From: Octopus bimaculoides
Taxonomy: Eukaryota
Direction of reading: 5' to 3'
DNA length: 64,000 nucleotides
NCBI RefSeq assembly: GCF_001194135.2
Contig: NC_069006.1
Span: forward strand, 17,773,313-17,837,312
The position numbers were made by a program, and so were the translations under genes. Below, piece after piece: positions 1 through 64,000 of this stretch. The stretch's first letter is position 1; every line of letters starts with the position of its first letter. The notes beneath the pieces were generated by a model, which worked only from the letters and a program-made list of their open reading frames with translations, ran no database searches and was not told where the DNA came from.

Positions 1-36
1 ATAACTGAAACAAGAAAAAGAATGTGTGTGTATATA

Positions 37-215
37 TTCTTGTTTCAGTCATTTGACTGTGGCCATGCTGGAGCACTGCCTTAAAGGGTTTTTTAGTCAA
101 AGAAATCGCCCCCCCCCCAGACTTGTTGGTGTCTTTTGCTGAACTGTTAAGTTACAGGGACATAAACAAACCAATGTCAGTGTCAAGCAATGGTGGCTGG
201 ACAAACACAGACACA
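37..215 (-). mobile_element. tRNA-derived SINE family A (octopus OR-like), 3' part
   Basis: TGTTTCAGTCATTTGACTGTGGCCATGCTGGAGCAC, the reverse complement of the 3' end shared by more than 20 copies in this window. Confidence 0.85.
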
Positions 216-223
216 CAAATAAT

Positions 224-259
<36 letters not shown>

Positions 260-420
260 AGTTGTAAATTTATATAAGTAACTCATGGGCCTATAGTTTC
301 ATGCAAGACACTCATCAAATTGGTTTAAAGTGTGTGTATGGATGCACGCGAATGTGTTTGAATGCGAATGCATACATTTATATACATACTCACTAGTGTC
401 TTGCACATAATTCTAGGCCC

Positions 421-646
421 TTGACCCTTTAGCATCTAAACTAGCTATACCTGGCCCAAATATCCTACCTGTCTCATGCTCAAACCGGCCAGACCTGGCC
501 TCTCACACCTATCCTACAATGTCATTCTAAAAATAAGCAATCATATCATCGAAATCTTTAAGCTACAAGTTTATGTATGATTAATTCAAACTAATGTGAA
601 TGGATAGGTATTAGTTTTGACATTAATCTGAATGCTAAAGTGTCAA
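421..646. mobile_element. piggyBac-like MITE, family 1
   Basis: Ends TTGA-CCCTTTAGCAT and ATGCTAAAGTG-TCAA are inverted repeats with a decayed TTAA. The body matches 57571-57784 and partial copies near 22074 and 31100. Confidence 0.7.
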
Positions 647-999
647 GTCACTTACATAGCTTTACAGCTAATAAATATATATGTTCTACTTTATTTATTG
701 AGTTCTATTATTTCTGTTCGTGCTACCACACACAGAGACTTGTGTGTGTATGCATGTGGGAAGATGTATTGTAGCAATTCCAGATCTGAAGGGTTATAAT
801 TCAGCCACAAAAGTGTCCATTCAACTAACAACCTTGAGTGAGCTCAATAGCTAAATCCTATCCTTCTGCCTCTTATTAAGTGGAGGAGCACATGAGGATA
901 ATGTAGTCCTAGATACACTAAGTCACTGAACAAAAGATGATAGATCATACACTCAATAGGAGCTGTCTTGAGGCTAAATAACAACAACATGTATCTTAA

Positions 1000-1385
1000 A
1001 TAAACTAAGTAGACCTATGATTGAAGGCACTCCCACCATGACTATCCCAACTTTTAAAAGACAGTAAGAGTGTGATTTGAGGGAGAATGGCTGCTGTTCA
1101 GGATAAGTTAATCAAGTAGATAGTGACGCCCATCTTGTCCCATGCTGGTACTGTTACTCTGGTTTAGTCCCAGCCCTGCATGAGCAGACCTATGGTCAAA
1201 GGTACTCCACCCATGGCCATCTCATCTTTTATTTCTTGGACTTTATCATCCAATGTGTTCTTTGCTTTTTTTAAAAGATGGATCTGCTAGTCTGCTAGAA
1301 GTAGCAGCTCATTTCCATGAAGTCCTGAATTTGATGGAGATTAGCTGCTATTTCTAGCAGATCAAGTATTGGCATTAGGCACACA
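1000..1385. mobile_element. Interspersed repeat family D fragments (GAGATTTGGCTGCTATTTCTAGCAGG motif)
   Basis: The same motifs recur at about 2190-2475, 46260-46500, 47040-47340, 56430-56750 and 63780-63890. Class not determined. Confidence 0.6.
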
Positions 1386-2061
1386 CTGATATGTCTAACA
1401 ATTTTATTGCTATAACGCAATGCATACAAACATCACGTGCACACACACACACACACACACACACTCATCATAGTCATATAATGCACACATCAAAACACCA
1501 CACACATACACACAATCTCCTCCATGTCATACACGCACACACTCAACCATACTCGTTTGCATTAAATCATACATGAGCTCAAATACATGCAAATATGTGT
1601 GTGTGTGCTCAATAAGAAATGTGTGCATACACTGATACATTCATATACGCAAACACAGACACACATACATGGCTCATAAGCATACTCACATACAAAGCAA
1701 AATCATATCGCAGATACATATATGCACACACATGTACACATGAACAAAGATATATGTAATTGTATGTATATGTGTATGTCTATATATTTACTCACACACA
1801 CACACACACGCATATACACACTTTGTGTGTTGATCATAAAAACAAGAACAAGGCCAGGAATGTTTTAGAGAATGTTTTACTCGTTAACTACTTAATGTTG
1901 TTTTAATTATTTTTATTTCACTGCTTGTAAATGTATGTGCATGTGTGTATGGGTGTATGTTCCTTTGTTACTTTATCTTTTTCTATCTGTGAGAAGCTTT
2001 CCCCCATGCCCTCCCCCACCTCCTCCGACATTCTATAGCAACTAATTACTTTTGTTTTCAG

Positions 2062-2147
2062 ATGACATACAAACATATTTCACATTCTACCACCACCACC
2101 ACCACCACCACCACGCTCTCATGTCTCCCATTGTTTTATGCACTATT
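2062..2147 (+). CDS. Weak candidate exon, MTYKHISHS(T)9LSCLPLFYAL, phase 2 end
   Basis: Acceptor actaattacttttgttttcag and donor ATT|gtaaga. The peptide is partly microsatellite and shows no recognised homology. Confidence 0.2.
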
Positions 2148-3434
2148 GTAAGAAGCTTTCATAAGAAATGCTTATGTCTCTCTGATTTGTTGTTGTTGTT
2201 TAGCCCTCGGTCAGTCCTGATTCAGCTGGCATATGATCAGATACATTCCAGCTGTGACCAGCTTGTCTCTTTTGTTTTATGTTTCTTTTTTTTTTTTTTT
2301 TTTTTTTTTTTTTGTCTTTTTATTCTCAGGTGTCATACATCTCATACTAACTTATATCTCGATGTAGTTTAGTTTATATTGATGTAGTTTTATTCCGAAG
2401 TTGTTATGGTGTGATTTATGGAAGTTTGACTGCTATTTCTAGCAGGTCAAGCATCCATGTAGAGATTCTCTTGTGATGAGGTCATTGCTGAGATAGTGGT
2501 GGCAATGGCAGTGGTTATTATTGCTTAGGCCCCAGGTCTAACCAGTTTTCATTTTATGATTTCGTCAGAGACGAAGCCAGTGCTTGTAGACCTTTTCCAG
2601 GGCCTCTAAAACAGATGCAGCCCGATTGGCTTTCACACGGTTCTGTCCACACACTTTCACTCATGGAACTTGGATTTTAACCCAAGGCTGTAGTAAAAGG
2701 TAGTCTGCTGCGCTGTGAACTTGAACACATAACCACACAATTGTAAAAGCAAACTTCTAAACTGCACATCCATGCTAGCATCCATGGAAATTGGGAATTC
2801 CTTTCGCGTCAGATGAAGGGTTGGTCTCAAGTAAGGCCTGGCTGAATTGCCAGTAATTTTCTAAGCTTTGTATTTTAATAAAATTAGTCAAAGTAAGATG
2901 AGGCTATTCAACCATAATTACAAACATTGATAACAGCAATTAGTTATTTATTCTTTATTATTTGCTTTAGTTTCTAGTTTGTTTTGCTGTAATATCTGGT
3001 TGCTTTGTCAAATACATTTCGGAGTGACGGTGCTGTTGCAATAATTGTGCTGTGCAAACACTGTGAAAGCTTCGAATAATATAAATAATAGCATTTAACT
3101 TTTTCCATGTTAACGACCTGTCTCTTGTCAACCTTCAGTGTCCTTGCAGCTAATTACAAATTGAGCCACTTACCCATTTGTGGCCTTTTACTATCATAAA
3201 TATAAAATGGCCTTTGTGGTGCATGTGTGTGGCAGGGAGAGGGGGGATTAGGATATTGGGTGTGTCTAAAAGTGAAAGGCAAATAAATTTTGATTTCACA
3301 TTAAGATAATTCATCTTTAGGGAATAATTTAGACCTCTTGGGGTTTTGTAGATGAAAATAAGAATGATGAACATTATCATAGATAATGTTCATCTTTTTA
3401 TCGTCCTTGTGGCAAATAAGTAAATTTTTATTAT

Positions 3435-3830
3435 TATCAGGCAAACTGGCAGAATCATTAGCATGCCAGGCAAAATGCTTAGCAGAATTTCGTCTGTCTT
3501 CACGTTCTGAATTCATATTCCGCCGAGTTCGACTTTACCTTTCATCCTTTCAGAGTCGATAAAATAAGTACCAGTTGAATACTGGGGTCGATGTAATCAT
3601 CTTATCCCATCCCCTCAAATAATTGGCCTTGAGCCAAAATTTAAAACCAAATGTATGGTAGCACTATGGACCAAAATGCTTTGTAGCATTACTTCTGACT
3701 TCTTCAGATTCTTGTTCAAATCCTGCCAAGATCAGTTTTGCCTATCATCCTTTCAGGGCCAATAAAATTAAAGTACCAGTTGAGTACTGGCATTGATGTA
3801 AGTGACATATACAGATCTATTCATGTTTAC
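3435..3830 (+). mobile_element. tRNA-derived SINE family B (octopus OK/OR-like), two tandem copies
   Basis: GGCAAACTGGCAGAATCATTAGC head, B-box-like GAGTTCAAAT, central GTCGACTTTGCCTTTCATCCTTT motif, (ATT)n tails. Confidence 0.85.
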
Positions 3831-3909
3831 AAAGATATCTGTGTAGGTGTGTACTCTAATATGTATGTGTATGCATATGTTATATATATATCTATATATA
3901 TATATATCT

Positions 3910-4277
3910 TTTATTTTGTTTCGGTCATTAGACTGCAGCCATGTTGGAGAACCACCTTGAAGAATTTTTAGTCAAATTGACTCTAGTACTATTTTTTTTT
4001 TAAAACCAGGTACTTATTCTATCGGTTTCTTTTGCTGAAACGCTAAGTTACAAGGACATAAACATCCCAACACCAGTTGTGAAGTTGTGGTGATAGGAGA
4101 CAAATACAGGCACACATACATGATGGGCTTATTTCAGTTTCTGTCTACCAAATCTATTCACGAGGCTTTGGTCAGCCCCAGGTTATAATAGAAGACCCTT
4201 ACCTTAGGTGCCACACTGTAGGACTGAACCCAGAACCATGTGGTTGGAAAGCAAACTTCTTACTACACAGCCATGCC
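3910..4277 (-). mobile_element. SINE family A, near full length, decayed
   Basis: Collinear with the intact copy at 13746-14167. Confidence 0.9.
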
Positions 4278-7139
4278 ATTACAATACACACACACACACA
4301 CACTACTAGATGTATCAAGTGCTCTTTCTCACGTTTCTACATCCAAATGCTTAAGTGTCTAGGATGTATATTATGTATATTATTTTTGCCTGTACACTTT
4401 CCCAGACAGACAAAGTGTTGCAGTAATATCTAATAAGTTACTCATCTATGCTGAAGAAATGTTTGGTCCTCTTAAAGTTAATTAATTAATTAATTGTGTC
4501 TGTGTTAATGTGTTGTTGTTGTCTGTTATCGGAAATAGTTCCGCTTCACAGAAGCCAGCTTGCTGCTTGCCACAACCACTCATCTGTCTGTTTCTATATT
4601 TTCATCATTGAGAAAGATTATTTCTACCATTTCTCACTCCCACCACTGCTGTCGCCATGCACTCTTCAGTATTATCAACTCCCCCTCCCCATCAGCTTTT
4701 CCTTCGCTTCCTACCTTATACCAACCTTGTCTTCTTCACCTTACCTGTCAGGTGTATATGACACTGTTATTGATTGAGTTTGCACCAAACTTTGGTATTT
4801 CACTGGTGTGAGTTCAAATTAGTCTATTGTCAACTTTGCTCCTAATTCTCCTGAGCTCTCTGAGTTAAAAAGCTGATAAATAGCAGTAATACATTGGGGA
4901 ATTGGGCAAAAGATGTCATTACTACAGACTATAAAACTTCTTTGTTCTACCCACAACTATTCCATCTTGTTTGCAGATGTTTTGTATCTTAGACTACATT
5001 ATCCAGTATGAGTCATAATCTCCCCATCTATATTTTGCTCATTGTCCTTCTTTTTTTTTAAAACATAGAATACAGTTTTAGAGAGACTTGGTTGTTGTTT
5101 CTAGTAGGTGTGACATCTCTGTCTATTTTCGTTTACTGCATCTTACCATTTTTTTTTTAACATAGAGTATGATTTGAAGGACGTTTAGCTGTTTTTTTTC
5201 AAGTGTTTCCCTTATATGTTTTGGAGTAGAGCCCATGAGTATATCAGTACAAAGGGTTATTTGTGATCCCCACCAACATTGCTAGCCTTGCCCCTAGTGT
5301 TAACATGGTTCACTTGATGTTAGCTAAAAATGATTAATTGGCACCGTTTACCCTCTTCCACCACCAGTTGGCATCAACTCAATGCCTGGCTGGATGGGTG
5401 TATATGTATGGTATCATGGACTGGATTTGGCGATGTGTAAGTCTGTAGAGTGTATATACACATGTGTAAGCTGGTACTCAGTAAAACTACATATATAACA
5501 TACAATGCACATATTTACAGTACATATCCAGATTGATGCATATGCATGTCATACTAAACTACCCATCCAATCACACACATATACACACATTCTCTCTCTC
5601 TCTCATACACATATATACTTTCACCAATGTTCAATAAACTATAAAATTCAGAGAAATGATATACAAATCTAAATGTGTGTAAGGGAGAGAGTGAGAGGGG
5701 GGGGGCTGAGAGGTCATGAGCATATGAAACAACATACACAATGTCCCTATGTAAGTGTGTGTGTGTGTGTGTGTGTATACACTCACATATGCTCATTAAA
5801 CCCATGTCTCTCTCTCTCTCTCTCTCTCTCTACATATCCCTATCCCACAAGGTGAACAGTCATGACTGATGGTGGTGGTGGGGGGGNNNNNNNNNNNNNN
5901 NNNNNNNNNNNNNNNNNNNNNNNNNNNNNNNNNNNNNNNNNNNNNNNNNNNNNNNNNNNNNNNNNNNNNNNNNNNNNNNNNNNNNNNNNNNNNNNNNNNN
6001 NNNNNNNNNNNNNNNNNNNNNNNNNNNNNNNNNNNNNNNNNNNNNNNNNNNNNNNNNNNNNNNNNNNNNNNNNNNNNNNNNNNNNNNNNNNNNNNNNNNN
6101 NNNNNNNNNNNNNNNNNNNNNNNNNNNNNNNNNNNNNNNNNNNNNNNNNNNNNNNNNNNNNNNNNNNNNNNNNNNNNNNNNNNNNNNNNNNNNNNNNNNN
6201 NNNNNNNNNNNNNNNNNNNNNNNNNNNNNNNNNNNNNNNNNNNNNNNNNNNNNNNNNNNNNNNNNNNNNNNNNNNNNNNNNNNNNNNNNNNNGGGGGGGA
6301 GAGGTGTGTGACGGAGGAAGCAGGGCTGGGTGGGTTCTATCTGTCTACTCAGCTTCAAACACCAAGGAACATTCTGTGGAATTTGACTCCTTGTCCTCCT
6401 CCTCCTCCTCCTCCTTCTGTATCACCATTTCAATCTATCTTCCTTCCAGAAGCTGTCAAGCTTGGTAAATGAGAAAGCTGGAAGCTGTTCTCTACACCCA
6501 GCCTTAGTTTATAAAGTATTTCTCATGTCCCAACGACAACAAAAATTTTTTTTTTTAAACCCCTCAACTGAACAGCAAAACATAGACATCTAATGCCCAT
6601 GTTTTACTATCATGTAACATCAGTCTTTAAACCGTACAAGCTCCACACTCCTCCACTCTGAGAGAGAATTCCTGTGTTATGAGCAGGGGCAATAGTCCCC
6701 TGGTTTTTTCCTTCTCTGTTCTGTATGCTTCTGGAACACCCTTCTTCCCATCAAATTAAATTACTGTGGTCAGTGTTTCTTTTTTTTTTTTTTTTTTTTT
6801 TNNNNNNNNNNNNNNNNNNNNNNNNNNNNNNNNNNNNNNNNNNNNNNNNNNNNNNNNNNNNNNNNNNNNNNNNNNNNNNNNNNNNNNNNNNNNNNNNNNN
6901 NNNNNNNNNNNNNNNNNNNNNNNNNNNNNNNNNNNNNNNNNNNNNNNNNNNNNNNNNNNNNNNNNNNNNNNNNNNNNNNNNNNNNNNNNNNNNNNNNNNN
7001 NNNNNNNNNNNNNNNNNNNNNNNNNNNNNNNNNNNNNNNNNNNNNNNNNNNNNNNNNNNNNNNNNNNAAAAAAAAAAAAAAAAAAGCTAATAGCTGTTTC
7101 TTGCAAAAAATACATCTAAAACATTTTTTTTTTTCATGG

Positions 7140-7231
7140 ATCCTTAAAATACTGCTGAGGATCCCCAATTTACTATTTTACTTGCGTGGACCCCCCAAAA
7201 ATCTTATATCGACCCCAGTTGAGAACCACTG
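7140..7231. mobile_element. One end of a hAT-like MITE
   Basis: Ends in CAGTTGAGAACCACTG, the reverse complement of the CAGTGGTTCTCAAC terminal repeat at 61687. Confidence 0.65.
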
Positions 7232-7701
7232 ACTTAGGTGACCCCTTGTACAAGGCCCTCTAAGTATCTGAAAGAATACACTTTGTAGATGGCTGTTCTT
7301 ACCTCTGAAATAGTCTTGTGCATCTGCTACATGCAGTCCTTCTCTATTCACTCTGCCTAAGATTTCACCCATTGCTTAAACTGGGTGTTTCTGCTGACAG
7401 TGTTTCCATTTCATGTTCATCTGTTGAAGTGACAAGGACCTTCTGGTCACCCTTAAGGATGACTGATGACTTGTGCACTGATGAGTTGTATACCACCAAC
7501 CTTACTCGCCTGTTTGTGACCATCTTCAGTCTGGTGGCAAGATCAGGTCAAGACAACGGGGGATGCAGTGGATGTCGCATTTGCCTCACCTGGCTCTCTG
7601 CAATGTGTTGCTGCAGCTGCCTTCCTCTTTTTTAATCCATGAAGTTTCTTAAGTGGAGTCTACCTGATCCATTCGACACATGCGTAAGCAGGCAAGCCTT
7701 A

Positions 7702-7899
7702 ATGTGCTAATTAACTCATAGCTGGGACCCCGACAGGAGTTACTGCTCCAGGTCAGAGTAGACCTGGGAACAATAGTAGTTAAGAGGTGGTTCCACATTT
7801 ATGTGCTAATTAACTCATAGCTGGGACCCCGACAGGAGTTACTGCTCCAGGTCAGAGTAGACCTGGGAACAATAGTAGTTAAGAGGTGGTTCCACATTT
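7702..7899. repeat. Exact 99-bp tandem duplication inside a LINE-like repeat fragment
   Basis: 7702-7800 is identical to 7801-7899 by direct reading. GGTCAGAGTAGACCTGGGAACAAT resembles a recalled octopus retroelement end. Confidence 0.9.
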
Positions 7900-8068
7900 C
7901 TCAAAACTCTGGAGCTCTCAAACCAGGGCCCTATTACTGGATGCAGTTTAAAGTCATACCCAGCACAAATTCCTACCTACTTAGGTGACACTAGAGTCCC
8001 CTTTTCCTCTTCCTTGCAATCTAAAACTTTTTGTCTGGGCTAGGTTTACTTTTACATCTCGTTTCTAG

Positions 8069-8131
8069 ACATTGCTTCTGTGTGTGGAATTGCGGAATTT
8101 CTTCTCTAATTCTTCAACAGATTCTATTAAA
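8069..8131 (+). other. Weak candidate 63-nt exon
   Basis: Good acceptor ttttacatctcgtttctag but weak donor AAA|gtaaat. Open in phase 0 (TLLLCVELRNFFSNSSTDSIK) and in phase 2. Confidence 0.15.
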
Positions 8132-8739
8132 GTAAATGGCATACAGGATGAGTTCCCATGGACAGCCTGTCTTAGATTTCTTTGTTATGACCCCTATATA
8201 GAGAGAAAGAGAGAGAGGATTTGTAGACATGTTAGTGCATGCCAGAGGAAGGTAGTGGGAAAGGAGAACATAATGATAGTAAAGTATGTATGTATATATA
8301 ACGTGCCTGTGTGTATAATACATAAACTTCTGTACACGGTATCTGTCCCACATAGAGACATACATCTGTTGTTATCAACCCTTATATGTGGTGTTGTTAC
8401 ACGATAATAATGTCTGGGGTCCAACCTACTGTAATGATAATTATCATGATGGGTTGTGGTAGTAGTAGCATTAATAGAAGCAGTAGTATGATGTTGATGA
8501 TAATAATAATAATAATAATGATAATCTTTATTAATTACTTAATATTGCAAGTATTTCTGACTCCATGGGATCTAGAGGATTAGCTGGATTAGGATGGCTT
8601 AAAGCACCATGTCATTGGCTTAATTTCATCTACACACATACACATCATCAACACACAGATATAGGCTTATTTACAAACATATACATACGTTCATATTTAA
8701 TACCTTGCACGCATACACAGGGAAGAAAAACACACGCAT

Positions 8740-8770
<31 letters not shown>

Positions 8771-9334
8771 AGCTAGTAAAGCCATAGGTACACAAAAAGC
8801 CTGTCTGTAACAAAAACAGATATAGAAACACACACACACACAAGCACTCTTTGTAATAAGAAGTCTTACAAACACATACTCATATATACACACTAATAGG
8901 CACATACATACACATGTACTCTCTTTCTCTAATAAACATATATATATTCTGTTACAGGCATACAAAAACAGTTTAACACGTACACACACACTCACATATT
9001 TCTCTAATAAACACATATAGATACGCATTCTCCTCCTCTAGCAGACACACTAAAACAGACTCTAATAGAAACACACACATACACACAGAGTTTCCAAGAA
9101 TTCTGAATCTCTCCCCCTCCCCACCAAATCAGCAGATTATTATCTTGAAACAGTCACCAGTTTTGCACAAATGTTCATACACATGTACAGAAGCGCACAT
9201 CTGCACAAGTACACAGTGCACCAGAGTAAGAAGAAAAAAGTCAAAGTGAACTCCAGTGGGATTTGAACCTAAAACAGAGAGAATGACTGAATTCCATACA
9301 TCATTATCTTTTTATCTTTTACTGTTATATTTTA

Positions 9335-10035
9335 CCTTTTACTTATTTCAGTCATTAGACTGCAGCCATGCTGGAGCACCGCAACTTGTTATCTTTATAT
9401 CTTTTACTTGTTTCAGTCATTGGACTGTGGTTATGCAGGAGAGGGGTGGGAAACAGCACCTTAAGGGACCTGAAGGGACTTGTCGAACAAATCGACTCCA
9501 GTAGTTAGTTCTAAGTGTGGTACTTATTCTGTCAGTCTCTATTGTTGCACTGCTAAGTTACAGGAACATACACCATCACTGGATTTCAAGCAGTGGTGGG
9601 GGACAAACATAACACACAGACACACAGCTATACAGTACACATACGTGTGTGTGTGTGCATGCCCAAAAAAGAACAACAAACACAAAAAAACAACAATACG
9701 AGGACATGGTACATGTAAAGTATTAGCAGACGTTCAGGGAAGAAAAGAAGGATGGTTTAATGTTTCAAGCAATGCTCTTCTTCAGAAACAGAGGAAAGTC
9801 CAATGGAAAGGAAAACAGAGGAAGAAAATTGCCGATTCACATGTGGTTACATTTTGAAAATATATATATACACATGCACATGATGGGATTCTTTCAGTTT
9901 CCATCTTCAACATCCACTGACAAGGGTTTGGTCAGCTTGGGGCTCTGGTCGAAAACACTTGCCCTGGGTGCCATACAATGGGGCTGAACCCAAGAGTACC
10001 TGGTTGGGAAGCAAGGCTCTTACCACACAACCATG
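9335..10035 (-). mobile_element. SINE family A, fragmented with a duplicated 3' end
   Basis: TTTCAGTCATT(A/G)GACTG occurs twice; tRNA-like head at 9880-10035. Confidence 0.8.
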
Positions 10036-10893
10036 TCCATGTCTATTCTTTATATTGTTAAATCTGCACTGGTTAAGGCCATGCTAGAGCATCCCCTTTA
10101 ACCCAGTAGTCTACCAATGTATCTTTACACAACACTTCTAGTGTGTGTGTGTGTGTGTGTGTGCTTACACACACACACACACATTGTTGATATTCTGATA
10201 TCAATTTGCAGTTTGATTGTTTGCCTAATTTTAGAAAAAAATCTTGTTTACCGAGTGTTAGACAAAATGTGGTTTACCCAATTTAAAAGGAAATTACCCT
10301 TATGTTTAGCTAAACTGTTGTTCGAGAAAACCTAAGGTTTGCCAAGTATTTAGTAAACTGTGTCGTTTGCCTAGTGTTTGTCCAGATTTAGACCCTTGTC
10401 TATATTAGGGTTTTATCACTCCTGAAAGAGAAACCCTTTCACTGCACTCCTTCTACCACTGGCTGTCTCTGGCCAATCAAAACCATGTAGGCCCCAAGTA
10501 GCAGGTGAGATCATCTTGGCATCTTGTCTTTGGTTGGCCCCATTCCATCACTTTCATTGTCCATCAGCTGTTCTTCAGCTGCATGATGTGGCAGCCCATC
10601 TATATTTCTGACTCTATCAGATTTAGATAGACTTTTATATTTTGCCTATTGTTGGCTAAACAATTGTTTGCCTTGTCTGAAGAATGCTGGGAAACATTGT
10701 GTTGGATATGCAGTTGTTAACCCTGCTTTAGGAAAACCTATTTTTGCCCAGATTTATATATAGACTCATATTTTGCCTATTGTTGCCTACGGAGTTGTTT
10801 GCCCAATTTGGGGAAAACTTGTTTGCTTGGTTTCAGGTAAAAGTACGTGATAAATTCCTTTTGTCAAGAACGAGTGTTTAAACGTTATACAAA

Positions 10894-10933
<40 letters not shown>

Positions 10934-11416
10934 TGTGTGTGTATGCGCGCGTGTTCTTATCTCTAAGACTCTTACATCCCCTCCCCCACCAACTTCGTTC
11001 ACGTGGGTCTTGGTAATGTTCTAGAACAATCCCGTGTTATCAAGATAAAATTACTTCCATAACACGGGTAGCGGTGCTGAACGGCTGATTGTGTGTCTGT
11101 GAAACACCATGTACAAGAAAGCTTCATCTACCGCTGCTTGGGTGGTACTCGTCGTCGTCGTACACCCACGACTCATTGTAAATCACTTGGCGAAGACAGC
11201 GACCACGATGTTGATGATGCTGATGACGATGGCGATCTCATACGTAGCATTAAAAAAAAGGGGTTTCCTGGTTATAACTGAGGGCATAAAATGATGTTAC
11301 GTTCATGTTCCTCTTTTCTCTTTGCAATACAATTAGTTAGTGTAAAGTGATGTGAAAGGGTTTCGATTGGGAATCGAAACTAACTCCTGGGACTCGGTCC
11401 GATGGTAGTCTGCTAG

Positions 11417-11448
<32 letters not shown>

Positions 11449-11868
11449 TCTCTTTTCCTCTTTCTCTCCCTCCTCCTTGTCTCTCTGTGGTGGTGGGGAT
11501 TTATTTTGCCTGTTGATAGACCAATTTCCTCGTAGTGTTTGTATGTATATGATTGTATGTCTGCATGGTTATGTATGTTTATATCGCTGTGTACATTCGC
11601 ATGTGTTTATGCCTGCATCTGATTAATCGACACCTCCCCCTGCTACCTCAGTATATTTACTAGTCCGTGTTAATAATGTCCATTGTGAAAGCCGGGTCTG
11701 CCGCCACGTTTGAACCTTAAACCAGTGTACAGAAGTATTCTATCCTGCATCTGTCACAACAGTCGTCTCCTGTTGTCCATTTATGTATCTAAATCGGTGG
11801 TTTACAGTTCAAGTCCCACCGGTGTCGATTAAGTACCAGTCATACGTTCGGAGCTGTTCTGTAGACTA

Positions 11869-12029
11869 CTAGGTTCCCAACCTGTGGTCCGCAAAGGTAA
11901 TACTGTGGGTCCAGTGAACTAAATTCAAAATCTCGTGCGTGTGTAAGGATAAGCATATTAAAAGGGATCCGTGGGGAAACTCATTTAAATAATTGGGGTC
12001 CTTGGTAATGAAAAGGTTGGGAACAACTG
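11869..12029. mobile_element. Short hAT-like MITE with target-site duplication
   Basis: Terminal repeats GGTTCCCAACC and GGTTGGGAAC. Direct repeat CTGTAGACTA flanks it at 11859-11868 and 12030-12039. Confidence 0.75.
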
Positions 12030-12324
12030 CTGTAGACTATCCATCCTGCCTCACACACACCCCCTTCACACCGGTAATTGTCTAGCATTATGAGCGAGAA
12101 CGGCTGGTTGGCAGAATCGCTACGGTATTTGGTCCGGCTCTTTACGTTGTGAATTCAAATCCCACGTTGGTCAGTTTTTTTTTCCTTTCACCCTCCCAGG
12201 AGTCATCGTCTAACAATAAACTCCTACCCAGTCTCAGGCCTTAGGTTTTGCTTAGTAAAAGATATTTACGAACGTACATTCAACTCTAGTTTGAAAACCT
12301 ATTATTAACAATGAGAGCTGTGTG

Positions 12325-12368
<44 letters not shown>

Positions 12369-12907
12369 CTCTCCGCTTTTATATTTATTTCCATACTTCC
12401 ACCCCACCTGTCTTTCTATCTTGTCATAACACAACAGACAAGACCACTTCCATATCTCAACTGACTTATCTGCCTCTTAGCGATCTATCTATCTATCTAT
12501 TTTTCTATATGTGTCTACCTAGCTACTCAAGTCTGTCATTTTATCTATAGGTATCTACTTAGCTACCCCATGTCTGTCTATCTACATCTGTAAACCTACC
12601 TATATCTGTCTATCTACATTTACCTATTTACCCGTGCCTGCCTGTCTATCTAGATGTATCTATATGCCTAGCTACCCGTGCCTCTCTGTCTGTCTATCTA
12701 CCTTATGTCTGCTTATCTCTCGATCTACCTAGCTGCCTATATCTATCTGTCTATGTCTGCCTCGGTCTCCATAGTTCAACATAACAACCTCTCCCCCTTC
12801 TCTTCCTCTTCCTCTACATTACCACCACCTCATTATCTCTTCTTCCACTTCAACTCTTTCCTTCTTTCTTTCTACCCATTCAACGTGCCCCCCTCTCTTT
12901 CTCTCAG

Positions 12908-13126
12908 CTTCCTTATACATCAGTACCGCCTTATTTTCACTATCCACCCCCTCAATTCTACCTTCTGCCACTCCGTCTCTGTCCACTACTCCCACCAACA
13001 CCACCACCATATGTGCAAGGCTATCTTCCGGCTGGAAACACCGCTCGATTCCAACATAGTAACATGACATCATTGCTGTGCAGCAGCAGTCTAGCTGTAG
13101 CTTTTCTGCTGGACTCTGTGGAATCG
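12908..13126 (+). CDS. Candidate symmetric 219-nt exon encoding a Pro/Tyr-rich 73-aa segment
   Basis: Acceptor ccctctctttctctcag and donor TCG|gtaaag. Only phase 0 is open: LPYTSVPPYFHYPPPQFYLLPLRLCPLLPPTPPPYVQGYLPAGNTARFQHSNMTSLLCSSSLAVAFLLDSVES. No homology recognised. Confidence 0.33.
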
Positions 13127-13745
13127 GTAAAGTTTCTCTTAATTTATTCTGCTGGTACAGTGCTACAGCCCAGGCGTGTGTATGTATGTACGTGTGCTTG
13201 TGTGTGTGTGTGTGTGCATTGTGCCAGTTCATGCTGCGTCTGAACTGAAGAACGGTTGTGCCAACAATGTGTGTGTGTGTGTGTATTCTTTTTTTCTGGA
13301 ATAGTATATCTCGAAGCACGCACACAAAGCTGTAAAGATTGGGTTGAAAAACTCTTTTGGATATGTGTGTGTGTGTTTTGAGCCAGTTCATGCTCCGTCT
13401 GGGTTGAGAAACTAGTAGTACCAGCAGTGTGTGTATGTGTGCGTGTGATTATATCATAAATAATATATGTCGGTGCTGTATAAAATTGAAACTGAAAGTA
13501 GCGAGCGGCAGAGGGCGGGTTCGCTCAGCTTCGAATAAAGAAATAAACTAGATTACATGTATTGAGTACGTTTTTCTTTTTTGTTGCTTTTTTCTTTTTA
13601 CCTCTGTTTGTAAATCCGAATTCGCGCGCGCAAGTGTGTGTGTGTGTGTATAGTGATGCAAACAGGAAAAGAAAACTCAAAACATGAGTATATTTTCTAT
13701 TACTAACAATCGACAGAAGTTACAGTGACTCAAAAGGCCGCGGAC

Positions 13746-13949
13746 ACTCTTTTTACCTGTTTCAGTCATTTGACTGTGGCCATGCTGGAGCACCGCCTTT
13801 TTAGTCAAGCAAATCGACCCCAGGATTTATTCTTTGTAAGCCTAGTACTTATTCTATCGGTCTCTTTTGCCGAACCGCTAAGTTACGGGGACATAAACAC
13901 ACCAGCATCGGTTGTCAGGCGATGTTGGGGGACAAACACAGACACACAA

Positions 13950-13980
<31 letters not shown>

Positions 13981-14167
13981 TACATACATACATATACATA
14001 TATACGACGGGCTTCTGTCAGTTTCCGTCTACCAAATCCACTCACAAGGCTTTGGTCGGCCCGAGGCTATAGTAGAAGACACTTACCCAAGGTGCCACGC
14101 AGTGGGACTGAACCCGGAACCATGTGGCTGGTAAGCAAGCTACTTACCACACAGCCACTCCTGCGCC
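13746..14167 (-). mobile_element. SINE family A, full length and young (CpGs intact)
   Basis: On the - strand: GGCGCAGGAGTGGCTGTGTGGTAAG (A box), GGTTCAGTCCC (B box), CORE-like GGCACCTTGGGTAAGTG, central (TA)n(TG)n and an AAAAGAGT tail. Confidence 0.95.
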
Positions 14168-15120
14168 TATGCTTATCTTTATTTGTGTGTGTGTTCATAG
14201 ATATAGATACATACTAGGTGCTTGTTTGTATATGTATGTATGTATAAAATATACTGGCATATACATACTGCAAGCTCTCAAGTCTCATTAATACTCGCTC
14301 GCACTTTGCTTATGTTTATTCTCCTTAATTAAATACCTCCAGAAATTTCAATTGATCTATGTAGTGTTTTAGATACAAACTCCAGCGATAGGGTTTCAAT
14401 TTCTCGTTCAGGTCCAAGCATGATCGCTTAATCATTCAGTGGGCATCAGATATTTGTGTACAGAGGAAGGGAAGTCTGGCTTAGAAATTGTCTCAGATCA
14501 ACCCTGAGTTCCCGCCGTGACCATCTTACCTTTTGTTTTCAAACGAGCAGCTTCATGTTTCGAATGTAGATTGTGTGTGTGTGTGAGAGAGGGAGAGAGA
14601 AGATGAGAAACATGCAGATAGATAGATAGACAGACAGACAGGTAGATAGATAGATGGATGGACGGGTAGGCAGACAGGTAGATAGATAGGCAGATAGATA
14701 GATAGATAAGGTTGTGTTCCGAAGGTCCTGCTTGGAAACAGCAATGGTGTTGAGAGAGAGTTTTGACTGTTATTTCTAAGAGAACTCCGGTGAACAGTTT
14801 CGTATGTTGGTTTTCGGTACACTTGACACTGCTAAAGAAACGCTTCAACGCCGCCGAATCTCGTGCTTATATCTAGGTCCTAGATCTCACATTTGTGTGA
14901 AGGGCAGAAAATTGTTATTCGATATGTATATTTATATGTATGTTTGTATATGTATATCTACTACACACGTATGTATACATATATTTGGTCAAGGCAGTGT
15001 ATTTTAACGTCTGTTTTTATGTAGTGTTATTTGCATGTATGTATAGATGTGTGTATATAAACAAACATGGGCTGAAGGATCTACTCAACACATTTTAAGT
15101 AGGGCGTCACATTTATTTGT

Positions 15121-15196
15121 TGAAGAAAACCGTTGACAGTGACTTCATGAAATTTCGCCGGTTGTTGGCTTCGAAGTCGCTGTCAACCTTTTTTCC
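15121..15196 (+). ncRNA. pri-miRNA-like or editing-substrate hairpin
   Basis: GTTGACAGTGACTTC (15132-46) pairs with GAAGTCGCTGTCAAC (15173-87): 15 bp with one U-G pair, plus inner and lower stems. Confidence 0.35.
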
Positions 15197-15599
15197 TTGT
15201 AAAAATAAATTATTATACAAAGACACATACGGATGTATTTTCTTTTGTAGAATCTACAAAAAACAAAAAACAAAAAAAAAACATTAAACGATTAGCTTAG
15301 AGCTATGAAAATTATGTAGTCAACGCGTGTGTGTGTACATATATGAATGTATATATGCTTGTGCGCGCGTGTGTATGCATATGTGTGCAGGTATATGTGC
15401 GTGTGTGTGCATCTGGATCTATGAGTTTGTATGTGTGTGTGTGTGTGTGTATAGATAACACCCACACACACACCTGTCTTGTATTTATGTGTTTATAATG
15501 TCTGTTTCTATGTACATAATGCGTGTATATTGAAAGAAATCCTTGTGTTCACAACAAATCGTTTGTGCTTCTTTCAGTAGACAGTATCAAGCTATGTAG

Positions 15600-15830
15600 C
15601 TGTCGACTTGTTTTGTAGTGCTGTCAGCCTTTTAAGAGCGAGCAGCTCTGTGAGAGCTAGTGGCATTAGCAGCAGCAGTGGTAGCGGTGTCAGTAGGCAG
15701 AAGACTATCACATTGGCTCACTGACTTGCGACTCCCTCACTCGCTCTCTCCTCTTACCATCACTCCCCTTCTCGCACTTGGCTGCGGCCACTTACACCAG
15801 TGAATTAGCGCGCCAATTAACGTAGCAGAT
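15600..15830. promoter_or_regulatory. CpG-retaining promoter- or enhancer-like segment
   Basis: Non-repetitive, with CCAAT boxes on both strands, several CTGTC/CTGTCA (TGACAG-like) motifs and GCGCGC. Function is inferred. Confidence 0.25.
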
Positions 15831-15949
15831 GTGTGTGTGTGTATGTGTGTGTATTTTTGTTTAGACAAACACATACACACATCCCCGCGTGTATATAAAA
15901 ACCACTTGTGTAGATACGTATGCGTGCGTGTGTATATGTAAGTATATAT

Positions 15950-16265
15950 CCTTTACTTGTTTCAGGCATTACTGCGGCCAAGCTGGGGCACCTCCTTCTA
16001 CGATACTAATTTTTTTAAAGTCTGGTGCTTATTCTGTCGATTTCTTTTGTGGAATCGCTAATTTATAGGGACGTTAGCAAACCAACACCGGTTGTTAAGC
16101 GGGGGTGAGTGACATGCACACACACACACACAAACGACGGGCTTCGTTTAGTTTCCGTCTACCTAATCTACTCATAGCTTTGGTCGGCCCAGTTGCTTTG
16201 CTGTAGGACTGAACCCAGAACATTGCAGTTGTTGGACAAACTTCTTAACGCACAACCACGCCTGC
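15950..16265 (-). mobile_element. SINE family A
   Basis: Collinear with 13746-14167. Confidence 0.85.
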
Positions 16266-16884
16266 GACTATCCATATATACATTTTTCAAATTTTGCCTT
16301 TCATTCTTGGATGTGGGGTGGGGTGGAAAAATACAACAATACCAACCAAGTATTAGGGTCAGCGTAATCGACTTGTCCCCAGCCTTTAAAACCTGCTGGC
16401 CTTGTGCCAAAATTAGAAAGTGGGGTTTTGTATTTGCCCTTCGTTCCTCCGGAGTCAGTCCATAAAATAAGATCTTGGGATCAGTGGTGTCTGCTACTTT
16501 TTCTCCCTCAAAACTCTTGGACTTAAATTAGAAACAAGTATTAGGGACAATATACTGTGTGTATGTGTGTATATATATATCTGTATATACACACATATCC
16601 TCATGTATTGCTATGTATGTATGTGTATGTATATATATAACGCCTAGTTTAGAATAGAGGCAGCTGATGAAGGAATAATTCCAAGTGGCTATTTGTTTTC
16701 CTATGTGTTCGTTCCGTTGTCTGTAGTCCATTTTTCGAACGTCCTGTACCCGAATATGCATCTATATACACATGTAGATGTAAGTATGTACATATATGTG
16801 TGTATACATGCTTATATATCCTTTGTATTTTGCCTGGCGTGCTAATGATTCTGCCAGCTCGCCACTCTACATCCATTATAATAT

Positions 16885-17515
16885 AGGCCCAATATGGCTG
16901 TGTGGTGAGAAGTTTGCTTCACAACCATATGGTTTTGTGTTCAGTCCCACTGTGTGGCACCTTGGCTAACAGTCTCCTGTAGCTTGCCTCAGGCCAACAA
17001 AAGCCTTGTGTCTGGATTTCATAGCCGAAAACTGAAAGGTGCCTGCCATATATAAATGTGTGTGTGTCTTTTTTATCTATGCTTGTCTCCATCACCACTT
17101 GACAACTGGTTTTTGCGTGTACTTTAACAAGTTCAGCAAAAGAAACCAATAGGATAAGTACCAGGTTTAAAAATCAAAAATAGGTATTGGCATGGCTGTG
17201 TGGTAAGAAGCTTGCTTCACATCCACATTGTTTCGGGTTCAGACCCACTGCATGACACCTTGGACAAGTGTCCTTTACTATAGCCTCAAACCGACCAAAG
17301 TCTTGTGAGTGGATTTTGTAGATGGAAACTGAAAGAAGCATATTGTATATATATCTTTGTGTCTGTCCCCATAACCTTGCAGTTTAACAAAGTAGATCAA
17401 CAGAATAAGTATCAGGCTTAAAAGAATAAGAACTGGGGCTGATTCATTCAACTAAAAATTCTTCAAGGCAGTGCCCCAGCATGGTCACCATCTACTGACT
17501 GAAACAAGTAAAAAG
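16885..17515 (+). mobile_element. Two tandem SINE family A copies
   Basis: Two TGGCTGTGTGGT heads at about 16894 and 17193. The tail ends in GAAACAAGTAAAA. Confidence 0.85.
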
Positions 17516-17760
17516 ATAAATGCTGAAGTTGAATCTGTTACTAATTCTACAGATCTGTGAGTCTGCTTTCTCTCTCTCTGACTCTCTCTCACTCACTCTC
17601 TCTCTCTTTCTCTATCTCCCCCCCTCTTTCTTTCTCTCTCTCTCACAAACACACACACTGTAAGAAAACAAAAATAATGACAGTCACTCAGGCAGACAGA
17701 CTGACTGACTTCTGTGAATAGAATACAGTGTTAACTGACACACACACAACCATTGTAAGA
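17516..17760 (+). repeat. Local segmental duplication, copy 1 (paralogue of 23848-24090)
   Basis: Shared blocks ATAAATGCTGAAGT..ACAGATCTGT(G/A)AGT and CAGGCAGACAGACTGACTGACT..GTTAACTGACACACA..CATTGTAAGA. Confidence 0.85.
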
Positions 17761-17865
17761 CATTGGTGAGTCTAGGACGTGGGTACAAAAATACTTGATC
17801 ACTATCTGGAGCCATCATAGCTAACTACCATTACAACCAGTCACAACTATCTTCAGTACCACAAC

Positions 17866-18063
17866 CACTATATTTTGTGGCATACAAGTAGAATTTTTCG
17901 GACCAAAATTTACAGCCAAAAAATGTAGGTTGATTTATGCACCAAAATGACTTAGGAAGTTGGAAAATTCCTTGCAAGACGTAGAATTTGGAAAGATATT
18001 GACATGTTTCAATGTTTACACAATATGCAACTTCTTTGACTTGTATGATGGAAAATACAATAG
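17866..18063. mobile_element. pogo/Tigger-like MITE, decayed
   Basis: Inverted ends TATATTTTGTGGCATACAAGT and ACTTGTATGATGGAAAATACA. Confidence 0.55.
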
Positions 18064-18169
18064 TTACCTTTACTAACCATCTCCAATACTACAGCTAGCT
18101 ACCTCTCATTATTACCACTCTCACTACTATCTCCAACTCTACAGCCAACTATTATTATTATTATTATTA

Positions 18170-18660
18170 TTATTATTTAAGGTGGCAAGCTGGCAAAATC
18201 GTTAGCATGCCAGGAAAAATGCTTCGTGGTATTTCATCTGCAGCTACGTTCTGAGTTCAAATTCCACTGAGGTCGACTTTGCCATTCATAACCCTAACCC
18301 TAACCCATCCTTTCAGGGTCGATAAATTAAGTATCAATCAAGTACTGGGGTCGATGTAATTGACTATCCCCCTCCCCACAAATTCTAGACCTTGTGCCTA
18401 TAATAGAAAGGATTATTATTATTATTGTTATTAGGGGCGAGCTGGCAGAGTCGTTGGCATTCTGGGCAAAATGCTTAATGGTTTTTCATTCATCTTTACA
18501 GCTCTGAGTTCAAATTCCACCAGGGTTGACTTTGCCTTTCATCCTTTCAGGGTCAATAAGTACCGGTTGAACACTGGGGTCAATGTAATCAACTTATCCC
18601 CCATCCCTGAATTTGCTGGTCTTGTGCCAAAATGTGAAATCATTATTATTGTTGTTGTTG
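18170..18660 (+). mobile_element. Head-to-tail SINE family B pair
   Basis: Two bodies separated by (ATT)n. The first carries a (TAACCC)3 insert. Confidence 0.9.
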
Positions 18661-18685
18661 TTGTTGTTGTTGTTATTATTATTAC

Positions 18686-19205
18686 TGAGTGAGAAACCAG
18701 TGCATGCCATCAAAGTGACACTGGGCCACAAATATACAAAGCCCAGTATACCCATCATGACTACCTGTCTGATAAGGGTACACTAGGCACATGCATCACA
18801 ACCATATGTGCACAACATGGTGATCTTATATCACGATAAACCATGCATGACCTTGCAGGTGGAGCCTAGTTAGAATTTTCTTCAGGTCGAGTAGCCCATC
18901 CTGCTCAAAAGGTTCCTGAATAAGATTTAAGGATAATGAATGAAGCACACATGTTTCCAGAGACACCAAAGAATTCCTTGCAATATATGGCTATGATGCT
19001 CCCCAACTACTCCTGCTCCTGATCAGAAATGCACATATCGTCAGCCACTAAGGGACATGCTCAACTGGTTACAGTTAAACAATTGACAAGAAAATCTGTT
19101 GGTATTGAGCAGAATATTTGCTGTAACCCATCTTTTACACCAAAACAAAACATGTACATGATAACACTTCCAATCAGTTAAGACCAAAAGTCATGAGAGC
19201 CACTG
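18686..19205. mobile_element. Unclassified interspersed repeat of about 520 bp
   Basis: Complex sequence inserted between SINE B pieces. It resembles a common octopus repeat from recall only; single copy in this window. Confidence 0.45.
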
Positions 19206-19625
19206 TTGCTATAACGATATTTCGCCCATCACTACGTTCTGAGTTCAAATTCTGTTGAGGTCAACTTTGCCTTTCATCTTTTTGGGGTTGATAAATTAAG
19301 TATCAGTTGAAGACTGGAGTTGATGTAATCGGATAGTCCCCTCCCTCCAAATTTCAGGCCTTGAACCTTCAGTAGAAAGGATCAATATTAATATTATTAA
19401 GGCAGCGAGCTTGCAGAATTTTTAGCAAACCAGACGAAATGCTTAGTGGTATTTAGCCCATAGCTACATACTGAGTTCAAATTCCACTGAGGTCGACTTT
19501 GTCTTTCTTCCTTTTGGGGTCGATTAACTAAGTACCAGTTACACACAGGGGTCGATGTAATTCACTTAATCCCCTTCCCACAAGCTGCCCTTGTGGCAAA
19601 AATTTGAAATCATTATTATCATCAT
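19206..19625 (+). mobile_element. SINE family B pair
   Basis: Same motifs as 18170-18660. Confidence 0.85.
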
Positions 19626-19680
19626 TATTAAATCACTAACACCACAGCTATCTACTATTATTACCATTCTCAATACTACC

Positions 19681-19885
19681 ACCAACACTGCATTTAAACT
19701 GCCATGACTACTACCATTACCACCAATACTGCACCTAACATAACTACTACTATTACTACTACCACTGCCACCAATACTGCACCTAATTACCATTACTACT
19801 ACTACTACTACCACCACCACCAATACTGCACCTAACTACCATTATTACTACTATCACCACTGCAGTCACCACCAACACAACTAAT
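19681..19885. repeat. Degenerate minisatellite with core CACCAATACTGCACCTAA and (TAC)n spacers
   Basis: The core occurs three times exactly, with decayed flanking units, at a period of about 50 bp. Confidence 0.8.
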
Positions 19886-20209
19886 ATTATCACAGCCATG
19901 ACCACTAGTAGCAGTCCAACCACTGGCTTGCTGAGAGAGAAAGAGAGAGAGTGGGGTAGAAAGGATTAGTGGTTCTCTATTGAGTGTAGACTGGATGTTA
20001 ATTACTTGACCCACTGACCTATTTCTCCTCTATGTATCTTAAGAGGTGGGAGGTGAGAAGGTCAGTAGGCGAAATCAAAAGGAATGACTTAATTATGTTG
20101 TATAATAATTTGAACATTATTCTTTTATGAGAGCAGCTTTAACTTCGGCTTATTTCTTTCAATGTGGTTTCGGCTTCTCTTTTATTGAAATATTTTCTTT
20201 CATATTTTA

Positions 20210-20745
20210 TTTTTTACTTGTTTCAGTCCTTGGACTGTGGTCATGCTGGGGCACTGTCTCAAAGGGTTAATTGACCAAATTGACCCCAGTCCTTTTTATT
20301 ATTTTTTTCCCCTTGTTTTTAAAGTATGGTACTTTCTCCGTTAGTTCTTTTGCCATACTGCTCTAGTTAAGCAGTGGTGGGGGACAAACACGACACAGAC
20401 ACACACATGACAGGTTGCTGAAAAATTCCTGACTTTGGGTAAAAGAAAATACAGGAGGATCAGTTAATTTTGATCTTATTGAACATATTCCCCTCTCAGA
20501 TTCACACACTTCTGGCAGCAGTTCCTCAATTTTTCTAAGCCCTGTAAAAAAAAAAAAACTTGGAAGGTTGGGCCTCCAACCAGGCCTTTCACAATACCCT
20601 TAAATCCAGGAACTTTTCAGTACTCCGTCATATATATATATATAGATGATTGGCTTTCAGTTTCTGTCTGCCAAATCCACTCACAAGGCTTTGGCTGGCC
20701 TTATAGTAGAAGACACTTGCCCAGGGTGCCCACGCCTGCACCTAT
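20210..20745 (-). mobile_element. SINE family A interrupted by a mariner-like MITE
   Basis: SINE tail at 20210-20405 and head after 20640. Confidence 0.8.
20406..20632. mobile_element. Tc1/mariner-like MITE
   Basis: Inverted ends CTGAAAAATTCCTGACTT and AAATCCAGGAACTTTTCAG. Inserted in the SINE's central (CA)/(TA) tract. Confidence 0.7.
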
Positions 20746-21009
20746 GTATGTATATTTTTATATAATCATGTGTATGTATGTGTTCAAATCACAGAAAGTG
20801 TTGATATCAAAATTATATATATTTCCAGGCTATTAACCTTGTCTATAAACATATGTTTTATAGTACTCATATTTACACTGTATTTCAATTGGGCCAATCT
20901 CATCATCATCATCAGGTACCTTAGTTCTGTATATGTACATTATACCAGACAAGATCTAAAAAAGGGAATGTAGTACTGCTATATCCTTTTGGGACAAGGT
21001 GGATAAGGA

Positions 21010-21365
21010 CTTTTATCTTTTACTTAGTTCAGTGTTTAGACTGCAGCCATGCAGGGGCAGTCTTGAACAGTTAATTCAATGAATCAACCCTGGTACTGAT
21101 TCTATAGGTCTGTTTTGCCAAACTGCCAAGTTATGGGAACATAAACACAGCAACATCAGTTGTCTTGCGGCAGTGAAGGACCAACATAGACACAAAGAGA
21201 CGCACACACACAACAGGCTTCTTTCAGTTTCTGTCTACCAAACCCATTCACAAGGCTTTGGTTGGCCCAAGGCTGTAGCAGAAGACACTTACCCAAGGTG
21301 CCAAACGGTTGGATTGAATCTGGAACCATGTGGTTGAGAAGCAAACTTCTTACCACACAGCCAAG
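21010..21365 (-). mobile_element. SINE family A
   Basis: Collinear with the intact copies. Confidence 0.85.
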
Positions 21366-21847
21366 CTTGTGCATATTGCTGTTCATAAATTAGAAATAAA
21401 TGTTTCTGGTTCAAATCCACATCTGGGACTATGTACACGTGTGGTGGTGAGGGGGGGGTGCATGTGTGCGTAAGAGTATTATATTTGTGTATGCATGCAA
21501 ATCTATGCAGATGTGTGCATAAACCTCTTGTGTATGTGTGAATATAAAACTAGATGTATGTATAGAACTCTGTGTGTGTGTGTGTGTGTGTTCACAGCTG
21601 TTGCTATTTCAAGGCTTGCTACCTCTCCAAGCACCATGTACACACACAGCACCTGTCTCTGCATGTATGTCCAAACACACACACACACGTACACAGCTAA
21701 GTTTGCTTGTGGTAAGAGTTACTTTTGTTGTTGTTTTCTTCCTTGAATGGGGTGGATTTTTTTTTTTTTTTTTCATTTCTGTAAACCTGTTGGGAAATCT
21801 TGTTCAATGAATATAATCATGAACAGCTGTATGTATAGAGACTAAAC

Positions 21848-21888
<41 letters not shown>

Positions 21889-22377
21889 CAGCAGCAGCAA
21901 TGCTAACACAGTTAACAGTTTAGGTGGTGTTGATGATGATGATGATGCTAGACAGTCCATATGAAACATTGTGTTAGGGTTCATTGAACCCTTTTGTTCC
22001 CATATTTCTGTTGAAATACACTGCCTTTGGCTTCAGTTAACTAGTGAAGAATTTATCAAAATAACTGTTCTTTTTAACCCTTTAAACATTCAGATTGCGC
22101 TGTCAAATGTATTGCTTATTTATTCACATCATTTTGAATTAATCACGTATTATCTTTTAACTTAAGAAATCAAATGATGTGATTGTATATCTTTAGAATG
22201 ACATTGTAGGGTAGGTATAAGAGGTTGAATCAGGTCATTTTTTTTGCCCAAGAACACAAGACATTACCTGGTCCAGGAATTGAAACCACAATCATATGAC
22301 CATGAATGAAACATCCCACAACTTAGTCATGCACCCCTATGTATGTATGTGTGTATGTATATATATATATATATATA

Positions 22378-22651
22378 TATCTCATTGTGTCTGGGGAGAG
22401 TCCTTCTCTTTTGGTGCCTTATCGTTTAACACACTCACCAGTTAAGTTTCCACTCATTTACTTATTTATTTTTCCTAAAATTTTCATTGCTTCTTGCAAC
22501 CTTTTCATTTCATTGACTATTGAAAAGGTTGCAAGACATAACAAAAACTTTACAAAAAAATAAATGAGTAAATGAGTGGGAACTTAACCGGTGAGTGTGT
22601 TAAATAATGAGGCACTAAAAGAGAATGACTCTCCCCAGACACAACAAAATA
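22378..22651. mobile_element. Fold-back MITE with ~90-bp terminal inverted repeats in a TA tract
   Basis: TTGTGTCTGGGGAGAGTC.. pairs with ..GACTCTCCCCAGACACAA. Inner 14-bp perfect inverted repeat TTGCAACCTTTTCA / TGAAAAGGTTGCAA. Confidence 0.9.
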
Positions 22652-23019
22652 TGCTTCAACACATGGTCTCACATTAACAATCTTGCAAACCAAATTCAAA
22701 AACGAAATATATATATATATATATATATATATATGGAGAGAGAGAGGTGTACTAAAATGTCACTTAGTAGCTTGCTGTAAAGCATTAGTTGTTTTACTGC
22801 TGGTAAAACAACAAGCAGTAAATTTAGGCTGAGATGTTGTCGCAGTTGGAAGTCTTTCTGGGGGTGTGGTGACCTTATGTCTAGGCTTCTGATGCGCCCT
22901 TGGTATATTACTGCTACTTTAACAGAAGGTTTCAAGTCAACAGCAGTGAAAGGCAACTGAACTGTAAATGATTCATGTGGTGCCAGTTTGGTGCCTTATG
23001 GGTTAGATTATCATTAAGG

Positions 23020-23443
23020 CAACAAGCTAGCAGAATTGTTAGCATGCTAGGCAAAATACTTAGCAGCATTTTGTCTGTCTTTACTTTTTGAGTTCAAATT
23101 CCGCCTAGGTTGACTTTGCCTTTCATCTTTTCAGAGTTGATAAAATAAGTACCAGTCAAGATCAATGTAATTAATGTCATCCCAAGTCTTCAAAGCAGCT
23201 GCCCTTGTGCCAAAATTCGAAACCATTATTATTATTATTATAGCAGCGATCTGGCAGAATCATTAGCACATCAGGCAAAATGCTTAGCAGCATGTTGTTC
23301 ATCATTACATTCTGAGTTCAAATTTCGCCAATGTCAACTCTGCCTTTCATCATTGCAAGTATGAGTTTCACACTGGGGCCCCGGTGTAATTGACTAGCTC
23401 CACTCCCCCAAAAATTTCAGGCCTTGTGCTTGTAGTAGAAAAT

Positions 23444-23478
<35 letters not shown>

Positions 23479-23835
23479 TATTATGGTCGTGAACTAAAAG
23501 AATCATTAGCTTGCTGGACAGAATGCTAAGGATTTTGTCCATTTGTCCAGCTTTGTGTTTTGGACTCCGATTCTTTCATTTTGTCAGGGTCAATAAAATA
23601 AGTACCAGTTGAACCCTGGGGGTTGAAATAATCAACTAGGAGCTGGCAGGTTCCTTACTGTACCAGGCAAAATGCTTAGTAACATTTTAAACATCTTTAC
23701 ATTCTGAATTCATATTCCATGGAGTCTGACTTTTGCTTTCATCCTTTTGAGGTCACTAGGGTTAATATAATTGACTTATCACTGCCCCCAAAATTGCTGG
23801 CCTTGTGTCAAAATTTGAAACCATAATTATTATTA
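23020..23835 (+). mobile_element. Array of four head-to-tail SINE family B copies
   Basis: Repeated GGCA(A/G)..TAGCAGAAT heads separated by (ATT)n. Confidence 0.85.
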
Positions 23836-23847
23836 TTCTGGAGGTAC

Positions 23848-24090
23848 ATAAATGCTGAAGTAAATCTGTTCCTATTTTCACAGATCTGTAAGTTTGTGTC
23901 TTGGATTCTATCTGTCAGTCTGTCTTTCTCTCTCTCTCTCTCTCTTTCTCTCACATACACCCACACACACTGAGAAAGAAAGAAAGAAACCATAAATAAA
24001 GCCAGACAATCACACAGGCAGACAGACAGACTGACTGACTGCTGTGAACAGAATATAGTTAGTGTTAACTGACACACAATCATTGTAAGA
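23848..24090 (+). repeat. Local segmental duplication, copy 2 (paralogue of 17516-17760)
   Basis: Same blocks as copy 1; retains cag|ATCT|gtaagt. Confidence 0.85.
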
Positions 24091-25814
24091 TGTCTGTTTG
24101 TTTTAGAAGACATATTATGCTGACTTAATCACTAAACTACTATTAACTTTCCTTTCCTGCACACACACACACACGCACACACACACACACACACACACGT
24201 CTCTATATATCTATTGCAAATACAGTAAATGTTCCCTTTAATATCACTGACAATTTCCTCCTCCTCCTCCTAAACCCTGTCCACCTCTTATCTTCTCTAC
24301 TTGACATCTATTTACCACACCAACCAGCAAGCCAGCCAGACACCCCAAACACACACCCCTATTGCTCCCCCCCCCACTCAGATGTGATGCAAGCCATAAT
24401 TTATCACAGTTTTACTGCATCTATCATCTGCATGTCATCATTTCTCTCTCTCTCTCTCTCTCTCTCATTGCACTTAAACACAAGAACTACCACCACTACC
24501 ACCACCATCATCACCTCACCTCCACTTGTTTCCACCATCAGCCATCCTCATTTTGGTTTTACACAATCTAAGCCTTGCATCTCTGCACCTTATGAGATGT
24601 GCTTTCAGAGAGGCCAGAGAGGTTACAATCTTTATTTCATTGATATTACATCATCAGTAGTTTTGTTTTTTGTTGTTTCGTTTTGTTGGTTTTCTTTTTG
24701 TTTCTGTTCTTTTGTTACTTGTGTGATATCTTCAACCACGATATTATTCGTAAAGACCTCATCCAACAAATTATTAATACTCTTCTCTCTCTCATACACA
24801 CATACACACTCATACCTCTATCAGATACACCATTCACTAATTTTATTGTAAGTAATGAACTCCTCTCTACCCAGTACCTGCAGCCATAGTACGTCTGAGA
24901 AACTCTTAATTCCTCTTCACTCGGCACCAGCAGTCACTGTATATTTGAGAAACCCCTAACTTCTCTTCACTTAACACCATCAGTAGTCAGTCCTATGTCC
25001 AAGAAACCATAAGATCTTCTTCATTCAGTTAAAGCCAGCCATCAGTTCTCTCCTAAAAATATTCCCCTTGTTGTTTGTTGCTGTTTATCCTTAGGTCAGA
25101 CTTAGCATGCAGCAGACCTGTGATCAAAAGTATTTATACTATGACCATACATTCATTTATCGAATAATGTGAAGGCAGTTTGACTGCTACTTCTTGCAGG
25201 TCAATCGATTATGTCAAGACCCCTTTGGCATGTTACTGTTGTTGCTGCCCAACTCCAGGGTGAGTCTTGATGAAGCAAACACGCACACACACACGCATGT
25301 AATGGTTTCAAATTTTAGCACAAGGCCAGCAATTTTAAAGGGAGAATTAAGTCAGTTACACTGACTCCGGTACTCAACTGGTACTTCATTTTATTGACCC
25401 CAAGGGGATGAAAGGCAAAATCTACTTCAGTGGAATTTAGACTCACAATGTAACAAGCTTAAAGAAATACCACAGACGTATAATCAAAGATGTTTTTGCT
25501 ATAACCATTCCATCTTATTTTTGTACAAAGCGTCCTTCATTTCTAAAACAAAAATCCTAAACTATGATTTGAGGTCAGCTAAGAGAATTGATACCGTCCC
25601 CTACCAACATTTTTCAATGATAAAAACAAAATGGACATAGGTGCTGGCATGGCTGGGTGGTTAAGAAGCTGGCTTTCCAGCCATATGGTCGTGAGTCCAG
25701 ACTAACTGTGCAGCATGTGCTAGTGTCTTCTACTATAGCCTCTCACGAATCAAAGCCTTGTGAGTGGGTTGGTAGATGGAAACTGAAAGAATCTTGTGTT
25801 TTATATATATATAT

Positions 25815-26605
25815 NNNNNNNNNNNNNNNNNNNNNNNNNNNNNNNNNNNNNNNNNNNNNNNNNNNNNNNNNNNNNNNNNNNNNNNNNNNNNNNNNNNNNN
25901 NNNNNNNNNNNNNNNNNNNNNNNNNNNNNNNNNNNNNNNNNNNNNNNNNNNNNNNNNNNNNNNNNNNNNNNNNNNNNNNNNNNNNNNNNNNNNNNNNNNN
26001 NNNNNNNNNNNNNNNNNNNNNNNNNNNNNNNNNNNNNNNNNNNNNNNNNNNNNNNNNNNNNNNNNNNNNNNNNNNNNNNNNNNNNNNNNNNNNNNNNNNN
26101 NNNNNNNNNNNNNNNNNNNNNNNNNNNNNNNNNNNNNNNNNNNNNNNNNNNNNNNNNNNNNNNNNNNNNNNNNNNNNNNNNNNNNNNNNNNNNNNNNNNN
26201 NNNNNNNNNNNNNNNNNNNNNNNNNNNNNNNNNNNNNNNNNNNNNNNNNNNNNNNNNNNNNNNNNNNNNNNNNNNNNNNNNNNNNNNNNNNNNNNNNNNN
26301 NNNNNNNNNNNNNNNNNNNNNNNNNNNNNNNNNNNNNNNNNNNNNNNNNNNNNNNNNNNNNNNNNNNNNNNNNNNNNNNNNNNNNNNNNNNNNNNNNNNN
26401 NNNNNNNNNNNNNNNNNNNNNNNNNNNNNNNNNNNNNNNNNNNNNNNNNNNNNNNNNNNNNNNNNNNNNNNNNNNNNNNNNNNNNNNNNNNNNNNNNNNN
26501 NNNNNNNNNNNNNNNNNNNNNNNNNNNNNNNNNNNNNNNNNNNNNNNNNNNNNNNNNNNNNNNNNNNNNNNNNNNNNNNNNNNNNNNNNNNNNNNNNNNN
26601 NNNNN
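25815..26605. other. Assembly gap (representative)
   Basis: Run of N. Other gaps: 5887-6292, 6802-7068, about 28977-29200, 32522-32731, 41280-42079, 50661-51225, 55997-56103, 57234-57444, 63310-63525 and two short ones near 38505 and 52334. Confidence 1.
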
Positions 26606-26724
26606 TTAATTACATATTACCATTCTCCTCAGTGCAAACAAGAAGGGTACATCAGAAAAGTCATAACAGAAGAAAATTATGATGTTACAGGAAACTACAT
26701 GGAGTCTGCGTCGCATAACTCATT

Positions 26725-26783
<59 letters not shown>

Positions 26784-26789
26784 ATATAT

Positions 26790-27693
26790 ACAACGGGCTT
26801 CTTTCAGTTTCCATCTACCAAATCCACTCAAGGCTTTGGTCGACCTGAGAATATTAGTAGAAGACACTTGCCCAAGATGTCACACAGTGGGACTGAACCT
26901 GGAACCATGTGGTTGGGAAGCAAGTTTCTTACCACACAGCCACTCATGGCCATGCTGGGGCATTGCCTTGAAGGGTTTTTTAAGCCGAATGAATCAACCC
27001 CGGTACTTGTTTCTTTTTTAAGCCTGGTTCTTATTCTGTCAGTCTCTTTTTGCCAAACCACTAAGTTACAGAGACATAAACGAACTATGTGTGCATGTAT
27101 ATATATATGTATATGTGTGTGTGTATGCATGTATGTTTGTCCCTTACCACTGCTGACAACCAGTGTTGGTTTGTTTATGTCCCTTGGCGAAAGAGACTGA
27201 TAGAATAAGTAACAGGCTCTAAAAATAAGTACTGCTATTGATTTGTTCTACTAAACCCTTCAAAGTGATGCCCCAGCATGACCACTACTGTTAGAAGACT
27301 GAAGGAAATAAAGAAGGATTTGTCTGATGGCCACCCTCTGTGATTCGCTCCTTTGTTCAGCAACTAATTGCATGGGGAAGCGAAGTAAAAGCCAAGTCAT
27401 TAAGAAAATATCTCATGATGAAATTGTTTTAATCATATTCCTGTTTATTGGGCAACACCTCCACCCTCCGTTCCTTTTGCTATTTCTTTTTAATTGACTC
27501 CGAAGTACATTGCAACATCATATTTCATATTTTACACTTGTTTGTCGGATGTTGTTGATAGAAATATTACCAGCCACCAGGTAGCTGTAGCAGTGTTGTA
27601 GTGATGGTTCTGTGGTGGTGACGGTGGCGGCGGCTCTGGTAGTGTTGTGGTAGATCTGTGTGTGTGTGTGTGTGTATTTGTGTTCAGTAGGTG

Positions 27694-27753
<60 letters not shown>

Positions 27754-28330
27754 TACATTTTTTATTGTTTACTTGTTTCGGTTATTCGACTCTGGCCATG
27801 CTGGGGCACTGCCTTGAAGGATTTTTTTTTTTTTTAAATCAAACGAAACACCCCAGTATTTATTTCTTTTTAAAGCGTGGTTCTTAGTCTATCAGTCTCT
27901 TTTTGCCAAACTGCTAAGTTACAGAGACATAAACAAACCAAAACCAGTTGTCAAGTGGGAGACAAATACAGACACAAAGATCACACACACATACGAAAGG
28001 TTCAGTCCCATTGTGTGGCACCTTGGGCAAGTGTCTCCTGCTATATAGCCTCGGGCCAACCAAAGCCTTGTGAGTGTATGTGGTAGATGGAAAGTGAAAG
28101 AAGCCTGTCGTATATACATATGTGTGTGTGTGTGTGCCTGTGTTAGTCCCCCACCACTGCTTTGTGTATTTAAGTCCCTGTAATGTAGCGGTTCAGCAAA
28201 AGAGATCAAAAGAATAAGTGTCAGCCTTAAAAAAAAAACAAAAAAAAACATAAGCAGTGGGGTCGATTCACCGGACTAAAAAATTTTTCAAAGCGGTGCC
28301 TCAATGTGGTAGCTGTAACAAATATAAGGT
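26790..28330. mobile_element. Cluster of SINE family A pieces in both orientations
   Basis: Minus-strand pieces at 26790-27085 and 27765-27990; plus-strand pieces at 27140-27300 and 27998-28330. Confidence 0.85.
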
Positions 28331-29200
28331 AAAAGAAAGATATATAAGCAGGACAGATTCACAGACAGATATGTGTGTTTTGGATATGTAAATGTAGTTA
28401 CATACTCATGCACACCCATACTCACACGTGCACACACATGGATATGAAATGTTATGTTTAGTAAAATGATACTGATTACAATCAACCTCCGCTCTTAAAT
28501 CTTTCTCCCTTTAGTCACCCCAACTCTCTGTCTCCCTATATATATATATATATTCTCCACTACCCTATATCGACTCTGTTTTTTCTCTTACATATCCTAA
28601 GATCTGGGTCTGTCACTATTGTTGCCTCACCCTTCCCACACTACATTTACCAACCGACCAGCCAGCCAGTCAACCAGGGTACATAGAGGAGCATATATTA
28701 ATGTCACTAGTGGCTGGACTAAGAACTAGAGGGAGATGAGTGTGGGGTACTGTGACACTAGCAGCTGGATGGCATTAAGACATTCTTTGGAATATAGGGG
28801 ACAGAGAACCATTCAAATGCATACACTCACACATACACTCATACACACATTGTGCGTATTAGATATGTTTGCATGTGTGTGTGTGTGTGTATACACACAC
28901 ACACACACTAATTCATAAACATGTGGGAAGCAAATTGTTACCACACAGCTATGCCTTATATATATATATATATATANNNNNNNNNNNNNNNNNNNNNNNN
29001 NNNNNNNNNNNNNNNNNNNNNNNNNNNNNNNNNNNNNNNNNNNNNNNNNNNNNNNNNNNNNNNNNNNNNNNNNNNNNNNNNNNNNNNNNNNNNNNNNNNN
29101 NNNNNNNNNNNNNNNNNNNNNNNNNNNNNNNNNNNNNNNNNNNNNNNNNNNNNNNNNNNNNNNNNNNNNNNNNNNNNNNNNNNNNNNNNNNNNNNNNNNN

Positions 29201-29240
<40 letters not shown>

Positions 29241-29264
29241 GCACATAACGTGTGTGTGTGTGTG

Positions 29265-29610
29265 TGGTAGAAGCATGTCTGTATGGTAACAAGTTTGCTT
29301 CCCAACCACATGGTTCCTGGTTCAGTCTCACTGTGTGACATCTTAAGCTGATGTCTTCTACTATAGACCCTTGACCAAAGCCTTGTGAGTGGATTAGGTA
29401 AACATATGTCTACGTATGTTTGTATTTGTCCTGCATCACTACTTGACAACTGGTGTTGGTTTATTTACATCCTTGTAACTTAATAATTGATGGAAAGAAA
29501 CCAATGGAGCAAATACCAGACTTAATATTAAGTACTGAGTGTAATTTGTTTGACTTAACTCTTCATGGTGGTGCCCCAGCATGGCCACGGTCGAATGAGT
29601 GAAATGAATA
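29265..29610 (+). mobile_element. SINE family A
   Basis: Head-to-tail collinear with the consensus seen in this window. Confidence 0.85.
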
Positions 29611-29649
29611 AAAGGAAAGAAAAAAGAGATTTAAATCCACATTCATATT

Positions 29650-29684
<35 letters not shown>

Positions 29685-30143
29685 ATGTATTCTGTTTGAT
29701 TGTCTCTGCTTCCTCTTTTCTGATGTCCTATGTCTCATTCTAACTGTTTCCCCATATTCTATTGCCTTCCCTCCAGTCCTCTTAATCCCCTCCTCTTTCA
29801 TATCTCATCACCATGTCTTGTTTCCCCCCTGCCTTTTACTGGACCCATTATCTACCACTCTTCTGGGCTATCCTCTTTACAACCATCCACCCACCCACCA
29901 ACCAACATACATCCACTCAGTGTATGTTTGTGTGTGTGTGTGTTTATGTATTAGAGAAACACTTTTATGGTATTGCTTAAAGAGTCCCTGTAGAGTGTGT
30001 TATGGTATCTGAACTTCCATTTGGTTGTTAATTCAGCTGAGTGGAGGTCTCTTGGGGATGAGGATGGTCTCTTAGGATCCTCCTATCATGTCCTAAACAT
30101 ATGCACTGGATAACCACAGTAATTATGCCTCTCTTTCTCATCC

Positions 30144-30199
<56 letters not shown>

Positions 30200-31480
30200 G
30201 ATTAAGACCCACATGTTCCTAGTCACATAATCTGGATATGCCTCTCTTGGGTTATATTATCACAAAGTGCTCCATGTTTAAAAGTGGTCAGGACTAAGGC
30301 AGTTGTCTACATAATTAATCCTTTTGTTAGTTTTTACATCCATTTTTTCCATGCTGGCATGGGTTAGGTGAATATATTATGAGGTGTTGTTTTACTGTTG
30401 GATGCTCTTCCTGTTGCTAACCGTAACCTGCTTTACAAATCAGAGATCCCATTATATCATGTCTTTGAAGGTGCAAAATGAGCAGACAGTTTGTTGACAG
30501 GAAAAGTAACAAGAACAAAAATAACAGCAACACCACCACTTGTAGCTTGGAATTTTTGTAGTGTGCTTATTTAAACAAAACACACCAATACATACACCTC
30601 TCTATACATACATTCACAAGCACATGTAGTAATTGCCATCTCTTCAATTCGTAAATGCCTAGTAAGTCCAACTTTGACAGATGGATCCTACAGCAGATGT
30701 TACAAACATTTTCAGGCTAGAAAGTGTCTGGGATTGAAGTCAAGTCCTGTTTATGAAGTGTTTGTTTCAAGATGGATTGCTCAATCCTCTGCATATCAAA
30801 TGCTTAATAACCATTGTAGATCACTCTTTTCGAAACCAATCAGTCCTCTGTCAACTGTTCCCAGTTTTCAGTATTCATACTACTTCATAAGGTAGTGAGC
30901 AAGTAGAATTGTTAATGAAATGCTTAGCAGTATTTTGCCTATCTTTACATCCTAAATTCAAATCCAGCCAAGGTCAACTTTGCTTTTTATGCTTTTCAGG
31001 GCTAATAAAATAATTACCAGTTAAGCACTGGGGGTCAATGTAATCAACCCAAAATTGCTGGCCTTGTGTCAAAATTTGAAGCCAATATTCACACTAAGAG
31101 CCTTATCCATTTAGCAGTCAAACCTGCCATATCCTGCCGAAATATTCTACCTGTTTTATGTTCAAACTGACAAGATCTGGCCTCTGCCATCTACCCTGTA
31201 ATTTCATTCTTAAAATAAACAATCAGTTCATCAAAATCTCAAGGCTACAAGATAATGCATGATTAATTGGAAACAATATGGATAGATAAGCATTACATAT
31301 GAGAAGAATAGCAGTTTAGCAAAAGCAGACCAATAAAATAAGTACCTTCAAGACAGTACCTCAATATGGCTGCAGTTCAGTGACTAAACCAAGTGAAAGA
31401 ATAAACAGATATCACACACACACACACACATATACACACGTGTGTGTGTGGCTGTACCAATGTGTGTGTGTGTGTGTATG

Positions 31481-31517
<37 letters not shown>

Positions 31518-33109
31518 TTACACACACACATGCATACTTACACAGAGGTATACATTACATATATACATACGCAAATATATGATATATATGCACACGCAGT
31601 TTTAAGCGTATGCATATACATACACAGTAGTGCTTGAGTGAAACGAATCAGTTGCCAGCCAGTTTCCAGCATCTTACTAAAAATACTCCTAGTGTCAGTT
31701 ATAAAATGTTAATATATACCTTGAAGAAATTTCCTTGTATCTATCCACACCTCCTTTCTCCTTCTTTTTCTTTCTCTTTCTAAAAACAATCTAGGAAGTT
31801 AGTTTATCTCTCAATGTGGTGGCCACGACAGTCATAAATTACCATCAAACAAACTAATACACACTTCTTTCTCGCTTTACTCTATTCAAATAGAGATTTT
31901 ACATCCTTTACCATAAATTTTCTTCATAGCTATTTGCTCTTGCTTTTATTGTCTTGTTTGGGTCATGGAGGTTTGGTGGTGGTGGTGGTGGGGGGGTATT
32001 GCCCCCCCTCCTTCTTTCTCTTCAAGTTCTTGCTGTGTTTTGTACATGTACTTTGTACAGCTTTCAGCTTTTAACTGTCATAATCTCTGGTATAGCAAGA
32101 AGCGCTATCAAACACCTACCTGGTTTTTAGTAGCTCATTAAATCAGAAAACACTTTGATGTGGAAGCTCTGACGGTTCCACCTGTTTTAATAACCGTTAT
32201 CCAGAGGAATTAATTAGGGTTAATTTCTGGTGTTTCCTTTTAAGATAACGCAGTTTTTAAAAGAACTACTTGGATGGCTTACTTATATCCATAATACTTT
32301 GCCATTATTATTTATTTCACTTGCAGAGTTTTGACAAATAGCTGTTGTCATTTGTGGGATGGATCTGGCTATTGGCCAAGATCAATTTGAACTCGGAACA
32401 GAAGGCCAGAAGATATACCACTAAACGTTTTGTCCAACAGGCTAACAATTCTGGAAGCTAGCCACCTTAAACAATAGAAATAAATAATCCTTTCTACTTT
32501 CAGACACAAGGACTGAAATTTNNNNNNNNNNNNNNNNNNNNNNNNNNNNNNNNNNNNNNNNNNNNNNNNNNNNNNNNNNNNNNNNNNNNNNNNNNNNNNN
32601 NNNNNNNNNNNNNNNNNNNNNNNNNNNNNNNNNNNNNNNNNNNNNNNNNNNNNNNNNNNNNNNNNNNNNNNNNNNNNNNNNNNNNNNNNNNNNNNNNNNN
32701 NNNNNNNNNNNNNNNNNNNNNNNNNNNNNNNTTTTTTTTCTTCTATCATGCAAACAACTCTGCCTGCTTGATGCCTAAATGATAATGGTTTCAAATTTTG
32801 GCACAAGGCCAGCAATTTCAGGGGTGGGGTTAAGTTGATTACATCAACTCCAGTGCTCAACTGGTATTTATTTTATCGACTCCAGAGGATGAACTGTGAA
32901 GTTGACCTCGGCAGAATTTGAACTCAGGACACAAAGACAGAATAGATGCCACATTTTGTCCAGCACACAAGCAATTCTGTCTGCTTGTTTTTGTTACTGG
33001 GTGTGAATGTCTGTTGGTATCATGAGAGTAAACAGATACATAATGTTGGCGGAAGGGAAACTAGAGGTTCAAATATGCTGGTTTTCACCATGGTATTTTC
33101 ACTGGTCCT

Positions 33110-33780
33110 GCTAGTTGCTGGCAGAATCGTTAGCACACCAGGAAAATGCTTAGTGGCATTTCATCCATCCTTACGTTCTGAGTTCAAATTTCACTGTGGT
33201 CAACTTTCCTTTCATCCTTTTCAGATCAATAAATTAAGTACCAGTGGAGTACTGTGTCGATGTATTCAACTTAAGCTCTTCCTCAAAATTTGAGGCCTTG
33301 TACCTATAGTAGAAAGGATTATTACTATTATTATTGGTAAGCTGGCAGAATCATTAGCATGCTGGGCAAAATGCTTTTGTAGCATTTTGTCCATCTTCAC
33401 GTTCTGAGTTCAAATTCCACCAAGGTCAACTTTGCCTTCCATCTTTTTGGGGCTGATAAAATAAGTACCAGTTCAGTATTGGGTTTTATATCACTGACTT
33501 GTACCCTTCCTCAGAATTGCTGGCCTTGTGCCAAAATTTGAAACCATTACTATTATTATTATTATTATATCCATGGATAAGGCAATGGATTGGCAACATT
33601 GTTAGAGTATTGGATCAAATGCTTAGCAGTATTTCTTCCAGCATTTGCATTCTGAATTCTGTCAAGATGTAGTCTTTCAACCCTTTGAAGTTGTTGAAGT
33701 ACAATACTAGTCAAGTACTTGAGGTTGAGGGTATTGTGTAACCACCTCCCCTTAAAATTGCTGACCGTGTGCCTAAATCA
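33110..33780 (+). mobile_element. Array of three SINE family B copies
   Basis: Repeated heads and (ATT)n tails. Confidence 0.85.
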
Positions 33781-33799
33781 GACATCTCTGTTGTAGCCA

Positions 33800-34262
33800 G
33801 GGAGATATTTGTCTCTCATTCAGTGCCACATAAAAAGCACTGGTGCTGGTGCCAAGTAAGAAGCATTGGAACTGGTGCCACATAAAAAGCACCCAGTACA
33901 CTCTGTAAAGTGGTAAGCAATTAGGAAGGGCGTCCATGCCAAAACTGACCTCACCTGTGCTTGTGCCCGGTAAAAAGCCCTCAGTCCTCTCTATTGAGTA
34001 ATTGGTGTTAGGAAGGGCATCCAGCCACAGAAACCTTGCCAAAACAGACACAGAAGTCTGGGGCAGGCTCCTGCCTGGCCAGCTCCTGTCAAATCGTCCA
34101 ACCCATGCCAGCATGGAAGGCAGACATTAAACAATGATGATGATGATGATCCGGCCCTAGAAACCAAGTCCAGAACAAACAATGGAGCCTGGTGCAGCTC
34201 CCTACCTTACCAGCTCCTTATCAAACCGTCCAACCCATGCTAGCATGGAAAATGAACATTCA
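33800..34262 (+). mobile_element. Retroposon family C ending in (GAT)n, plus a second 3' piece
   Basis: GGAAGGGCATCCAGC..AAACCGTCCAACCCATGCCAGCATGGAA..(GAT)n. Also at 41245-41279, 44775-44915 and 59800-60055. Confidence 0.75.
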
Positions 34263-35049
34263 CTTAACATCTCTGTAGAACTATCCACCAGCACCATATG
34301 AAACCCTGCAGTAGTAGATCTATTATCATTACGAAACGATAAACTTTTAAGTTTAATCTCACATAAAGCACTGTGCTGTCTTAACCTCCCACCTCTTTAC
34401 CACAATGATTTACATTTCTTTTCATGTTTTTCTTCTCTTCACATCTCTTTTTTCTTTCTGTCATTCTTTTGTGTTTGTAATCAGTTCTGTGGGAATAGAC
34501 AGTCCAGTCAGCTGTACAATTAATAGCTCATAGTTACTGATTCACTGGAAATCTTCAGAGACAAACTTATCTAAGGCGTCATCAGTAGTTTATAGAGAAA
34601 ATGTTGTCATCATCATGATATAATATTAAATATCCTTGAAGGATTTGGCAGAAAACTAGTGAAGAGTACTGTCTCAAACCATTGATTTCTTTTCCTGCCT
34701 TTTTGATGTATGTGGTTGCTTCTAACCCCTCTCCCTCTCTCCTTCTCTCTCTCTCTCTCTCTGTCTCTCTGACCTTTGCCATGATTATTCTATAAATTGA
34801 TGTACATTGTTTTTTAATTTGCTACCTTAATCCAAATGTAAATGTCATTTTATGTCAATATCTTGTATTTGGGACAGTTATATGGTCTCTGTATTAGTGT
34901 AGTGGCAGAAGTTGGGGGTGATGTAGGGAGTTATATTGATTAGTGGTGAGGGGGAGGAGTGCACAATGTGGTTGTTTTTGCGTTTGTTTTGTTTTTAATC
35001 ACCTTAGCATCTGTTCATCCACCCACCCACCCCCCGTCCATACATATAG

Positions 35050-35425
35050 GTGCAGGTGTGGCTGTGTGGTAAGAGGCTTACTTCACAACCACATAGTTCT
35101 GTATTCAGTTCCACTGCACGGCACCTTGGGCCAGTGCCTTCTACTATAACCTCAGGCTGATCTATGCTTTGAATGGATTTGGTAGACAGAAACTGAAAGA
35201 AGCCTGTCATGTACGTGTGTCTGTGTTTGTCCCCCGCCACTGCTTGACAACTTGTGTTGGTGTGTTTATGTCCCTGTAACTTAGCAGTTTGGCAAAAGAA
35301 ACTGATAGAATAAGTACCAGGCTTTAAAGAATAAGTATTGAGGTTGACTCATTCAACAAAAAATTCCTCAAGGTGGTGCCCCAACATGATGGCAGTCTAA
35401 TTACTGAAACAAGTAAAAGATAAAG
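35050..35425 (+). mobile_element. SINE family A, full length
   Basis: GGTGTGGCTGTGTGGTAAG head through to the GAAACAAGTAAAAGA tail. Confidence 0.9.
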
Positions 35426-35799
35426 ATACATTCCTCCAAATATACTTCAGTGCTATTTGAAGGCCATATTGTTCTTTTAGCCCTAGGTTCCACCCTGACC
35501 CAGCAGAACTATGAGGGAAAGTATTATAGCCAAGACTCCTTCACTCCTTTAGGACTAAATGAGCTGATCCAATGTATCTTTCTGATTTGAGGGAGATTTC
35601 TTTGCATTACTTATACTCCCTTCTGCCCCCTCCCCCCACACACATCTATATATTGCAGGTTCAGTTAATAGTATCCACTATGGTACTGAAATGTGATTGG
35701 CTAGATATTTTCTCCTATTGTTCAACTATGTTATGTCTCTAGCTGTTTGTGACAGTCAAACATTTATTATTCCATCCATCTTTTTTGCCTGCTGTACTT

Positions 35800-36110
35800 T
35801 GGAGAGTCTTAGAGCTAGAGTCCTTGGGTACCACCTTGTCCATAGGGTCCTATCAGAAGCAATCATCATTAGACTCTTCAGCTGGATTCCCAAATGTGAC
35901 CAACTGAGGCTATGGATATTATCTAACCATCTTGTTCTTGGTCTACCCCTAGGTCTCCTGCCACTTGGCTCATCTTGAAGAATTCATCTTGCAATTCTTT
36001 CCTGCTACATTCTAATCACATATCCACAGTACCAGAACCGTGACCTCTCAAGTGCAAAGAAGTTAGCAGCTTGACCTGGAGAAACTCCCTGCTCTCTGAG
36101 CTATGCATCC
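35800..36110 (-). mobile_element. RTE-clade LINE ORF2 C-terminal remnant with stop codons
   Basis: The - strand translates as ERSRFWYCGYVIRM*QERIAR*ILQDEPSGRRPRGRPRTRWLDNI, matching the RTE motifs W.GHV.RM and G.RPRGRP..RW.D.I. Confidence 0.85.
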
Positions 36111-36326
36111 TGTTATTATTTCCCCCCACCCTATTTAAAATACTATGTCAACTATTTAAATGAGCAATAAGCTGACTACACTGTTGCCCAGTTTAACAAC
36201 ACCACTACCTAGTCATGGGCTGTCTTTAAACAGAGTTCTTTCACTTTGTTGCTTGCTTTTGGACCAAACAGAACCTAGTTCCCTTCTTGACTATGTTACA
36301 TAAAAGTTAGTTTAGCTTTTTATATT

Positions 36327-36780
36327 TTAAGTACCCTGTGCTCTTGTGTATTGTACATACCCCAGCTTCTCTTTTGCCACTCTACATATTCTGAGTGTAA
36401 GTCTTAGGTATGTTTCATGTAGCTTCTCCTTGTCTACTCTCTGTGTTCCGAGTCTTAGATCTGATTCTATAGGAAAAGCTTCTCTTTTGAGACTTTTCAT
36501 GTTCTGTAAATCTTGGCTGTGATTCTGTATAAGAGAGCATGTCTTCTTCATTCCCTTGTCCTGCTCTACGAAATAGAGTTCCATCCTATGAAATTTAGTG
36601 TAGCTGTTCTCCCAATTTGGTCCTGCCATGCTTTGATCTTTCTTTCCCTCTGGCTCCTAGCTTGACACCTGTCCTACCAGAAAACCTGAGGTAGACAAGC
36701 AACGACAAACAAATCTTAATCCTTCACTTGGTGTCATACTGTCTGACCCTTGGGTGTCTTTTGAGGAATTGCAAGCTTCC
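36327..36780 (-). mobile_element. Probable decayed LINE AP-endonuclease remnant (contains ORF 36327-36629)
   Basis: Ordered motif echoes: EGLRFVC (like NG.RL..FC), KAW-AGPN across a 1-nt frameshift (like TW..P), ELYFV (like IDYILV), SDLRL (like SDHRL). Same strand as the adjacent RTE piece. Confidence 0.5.
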
Positions 36781-37665
36781 ATTCCAGGTTTTTTTATATA
36801 TTCTTCCCGACTAATCTTAGTGGCCCTGTAAAAGTCGCTTGCAGTGCTCTGTCTTCTGTTAATAAACTACAAAAGACGAAGAAGCACAAATTGTCAGATC
36901 AACTGTAATCAAAGTCAAACTGTTTTAGTGCTCCTGTGTGTTTAGTATGAGTTACTTGTTGTCCAATAATAATAATAATAATAATAATAACAACAACAAC
37001 AACATTTCCTTTTATTGATTGGAATGTTAATTTTAGCATTAAAGCCTGAAAGCTGTGGCTAATATATAATAAGAATTTTGCACCGAAACTCTATCGCCAA
37101 ATTTATTGATTAGATCAAAGTTATATATCTGCAATTAGGTTGCAATCTAACTGCCACCACTTCACCCTTACCCCTTCCACCTTTTCGCTGTTGCAAGCCG
37201 CGTCTGTTTAGCTGCGCCTGCTGCCACCTACAATATGTAATGATGATAAAGGAGCCATCAAGAGAGCTGGCAATTTCTGTGTGATTTATTGCGATGAATA
37301 TTTTCATTTAGCACTTGCCTCCAGATAGCTGATACCTCTAGCATTAGTTACCTTGCCATGCACTTCTTCTTGCTATTTGATATTCAAACAGCTATGGGGG
37401 TTATTATTTTATTTATTCCCCGCTTCCGCACACACACACACACACACACTACACTCACACACACACACTCACACAGGCACACACACTTACTCATTTGTAT
37501 TTCTTCTATTGCTATCGGGTGCTGTTTATGATATGATATCCTCTCAGTGTTTATTTCACCATATGTTATCTCTTCACTCTTATGTTGTGTGATACATCTT
37601 TTTTGGTTTATTTTATTAGTTTATTTCATTTTCATTTCTTGCTCACAGCCATATGCACACACATG

Positions 37666-37721
<56 letters not shown>

Positions 37722-37863
37722 TCTGCACACTTTTATACATATACACATAGATACACACATACCTATATACATACATCTTTGTACACATACCATGCATGTG
37801 CATGAAAGCACACACACACATGTATATGCATGCTTATGCGAACATATTTATATGTGTGTGTTG

Positions 37864-37899
<36 letters not shown>

Positions 37900-38015
37900 G
37901 TATATTCAGAAAGAGATAGAGGGAGGAAATGGTAAATTACCATATGAAATCCATTTTCTTCACTGCTAATCTATACTGTATCTGCTTTCTGTCTCTCGTG
38001 ATCCGGTTAATATAA

Positions 38016-38050
<35 letters not shown>

Positions 38051-39203
38051 AATAATAATAATAATGATAATGTGTGTGTCTATGCATTTTCGGGGGATTT
38101 GTTTTTTTCCTGTCACAACACGCTATTGAATACATTGTGGCTTACTGCAAAGTTGAAAGGGTAAGCTGCTGTTCTATTGTATGCACATGAATATATGCAG
38201 CATGCACATGCGTGTTGCACAGAGATAACATACACAAGCATGTATTTATAAAGTAAATATGTGAAATGCACATGCAAGGATGCATGCATTTGTATACACA
38301 CACATAAATGTATGTATGTGTAAATGTGTCTGTGTTTATAAAAATGTGTATGTATATTGATGTGTGTGTGTGTGTGTGTGTGTTTTATTATATGTATAAA
38401 CTTAGATATAACATGACTGTTATGCTATTAGGAAGCTGTGAAGTAGAAAACTGGAACCATTATGAATCATAGGTGATATTATATGTTGAAGATACCCCCC
38501 CCCCNNNNNNNNNNCTATTTTTTTTGTGTGTGTCTCCATGGATGAGACTAGCAGCTGAATGAGGAGCTGATGGCTAGGGCTTTGCAACCTTGACCTGTCC
38601 ATCAGGAAATGGACAGGGTATGGATGATAGGGGTCACAGTAACATCCTGTCAAGTGAATCTTCAAAGTCTGATCTGATCTGATCTTCTCCACCCCCTACA
38701 CACACACACACACATCTTCAGTGGAGTGGCTGAGTGGAACGGTGGATCACGGTGATGAATTAATTGCTATTGTAGTTTGTTCTGTTGAAATAGAGCAGAT
38801 GCATGTCTAAGACCTTACACCAACAACATCACCAGCAGCATCATCAACAACAAGACCATGGGCCCATACTTGATCACTGGATTTACTAGAAATAGCAGAA
38901 TATCCTTATTACTATATAAAATGGGAAGTATACATTGGACAACCAGGTGTATAGGATATACAAAATGGCAGGATGGTCATAGCTGGAATACATTTGAACA
39001 CAGGTGTACTCAGTTTGGACTGACTCGTGGCTAAACAACTCTGTCAATGTTAGTCACTTTATGATGGTTATTACTATTATTATTTTGAAGGCAATGAGCT
39101 GGCAGAATTGCAGAATTTCCAAAACTTCACACCTTGTGCCTGTAGTTGAAAGGATTATTATTATTATTATTATTATTATTTTTATTATCATCATCATCAT
39201 CAT

Positions 39204-39568
39204 CTCCACCATAGCGAAGGCAGAGGTATTGTTTTCAGTCGTGTTTGTTTGTTTGTCTGTGGACAAGATATCTCAAGAACTGCTGGGTGGATTCAGATGA
39301 AACTTTCAGAGGTTGTTTGGCCTCATGACTGGCTCAAACTGATTAGATTTTGGGATCGATCTGATACCAGATAAGGATTCTGGATTATTTTTTTTCCTGT
39401 TTCTTTTACTTAATTTTTGAGAGCGGTCAGGTTCATTTTTAGTATTCTCGTTTGTGATGGCAGTCGAGTTTATTTCAGATATTCTCATTTTAGAAATCAT
39501 CTCTGGTTAATCGTTGAAAGGACATTGGTGTTGCCTTGGTGGAGGTTTGCGCTCTTTGAATGCTCTTG
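39204..39568 (+). mobile_element. Helentron-associated non-autonomous element (HINE/DINE-1-like)
   Basis: Subterminal inverted repeats CTCCACCA..AGGC and GCCTTGGTGGAG, a 5' (GTTT)n tract and a 3' GAGGTTTGCGCTCT hairpin end. Confidence 0.7.
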
Positions 39569-39589
39569 ATGTTATTATTATTTCTTCAG

Positions 39590-40250
39590 CATGCCGGGCA
39601 AAATGCTTAGCAGTATTTCACCTGTCCTTATATCCTACGTTCAAATTCCACCATGGTCCAGTTTCCCTTTCATCCTTTCAGAGTCAGTAAAGTACCAGTG
39701 AAACACTGGGGTCGATGTCATCAACTAGACCCCTTCCCCGCAAAATTTCAGGCCTTGTGCCCATGGTGGAAAGGATAATTATTATTATTATGGTTGCAGG
39801 CTGGGAGAATTGTTAGCACACCAGATGACAGATGAAATGCTAAGTGGTATTTTCGTTCATCTTTAGGATCTGAGTTAAAATTCCGCCAAGGTTGAATTTG
39901 GACTTTTGTCCTTTCAGGGTCAATATAATAGGTACTAGTTGAGCACTGAGACAGGGGGGGGGGTCAATGTAATCAACTTACCCACTGCCCTTGGGCCAAA
40001 ATTTAAATTTATACTCTAAGTAGTGGTGGGAAGGCAACTTACTTTATTGGATCTCTGTTCTATGTTCAGATGCTGCCAAGGTTGACTTGGCCTTTCATCC
40101 TTTCAGGGTCAATCAATTAAGTACCAGTTGAGTACTGGGGTTGATGTAGTCAACTAGCCCTCTCCGCCAAAATTTCAGACCTTATGCCTTTAGTAGAAAG
40201 GATTATTATTATTATTGTTATTATTGAAAGCAGCAAGCTGGCAGAATCTG
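39590..40250 (+). mobile_element. Array of three SINE family B copies
   Basis: Repeated bodies and (ATT)n tails. Confidence 0.85.
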
Positions 40251-40553
40251 GTGAGAATTGGTGATGGGAAGAGCGTCCAGTCATAGAAAATCTGCATTAA
40301 TAAACTCTTTTGGACCGATGCAAGTGTGGAAAAGAAAAGTAGATGCTACATGATGATGATCATAATATTTATATTGGAGTTGGTACACTTCACTCTAACT
40401 TCTTCTGTGGAAAGCTTGTTGTTGTGTCTAGCCATGAGAAACCATAGCAGAAAATTATAGTCTGAGATATTCCAAGATTTCCAAAAGAAAGAAAGACAAA
40501 ATTAATTCCAAACATTATTGAATGACTCAGATTTTCAACAATTCAAAGCAATT

Positions 40554-40594
40554 TTTACTATTCTTTATTTTTCTTCTTCTCTTTTTAGGTAAGT
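40554..40594 (+). other. Candidate recursive splice site (zero-length exon)
   Basis: tttactattctttatttttcttcttctctttttAG|GTAAGT: branch-like TTTAC, a long pyrimidine tract, and AG immediately followed by a perfect donor. Confidence 0.55.
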
Positions 40595-40994
40595 TCAATA
40601 GTTGTAACAGACGTTGGGTGGATATTTTACCATGGCTAACTGAATGGAACCAGTACCAGGTTTGACGGTTCTTTTGTAAACTATTTTAGTGTGTTGTCAT
40701 ATATATATATGTGTGTCTGTGGCCTAGAGGTCTGAAACACAGACCTGGAAATACAAGATCACAAAAAGAATGACCCGGGTTTAGATCCTGCTGGAGACAG
40801 GATTTTGGAAAGCAGTAGGGACACACGTAGGAGTTATGACCTGGATGGGCCTGGCTCCCATAGAGTACCAGGAATAAGGGCCAAAACACTTATTGGATGA
40901 GAGTTCTTCCACTGAAGATCTCTCCTGCTGTGTGCTTGCCTTACAGCAAGTTTCTGGTATATATATATATTTGGAAATGTGCTGTGCGTGAGAA

Positions 40995-41279
40995 GACCCG
41001 GCAAGCCAAGTAAGATCGTTGCCAGTGCCCCTGGACTGGTTCTTGTGCGGGTGGCACATGAGATGCACCATTTTGAGCGTGGCCGTTGCCAGTACTGCCT
41101 GACTGGCTCCTGTAGGATTTTCGAACGAGATCGTTGCCAGTGCCCCTGGACTGGCTTGTGCGGGTGGCACATAAAAGACACCATTTCGAGCGTGGCCGTT
41201 TTCGTGCGGGTGACACGTAAAAGCACCCACTACACTCTCTGAGTGGTTGGCGTTAGGAAGGGCATCCAGCTGTAGAAAC
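40995..41279 (+). mobile_element. Young family C retroposon 5' region with an internal ~115-bp direct repeat
   Basis: GATCGTTGCCAGTGCCCCTGGACTGG at 41014 and 41129. CpG-rich, and runs into a gap. Confidence 0.75.
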
Positions 41280-43163
41280 NNNNNNNNNNNNNNNNNNNNN
41301 NNNNNNNNNNNNNNNNNNNNNNNNNNNNNNNNNNNNNNNNNNNNNNNNNNNNNNNNNNNNNNNNNNNNNNNNNNNNNNNNNNNNNNNNNNNNNNNNNNNN
41401 NNNNNNNNNNNNNNNNNNNNNNNNNNNNNNNNNNNNNNNNNNNNNNNNNNNNNNNNNNNNNNNNNNNNNNNNNNNNNNNNNNNNNNNNNNNNNNNNNNNN
41501 NNNNNNNNNNNNNNNNNNNNNNNNNNNNNNNNNNNNNNNNNNNNNNNNNNNNNNNNNNNNNNNNNNNNNNNNNNNNNNNNNNNNNNNNNNNNNNNNNNNN
41601 NNNNNNNNNNNNNNNNNNNNNNNNNNNNNNNNNNNNNNNNNNNNNNNNNNNNNNNNNNNNNNNNNNNNNNNNNNNNNNNNNNNNNNNNNNNNNNNNNNNN
41701 NNNNNNNNNNNNNNNNNNNNNNNNNNNNNNNNNNNNNNNNNNNNNNNNNNNNNNNNNNNNNNNNNNNNNNNNNNNNNNNNNNNNNNNNNNNNNNNNNNNN
41801 NNNNNNNNNNNNNNNNNNNNNNNNNNNNNNNNNNNNNNNNNNNNNNNNNNNNNNNNNNNNNNNNNNNNNNNNNNNNNNNNNNNNNNNNNNNNNNNNNNNN
41901 NNNNNNNNNNNNNNNNNNNNNNNNNNNNNNNNNNNNNNNNNNNNNNNNNNNNNNNNNNNNNNNNNNNNNNNNNNNNNNNNNNNNNNNNNNNNNNNNNNNN
42001 NNNNNNNNNNNNNNNNNNNNNNNNNNNNNNNNNNNNNNNNNNNNNNNNNNNNNNNNNNNNNNNNNNNNNNNNNNNNNNNCTATATTTTGAATGAAGACTC
42101 CTTTTCACAACATCTTTCTAATGAAATGCACTGTTTATTTATTTCAATTAATTTTGAAAATAATCGAAAATTTGCAAAAATTTTGTAAAAAACAAAAAAA
42201 CAAAACAAAAAAAAAAACAAAGGAAAAAACCATTTTTCCCTTGATTAAAGGCAGCATTTGGAATGGTTCATTTGTTCTTAGGTCTAATTTTTTGCAAGCT
42301 AGTATGGCTTTGATAAGAATTCTTGTGGTTATATTGATGATCTTCTTAATACCAACCCTTTCTTGTTTCCAAGTGAGGTACTTATTCTGCAGGCCTGTGC
42401 ACATCGTTACTAAACTGCTAGACATATTACATGGAACATCAACAACACCACCACAGTCAAAACAATACCAGTGTAAGACATATACACACACAGACACACA
42501 CACACACATACAGCATTCTGTATACCTTATTTAGCATGAATAAACTATAGAAAGTCGCAAAACTGCAGTATTCATCATGAGAAAGCTTCTCGTGTAGATG
42601 TAGAGTGTTAAAAAATAAAAGTGTAGAAGTAGTAGTAGGTGACAAGAAGTGCTTTTTAGCACTATATGTTTGTCTATATGAGAAACTTTCTCAAGACAAA
42701 AACTGAAGTTTTGTGGCTTTCTATAGTATATCCACATTAAGTGATATATACACAATGTTATTTTTACCCATTATTCTTAACCAATACTGTTTCCATCATT
42801 AATAACACATTTTTACTCAACATGCCACATACATACACATAGACACACACACAAGCATATGTGTAGGTATGTAAATATATATATGTATGTATGTATGCAT
42901 ATATGTATGTGTATGTGCATGCATACAGACGTGATGTGTGCTTTTTCCATCTCTCAAATTTCACTCCTACGATAATGGTCAGCCTGAGTCTTCAATTACA
43001 GTTTCTTGCCTAATTTGCCATGCATTAGAAATGATCCCCAAACCACAAGGTTGCAAAGCAAAAGTCTTAGTCACACAACAATGAAATATATATATATATA
43101 TATATACTGGTGAAACTCAGAGTAACGGTTTTTATGTTATATTTCTGCTGCTTTTAAATAAAG

Positions 43164-43195
<32 letters not shown>

Positions 43196-43214
43196 CATAT
43201 ATATATCATGTTGG

Positions 43215-43525
43215 AGCAAATTGACCCCAGAGCTTATTCTTTGTAAGCGTCGTACTTATTCTGTCAGGGACGCAAACACACCAGCATCGGTTGTCAAGTG
43301 ATGCTGGGGGGACAAACAGACACACAAACATATACACACATACATATATATATATATATATACACATATACGACAGGCTTCTTCCAGTTTCCGTTTACCA
43401 AATCCACTCACAAGGCTTTTGTCTGCCCAAGGCTATTGTAGAAACACTTGCCCAAGGTACCACGCAGTGGGACTGAACCTGGAACCATGTGGTTGGTAAG
43501 CAAGCTATTTACCACACAGCCACTC
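43215..43525 (-). mobile_element. SINE family A, internally deleted
   Basis: Head ends at CACACAGCCACTC, abutting the Penelope-like piece. Confidence 0.85.
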
Positions 43526-43850
43526 GAAGAATTGGAAAATTCCACCTATTCCTGATTAACTTGTTGATATCTTTCCAACCTTATAATTTAAGGCCTTAGG
43601 AGGATAATTCTATTACCCTTTTTACTTTTTACATTTTAGTTTCTGTGTTTTGTAACCTTCTGCGTTTTCTGTATGCTACCGTCTCACTTTTTCCGCGTTT
43701 CTTCTCTTATTCAATTGGTTAAATTCATTATGATATGTGGTTTGTGCCTGATGAATATGTTTGAGATATTTCTCAACATATGAAACTATTAGTAACACTT
43801 AAAGACATGTATTGTGTCCTTTAAATAAATAATATTTATCTCTCACCAGA
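43526..43850 (+). mobile_element. Penelope-like element pseudo-LTR or 3' remnant
   Basis: T-rich 3'-UTR-like stretch, then a hammerhead motif, then AAATAAATAA. The class is inferred from the known PLE-hammerhead association. Confidence 0.5.
43744..43798 (+). ncRNA. Type I hammerhead ribozyme motif (HHR1)
   Basis: CUGAUGA at 43748-54, an 11-bp stem II, GAAA at 43782-85, a short stem III, a GUA cleavage triplet at 43792-94, and stem I GUGC/ACAC with one A-C mismatch. Confidence 0.75.
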
Positions 43851-44329
43851 TGTAGTACTCTGTTGAATTTTCTATCAAAGAACAGTACATTATATATATA
43901 TATATATAAAAGGTTTTACTTAGAATTAATCATGGAAATTTTTTTCTTTCTAATTAAATTATGAATACTTTCAAACAATTCATGCCCAGTTCTTTGTGTG
44001 AGCATATTTCTAATGAAGATACAGCATCTGTTTTGCAAGATGGGATTTAGTAAAATAACCCAGTTTTCTGTTATTTAAGATGTGTACTTGGCACCTAATT
44101 TAATAACGGTTTCTTTTACATAAGATTCTAATGGAAGGTTTTCATTTAAATATGAATACTTTCAAATGAGTTGTTGTTTTCTCTCATAGAAGCTTGAGTT
44201 GGAATCTCATGTGCGTTGTTATTAAGAGAGCTAATAGAGAGTTAGTTTTCGTTTTTAAATAAGAAAAAAAAATGGCGATTGTTTTAGTGTATATTTGTTG
44301 CAGTTTTTGGTAAAATTCCATTTATATAT

Positions 44330-44537
44330 ACTCTTTTACTTGTTTCAGTCATTTGACTGCGGCCATGCTGGAGCACCGCCTTTAGTTGAGCAAATCGACC
44401 CCAGGACTTATTCTTTGGAAGCCTAGTACTTGTTCTATCGGTCTCTTTTGCCGAACCACTAAGTTACGGGGACGTAAACACTCCAGCATCGGTTGTCAAG
44501 CGATGTTGGGGGGACAAACACAGACACATAAACATAC

Positions 44538-44600
<63 letters not shown>

Positions 44601-44765
44601 TACGACAGGCTTCTTTCAGTTTCCGTCTACCAAATCCACTCACAAGGCTTTGGTCGGCCCGAGGTTATAGTGGAAGACACTTGCCCAAGGTGCTATGCAG
44701 TGGGAATGAACCCGGAACCATGTGGTTGGTAAGCAAGCTACTTACCACACAGCCACTCCTGCGCC
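44330..44765 (-). mobile_element. SINE family A, full length and young
   Basis: Nearly identical to 13746-14167. Confidence 0.95.
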
Positions 44766-47700
44766 TATATATATATATCCAGCTGTAAAAACCATACCAA
44801 AGCAGACCTTGCCAGTGCTGGTGCCATGTAAAAAACACCCAGGCCACCCTGTAAAGTGGTTGGTGTGTTAGGAAGGGTATCCAGCTATAAAAACCATGCC
44901 TTAACTGACCTCTTTTATTCCACTTGTTGCTACATGTCAAACTGCTGACTCAGTGTCAAAATATACAGTAACACATGTCATTGAGACACACAAGCTCTCA
45001 CACTACAACAAGGGCCAGGCAATGTAACCTTCATGTATGCTCTGTGCTCTCAGTGGAGTATAGGCCATTGACCACTTTCCTCACCGGTTTTTGACTCTCA
45101 GGCCTTGTTGGTTTCAAATTGTCATTGACACTTTTGTAAGTTTCCTTTTTTCTCTAGGTAGGGATGTTGGCCCTAAGCAAACATTTTCTTTTTACCTCTG
45201 GGATGATGTGGTCTGCATTAATCTTGTCTCTTGATCTACTCAATGTAGCAGCTAACTGCAGGGGGAACTACACTACCTAGAAAGGGGGTTTCTGTGTTTT
45301 TTATTAATCCTCTCAGTAGCTGTTTAATTTGCATCAACAAAAATACTTCCTAAAGATTTTAAAATGAGGTTCCTATACTCTAAGTCATGCTTATTAGACA
45401 TCGTCTGCCCAATAGAGTTGGCCCTCCACTGCTAGCAATATAAATTTCAAATTTTGGCACAAGACCAGCAATTCTGGGGAAGGGTGTAAGTCAGTTACAT
45501 CAGCTTCAGTACTCAACTGATATTTAGTTTATCAACCTTGAAAGGATGATCTTGGCAGAATATGAACTCAAAATACGAAGATGGATGAATTACTGCTAAG
45601 CATTTTGTTCAGCATGCTAATGATTCTGCCAGCTTGTCACCTTACTACAAATATAAATTTAACATTTCATTCAATCAGCTGTCTTCATTTCTGTCTTGTA
45701 GTGGTGGCCACTCACCAAACACAAATTATTGCCCTACTCCGGTCTTCTCTGGATCACCTTAAAATGGGGTACAAAGTAACCAATTTTTATCTCAGTGTGT
45801 GTTTCTATCGATTGAGCATATATATACATCTGTATACATCATTCCAACAGTTGTTTATGGCCAAGATATTCTTTATAGGAAACCATTTCTTTTAAGAGCT
45901 TAACCTTTCACCGGTGGTAAATATTAAATGTAATGTATATATTTACTGCGCATTGATAAGATGCACTCTATCACCGCAGCATCAGCATGTGAATGCGGAC
46001 AGATAGTGCATTATTATAACAGCATTGTAGAGTAGAGCTGAGTTGGTGGGTGTTGTTGTTGTTATTGAAATGCTCTAAAATATCAGCTGCTGTGCACCAG
46101 CAAGTGCAAAACTCCAGCGCATATTGCATCTTGTTTGGCAAAGAGCAGAAGAAAAAAAACATATGAATTATAGAAAGAATTTGTGTTTTGATGTATTGCG
46201 TTGAAAATGGAGGGAGCAACCCTACCCTCCACCAATCATCACAACCACCATGTTGCTTGTAACCTCAGCCAACAAAGTAACCCTTGCCTGATGTCTCGGG
46301 TTGCTAGAAATACCAGTAAAATCTCCTCAAACTACACTAACAGTCTTCGAAGCGGGTGCTTTGGTTAATGTATTCGAAATTCGCTATATGTGGTAAAAAG
46401 GCGAGATGGTCACAACTGGAATGCTTTTGATCTTAGATCATCTTGTACAGGGTTAAGCTGGGAGTTATACAACAATCTTGTTGCTTGACCTGCTTTCAAA
46501 GAATGGAGAAAAATTTCTTGCAAATCAATCATAACATTGTTTTAAAAGGAGAAAAGCATGTTTAATGCAACCTTACTAAAAAGCTGTAAAGGTCATTGCC
46601 AGAATGCTGCTAATTGTAGATGCATGTGCTTGGTCAAAATTGACCTGGGGCTAAACCACAACAAATCTTATTAAAACAATATAGACCAGAATAACTTGGT
46701 ACTTTCTGCCAGCTTCCTGGAACTCTCTTCCTGCAGACATCAACATTTTTCTGTGCATTCATTTGCTTCTAATTAGAATACATTGGCCATAAGTGATAAC
46801 GATGATTATCAGGATCTTTCTGGAATTAGCATCATAATTAGGATAATTAAGAGAAAAAAAAGTGATGGTGTCAGAGAGAGGAGGGGGAAGAAAAAATTAA
46901 TAATCTGTTTGGTTTCTCTGCTGAGTTCTTCTCTTTATTTTAAAATTATTTTATGATTTAAATTATTTTTTTTATTAGTCTTATTTGTTAGCAGCATAAA
47001 TGAGAGAGATGTAATTTTTTTAAATATATATTTGACCATGTTATTTACTGGTCTAGAGAGATTGTTGTTTAGATTTAGGTCGGCCCTGACTGGAAAGACA
47101 TAATATGATCAAACGCATTCTAAATATGACCACCTCTCCTTTTCGGATGTTTCAAAGTGTAGAATTCTGTAGTGTATCCTCTTCCTTTTCAAGATGGTAG
47201 GCTGTGATTTGAGAGAGCTTCAGCTGTTATTTCTAGCAAGCCAAGCAACCATATAGTAGCTCCCTCACCGACAGGGTCAATAACTGTTGATCAACTCTAT
47301 TTCAGCAGACTTATATTCAAAGGCAATCCAATTATGACCATCCTATCTTTTACAGATCATCCATTTCAGTTGAGATCAGAGGTTCTTGAGGTCCATATAA
47401 GATTTTACTGTTAAAAATTCATCTGCAGGAAACTAGCCAACTTCCAATGAGTGGAGGCCTTTGTAGTAGAGAGAGGGGAGACAGCATGTTCTGTGGGCCA
47501 GTGTCTGGAGTGTGTCTCTCAGTGTCTTTATGCTAATCAATCAGGTGCCCCTTTTCAAGACAGGGTCAAGGATGTCTGTGTGTATGAAGGTGTGTCACTT
47601 ATTGCCTTAGGCTATTCAGCTCACAATTGTGAGTTCAGTTTCAGGCAGCAGCTTGTGTCCCCTAGCAAAACATTTTATTTCACACTGCTCCAGCCCACTC

Positions 47701-48820
47701 AGCTGGCAAAAGGGAGTTCCAAGGCTCATCAAGACACACCTAAGTTTTTATTTTCAGCAAAGAGACAAACACCTTGTTAGCTCCTAACCCACCCAAACCA
47801 ACATTGGAGCTTATTTCTTGCTTGACTTGCTTAAAATAGTAGCCAAATATCCCTCTAATATCTACCACTCTACTGTCTCAGTGAATGAAAGAACCATGCT
47901 GTGCTTGGGTTGCTAGAAATGGCAGCCAAATAACCACGTAGCATCTCTAAGAAAACACTAAAGGCAGGCTTAGATGCACCCACCATCCCCATTATAAAAC
48001 CTCTCAAAAAAAAAAAAAAAGTTGGAATGCCTTTACTCCTGGGGTCTCGCCTTTATGCACTCAATGTGTATATGTGTATATATATATATATATACACACA
48101 CACATATATACATACACACACATTTGTGTGTTTGTAATAGTGTTGGATTGTTTACGCCCCTGTAACTTGGTGGTTCGACAAAAGAAACCGATAGAATAAG
48201 TACCAGACTTTGTAAAACAAAGTATTGGTGGGGCTATGACCGCAGTCCAACGATCGAAACAAAAGATGAAAGCCGTATATACACATTGCATATACTGTTA
48301 ACATGTTCATATTACTTCCGCCCGCCTCCTCCTCTCCGTCTATTTTAGTATGTTAAAAGGAATAAACAACTGTGATGGTGGCAGCGGTGGTGGTGGTGGT
48401 GACAATATTTGTCTGACTGCGTGTCCGGTTTTCATTTGATTCCATAATGAGATTGCTATATTATCATTTCTGGCTCTTTACATTGGAGATAATCTGTAAT
48501 TAAATTTCTGTGGCGATGATGAAGTGCCAGTTTGGGGAAGGAGGGAGGGAGGGGTGGTAGGAGGCAATGTCAGTGAAGTAGTTGCTGTTGTTGTTGTTGT
48601 TAGTATTATTTTATTACTATTTCGCGGTTAAGTCAAAGGGTTAAAGATACTAAATGTCTGTTAGACGGCGTTTTAATGTTTCGCTTAGGCGTTGCGAAAT
48701 TGATAACCTGATGTAGAACTCAATATACGTATGTTTCAGAGCGAAGCGTTAGCCGGGTACAGAGTGGTAATAAGAAAGAGAAATGACAAAGGAATAAATG
48801 ATTATCTTATGAACTTCATT

Positions 48821-48901
48821 GGCTTACGGTTGTTTCTGCTGTAAGATGCAGTGGACTCGATCTTGAGTGCCGGAATAACACCTTACAGCTTCATCGGAGC
48901 C
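48821..48901 (-). ncRNA. Variant type I hammerhead ribozyme motif (HHR2)
   Basis: On the - strand: GGCU, CCGAUGA, A, GCUGUAAG..CUUACAGC, A, GAAA, CAACCG, UA, AGCC. Stems I (4 bp) and II (8 bp) are perfect; core U4 is C. Confidence 0.6.
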
Positions 48902-48944
48902 TCTTTACCATCTCAAATGTAAACGGTGTATATTTCATCGGATA

Positions 48945-49560
48945 TCTTTTACTAGTTTCAGTCATTGGACTGTAGCCATGCTGGAGCAGCGCCTTGAAAG
49001 ATTTCGTCCAGTATTTTTCAACCGTTTTTCTTTTTATACACATGTGAGCCCCTTTGGTTCCTAATTTGCTCTGGTAAAGCCTTCCCCAACTTCGCCATTT
49101 GATGTTTAAAAAATCCTATTATATTTTTAAATATTAGGAAATGTATAAACATAGTTGTTAAAATACACTATATATTGTAGAAATATAGCCAATTTATTGC
49201 AGATAAATTTTAGCAATAAAATCTTAAATGGACCTCCAAGGGCCATATCGGCCCCAACTTAGAACCACTGGTTTAGTTGAACAAATCAACCCCAGAACTT
49301 TTTTCGTTAAGCCTGGTACTTACTCTATTGCTCTGTTTTTTCCGAACTGCTAGGTTACAGAGACGTAAACAAACTAATGCCGGGTGTCAAGTGGTGGTGG
49401 GGGAAAATGCGCGCGCACACAGACATCAGGTTTCTTTCGGTTTCCATCTACCAAATCCTCTTCTCAACAAGGCTTTAGTCGGCCTAGGGTTATAATAGAA
49501 AACACTTGTCCAAGGCACCATTTAGTGGGACTGAACCCAGAACTATGAGGTTGGGAAGCA
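48945..49560 (-). mobile_element. SINE family A interrupted by a hAT MITE
   Basis: The SINE tail resumes at GTTTAGTTGAACAAATC after the MITE. Confidence 0.85.
49009..49270. mobile_element. hAT-like MITE (same family as 61687-62290, opposite orientation)
   Basis: Ends CAGTATTTTTCAACC and AGAACCACTG. Its reverse complement aligns with the 61687 element. Confidence 0.8.
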
Positions 49561-49569
49561 AACATCCCC

Positions 49570-49733
49570 GTGTGTATATTAAACGATCTGTATATAATTG
49601 GTATATATACATATATTAACGATCTGTATAAAAACGGTGTGTATATTAATGTTCTGTATATAAACGGATTATGTATCAATGATCTGTATATTAACGATCC
49701 GGACGTATATAAACGGCGTATATATTAACAATC

Positions 49734-49780
<47 letters not shown>

Positions 49781-50254
49781 TGTATATCAACTGTCTGTGT
49801 ATATAGACTGTATACACATTTAGACGTTGTATGATAATGACCTGGATACACTGTATATTAAAACGACTTGTGCTAAACGGGCTGTATATAAGCAGTGTAT
49901 ATTACTGTTGTGTACATACATTATATATTAACGATGTATATCAATGAAATCTATGAACAGTGTGTATCAACGATGTTTATACTTGTATATATTATGCGTA
50001 TAAACGATATAACCGGTGTATATTAATAATGTCAGTAAGTGGTATATTGACGAGGTATATAAAACGGTGTATAGTAATGACGTGTATAAACGGTGTATAT
50101 TTATGTCTACAATGATCTGTAAGAGCGGTGTATATTAAGTGCTTAAGCAGCTGTTATTAATCATGTATATAAATGGTATATATATATGAACGACATATAT
50201 AACCGGTGTAGACAATGTGTAGAAACTGTCTATTAATAGTTTATGAAACGGTGT

Positions 50255-50296
<42 letters not shown>

Positions 50297-50448
50297 CGTA
50301 TAAGTAGCGTACATCGACAATGTGTATAAGCTGTATACGTATATATACATATCAATGATGTGTGTATAAACGGCTTATATCAGCAATGTTAAAATCATCT
50401 TTGACACATTAATATCACCGTTTATATATCGTTAATCAACGTGTGTGT

Positions 50449-50490
<42 letters not shown>

Positions 50491-50600
50491 ATGTTAGCGA
50501 TATAGCTAACCGGTGCATGTATAGTAATGATATGTATAAATTATGTATATCAACAAACTGTATAAACGTTGTCATCTAACGATGTAAGCGATATGTATAA
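49570..50600. repeat. Degenerate ~1-kb minisatellite, unit about TGTATATTAACGATCTGTATATAAACGG
   Basis: Recurrent AACGAT, AAACGGTG and TGTATAT words with a period near 27-30 bp. Confidence 0.8.
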
Positions 50601-51829
50601 ACGGCCGTGTGGTTAATTAGCTCGCTCGACAATCATGTTTCGGGGGTTCGATCCTAGTGCNNNNNNNNNNNNNNNNNNNNNNNNNNNNNNNNNNNNNNNN
50701 NNNNNNNNNNNNNNNNNNNNNNNNNNNNNNNNNNNNNNNNNNNNNNNNNNNNNNNNNNNNNNNNNNNNNNNNNNNNNNNNNNNNNNNNNNNNNNNNNNNN
50801 NNNNNNNNNNNNNNNNNNNNNNNNNNNNNNNNNNNNNNNNNNNNNNNNNNNNNNNNNNNNNNNNNNNNNNNNNNNNNNNNNNNNNNNNNNNNNNNNNNNN
50901 NNNNNNNNNNNNNNNNNNNNNNNNNNNNNNNNNNNNNNNNNNNNNNNNNNNNNNNNNNNNNNNNNNNNNNNNNNNNNNNNNNNNNNNNNNNNNNNNNNNN
51001 NNNNNNNNNNNNNNNNNNNNNNNNNNNNNNNNNNNNNNNNNNNNNNNNNNNNNNNNNNNNNNNNNNNNNNNNNNNNNNNNNNNNNNNNNNNNNNNNNNNN
51101 NNNNNNNNNNNNNNNNNNNNNNNNNNNNNNNNNNNNNNNNNNNNNNNNNNNNNNNNNNNNNNNNNNNNNNNNNNNNNNNNNNNNNNNNNNNNNNNNNNNN
51201 NNNNNNNNNNNNNNNNNNNNNNNNNTATTGCCAGAAACAACAGCTAAGTTTCTTTTTCTAAAATTTTACATAGTTCAACCGACACACCTGAATGTGTGAT
51301 GAACAAAAGAATTTTGAAAACAGTAGGTATAAAACTAATTTCTAAACACCAAATGGCTATGGGGGTTTCACTAGAATAAAATTGTAACTAAAGGGGTCCA
51401 TAGATAAAAAAAAAAAAAAAGTTAAGCACTGGTTACATGTGGCAGACACAGTTTGGTGATTTAGCTCCAGGTCAGCTCTGGCCGAACAGACGAATGCTCC
51501 ACCTGTGATCATCCTCTCACTCACTTTTGTAATGCATGACCACGTTTATGTGTTATGTCTTAGCTTTTTAAAGACGTCAGAGCTTGATAGGAATGAGATT
51601 TCGTTGCTACTCCTAGCAGGTCGCGGTCTAGTTCCAAATAGATTTTTATCACATCCTGTTAGGCTAATACTACATATCTGCGACGCGTTAGTAGTGAGAG
51701 ACTCGGGATCGATCCCCAGCACAGGTCACTTCTACTGCTGCAACTATTCCTAGATTAAACGCCATACCTTTTAAATCTGATCCGTTTTTGAGATCTAATC
51801 TGTGATTGAGATGGAATAGATCCCCTTTT

Positions 51830-52051
51830 TGTCTTTTCAGTCATTGGATTTGCGGCTATGCTGGGCACTCTGCTTTCAAGGGTTTAATCGAATTAATCGA
51901 TCCCAGTACCTTTTTGTTTGTTGTTGTTCTAAGCCTGGTACTTATTCTATCAGTTTCTTTCGCCGAACCGCTAGATGACGGGGGTCACAAACCAGCCAAC
52001 ACCGGTTGTCAAGCGTTGGTGAGGGACAAACATGCGGTCACACTCACACAC

Positions 52052-52092
<41 letters not shown>

Positions 52093-52230
52093 ACTATGGG
52101 CTTCCAAATTCACTCACAAGACTTTGGTTAGCCCGGAGCGATAGGGAAAGGCACTGGCCCAAGGTACCATGCAGTGGGACTGAACCCGGAATCATGATTG
52201 AAAAGTAGAGTTCTTACCACACAGCCACAT
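51830..52230 (-). mobile_element. SINE family A
   Basis: Collinear with the intact copies. Confidence 0.85.
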
Positions 52231-52547
52231 ACACGCACGCCCTCACATACTCGTTTTTCCCGCCTCCAACACAAACTAGAACACAATGGTAAGGCGCCGA
52301 GAGGGACACAGACATGATTGTGTTCGCAATCACNNNNNNNNNNNNNNNNNNNNNNNNNNNNNNNNNNNNNNNNNTATTTAACATGTTCACAAACTAAAAA
52401 GAAAAAGAAACCTTTATTCCATCTCCATTGTCGCTCGGTCTGCTAGAAATAGCAGCCAAATCTCCCTCATTGCCAAACCAGCCTCCTGTCTGTCTGTAGT
52501 CTCCTGTTATACAACTACTGGTTTCTTTAATAGTAGCAATTAATGAT

Positions 52548-52797
52548 GGATCTTGTTAAATTTCTTCCAACCACTCGAAGTGTTTTAAATTTTTCACCAG
52601 ATTTTTTTTTCTTCCAAATTTTCTATAAATTACATAACTTTAAAAATGCTTGTAACTTCTTCGTTATTTATTTCTGAAGGAAAAAAAAAAAAAAAAAAGT
52701 AATGCAATTTTCGACATCAAAACTATATTTTTTAAAAAAATAATCTAGTGAAAATTTGAAACACTTTGAAGTGATTAGACGAAATTTATCAAGATCC
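52548..52797. mobile_element. Fold-back MITE with ~60-bp terminal inverted repeats
   Basis: GGATCTTGTTAAATTTCTTCCAACCACT.. versus ..AGTGATTAGACGAAATTTATCAAGATCC. Confidence 0.8.
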
Positions 52798-54298
52798 TCT
52801 GTGATGATGTCTGTATTTACTGCTCTCGTTACACCAACACACACACACACATGCTCGCACGCGCGCCTGAGAAAGGAAAAAGTGTGTGGTGGGGAGGGGT
52901 GTCGATGTAATGTTTTTTTTCCTCTATTGTTTCCGTTGTGCGATCTCGCAACCACCACTATTAAACAATCGGAATGTTGAGATGATGCTTTCTTCCTAAG
53001 CACCTCATACCGCCATCTCTCAAAATACACACACACACACACACATATAAGTTACTGCTACTGCCATCTCCCCCTCCCCCTCCTCGTTGACACCTTCGAG
53101 TCACCTGACCGTATGTTATCGAGAAAGGTAGGGAACCGACAAGGCTTCCTCAGTTGTCTCCCCTGTTTCTTTCCCTTTTTACTCAACCGGTGTAGTTTCC
53201 ATGACATTTCTCCTTCCCTCTCTCTCTCTCTCTCTCTCTTTCGTCACTCTCTCTTTCACTCTCTCGCTCTAGTGACAATCTCGTGTAGAATGAACGAAAG
53301 TTATCTTTTTTATTTTTTGGTAATCCTTCGGTATTGGTACATGATGTCATTCATTCACCAAAACAACCTTTTCCTCATGGCATAAATAAAGTGAGACTCG
53401 GTTGAAAAAGAGGGTGAATGACGACGTCTCCTCATACCGACACTCTGGAGACCAATTCCGAAGGATCGATTATTTTTTAAAGCCTGGTACTTTTACCAAA
53501 CCGCTGTTACGGAGATGTAAACAAACCAACGGTGGGACAAATACAAAAACACACGTTTATGTATACGACGAGCTTCTTTCAGTTTCCCTCTTCCAAATCC
53601 ACTCACAAGCCTTTGCTAACATTCTTTGATAGCTGTAAGGGCTTTTCTATTCCTCTGGCAGAACTCTAACATTGCAGTGTTTACAGGATAAAGGAACCAT
53701 GCAGTGATGTGTAATTCACATGCACTCATGCACAAACATGCATAGACATATATATGAAATGTGTTTGTGTGAGGCAGGCTTCTGTACAGTTTCCATCTAT
53801 GAAATCCACCTGTGAAGCATTGGTCAGTCTGAGGCTACAGTAGCAGACACTTGGCTAAGAGGACAAGCAGTGGGATAGAACCCCAAGCCACTTGGTTATC
53901 AAGTGAACTCTGTATCCATTCAGCCATGCTGTATTTTGTGGGTGTAGACATACATACACACATAGAGGCACGCATATATGCAATTGACTACCTTACTTAT
54001 TTCTCTATCTGTATCTGTCTAGCTGTGTAACTATATATATCTAACCATCTGTCTTTCTATCTATCTATACATCCCTTTTACACCACAATATAACCAAATA
54101 GTCCTCCCAAACCCCAGCTATTCAGTTTCTCACTCTTGAAGGAATCTCGATACAACAAGGTATATATCTATTTGCATGGAAGGAGTGGCTGCTCCCATTG
54201 ACTGATAGCAATGACAACCACAACAGCAACAACATCAATAAATCACTATTATATCTTATCTTCAAAATAGTTTAGCTCTCACCCTAGTTTTTGATATG

Positions 54299-54331
<33 letters not shown>

Positions 54332-55053
54332 ATGGATGGAGGTTAGTCTGTTCATATGATAATAATAAGGTTACTTACTGAACAGTAATGATAGGGTTTG
54401 ATAATTGGGTATTGTTTTTAAATTTGCTGCTGTTCCACTATGATGTATACAACAGTGCTGTTTGTTAGCTCTATAGCCACATCAGCTGTGCTGCAGATTC
54501 AGCTGGTTGCTATGAAGTTAGTTTAACCCTAACCTTATATAATGTAGTAAGGGTACACGATCAATTGTTGATTCACCATAATACACACAACCATATTGTT
54601 TGTTTGTTATTCATAGTCAAATTAGCTGTTTTGTTGACCCAGCTGGCTGCTTTGATCTTAAATCTACCCCAATTATATAGCTTTATGTAATGTTGTAAGG
54701 GTGCACAATATGTTGCTGTCATACCCTGGTATACACCACTCTACTGTTTGTAAGCTGCTGATGTAAGCATATTAACTGCTCTGCAGACCCAGCCGACTAG
54801 GATCTTAGTGAAACCATAGCCCTTATCCAAGTAAGAGTAACTAAGTAAAATCCCTACCTGGCAACCCGAGGGGTGGAGGCTGTCCTCCCAACCAATTCAC
54901 TGCTGTGGGTGCCACTGGATGACAGACTTTGGCGATGATGTTATTCCATGCTTTCCAATCCATGTAGTAAATTGTTGATGTTGTTGTTTAGATTGGGTCA
55001 ACCCTGATTGAGCAGATTTTATGGTCAAAAGCATTCCAATTGTGACCATCTCC

Positions 55054-55280
55054 TTAACCCTTTTGATATCACCCTGCCTGAGACCGCTGTTGATTCTCTG
55101 ACTCAAGCTTTCCGTTTTCAAGTGATCCAAATTAAAATCTTCTATCAAAATTTTCATGTTAATTTATATACCAAACACCACCAACGTAATAATGACAAAA
55201 GTTACCTTTACTAAATTCTTCAACATTTTCAGAAACAAAGGAAATGTATTTCAACAAGAATATGATAACAAAAGGGTCAA
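55054..55280. mobile_element. piggyBac-like MITE, family 2
   Basis: TTAA-CCCTTTTGATATCA and TGATAACAAAAGGG-TCAA. Confidence 0.75.
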
Positions 55281-55675
55281 AGAGTATCTTGGACTACCAG
55301 ATGCCATGTGTATACTTGCCCATTATTCATTTTGTCATAAAATAAAAAGTTTTAGGTTTTCGTTAATAAAAGTTTATAGGTTGATTGTTATACTTATTGA
55401 CAGCATTTTACATATATTTACAATTCAAAATGGCCTTTGCTTTTACTGTAGTCTTTGATCTTTTCTCGACTTAAGTGCATGACTCAAGTGTAAATAATGG
55501 GTAAATGTATATGCCATACCCAGGACATTATGCAATGTGTTGGTTCTCTGTTTTTATTGACTGACACTGCATTGAAAATCAAACTAAAACATTATTTGTG
55601 TACTTCACTTGCAAAGTTAAAAATTATTGGGGCACTTTGCATGGGGAATTAAAAAAATATACTTCTTTATTGATT

Positions 55676-55996
55676 ACTCTTTACTCTTTTACTTGTTTCA
55701 GTCATTTGACTGTGGCCATGCTGGAGCACCGCCTTTAGTCGAGCAAATCAACCCCAGGACTTATTGTTTGTAAGCCTAGTACTTATTCTATCGGTCTCTT
55801 TTGCCAAACCGCTAAGTTACGAGGACGTAAACACACCACCATCGGTTGTCAAGCGATGTTGGGGGGACAAAGACAGACACACATACATACATATATATAT
55901 ATATATATACATATATACGACAGGCTTCTTTCAGTTTCCGTCTACCAAATCCACTCACAAGGCTTTGGTCAGCCCGAGGCTATAGTAGAAGACACT
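55676..55996 (-). mobile_element. SINE family A, young, cut by a gap
   Basis: Nearly identical to 44330-44660. Confidence 0.9.
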
Positions 55997-56103
55997 NNNN
56001 NNNNNNNNNNNNNNNNNNNNNNNNNNNNNNNNNNNNNNNNNNNNNNNNNNNNNNNNNNNNNNNNNNNNNNNNNNNNNNNNNNNNNNNNNNNNNNNNNNNN
56101 NNN

Positions 56104-56161
<58 letters not shown>

Positions 56162-56162
56162 G

Positions 56163-56415
56163 GCGTGTGGTTAGAAGCTTCTTTCTCAACCACATCATTT
56201 CTGGTTCAGTCCTGCTGTGTAGTGTCGTCTACTATATGTTTGTCCCCACCACCACTTGACCACATATCGGTTTGTTTATGTTCCTGTAACTTAGCAGCTC
56301 TGTAGAGAGACTGATAGGATAAGTACCAGTCTTAGAAAAAAAAAAGGTACTGGAGTTAATTTTGAGGGAATGCCCCAGTATGGTCACACTCCAGTGATTG
56401 AAACAAGTAAAAGAT
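56163..56415 (+). mobile_element. SINE family A, decayed and internally deleted
   Basis: Inverted relative to 55676-55996. Confidence 0.8.
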
Positions 56416-57053
56416 GACGCGTCTTGTTTTTGTTTTAAAACAGTAGAACATGATTTGAAGAGTTGGCTGCTATTTCCGGTTAGTTGTGTAACCACATAGA
56501 GAAATCCCCAGTTTTGGAGGTTTTGTTGTTTAACCCTGGAGCAACTCTGATGCAGTAGTTGTATACCTAACATTATTCCACCCATGACCATCTCCTCTGT
56601 TTTGCTTAAGTTAGTTGGAGGAACTACATTATCTCCTGTAACCTTCGTCTTTCTTTTCAGCTAGTACGATATGATCTGAGGGAAATATCCATCTATCTGG
56701 CTACTATGTCTAGCAGACTGAGCGACCATGTTGAAGCTCCACTTTGCCAGGTCCATCATCAACAGTAGCTGACCTAAACTCTCTTCACATTTTCCCCTCT
56801 TTTGCTTTACTAATTCTAGACAGATAAGATTTATCTGTTTGTGTATGAGGAGGAGGAAGAGAAGGAGAGCGAGAGAGAGAGAGAGAGAGAGGGGGGGGAT
56901 GGGTAGTGGATGGAACCAGTGTGCATGAGAAGCCAGGAGTTTGCCAACATTTCTGCGGAGCTGTCTTGATATTCATGTTCTGCTACTCTCATCAGCTTCT
57001 GATTTACTAACACATTTCTTCCTTTCACCTTGTTCAACCTCGTTCTTTGTTAC

Positions 57054-57089
<36 letters not shown>

Positions 57090-57445
57090 TATCGTTGTCG
57101 TTGTTCAGTAAACTGAAGAAACATTCTGATCTATTCAATACTCAACCTTTTGTTATAACTGTTGTTTGCTCATTCAGTATGGGTGTATATGTATGTGAAA
57201 TAAATAATTCTTTTCTTTTTTTCAAATGTCACCNNNNNNNNNNNNNNNNNNNNNNNNNNNNNNNNNNNNNNNNNNNNNNNNNNNNNNNNNNNNNNNNNNN
57301 NNNNNNNNNNNNNNNNNNNNNNNNNNNNNNNNNNNNNNNNNNNNNNNNNNNNNNNNNNNNNNNNNNNNNNNNNNNNNNNNNNNNNNNNNNNNNNNNNNNN
57401 NNNNNNNNNNNNNNNNNNNNNNNNNNNNNNNNNNNNNNNNNNNNN

Positions 57446-57489
<44 letters not shown>

Positions 57490-57570
57490 TATGTATATAT
57501 ACATGCACACGTATATTCATGTTCGTGTATAAATATACGTGTGTGTGTCTGCGTATGTATGGCTGTTTTA

Positions 57571-57784
57571 TTAACCCTTTAACATTCAGATTACTCTGTC
57601 AAATGGATTGCCTATTTATTCATTGTTTTGAATTAACCATGTATTATCCTGCCTGTAGCTTTGAGATTTCAATGTGACTCTATAGTTTTAGAATGATAGT
57701 GGAGGGTTAGTGTGAGAGGTTGGATCTGGCTAGTTTTACACGTATTTGGGTTGGATACGGCCAGTTTGAATGCTAAAGGTTTAA
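57571..57784. mobile_element. piggyBac-like MITE, family 1
   Basis: TTAA-CCCTTTAACATT and AATGCTAAAGGT-TTAA. Confidence 0.8.
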
Positions 57785-58739
57785 AACAAGTTTAAACTCA
57801 TCATTAATATTTTGAGTATTTTAGTTAAATTTGCCGTACCATATTCCCTGAACTGATAACAGGATGTGTGTGTGTGTGTGCCTCGCAACCACATGATTCT
57901 GGGTTCTGTACCACTGCATGGCACCTTAGGCAAGTGTCTTCTGCTAAACCTCCCATCCATACAAAGCCTTGGGAGTGGATTTGGTGGAGGGAAACTGAAA
58001 GAAGCCCATATGTATTTCTGTTTTACTGTGTCTTCACCTCAACATCACATAATAGTTGCAAACAAATGTCCCTACCATTCAAGCAGTGTCCTTTGTTCTC
58101 AATCTTCCATGGATAACATGTCTGGTCATGATGGTTATGAGGAAAAAATTACTTTACTTGGAAACAAAGTGAGGGTTGGTGACAGAACAGCCATCCAGCT
58201 GTAGAAAATCTTCCTCAATAAAATTTCATCCGAACCACCCAATCATAGAGAAGGGGGCATAAAGACAATAATGATGGTGATGTTTTCTGTTGTTTACATG
58301 CATCACCTTTGTTTCAATCAGTTTAGAAAATTACATAAAAAATGAATAACTGTCATTATGAAGCTGGTGATGAGAACATAGATTAATGTCAAATTTTCAT
58401 GGAAGGTTTTAATTTACGTCACCTAAAACAGTAAGTTTGTGTCATAGAACCAGGGGTCGTTTTAGGTGTGTTAAACATTTAGCATTTAAACCAGTCAGAT
58501 CCATCGTATCGCACATACCCTTCAATGCCATTCTAAAAATATATAATCACATCACCACATTTCAAAGCTCTGAAGTAATGCATGATTAATTAAAAACGGT
58601 ATGAATGAAAAGTGTTACATTTGACAGACTAGAACTGGTACTCCGTTGATTACGACAAGAGTTCCAAGTGATCTGATCAGTAGAACAGCCTGCACGTGAA
58701 ATTAATGTACAAGTGTGGCTGAGTACTGCACAGACAAGG

Positions 58740-58975
58740 CGATGAGCTGGCAGAATCGTTAGCACGCCTGGCGAAATACTTCGCGGTATTTCGTCTGCCG
58801 CTACGTTTTGAGTTCAAATTCTGCCGAGGTCGACTTTGCCTTTCATCCTTTTGGGGTCGATTAGATAAGTACTAGTTATGCACTGGGGTCGATATAATCG
58901 ACTTAATCCGTTTGTCTGTCCTTGTTTGTCCCCTCTGTGTGTAGCCCCTTGTGGGCAGTAAAGAAATAAGACATG
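58740..58975 (+). mobile_element. SINE family B, young (CpGs intact)
   Basis: GAGCTGGCAGAATCGTTAGCACGCC..GAGGTCGACTTTGCCTTTCATCCTTTTGGGGTCGAT. Confidence 0.9.
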
Positions 58976-59411
58976 CGTACACTTAACATAGTTGTCAAGG
59001 AGATTCAGTGCAACACAATGGGACAAGGTTGGCCCTTTGAATTTGCAGCTGAGTGGACTGGAGCCACATGAAACGAAGGACGCAATGTGCTGCTGGGTAT
59101 TGAACTCACCATCTTACGAATGTGAGCTGAATAAGCTAACCACTAAATAATTTGAATGTGAAAGAGTTAAATATGTCAGATGAAAGTGCTTCAAGAACTT
59201 TTACCTAATGCAGGCCAATGCTCCCCTCACCCTGCCTCTCATTGTGCCATATAATTGTTTCAAAATTTAGCACAAGGCTAGCAGTTACAGGGTTAGTGTA
59301 AGCGATTACTTGACTGGTTGTTTCCTTATTTCATCAGCCCTGAAAGGATGGAAAGCAAAGTAGACTCCAGTGGAATTTGAACTCAAAATCTAAATAGCTA
59401 GAAGAAATGCC

Positions 59412-59625
59412 ACTCTTTTACTTGTTTCAGTCATTTGACTGCAGCCATGCTGGAGCACCGCCTTTAGTCGAGCAAATCGACCCCAGGACTTATTCTTTGT
59501 AAGTCTAGTACTTATTCTATCGGGCTCTTTTGCCGAACCGCAAAGTTACGGGGATCTAAACACACCACCATCGGTTGTCAAGCGATGTTGGGGGGACAAA
59601 CACAGACACACAAACATATACACAG

Positions 59626-59663
<38 letters not shown>

Positions 59664-59783
59664 GACAGGCTTCTTTCAGTTTCCGTCTACCAAATCCACT
59701 CACAAGGCTTTGGTCGGCCCGAGGCTATAGTAGAAGACACTTACCCAAGGTACCACGCAGTGGGAAAGAACCCGGAACCATGT
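59412..59783 (-). mobile_element. SINE family A, young and 5'-truncated
   Basis: Nearly identical to 44330-44720. Confidence 0.92.
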
Positions 59784-59799
59784 GTTTGAAGCACTTTTT

Positions 59800-60055
59800 T
59801 TTTTCCGCGCGTAAAAAATGCACTTGTTCCAGTGCCATGTGCCAGTGCCACAAACATGCACCCATACCAGTTGAAAATAGAAAGCCCTTGGCACACTTCG
59901 TAAAGTGGTTGGTGTGAGGAAGAGCATCCAGCTGTGGAAACCATGCCAACACAGACAAACGGAGCCTGGGCAGCTCCCCAGCCTTGCCAGCTCCTGTCAA
60001 ACTGTCCAACCCATGCCAGCATGGAAAATGGATATTAAACGATGAAGATGATGAT
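59800..60055 (+). mobile_element. Retroposon family C
   Basis: Matches 33900-34140 and ends in a GAT-rich tail. Confidence 0.75.
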
Positions 60056-60470
60056 TTTGGTTCTACCGGCTCCACCTCCTCGATTGTACTGTATAATAAA
60101 GAAGCTCCATGTTTCTTTCTTCTTCACTCTGACATGGAGGCCATCATCTCCTATTTGTGCAACATGGATGGCTTGGTGTTCTCTCTCCTCTTACAGTCTC
60201 TTTCCGCCAACTCCACTATCTCACTCAGCACATAATGATGAGTGGCAGTGTCACAATAACCATCCATATATTTTTGACAGTATGTTGTTTCCTGATGTGA
60301 CACTAGCCATGTAATTTCAAGATCAACCCCACCCCCTTCTCTCCCTCTCTCTCTCACACACTGTGCCACACTATATATAAAAATCAATTACAACAGTTGC
60401 TCCACTGCTCTTCCTCCTGTCTCTAAGATTACAATTGATTTTTTTTTTTTTGGTTCTTTCTTTCTTTCAG

Positions 60471-60475
60471 CTGTT

Positions 60476-60508
<33 letters not shown>

Positions 60509-60582
60509 TTGTGTTCTGATCTATTTTCAACATTGGTTTACTTCAGTTATTACTTAGCTGATTTAGCACAGCTTGGTGCATT
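60471..60582 (+). CDS. Candidate 112-nt exon with a poly-Leu segment
   Basis: Branch-like TTGAT at about 60435, a 30-nt pyrimidine tract, cag| acceptor and ATT|gtaaga donor. Phase-1 frame is open: V(L)12CSDLFSTLVYFSYYLADLAQLGA. Confidence 0.25.
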
Positions 60583-60752
60583 GTAAGAGGGTGGCCGATG
60601 GCATGCAGATGGGCTGGGAGGTTTCCTTCCTCCTCTACCTCCTGTCTCCGTCTCCCTCTCTCTTACACTCACTCTCTCAGTAATGTGTACTGACTAAGTA
60701 GTTTCTGTCACACCTAGGTACACATACACAGGTATACATATACATATTGATA

Positions 60753-60790
<38 letters not shown>

Positions 60791-61686
60791 TATCCACCCC
60801 CTGTAGTTCTTTCTACAATATAGGAGAAAAGCTTTCTATCATCTGCCTACATTTCCAGTCCTTCTCTCCGTCTCTCTTTCTGTATAATGCATACATGGTT
60901 TGTGTGTGTGTGTGTGTGTGTGTAGAAAACTGATCCAGTGACCTGTTACTTTTTACTCCAGTGTTACCTCATGTTGATTCCTCAAACTGTTCTCCTTCCC
61001 TATGTATGTGAAGAATATATGAGTGTGTGTGTGTAATTTACTTGTATTTCAAAGGGAAGGCCTTGTCACATTCTGTCATGCTGAGTCTATCTGAGAACTC
61101 TATAAAGGGTGTGCGTGTCCTTGGAGTGCTCAGCCACTTGCACATTAATTTAACAAGTAGGCTGCTTTGTTGATCGGCCGAACTAGAACCCTCGTTGTCA
61201 TAACCGACAGAATGTCAATTGTGTGTGTGTACATATATATTGAGTTTCTTACAGTTTCTGTCTACCACTTTTATTTTTGCCTGGGTCTATAGTGGAAGAG
61301 TTAGTGTTAGGGTTAGGGTGCTGTGATACAGGATCGAACTCAAAACCGTGTGTGTGTATCAATGTTGACAACATGTCTGCATTGCTTGAGTGAAACAGTG
61401 ATATGATATCTATATTCCCTGTTAATATCACTACTGGCCATATTATGCTTTTTGAAGACATTTGGAATAAAAAGATTCCTTACTTGGGAAACAGCTAAGG
61501 GTTGGCAACAGGAGGAAGGGAATTCACCTGTAAAATCCTACCTCAAATATGTCTCCCTTTGACCCATGGAAGCATGAAAAAACAAGGCTGTTAAACAAAT
61601 GAAAAATGAGGGGTTATCTTCTGTTTTACTTTTCCCAGTCTTTGGCCTGTAGCCATGCTGGAGCACCACCTTTAAAGGGTTTAGTG

Positions 61687-62290
61687 CAGTGGTTCTCAAC
61701 TGGGATCTATATGGCCCTTGGGGATCCATATAAGATTTTATTGTTAAAATTTATGTGAAAGAGACTGGTTATACTTCTACAATGCACAAAATATTTTAAC
61801 AATTTAATTCCTGATTATAAAAGATTAAGATCCTCTTCAGACATGAATGACCGTGGGATTGCACCTAGAAAGTTACCCTCTGAGGGACAAATCTGGCCAA
61901 GGCTGTTTATGGAAGACCTGCAGTCACCCATGCATACCGGCCTTGCCTCTCCACATCATTGATGTTATCCAAGGGAAAGGCAAAGGGGCCGATACAGCTT
62001 GGCACCTGTGACGTCGCAACTCATTTCTACAGCTGAGTGAACTGGAGCAACGTGAAATAAAGTGTCTTGCTCAAGAACACAACATGCAGCCCGGTCCAGG
62101 AATCGAACTCACTACCTCATGATAGTGAGCCCGATACTCAAACCACTGAACAATGATGTACCTTCACTATTCCTGATAATACTTAATCATAAAAATATAT
62201 TAGTTTTTAGACAGCAAATGGTTATGAGGATTCCACTAAGTAAAATAGGAATCAAGAGTGTCCACAGGTAAAAAGTGGTTGAGAACCACT
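61687..62290. mobile_element. hAT-like MITE with CAGTGGTTCTCAAC termini
   Basis: Terminal repeats at 61687-61700 and 62277-62290. Confidence 0.85.
61818..62150 (-). mobile_element. tRNA-derived SINE family E inside the MITE
   Basis: On the - strand: TCAGTGG A-box part, GAGTTCGATTCC B box and TGTTCTTGAGCAAGACAC core. Related heads near 22250 and 59050. Confidence 0.8.
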
Positions 62291-62359
62291 TAATCGAGCA
62301 AATAGATCCTAGTACTTATTATATCAGTCTCGTTTTGCTGAACTGCTAAATTATAGAGA

Positions 62360-62512
62360 TGTGGCTGAGTGGTAAGAAGCTTGCTTCCCAACCACATTGT
62401 TCTGGATTCGTTCCCACTGCGTGGCACTTTGGGCGAGTGTCTTCTGCTATAGCCTCAGGCTGACCAAAGTCTTATGAGTGGTTTTGGCAGGCGGAAACTG
62501 AAAGAAGCCTGT

Positions 62513-62570
<58 letters not shown>

Positions 62571-63170
62571 TGTGTATGTGTGTGACTTGTCCCCCACCAC
62601 CACTTGGCAACCAGTGTTAGTGTGTTTATGTCCTTGTAACTTAGTAGTTCAGCAAATGAGACCAATAGAAATTAAAATACTTCAAGCTGGTGCCCCAGCA
62701 AGGCCACAGTCTAATGACTGAAACAAACAGAAGATACACACACATACACACATATAAAGTGTAGGTGTAGCAAGTGTGGCTGTGTGGTAAGAAGCTTGCT
62801 TCCCAACCACATGGTTTGGGTTCAGTCCTACTGCATGACCCTTTGAACAAGTATCATCTACTGCAGCCCCAGGCTGACCAAAGCATTGTGAGTGGATTTG
62901 TAGATAGAAACTGAAAGAAGCCCATCGTATTTGTATGTGTGTCTGTGAATGTATCTTTGTGCCTTTGGTGTCTGTTGCCCACCACCACCACTTGACAACC
63001 GGTGTTGGTTTGTTTACATCCCTGTAATTCAGCAGTTCAGCAAAAGAAGCCGATAGGATAAGTATCAGGCTTAAAAATAAGTACCGGGCTGAATCTGTTT
63101 GACTAAACCCTTTAAGGCAGTGCCCCAGCATGGCCACTGTCCAATGACTAAAACAAGTAAATGTAAAAGA
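62360..63170 (+). mobile_element. Two tandem SINE family A copies
   Basis: Heads at about 62361 and 62776. Confidence 0.9.
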
Positions 63171-63213
63171 TATATAGTAATAATAATAGTAGTACTAGCA
63201 CCAGCATCGGTCC

Positions 63214-63712
63214 AGATGGACTATATGTAATCTGAACCTTTCCCCCCTTGTTTTATTTTATTTTTTTTACGGAATCCCACGTTTTAGGCTATGGAGATTC
63301 CGATTCTGANNNNNNNNNNNNNNNNNNNNNNNNNNNNNNNNNNNNNNNNNNNNNNNNNNNNNNNNNNNNNNNNNNNNNNNNNNNNNNNNNNNNNNNNNNN
63401 NNNNNNNNNNNNNNNNNNNNNNNNNNNNNNNNNNNNNNNNNNNNNNNNNNNNNNNNNNNNNNNNNNNNNNNNNNNNNNNNNNNNNNNNNNNNNNNNNNNN
63501 NNNNNNNNNNNNNNNNNNNNNNNNNACTAGTTTTGTGAGATTTGGCTGTTATTTCTAGCATGTAAATAGCCTGCTTGGTGGGGGGGGGGGTTGAAATTTT
63601 TCAAAGAATTTTTTTTCAGAATCGGAATCTCTATAGCCTAAAACGTGGGATTCCGTAAAAAAAAAATTAATAAATAAGGGGGGGAAAGGTTCAGATTACA
63701 TATAGTCCATCT
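63214..63712. mobile_element. Fold-back element with inverted ends of at least 95 bp spanning a gap
   Basis: 63214-63309 is the imperfect reverse complement of 63616-63712. Confidence 0.75.
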
Positions 63713-64000
63713 CTACCCCAGCATCACTACAGTCTACAGCACTCCTTGTCATTGTACTATTGCTACCAATAATGACCTACAATAGTAATAATACACCCCT
63801 CCCTTAAAAAGAGGAAGATGAGGTGGTCACGGCTGGAATGTCTTTGATCATAGGTTTGCTTGATCAGGGCTGACCCGGAGCGAAACTACCACAACACTAG
63901 CAGTAGTTCCATCAGGGCCACTACCAGCGTCACATTCAGCAGTAGCAACAATAACACTCTCACCTCCCACCACCACTACTAATGCTACTACTACTACTAC

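What the first reader, a model, noticed from the sequence alone, without database searches (positions are those of the whole stretch)
40554..40594. Textbook recursive-splicing ratchet point (AG|GTAAGT) in a probable octopus long intron
Seen: branch-like TTTAC (A at 40557), a 38-nt AG-free stretch that is mostly pyrimidine, AG at 40587-88, and a perfect GTAAGT at 40589-94, all in unique sequence. Known: this is the recursive-splice (zero-length exon) signature of long Drosophila and vertebrate neural introns. Inference: a + strand gene with a very long intron is spliced recursively here. I am not aware of this being characterised in cephalopods. No equally good site was seen on the - strand.
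Basis: partly seen in the sequence, partly recalled or inferred. Interest (0 to 1): 0.75.

Follow-up and report, generated by a model that had tools for sequence, protein, structure and literature searches.

The report
Perfect recursive-splice motif, use unproven
A textbook splice acceptor fused to a splice donor really is present in this octopod DNA, but I could not show that it lies in a transcribed intron or is ever used, and a genome this large should hold about a hundred such motifs by chance.

Summary
The window holds TTTAC (A at 40557), a 38-nt AG-free stretch that is 87% pyrimidine, AG at 40587-88 and GTAAGT at 40589-94. It is the only AGGTAAGT on either strand and by far the best acceptor|donor juxtaposition in the window. 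It lies in sequence with no other copy in the window.

I expect 0.001-0.01 sites this good per 64-kb window. That is unusual for one window, but it means roughly 40-400 chance sites in a ~2.7-Gb genome.

The interpretation could not be tested:
- No exon was found on either strand. Pfam gave nothing on all unique ORFs of 35 aa or more, and three protein searches on 12.8 k residues gave nothing.
- No transcript data and no cephalopod genome were reachable, so strand, intron status, usage and conservation are all open.

Weak indirect support exists. The + strand is pyrimidine-rich across the whole window, as on the coding strand of fly introns. CpG is strongly depleted, and octopus methylation sits in gene bodies. 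A repeat-derived ORF confirms an octopod origin.

My estimates are: chance motif with no dedicated role ~0.6, working recursive site ~0.25, edge of an ordinary or cryptic exon ~0.1. If real, it is one more member of a known kind. Interest is low until RNA or conservation data exist.

The parts
40554..40558 (+). Branch-point-like TTTAC (A at 40557), 31 nt upstream of the acceptor G
   Evidence: Fits yUnAy. Sequence match only.
40564..40568 (+). Second branch-point-like motif TTTAT (A at 40567), 21 nt upstream of the acceptor G
   Evidence: Sequence match only.
40549..40586 (+). AG-free stretch of 38 nt, 33 of them pyrimidines; the last 19 nt (40568-40586) are all pyrimidine, 19 of the last 20
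   Evidence: Only 4 of 3265 AGs on the + strand and 2 of 4045 on the - strand have 19 or more of 20 pyrimidines upstream.
40587..40588 (+). AG of a strong 3' splice-site motif (TAG|G)
   Evidence: With my approximate weight matrix, only 4 of 3265 + strand AGs score at least as high (the site included).
40589..40594 (+). GTAAGT, a consensus 5' splice site directly abutting the AG; TAG|GTAAGT pairs with 8 of the 9 positions that CAG|GTAAGT pairs with at the U1 snRNA 5' end
   Evidence: Only 3 of 3953 + strand GTs score at least as high (the site included). It is the only AGGTAAGT in the window. The U1 pairing is from established knowledge.
40589..40659 (+). Hypothetical cryptic RS-exon of 71 nt, ending at a weak donor CAG|GTTTGA (GT at 40660-61)
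   Evidence: Not informative: 27% of random + strand positions have an equal or better donor at +25..+100. No strong donor lies within 400 nt.

Best explanation
The motif is most likely a fortuitous meeting of two common things in repeat-rich, non-coding octopod DNA. One is a T/C-rich low-complexity tract ending in AG. The other is a GTAAGT hexamer. Together they look exactly like a recursive splice site but have no dedicated function.

Mechanistically the sequence is splice-competent. If the + strand is transcribed, U2AF and U2 could bind the tract, AG and branch point, and U1 could bind GTAAGT. It could then be used occasionally as a cryptic or stochastic recursive site. I know of no evidence that selection maintains it or that it is used.

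Shown: the sequence, its rarity per window, and the absence of any detectable exon or homologue nearby. Inferred: the chance origin, from base rates.
For: 1. Expected chance frequency is 0.001-0.01 per 64-kb window.
- 430 positions on the two strands follow a tract with 19 or more of 20 pyrimidines. Multiplied by P(AGGTAAGT) = 5e-6 to 2e-5, that gives 0.002-0.009.
- Six pyrimidine-tract AG sites x 0.052 x 0.0038 gives 0.0012.
- Dinucleotide shuffles give 0.01 for a 12-pyrimidine version.
- In a ~2.7-Gb genome (size from my own knowledge) that is about 40-400 sites.

2. The window shows no population of such sites. AGGTAAGT is not enriched (1 seen, 1-3 expected). Nor is the relaxed motif (9 against 6.5). 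Pyrimidine tracts are plentiful: 27 and 19 separate tracts on the two strands.

3. No exon or gene was found on either strand.
- Only 11 weak acceptor-ORF-donor candidates turned up.
- Pfam gave no hit on 21.8 k residues of unique ORFs.
- Searches of 5.8 billion protein clusters with 12.8 k residues gave no hit.

4. The O. bimaculoides genome is described as mostly intergenic (PMC9476566).

5. In the one large-genome animal counted carefully, use is rare: 20 recursive sites among 4.77 million sense-strand AGGT in mouse (PMC8797253).

Against: - The site is a clear outlier in its window, in the top ~0.1% for acceptor and for donor at the same base.
- It lies in non-repeated sequence.
- The + strand is T- and C-rich in unique DNA. 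The T excess holds in all eight 8-kb bins. [quoted passage not shown]
- CpG o/e of 0.38 suggests a methylated gene body.
- If cephalopods used recursive sites as densely as flies (>500 sites in a genome some fifteen times smaller; PMC8605326), real sites would outnumber chance ones and this reading would be wrong.
Confidence: 0.6

Rival explanations
1. It is a working recursive splice site (ratchet point) in a very long intron of a + strand gene. The upstream exon is first spliced to the AG at 40588. That puts GTAAGT directly after the exon and regenerates a 5' splice site, which is then used to remove the rest of the intron. Recognition would go through a short cryptic RS-exon that is always skipped because its own donor is weak.
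For: - The match to (Y)nNYAG|GTAAGT is complete, with branch point, AG-exclusion zone and a 19-nt pyrimidine run (consensus in PMC5126111).
- It is the best such site in 128 kb of strand sequence, with a per-window chance of 0.001-0.01.
- It lies in unique sequence.
- No exon was found for 40 kb upstream or 23 kb downstream, as expected inside a very long intron.
- The + strand carries T>A and C>G skews across the window, and CpG is depleted.
- A weak donor at +71 combined with a strong ratchet donor fits the donor-competition model (PMC8605326).
Against: - There is no evidence of + strand transcription, of a host gene, of splicing intermediates or of conservation.
- The downstream donor is no better than at 27% of random positions.
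- Chance sites are expected in the hundreds genome-wide.
- Large genomes studied so far rely on few such sites (mouse; lungfish preprint).
- Most of the octopus genome is intergenic.
- Position -3 is T, not the preferred C. This is minor.
Confidence: 0.25
2. It is the edge of an ordinary, unannotated or cryptic exon. Either the AG at 40588 is the acceptor of a short non-coding or poison exon, for example 40589-40659. Or GTAAGT is the donor of an exon that ends at 40588.
For: - Both splice signals are strong.
- A 71-nt segment ending at CAG|GTTTGA is available.
- In mouse, 46 of 84 recursive-site candidates turned out to be unannotated exons (PMC8797253).
Against: - The ORFs across and around the site have no homologue and no Pfam domain.
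- An exon ending in a 19-nt pyrimidine run would be odd.
- The downstream donor is weak and much poorer than GTAAGT, so skipping is predicted.
- No transcript evidence is available.
Confidence: 0.1
3. It is an intronic or intergenic U1 snRNP-binding site, or another non-splicing element that happens to contain GTAAGT. The pyrimidine tract would be incidental.
For: The complementarity to U1 is perfect (sequence; established knowledge). Conserved intronic U1 sites with other roles exist in flies (PMC4387717, listed).
Against: GTAAGT occurs 15 times on each strand of the window, so nothing singles this one out except the acceptor in front of it. No structure or RNA family matches: Rfam gave 0 hits and there are no inverted repeats.
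Confidence: 0.05

Closest known systems
Drosophila intronic ratchet points (zero-nucleotide recursive splicing; Ubx, kuz, Bx and >500 others)
   Same: Juxtaposed acceptor|donor with a long pyrimidine tract and AG|GTAAGT. Set in a long stretch without exons. A possible short out-of-frame cryptic exon with a weaker donor downstream (PMC8605326, PMC6110457, PMC5126111).
   Different: Fly sites are defined by junction reads, saw-tooth coverage and very strong conservation of the motif. None of these is known here. The host gene and strand are unknown. The organism is a lophotrochozoan with a genome some fifteen times larger, so chance matches are far more numerous.
Vertebrate recursive sites and RS-exons in long neuronal genes (Sibley et al. 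2015; mouse brain set, PMC8797253)
   Same: AGGTAAGT preference, pyrimidine enrichment in the 20 nt upstream, and the exon-definition model with a downstream donor.
   Different: Vertebrate sites lie in introns >51 kb of genes >294 kb, mostly first introns, and are conserved. Here intron and gene are not identified. Vertebrate sites are very few relative to motif matches.
Pseudo or cryptic splice sites in non-coding DNA
   Same: Strong consensus matches arising by chance, often from T-rich low-complexity tracts. There is no coding context, no homologue and no sign of use.
   Different: This one combines top-0.1% acceptor and donor scores at the same base. That is rarer than the usual pseudo site.

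Membership tests
Recursive splice site / intronic ratchet point | [quoted passage not shown] | tested here: met
   TTTTTCTTCTTCTCTTTTTAG|GTAAGT. 19 of 20 pyrimidines upstream, an AG-exclusion zone of 38 nt and two branch-point-like motifs.
Recursive splice site / intronic ratchet point | Lies on the sense strand inside a very long intron of an expressed gene | tested here: inconclusive
   No exon was found on either strand in 64 kb, which fits a long intron or intergenic DNA equally well. Only about half of the unique ORF residues could be searched for homologues. The + strand pyrimidine skew and CpG depletion are hints only.
Recursive splice site / intronic ratchet point | Splicing intermediates: junction reads from upstream exon to the site, saw-tooth intron coverage, lariats | not testable with these tools
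   No RNA-seq data are reachable.
Recursive splice site / intronic ratchet point | Strong evolutionary conservation of the acceptor|donor motif | not testable with these tools
   No cephalopod genome is searchable by DNA. An exact 23-mer across the site found nothing in metagenome contigs. ORFs spanning the site found no counterpart among public proteins or Logan ORFs.
Recursive splice site / intronic ratchet point | Downstream 5' splice site that defines a short cryptic RS-exon (~50 nt, weaker than the ratchet donor) | tested here: inconclusive
   CAG|GTTTGA at +71 scores 4.7, in the top ~8% of GTs. An equal or better donor occurs at 27% of random positions.
Ordinary protein-coding exon boundary | Open reading frame with protein homology or a domain on one side of the splice site | tested here: not met
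   ORFs at 40287-40685 on both strands have no Pfam domain and no homologue. A non-coding exon is not excluded.
Interspersed repeat (motif carried by a transposable-element family) | Other copies of the surrounding sequence | tested here: not met
   40305-40698 has no other copy in the window even with a 7-nt word size. Genome-wide copy number was not testable.

The most novel reading that the evidence does not exclude
The site is a conserved, constitutively used ratchet point in a giant intron of an octopod gene. It would be the first recursive splice site described in a cephalopod or any lophotrochozoan. That would suggest motif-defined recursive splicing is ancestral to Bilateria and is used in a large, long-intron invertebrate genome.
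Probability: 0.2. Interest if true: 0.45.

Novelty: new member of a known kind. Interest (0 to 1): 0.2.

Why it matters
If it were used, this would extend recursive splicing from insects and vertebrates to cephalopods, whose neural genes have very long introns. It would also give one concrete locus to test. One motif without RNA or conservation data does not do that. The practical value of this report is a base rate: a motif this perfect is expected roughly 40-400 times by chance in an octopus-sized genome. Motif-only calls therefore need a gene model, strand and RNA evidence before they deserve attention. Under either reading the thing belongs to a known kind, a recursive site or a pseudo splice site.

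Tried and rejected
1. Finding the host gene.
- Stop-to-stop ORFs in six frames were filtered for repeats and low complexity.
- An acceptor-ORF-donor scan gave only 11 weak candidates.
- Pfam on 21.8 k residues gave no hit. Sensitivity for short exons inside concatenated queries is limited.
- Three protein searches with concatenated ORFs of 2958, 4932 and 4944 aa gave no hit. Roughly half of the unique ORF residues, all ORFs under 35 aa and all ORFs in repeats went unsearched for homologues.

2. Reaching orthologous DNA.
- Exact look-ups of four window ORFs near the site (47, 147, 121 and 149 aa) found nothing on record.
- An exact 23-mer found nothing in metagenome contigs.
- The look-up of the UniParc-like hit P0002 found nothing.

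3. RNA families and tRNA scans found nothing in the window.

4. I considered whether the tract is the tail of a repeat or the motif belongs to a transposable element. No other copy was found and there are no inverted repeats.

5. Repeat orientation as a clue to strand gave 19:11 and 16:4 in favour of +. This is not interpretable. The TTTCAG excess on + (56 against 22) probably reflects family B copies, whose sequence contains TTTCAG and which are mostly in + orientation.

6. I looked for a genome-wide CpG baseline for octopus in the literature and did not find one.

7. The Duff et al. 2015 paper is not held in the library.

Full report
**Observation.**
- TTTAC fits the yUnAy branch-point consensus, with its A at 40557, 31 nt before the acceptor G. 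A second candidate, TTTAT (A at 40567), lies 21 nt before it.
- The previous AG ends at 40548, so 38 nt are AG-free. Of these, 33 are pyrimidines, and the last 19 form an unbroken pyrimidine run.
- AG at 40587-88 abuts a perfect GTAAGT at 40589-94.

**How unusual it is.** AGGTAAGT occurs once in the window on both strands together. Expectation is 1.05-2.2 from Markov models and 2.9 from dinucleotide shuffles, so the octamer itself is not special. What is unusual is the tract in front of it.
- Only 4 of 3265 AGs on the + strand and 2 of 4045 on the - strand have 19 or more of 20 pyrimidines upstream.
- With simple weight matrices of my own, which are approximate and not MaxEntScan, only 4 of 3265 acceptors and 3 of 3953 donors on the + strand score at least as high as this site. 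No other AGGT on either strand comes near it in both respects.

Three estimates of the expected number of sites this good per window agree within an order of magnitude.
- 430 positions preceded by such a tract, times 5e-6 to 2e-5, gives 0.002-0.009.
- Six tract-AG sites x 0.052 (AG followed by GT) x 0.0038 (GT followed by AAGT) gives 0.0012.
- Dinucleotide shuffles give 0.01 for a 12-pyrimidine version with one mismatch allowed.

The looser motif class is not enriched: 9 seen against 6.5 expected.

So the site would not be expected in a given window. A ~2.7-Gb genome (size from my own knowledge of Octopus bimaculoides) holds about 42,000 such windows and therefore about 40-400 chance sites. 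A reader free to flag any textbook motif also faces a large look-elsewhere effect.

**Surroundings.**
- The window is repeat-rich eukaryotic DNA with 12 N gaps, many microsatellites and several interspersed repeat families.
- A repeat copy ends at 40248/40304, and a microsatellite plus another element begin near 40699.
- The 394 nt in between, which hold the site, have no other copy in the window even at low stringency.
- There are no inverted repeats or tandem repeats at the site, no Rfam family and no tRNA.
- An ORF derived from the most abundant repeat matches 66 cluster representatives. These include a hypothetical protein of Argonauta hians and many Logan contigs.

**Is it in a long intron of a + strand gene?** This is the premise of the interpretation, and I could not establish it.
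- A scan for acceptor-ORF-donor combinations found only 11 weak candidates.
- All 21.8 k residues of unique stop-to-stop ORFs of 35 aa or more gave no Pfam hit.
- The most protein-like 12.8 k residues from both strands gave no hit among 5.8 billion protein clusters. That set included the five ORFs around the site and a LINE-like fragment.
- These searches have gaps: short exons, non-coding exons, ORFs inside repeats and about half of the unique ORF residues were not covered.

Sixty-four kilobases without a detectable exon fits a giant intron and intergenic DNA equally well. The O. bimaculoides genome is described as mostly intergenic (PMC9476566).

**Two indirect hints favour a genic, + sense location.**
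- In 39 kb of unique, non-simple sequence, the + strand has T>A by 6.8% and C>G by 5.0%. The T excess has the same sign in all eight 8-kb bins. [quoted passage not shown] Cephalopod data are lacking, and replication or old repeats could also cause it.
- CpG o/e is 0.38 in repeats and unique DNA alike, with TpG and CpA in excess. This is a mark of long-term germline methylation. In octopus, methylation is concentrated in gene bodies rather than in intergenic DNA or transposons. I found no genome-wide baseline, so this is a lead only.

**Other features of true recursive sites.**
- Fly and vertebrate work shows that recognition goes through a short cryptic RS-exon closed by a downstream donor that is weaker than the ratchet donor (PMC8605326; PMC6110457).
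- Here the best donor within 100 nt is CAG|GTTTGA at +71, which would give a 71-nt, out-of-frame cryptic exon. That is compatible with the model.
- However, 27% of random positions do as well, so it carries no weight.
- Conservation, the most useful sequence-level criterion, could not be tested. No cephalopod DNA is searchable here. An exact 23-mer across the site found nothing in metagenome contigs, and exact look-ups of nearby ORFs found nothing.

**Weighing it.**
- In flies, more than 500 ratchet points sit in a small genome and are confined to the longest introns, so a perfect motif in a long intron is usually real.
- In mouse brain, only 20 sites were found among 4.77 million sense-strand AGGT. 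A lungfish study found no expansion of conserved recursive sites with genome size.
- If octopus resembles the large-genome animals, chance sites outnumber real ones of this quality. If it resembles flies, the reverse holds.
- I combined a modest prior for a + sense intron, raised somewhat by the skew and the CpG depletion, with these two regimes.

My estimates are:
- about 0.25 that this is a working recursive site;
- about 0.1 that it is the edge of an ordinary or cryptic exon. In mouse, 46 of 84 recursive-site candidates were unannotated exons;
- about 0.05 for some other role of the U1-complementary hexamer;
- about 0.6 that it is a fortuitous, splice-competent but unselected motif.

**Comparison and novelty.** The anatomy is the same as Drosophila ratchet points and vertebrate recursive sites. 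Membership fails on no tested criterion, but only the motif criterion was met. The others were inconclusive or untestable. No paper in the searched library mentions recursive splicing together with octopus, and the one paper with 'cephalopod' is unrelated. A validated site would therefore be a first for the group, but still a new member of a known kind. As it stands it is a single motif match, and interest is low. An annotated assembly, brain total RNA-seq and an octopod alignment would settle it quickly.

Noticed in passing
window 1-64000: CpG is strongly depleted: o/e is 0.38 overall, 0.37 in both unique and repeated DNA, and 0.23-0.72 across 8-kb bins. TpG and CpA are in excess (~1.3). This suggests long-term germline methylation. 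In O. bimaculoides methylation is reported in gene bodies, not in intergenic DNA or transposons, so the window may be genic. I found no genome-wide baseline.
   Followed up: partly
window 1-64000 (unique, non-simple DNA, 38,981 nt): There is a consistent strand asymmetry. The + strand has T>A by 6.8% and C>G by 5.0%. The T excess is present in all eight 8-kb bins. The cause is unknown; it could be transcription, replication or old repeats.
   Followed up: partly
many copies, e.g. 13800-14170, 43165-43525, 44380-44790, 59462-59793 (+); 35040-35361, 62361-62670 (-): An abundant SINE-like family has about 30 long copies, 19 on + and 11 on -, each flanked by TA/CA microsatellites. Its ORF ('FRLPNPLTRLWSARGYSRRHLPKVPRSG...') matches an Argonauta hians hypothetical protein and many Logan contigs, which places the window in Octopoda.
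   Followed up: partly
40056-40304 and about 19 other places (e.g. 18154-18666, 19236-19559, 23092-23639, 39635-39948): A second repeat family ('...CCTTTCAGGGTCAAT...AAGTACCAGTTGAG...') often occurs in local clusters. Its orientation is strongly biased: 16 on + and 4 on -.
   Followed up: no
40715-41279 (+), running into the N gap 41280-42079: The element just downstream of the site has an A-box-like TGGCCTAGAGG and a B-box-like GGTTTAGATCC. It has an internal duplication of a ~75-nt segment (41013-41087 and 41128-41200, about 115 nt apart) and unusually long ORFs on both strands (up to 149 aa on -). Its 3' part recurs at 33874-34034, 44815-44894 and 59904-59941. ARAGORN and Rfam found nothing.
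   Followed up: partly
35759-35983 and 36330-36656 (-): There are protein-like ORFs on the - strand. One carries 'GRRPRGRPRTRWLD', which from memory resembles the C-terminal tail of non-LTR retrotransposon ORF2 proteins. No Pfam hit and no homologue were found.
   Followed up: partly
45144-45163 (+): The second-best acceptor|donor juxtaposition in the window is CCTTTTTTCTCTAG|GTAGGG, 4.6 kb downstream of the finding on the same strand. It is much weaker: 16 of 20 pyrimidines upstream, and an AG only 15 nt upstream.
   Followed up: no
5887-6292, 6802-7067, 25815-26605, 28977-29200, 32522-32731, 38505-38514, 41280-42079, 50661-51225, 52334-52374, 55997-56103, 57234-57445, 63310-63525: Twelve runs of N total 3848 nt. 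Several lie next to microsatellites or homopolymer runs, which suggests a short-read scaffold assembly. The nearest gap starts 686 nt downstream of the site.
   Followed up: no
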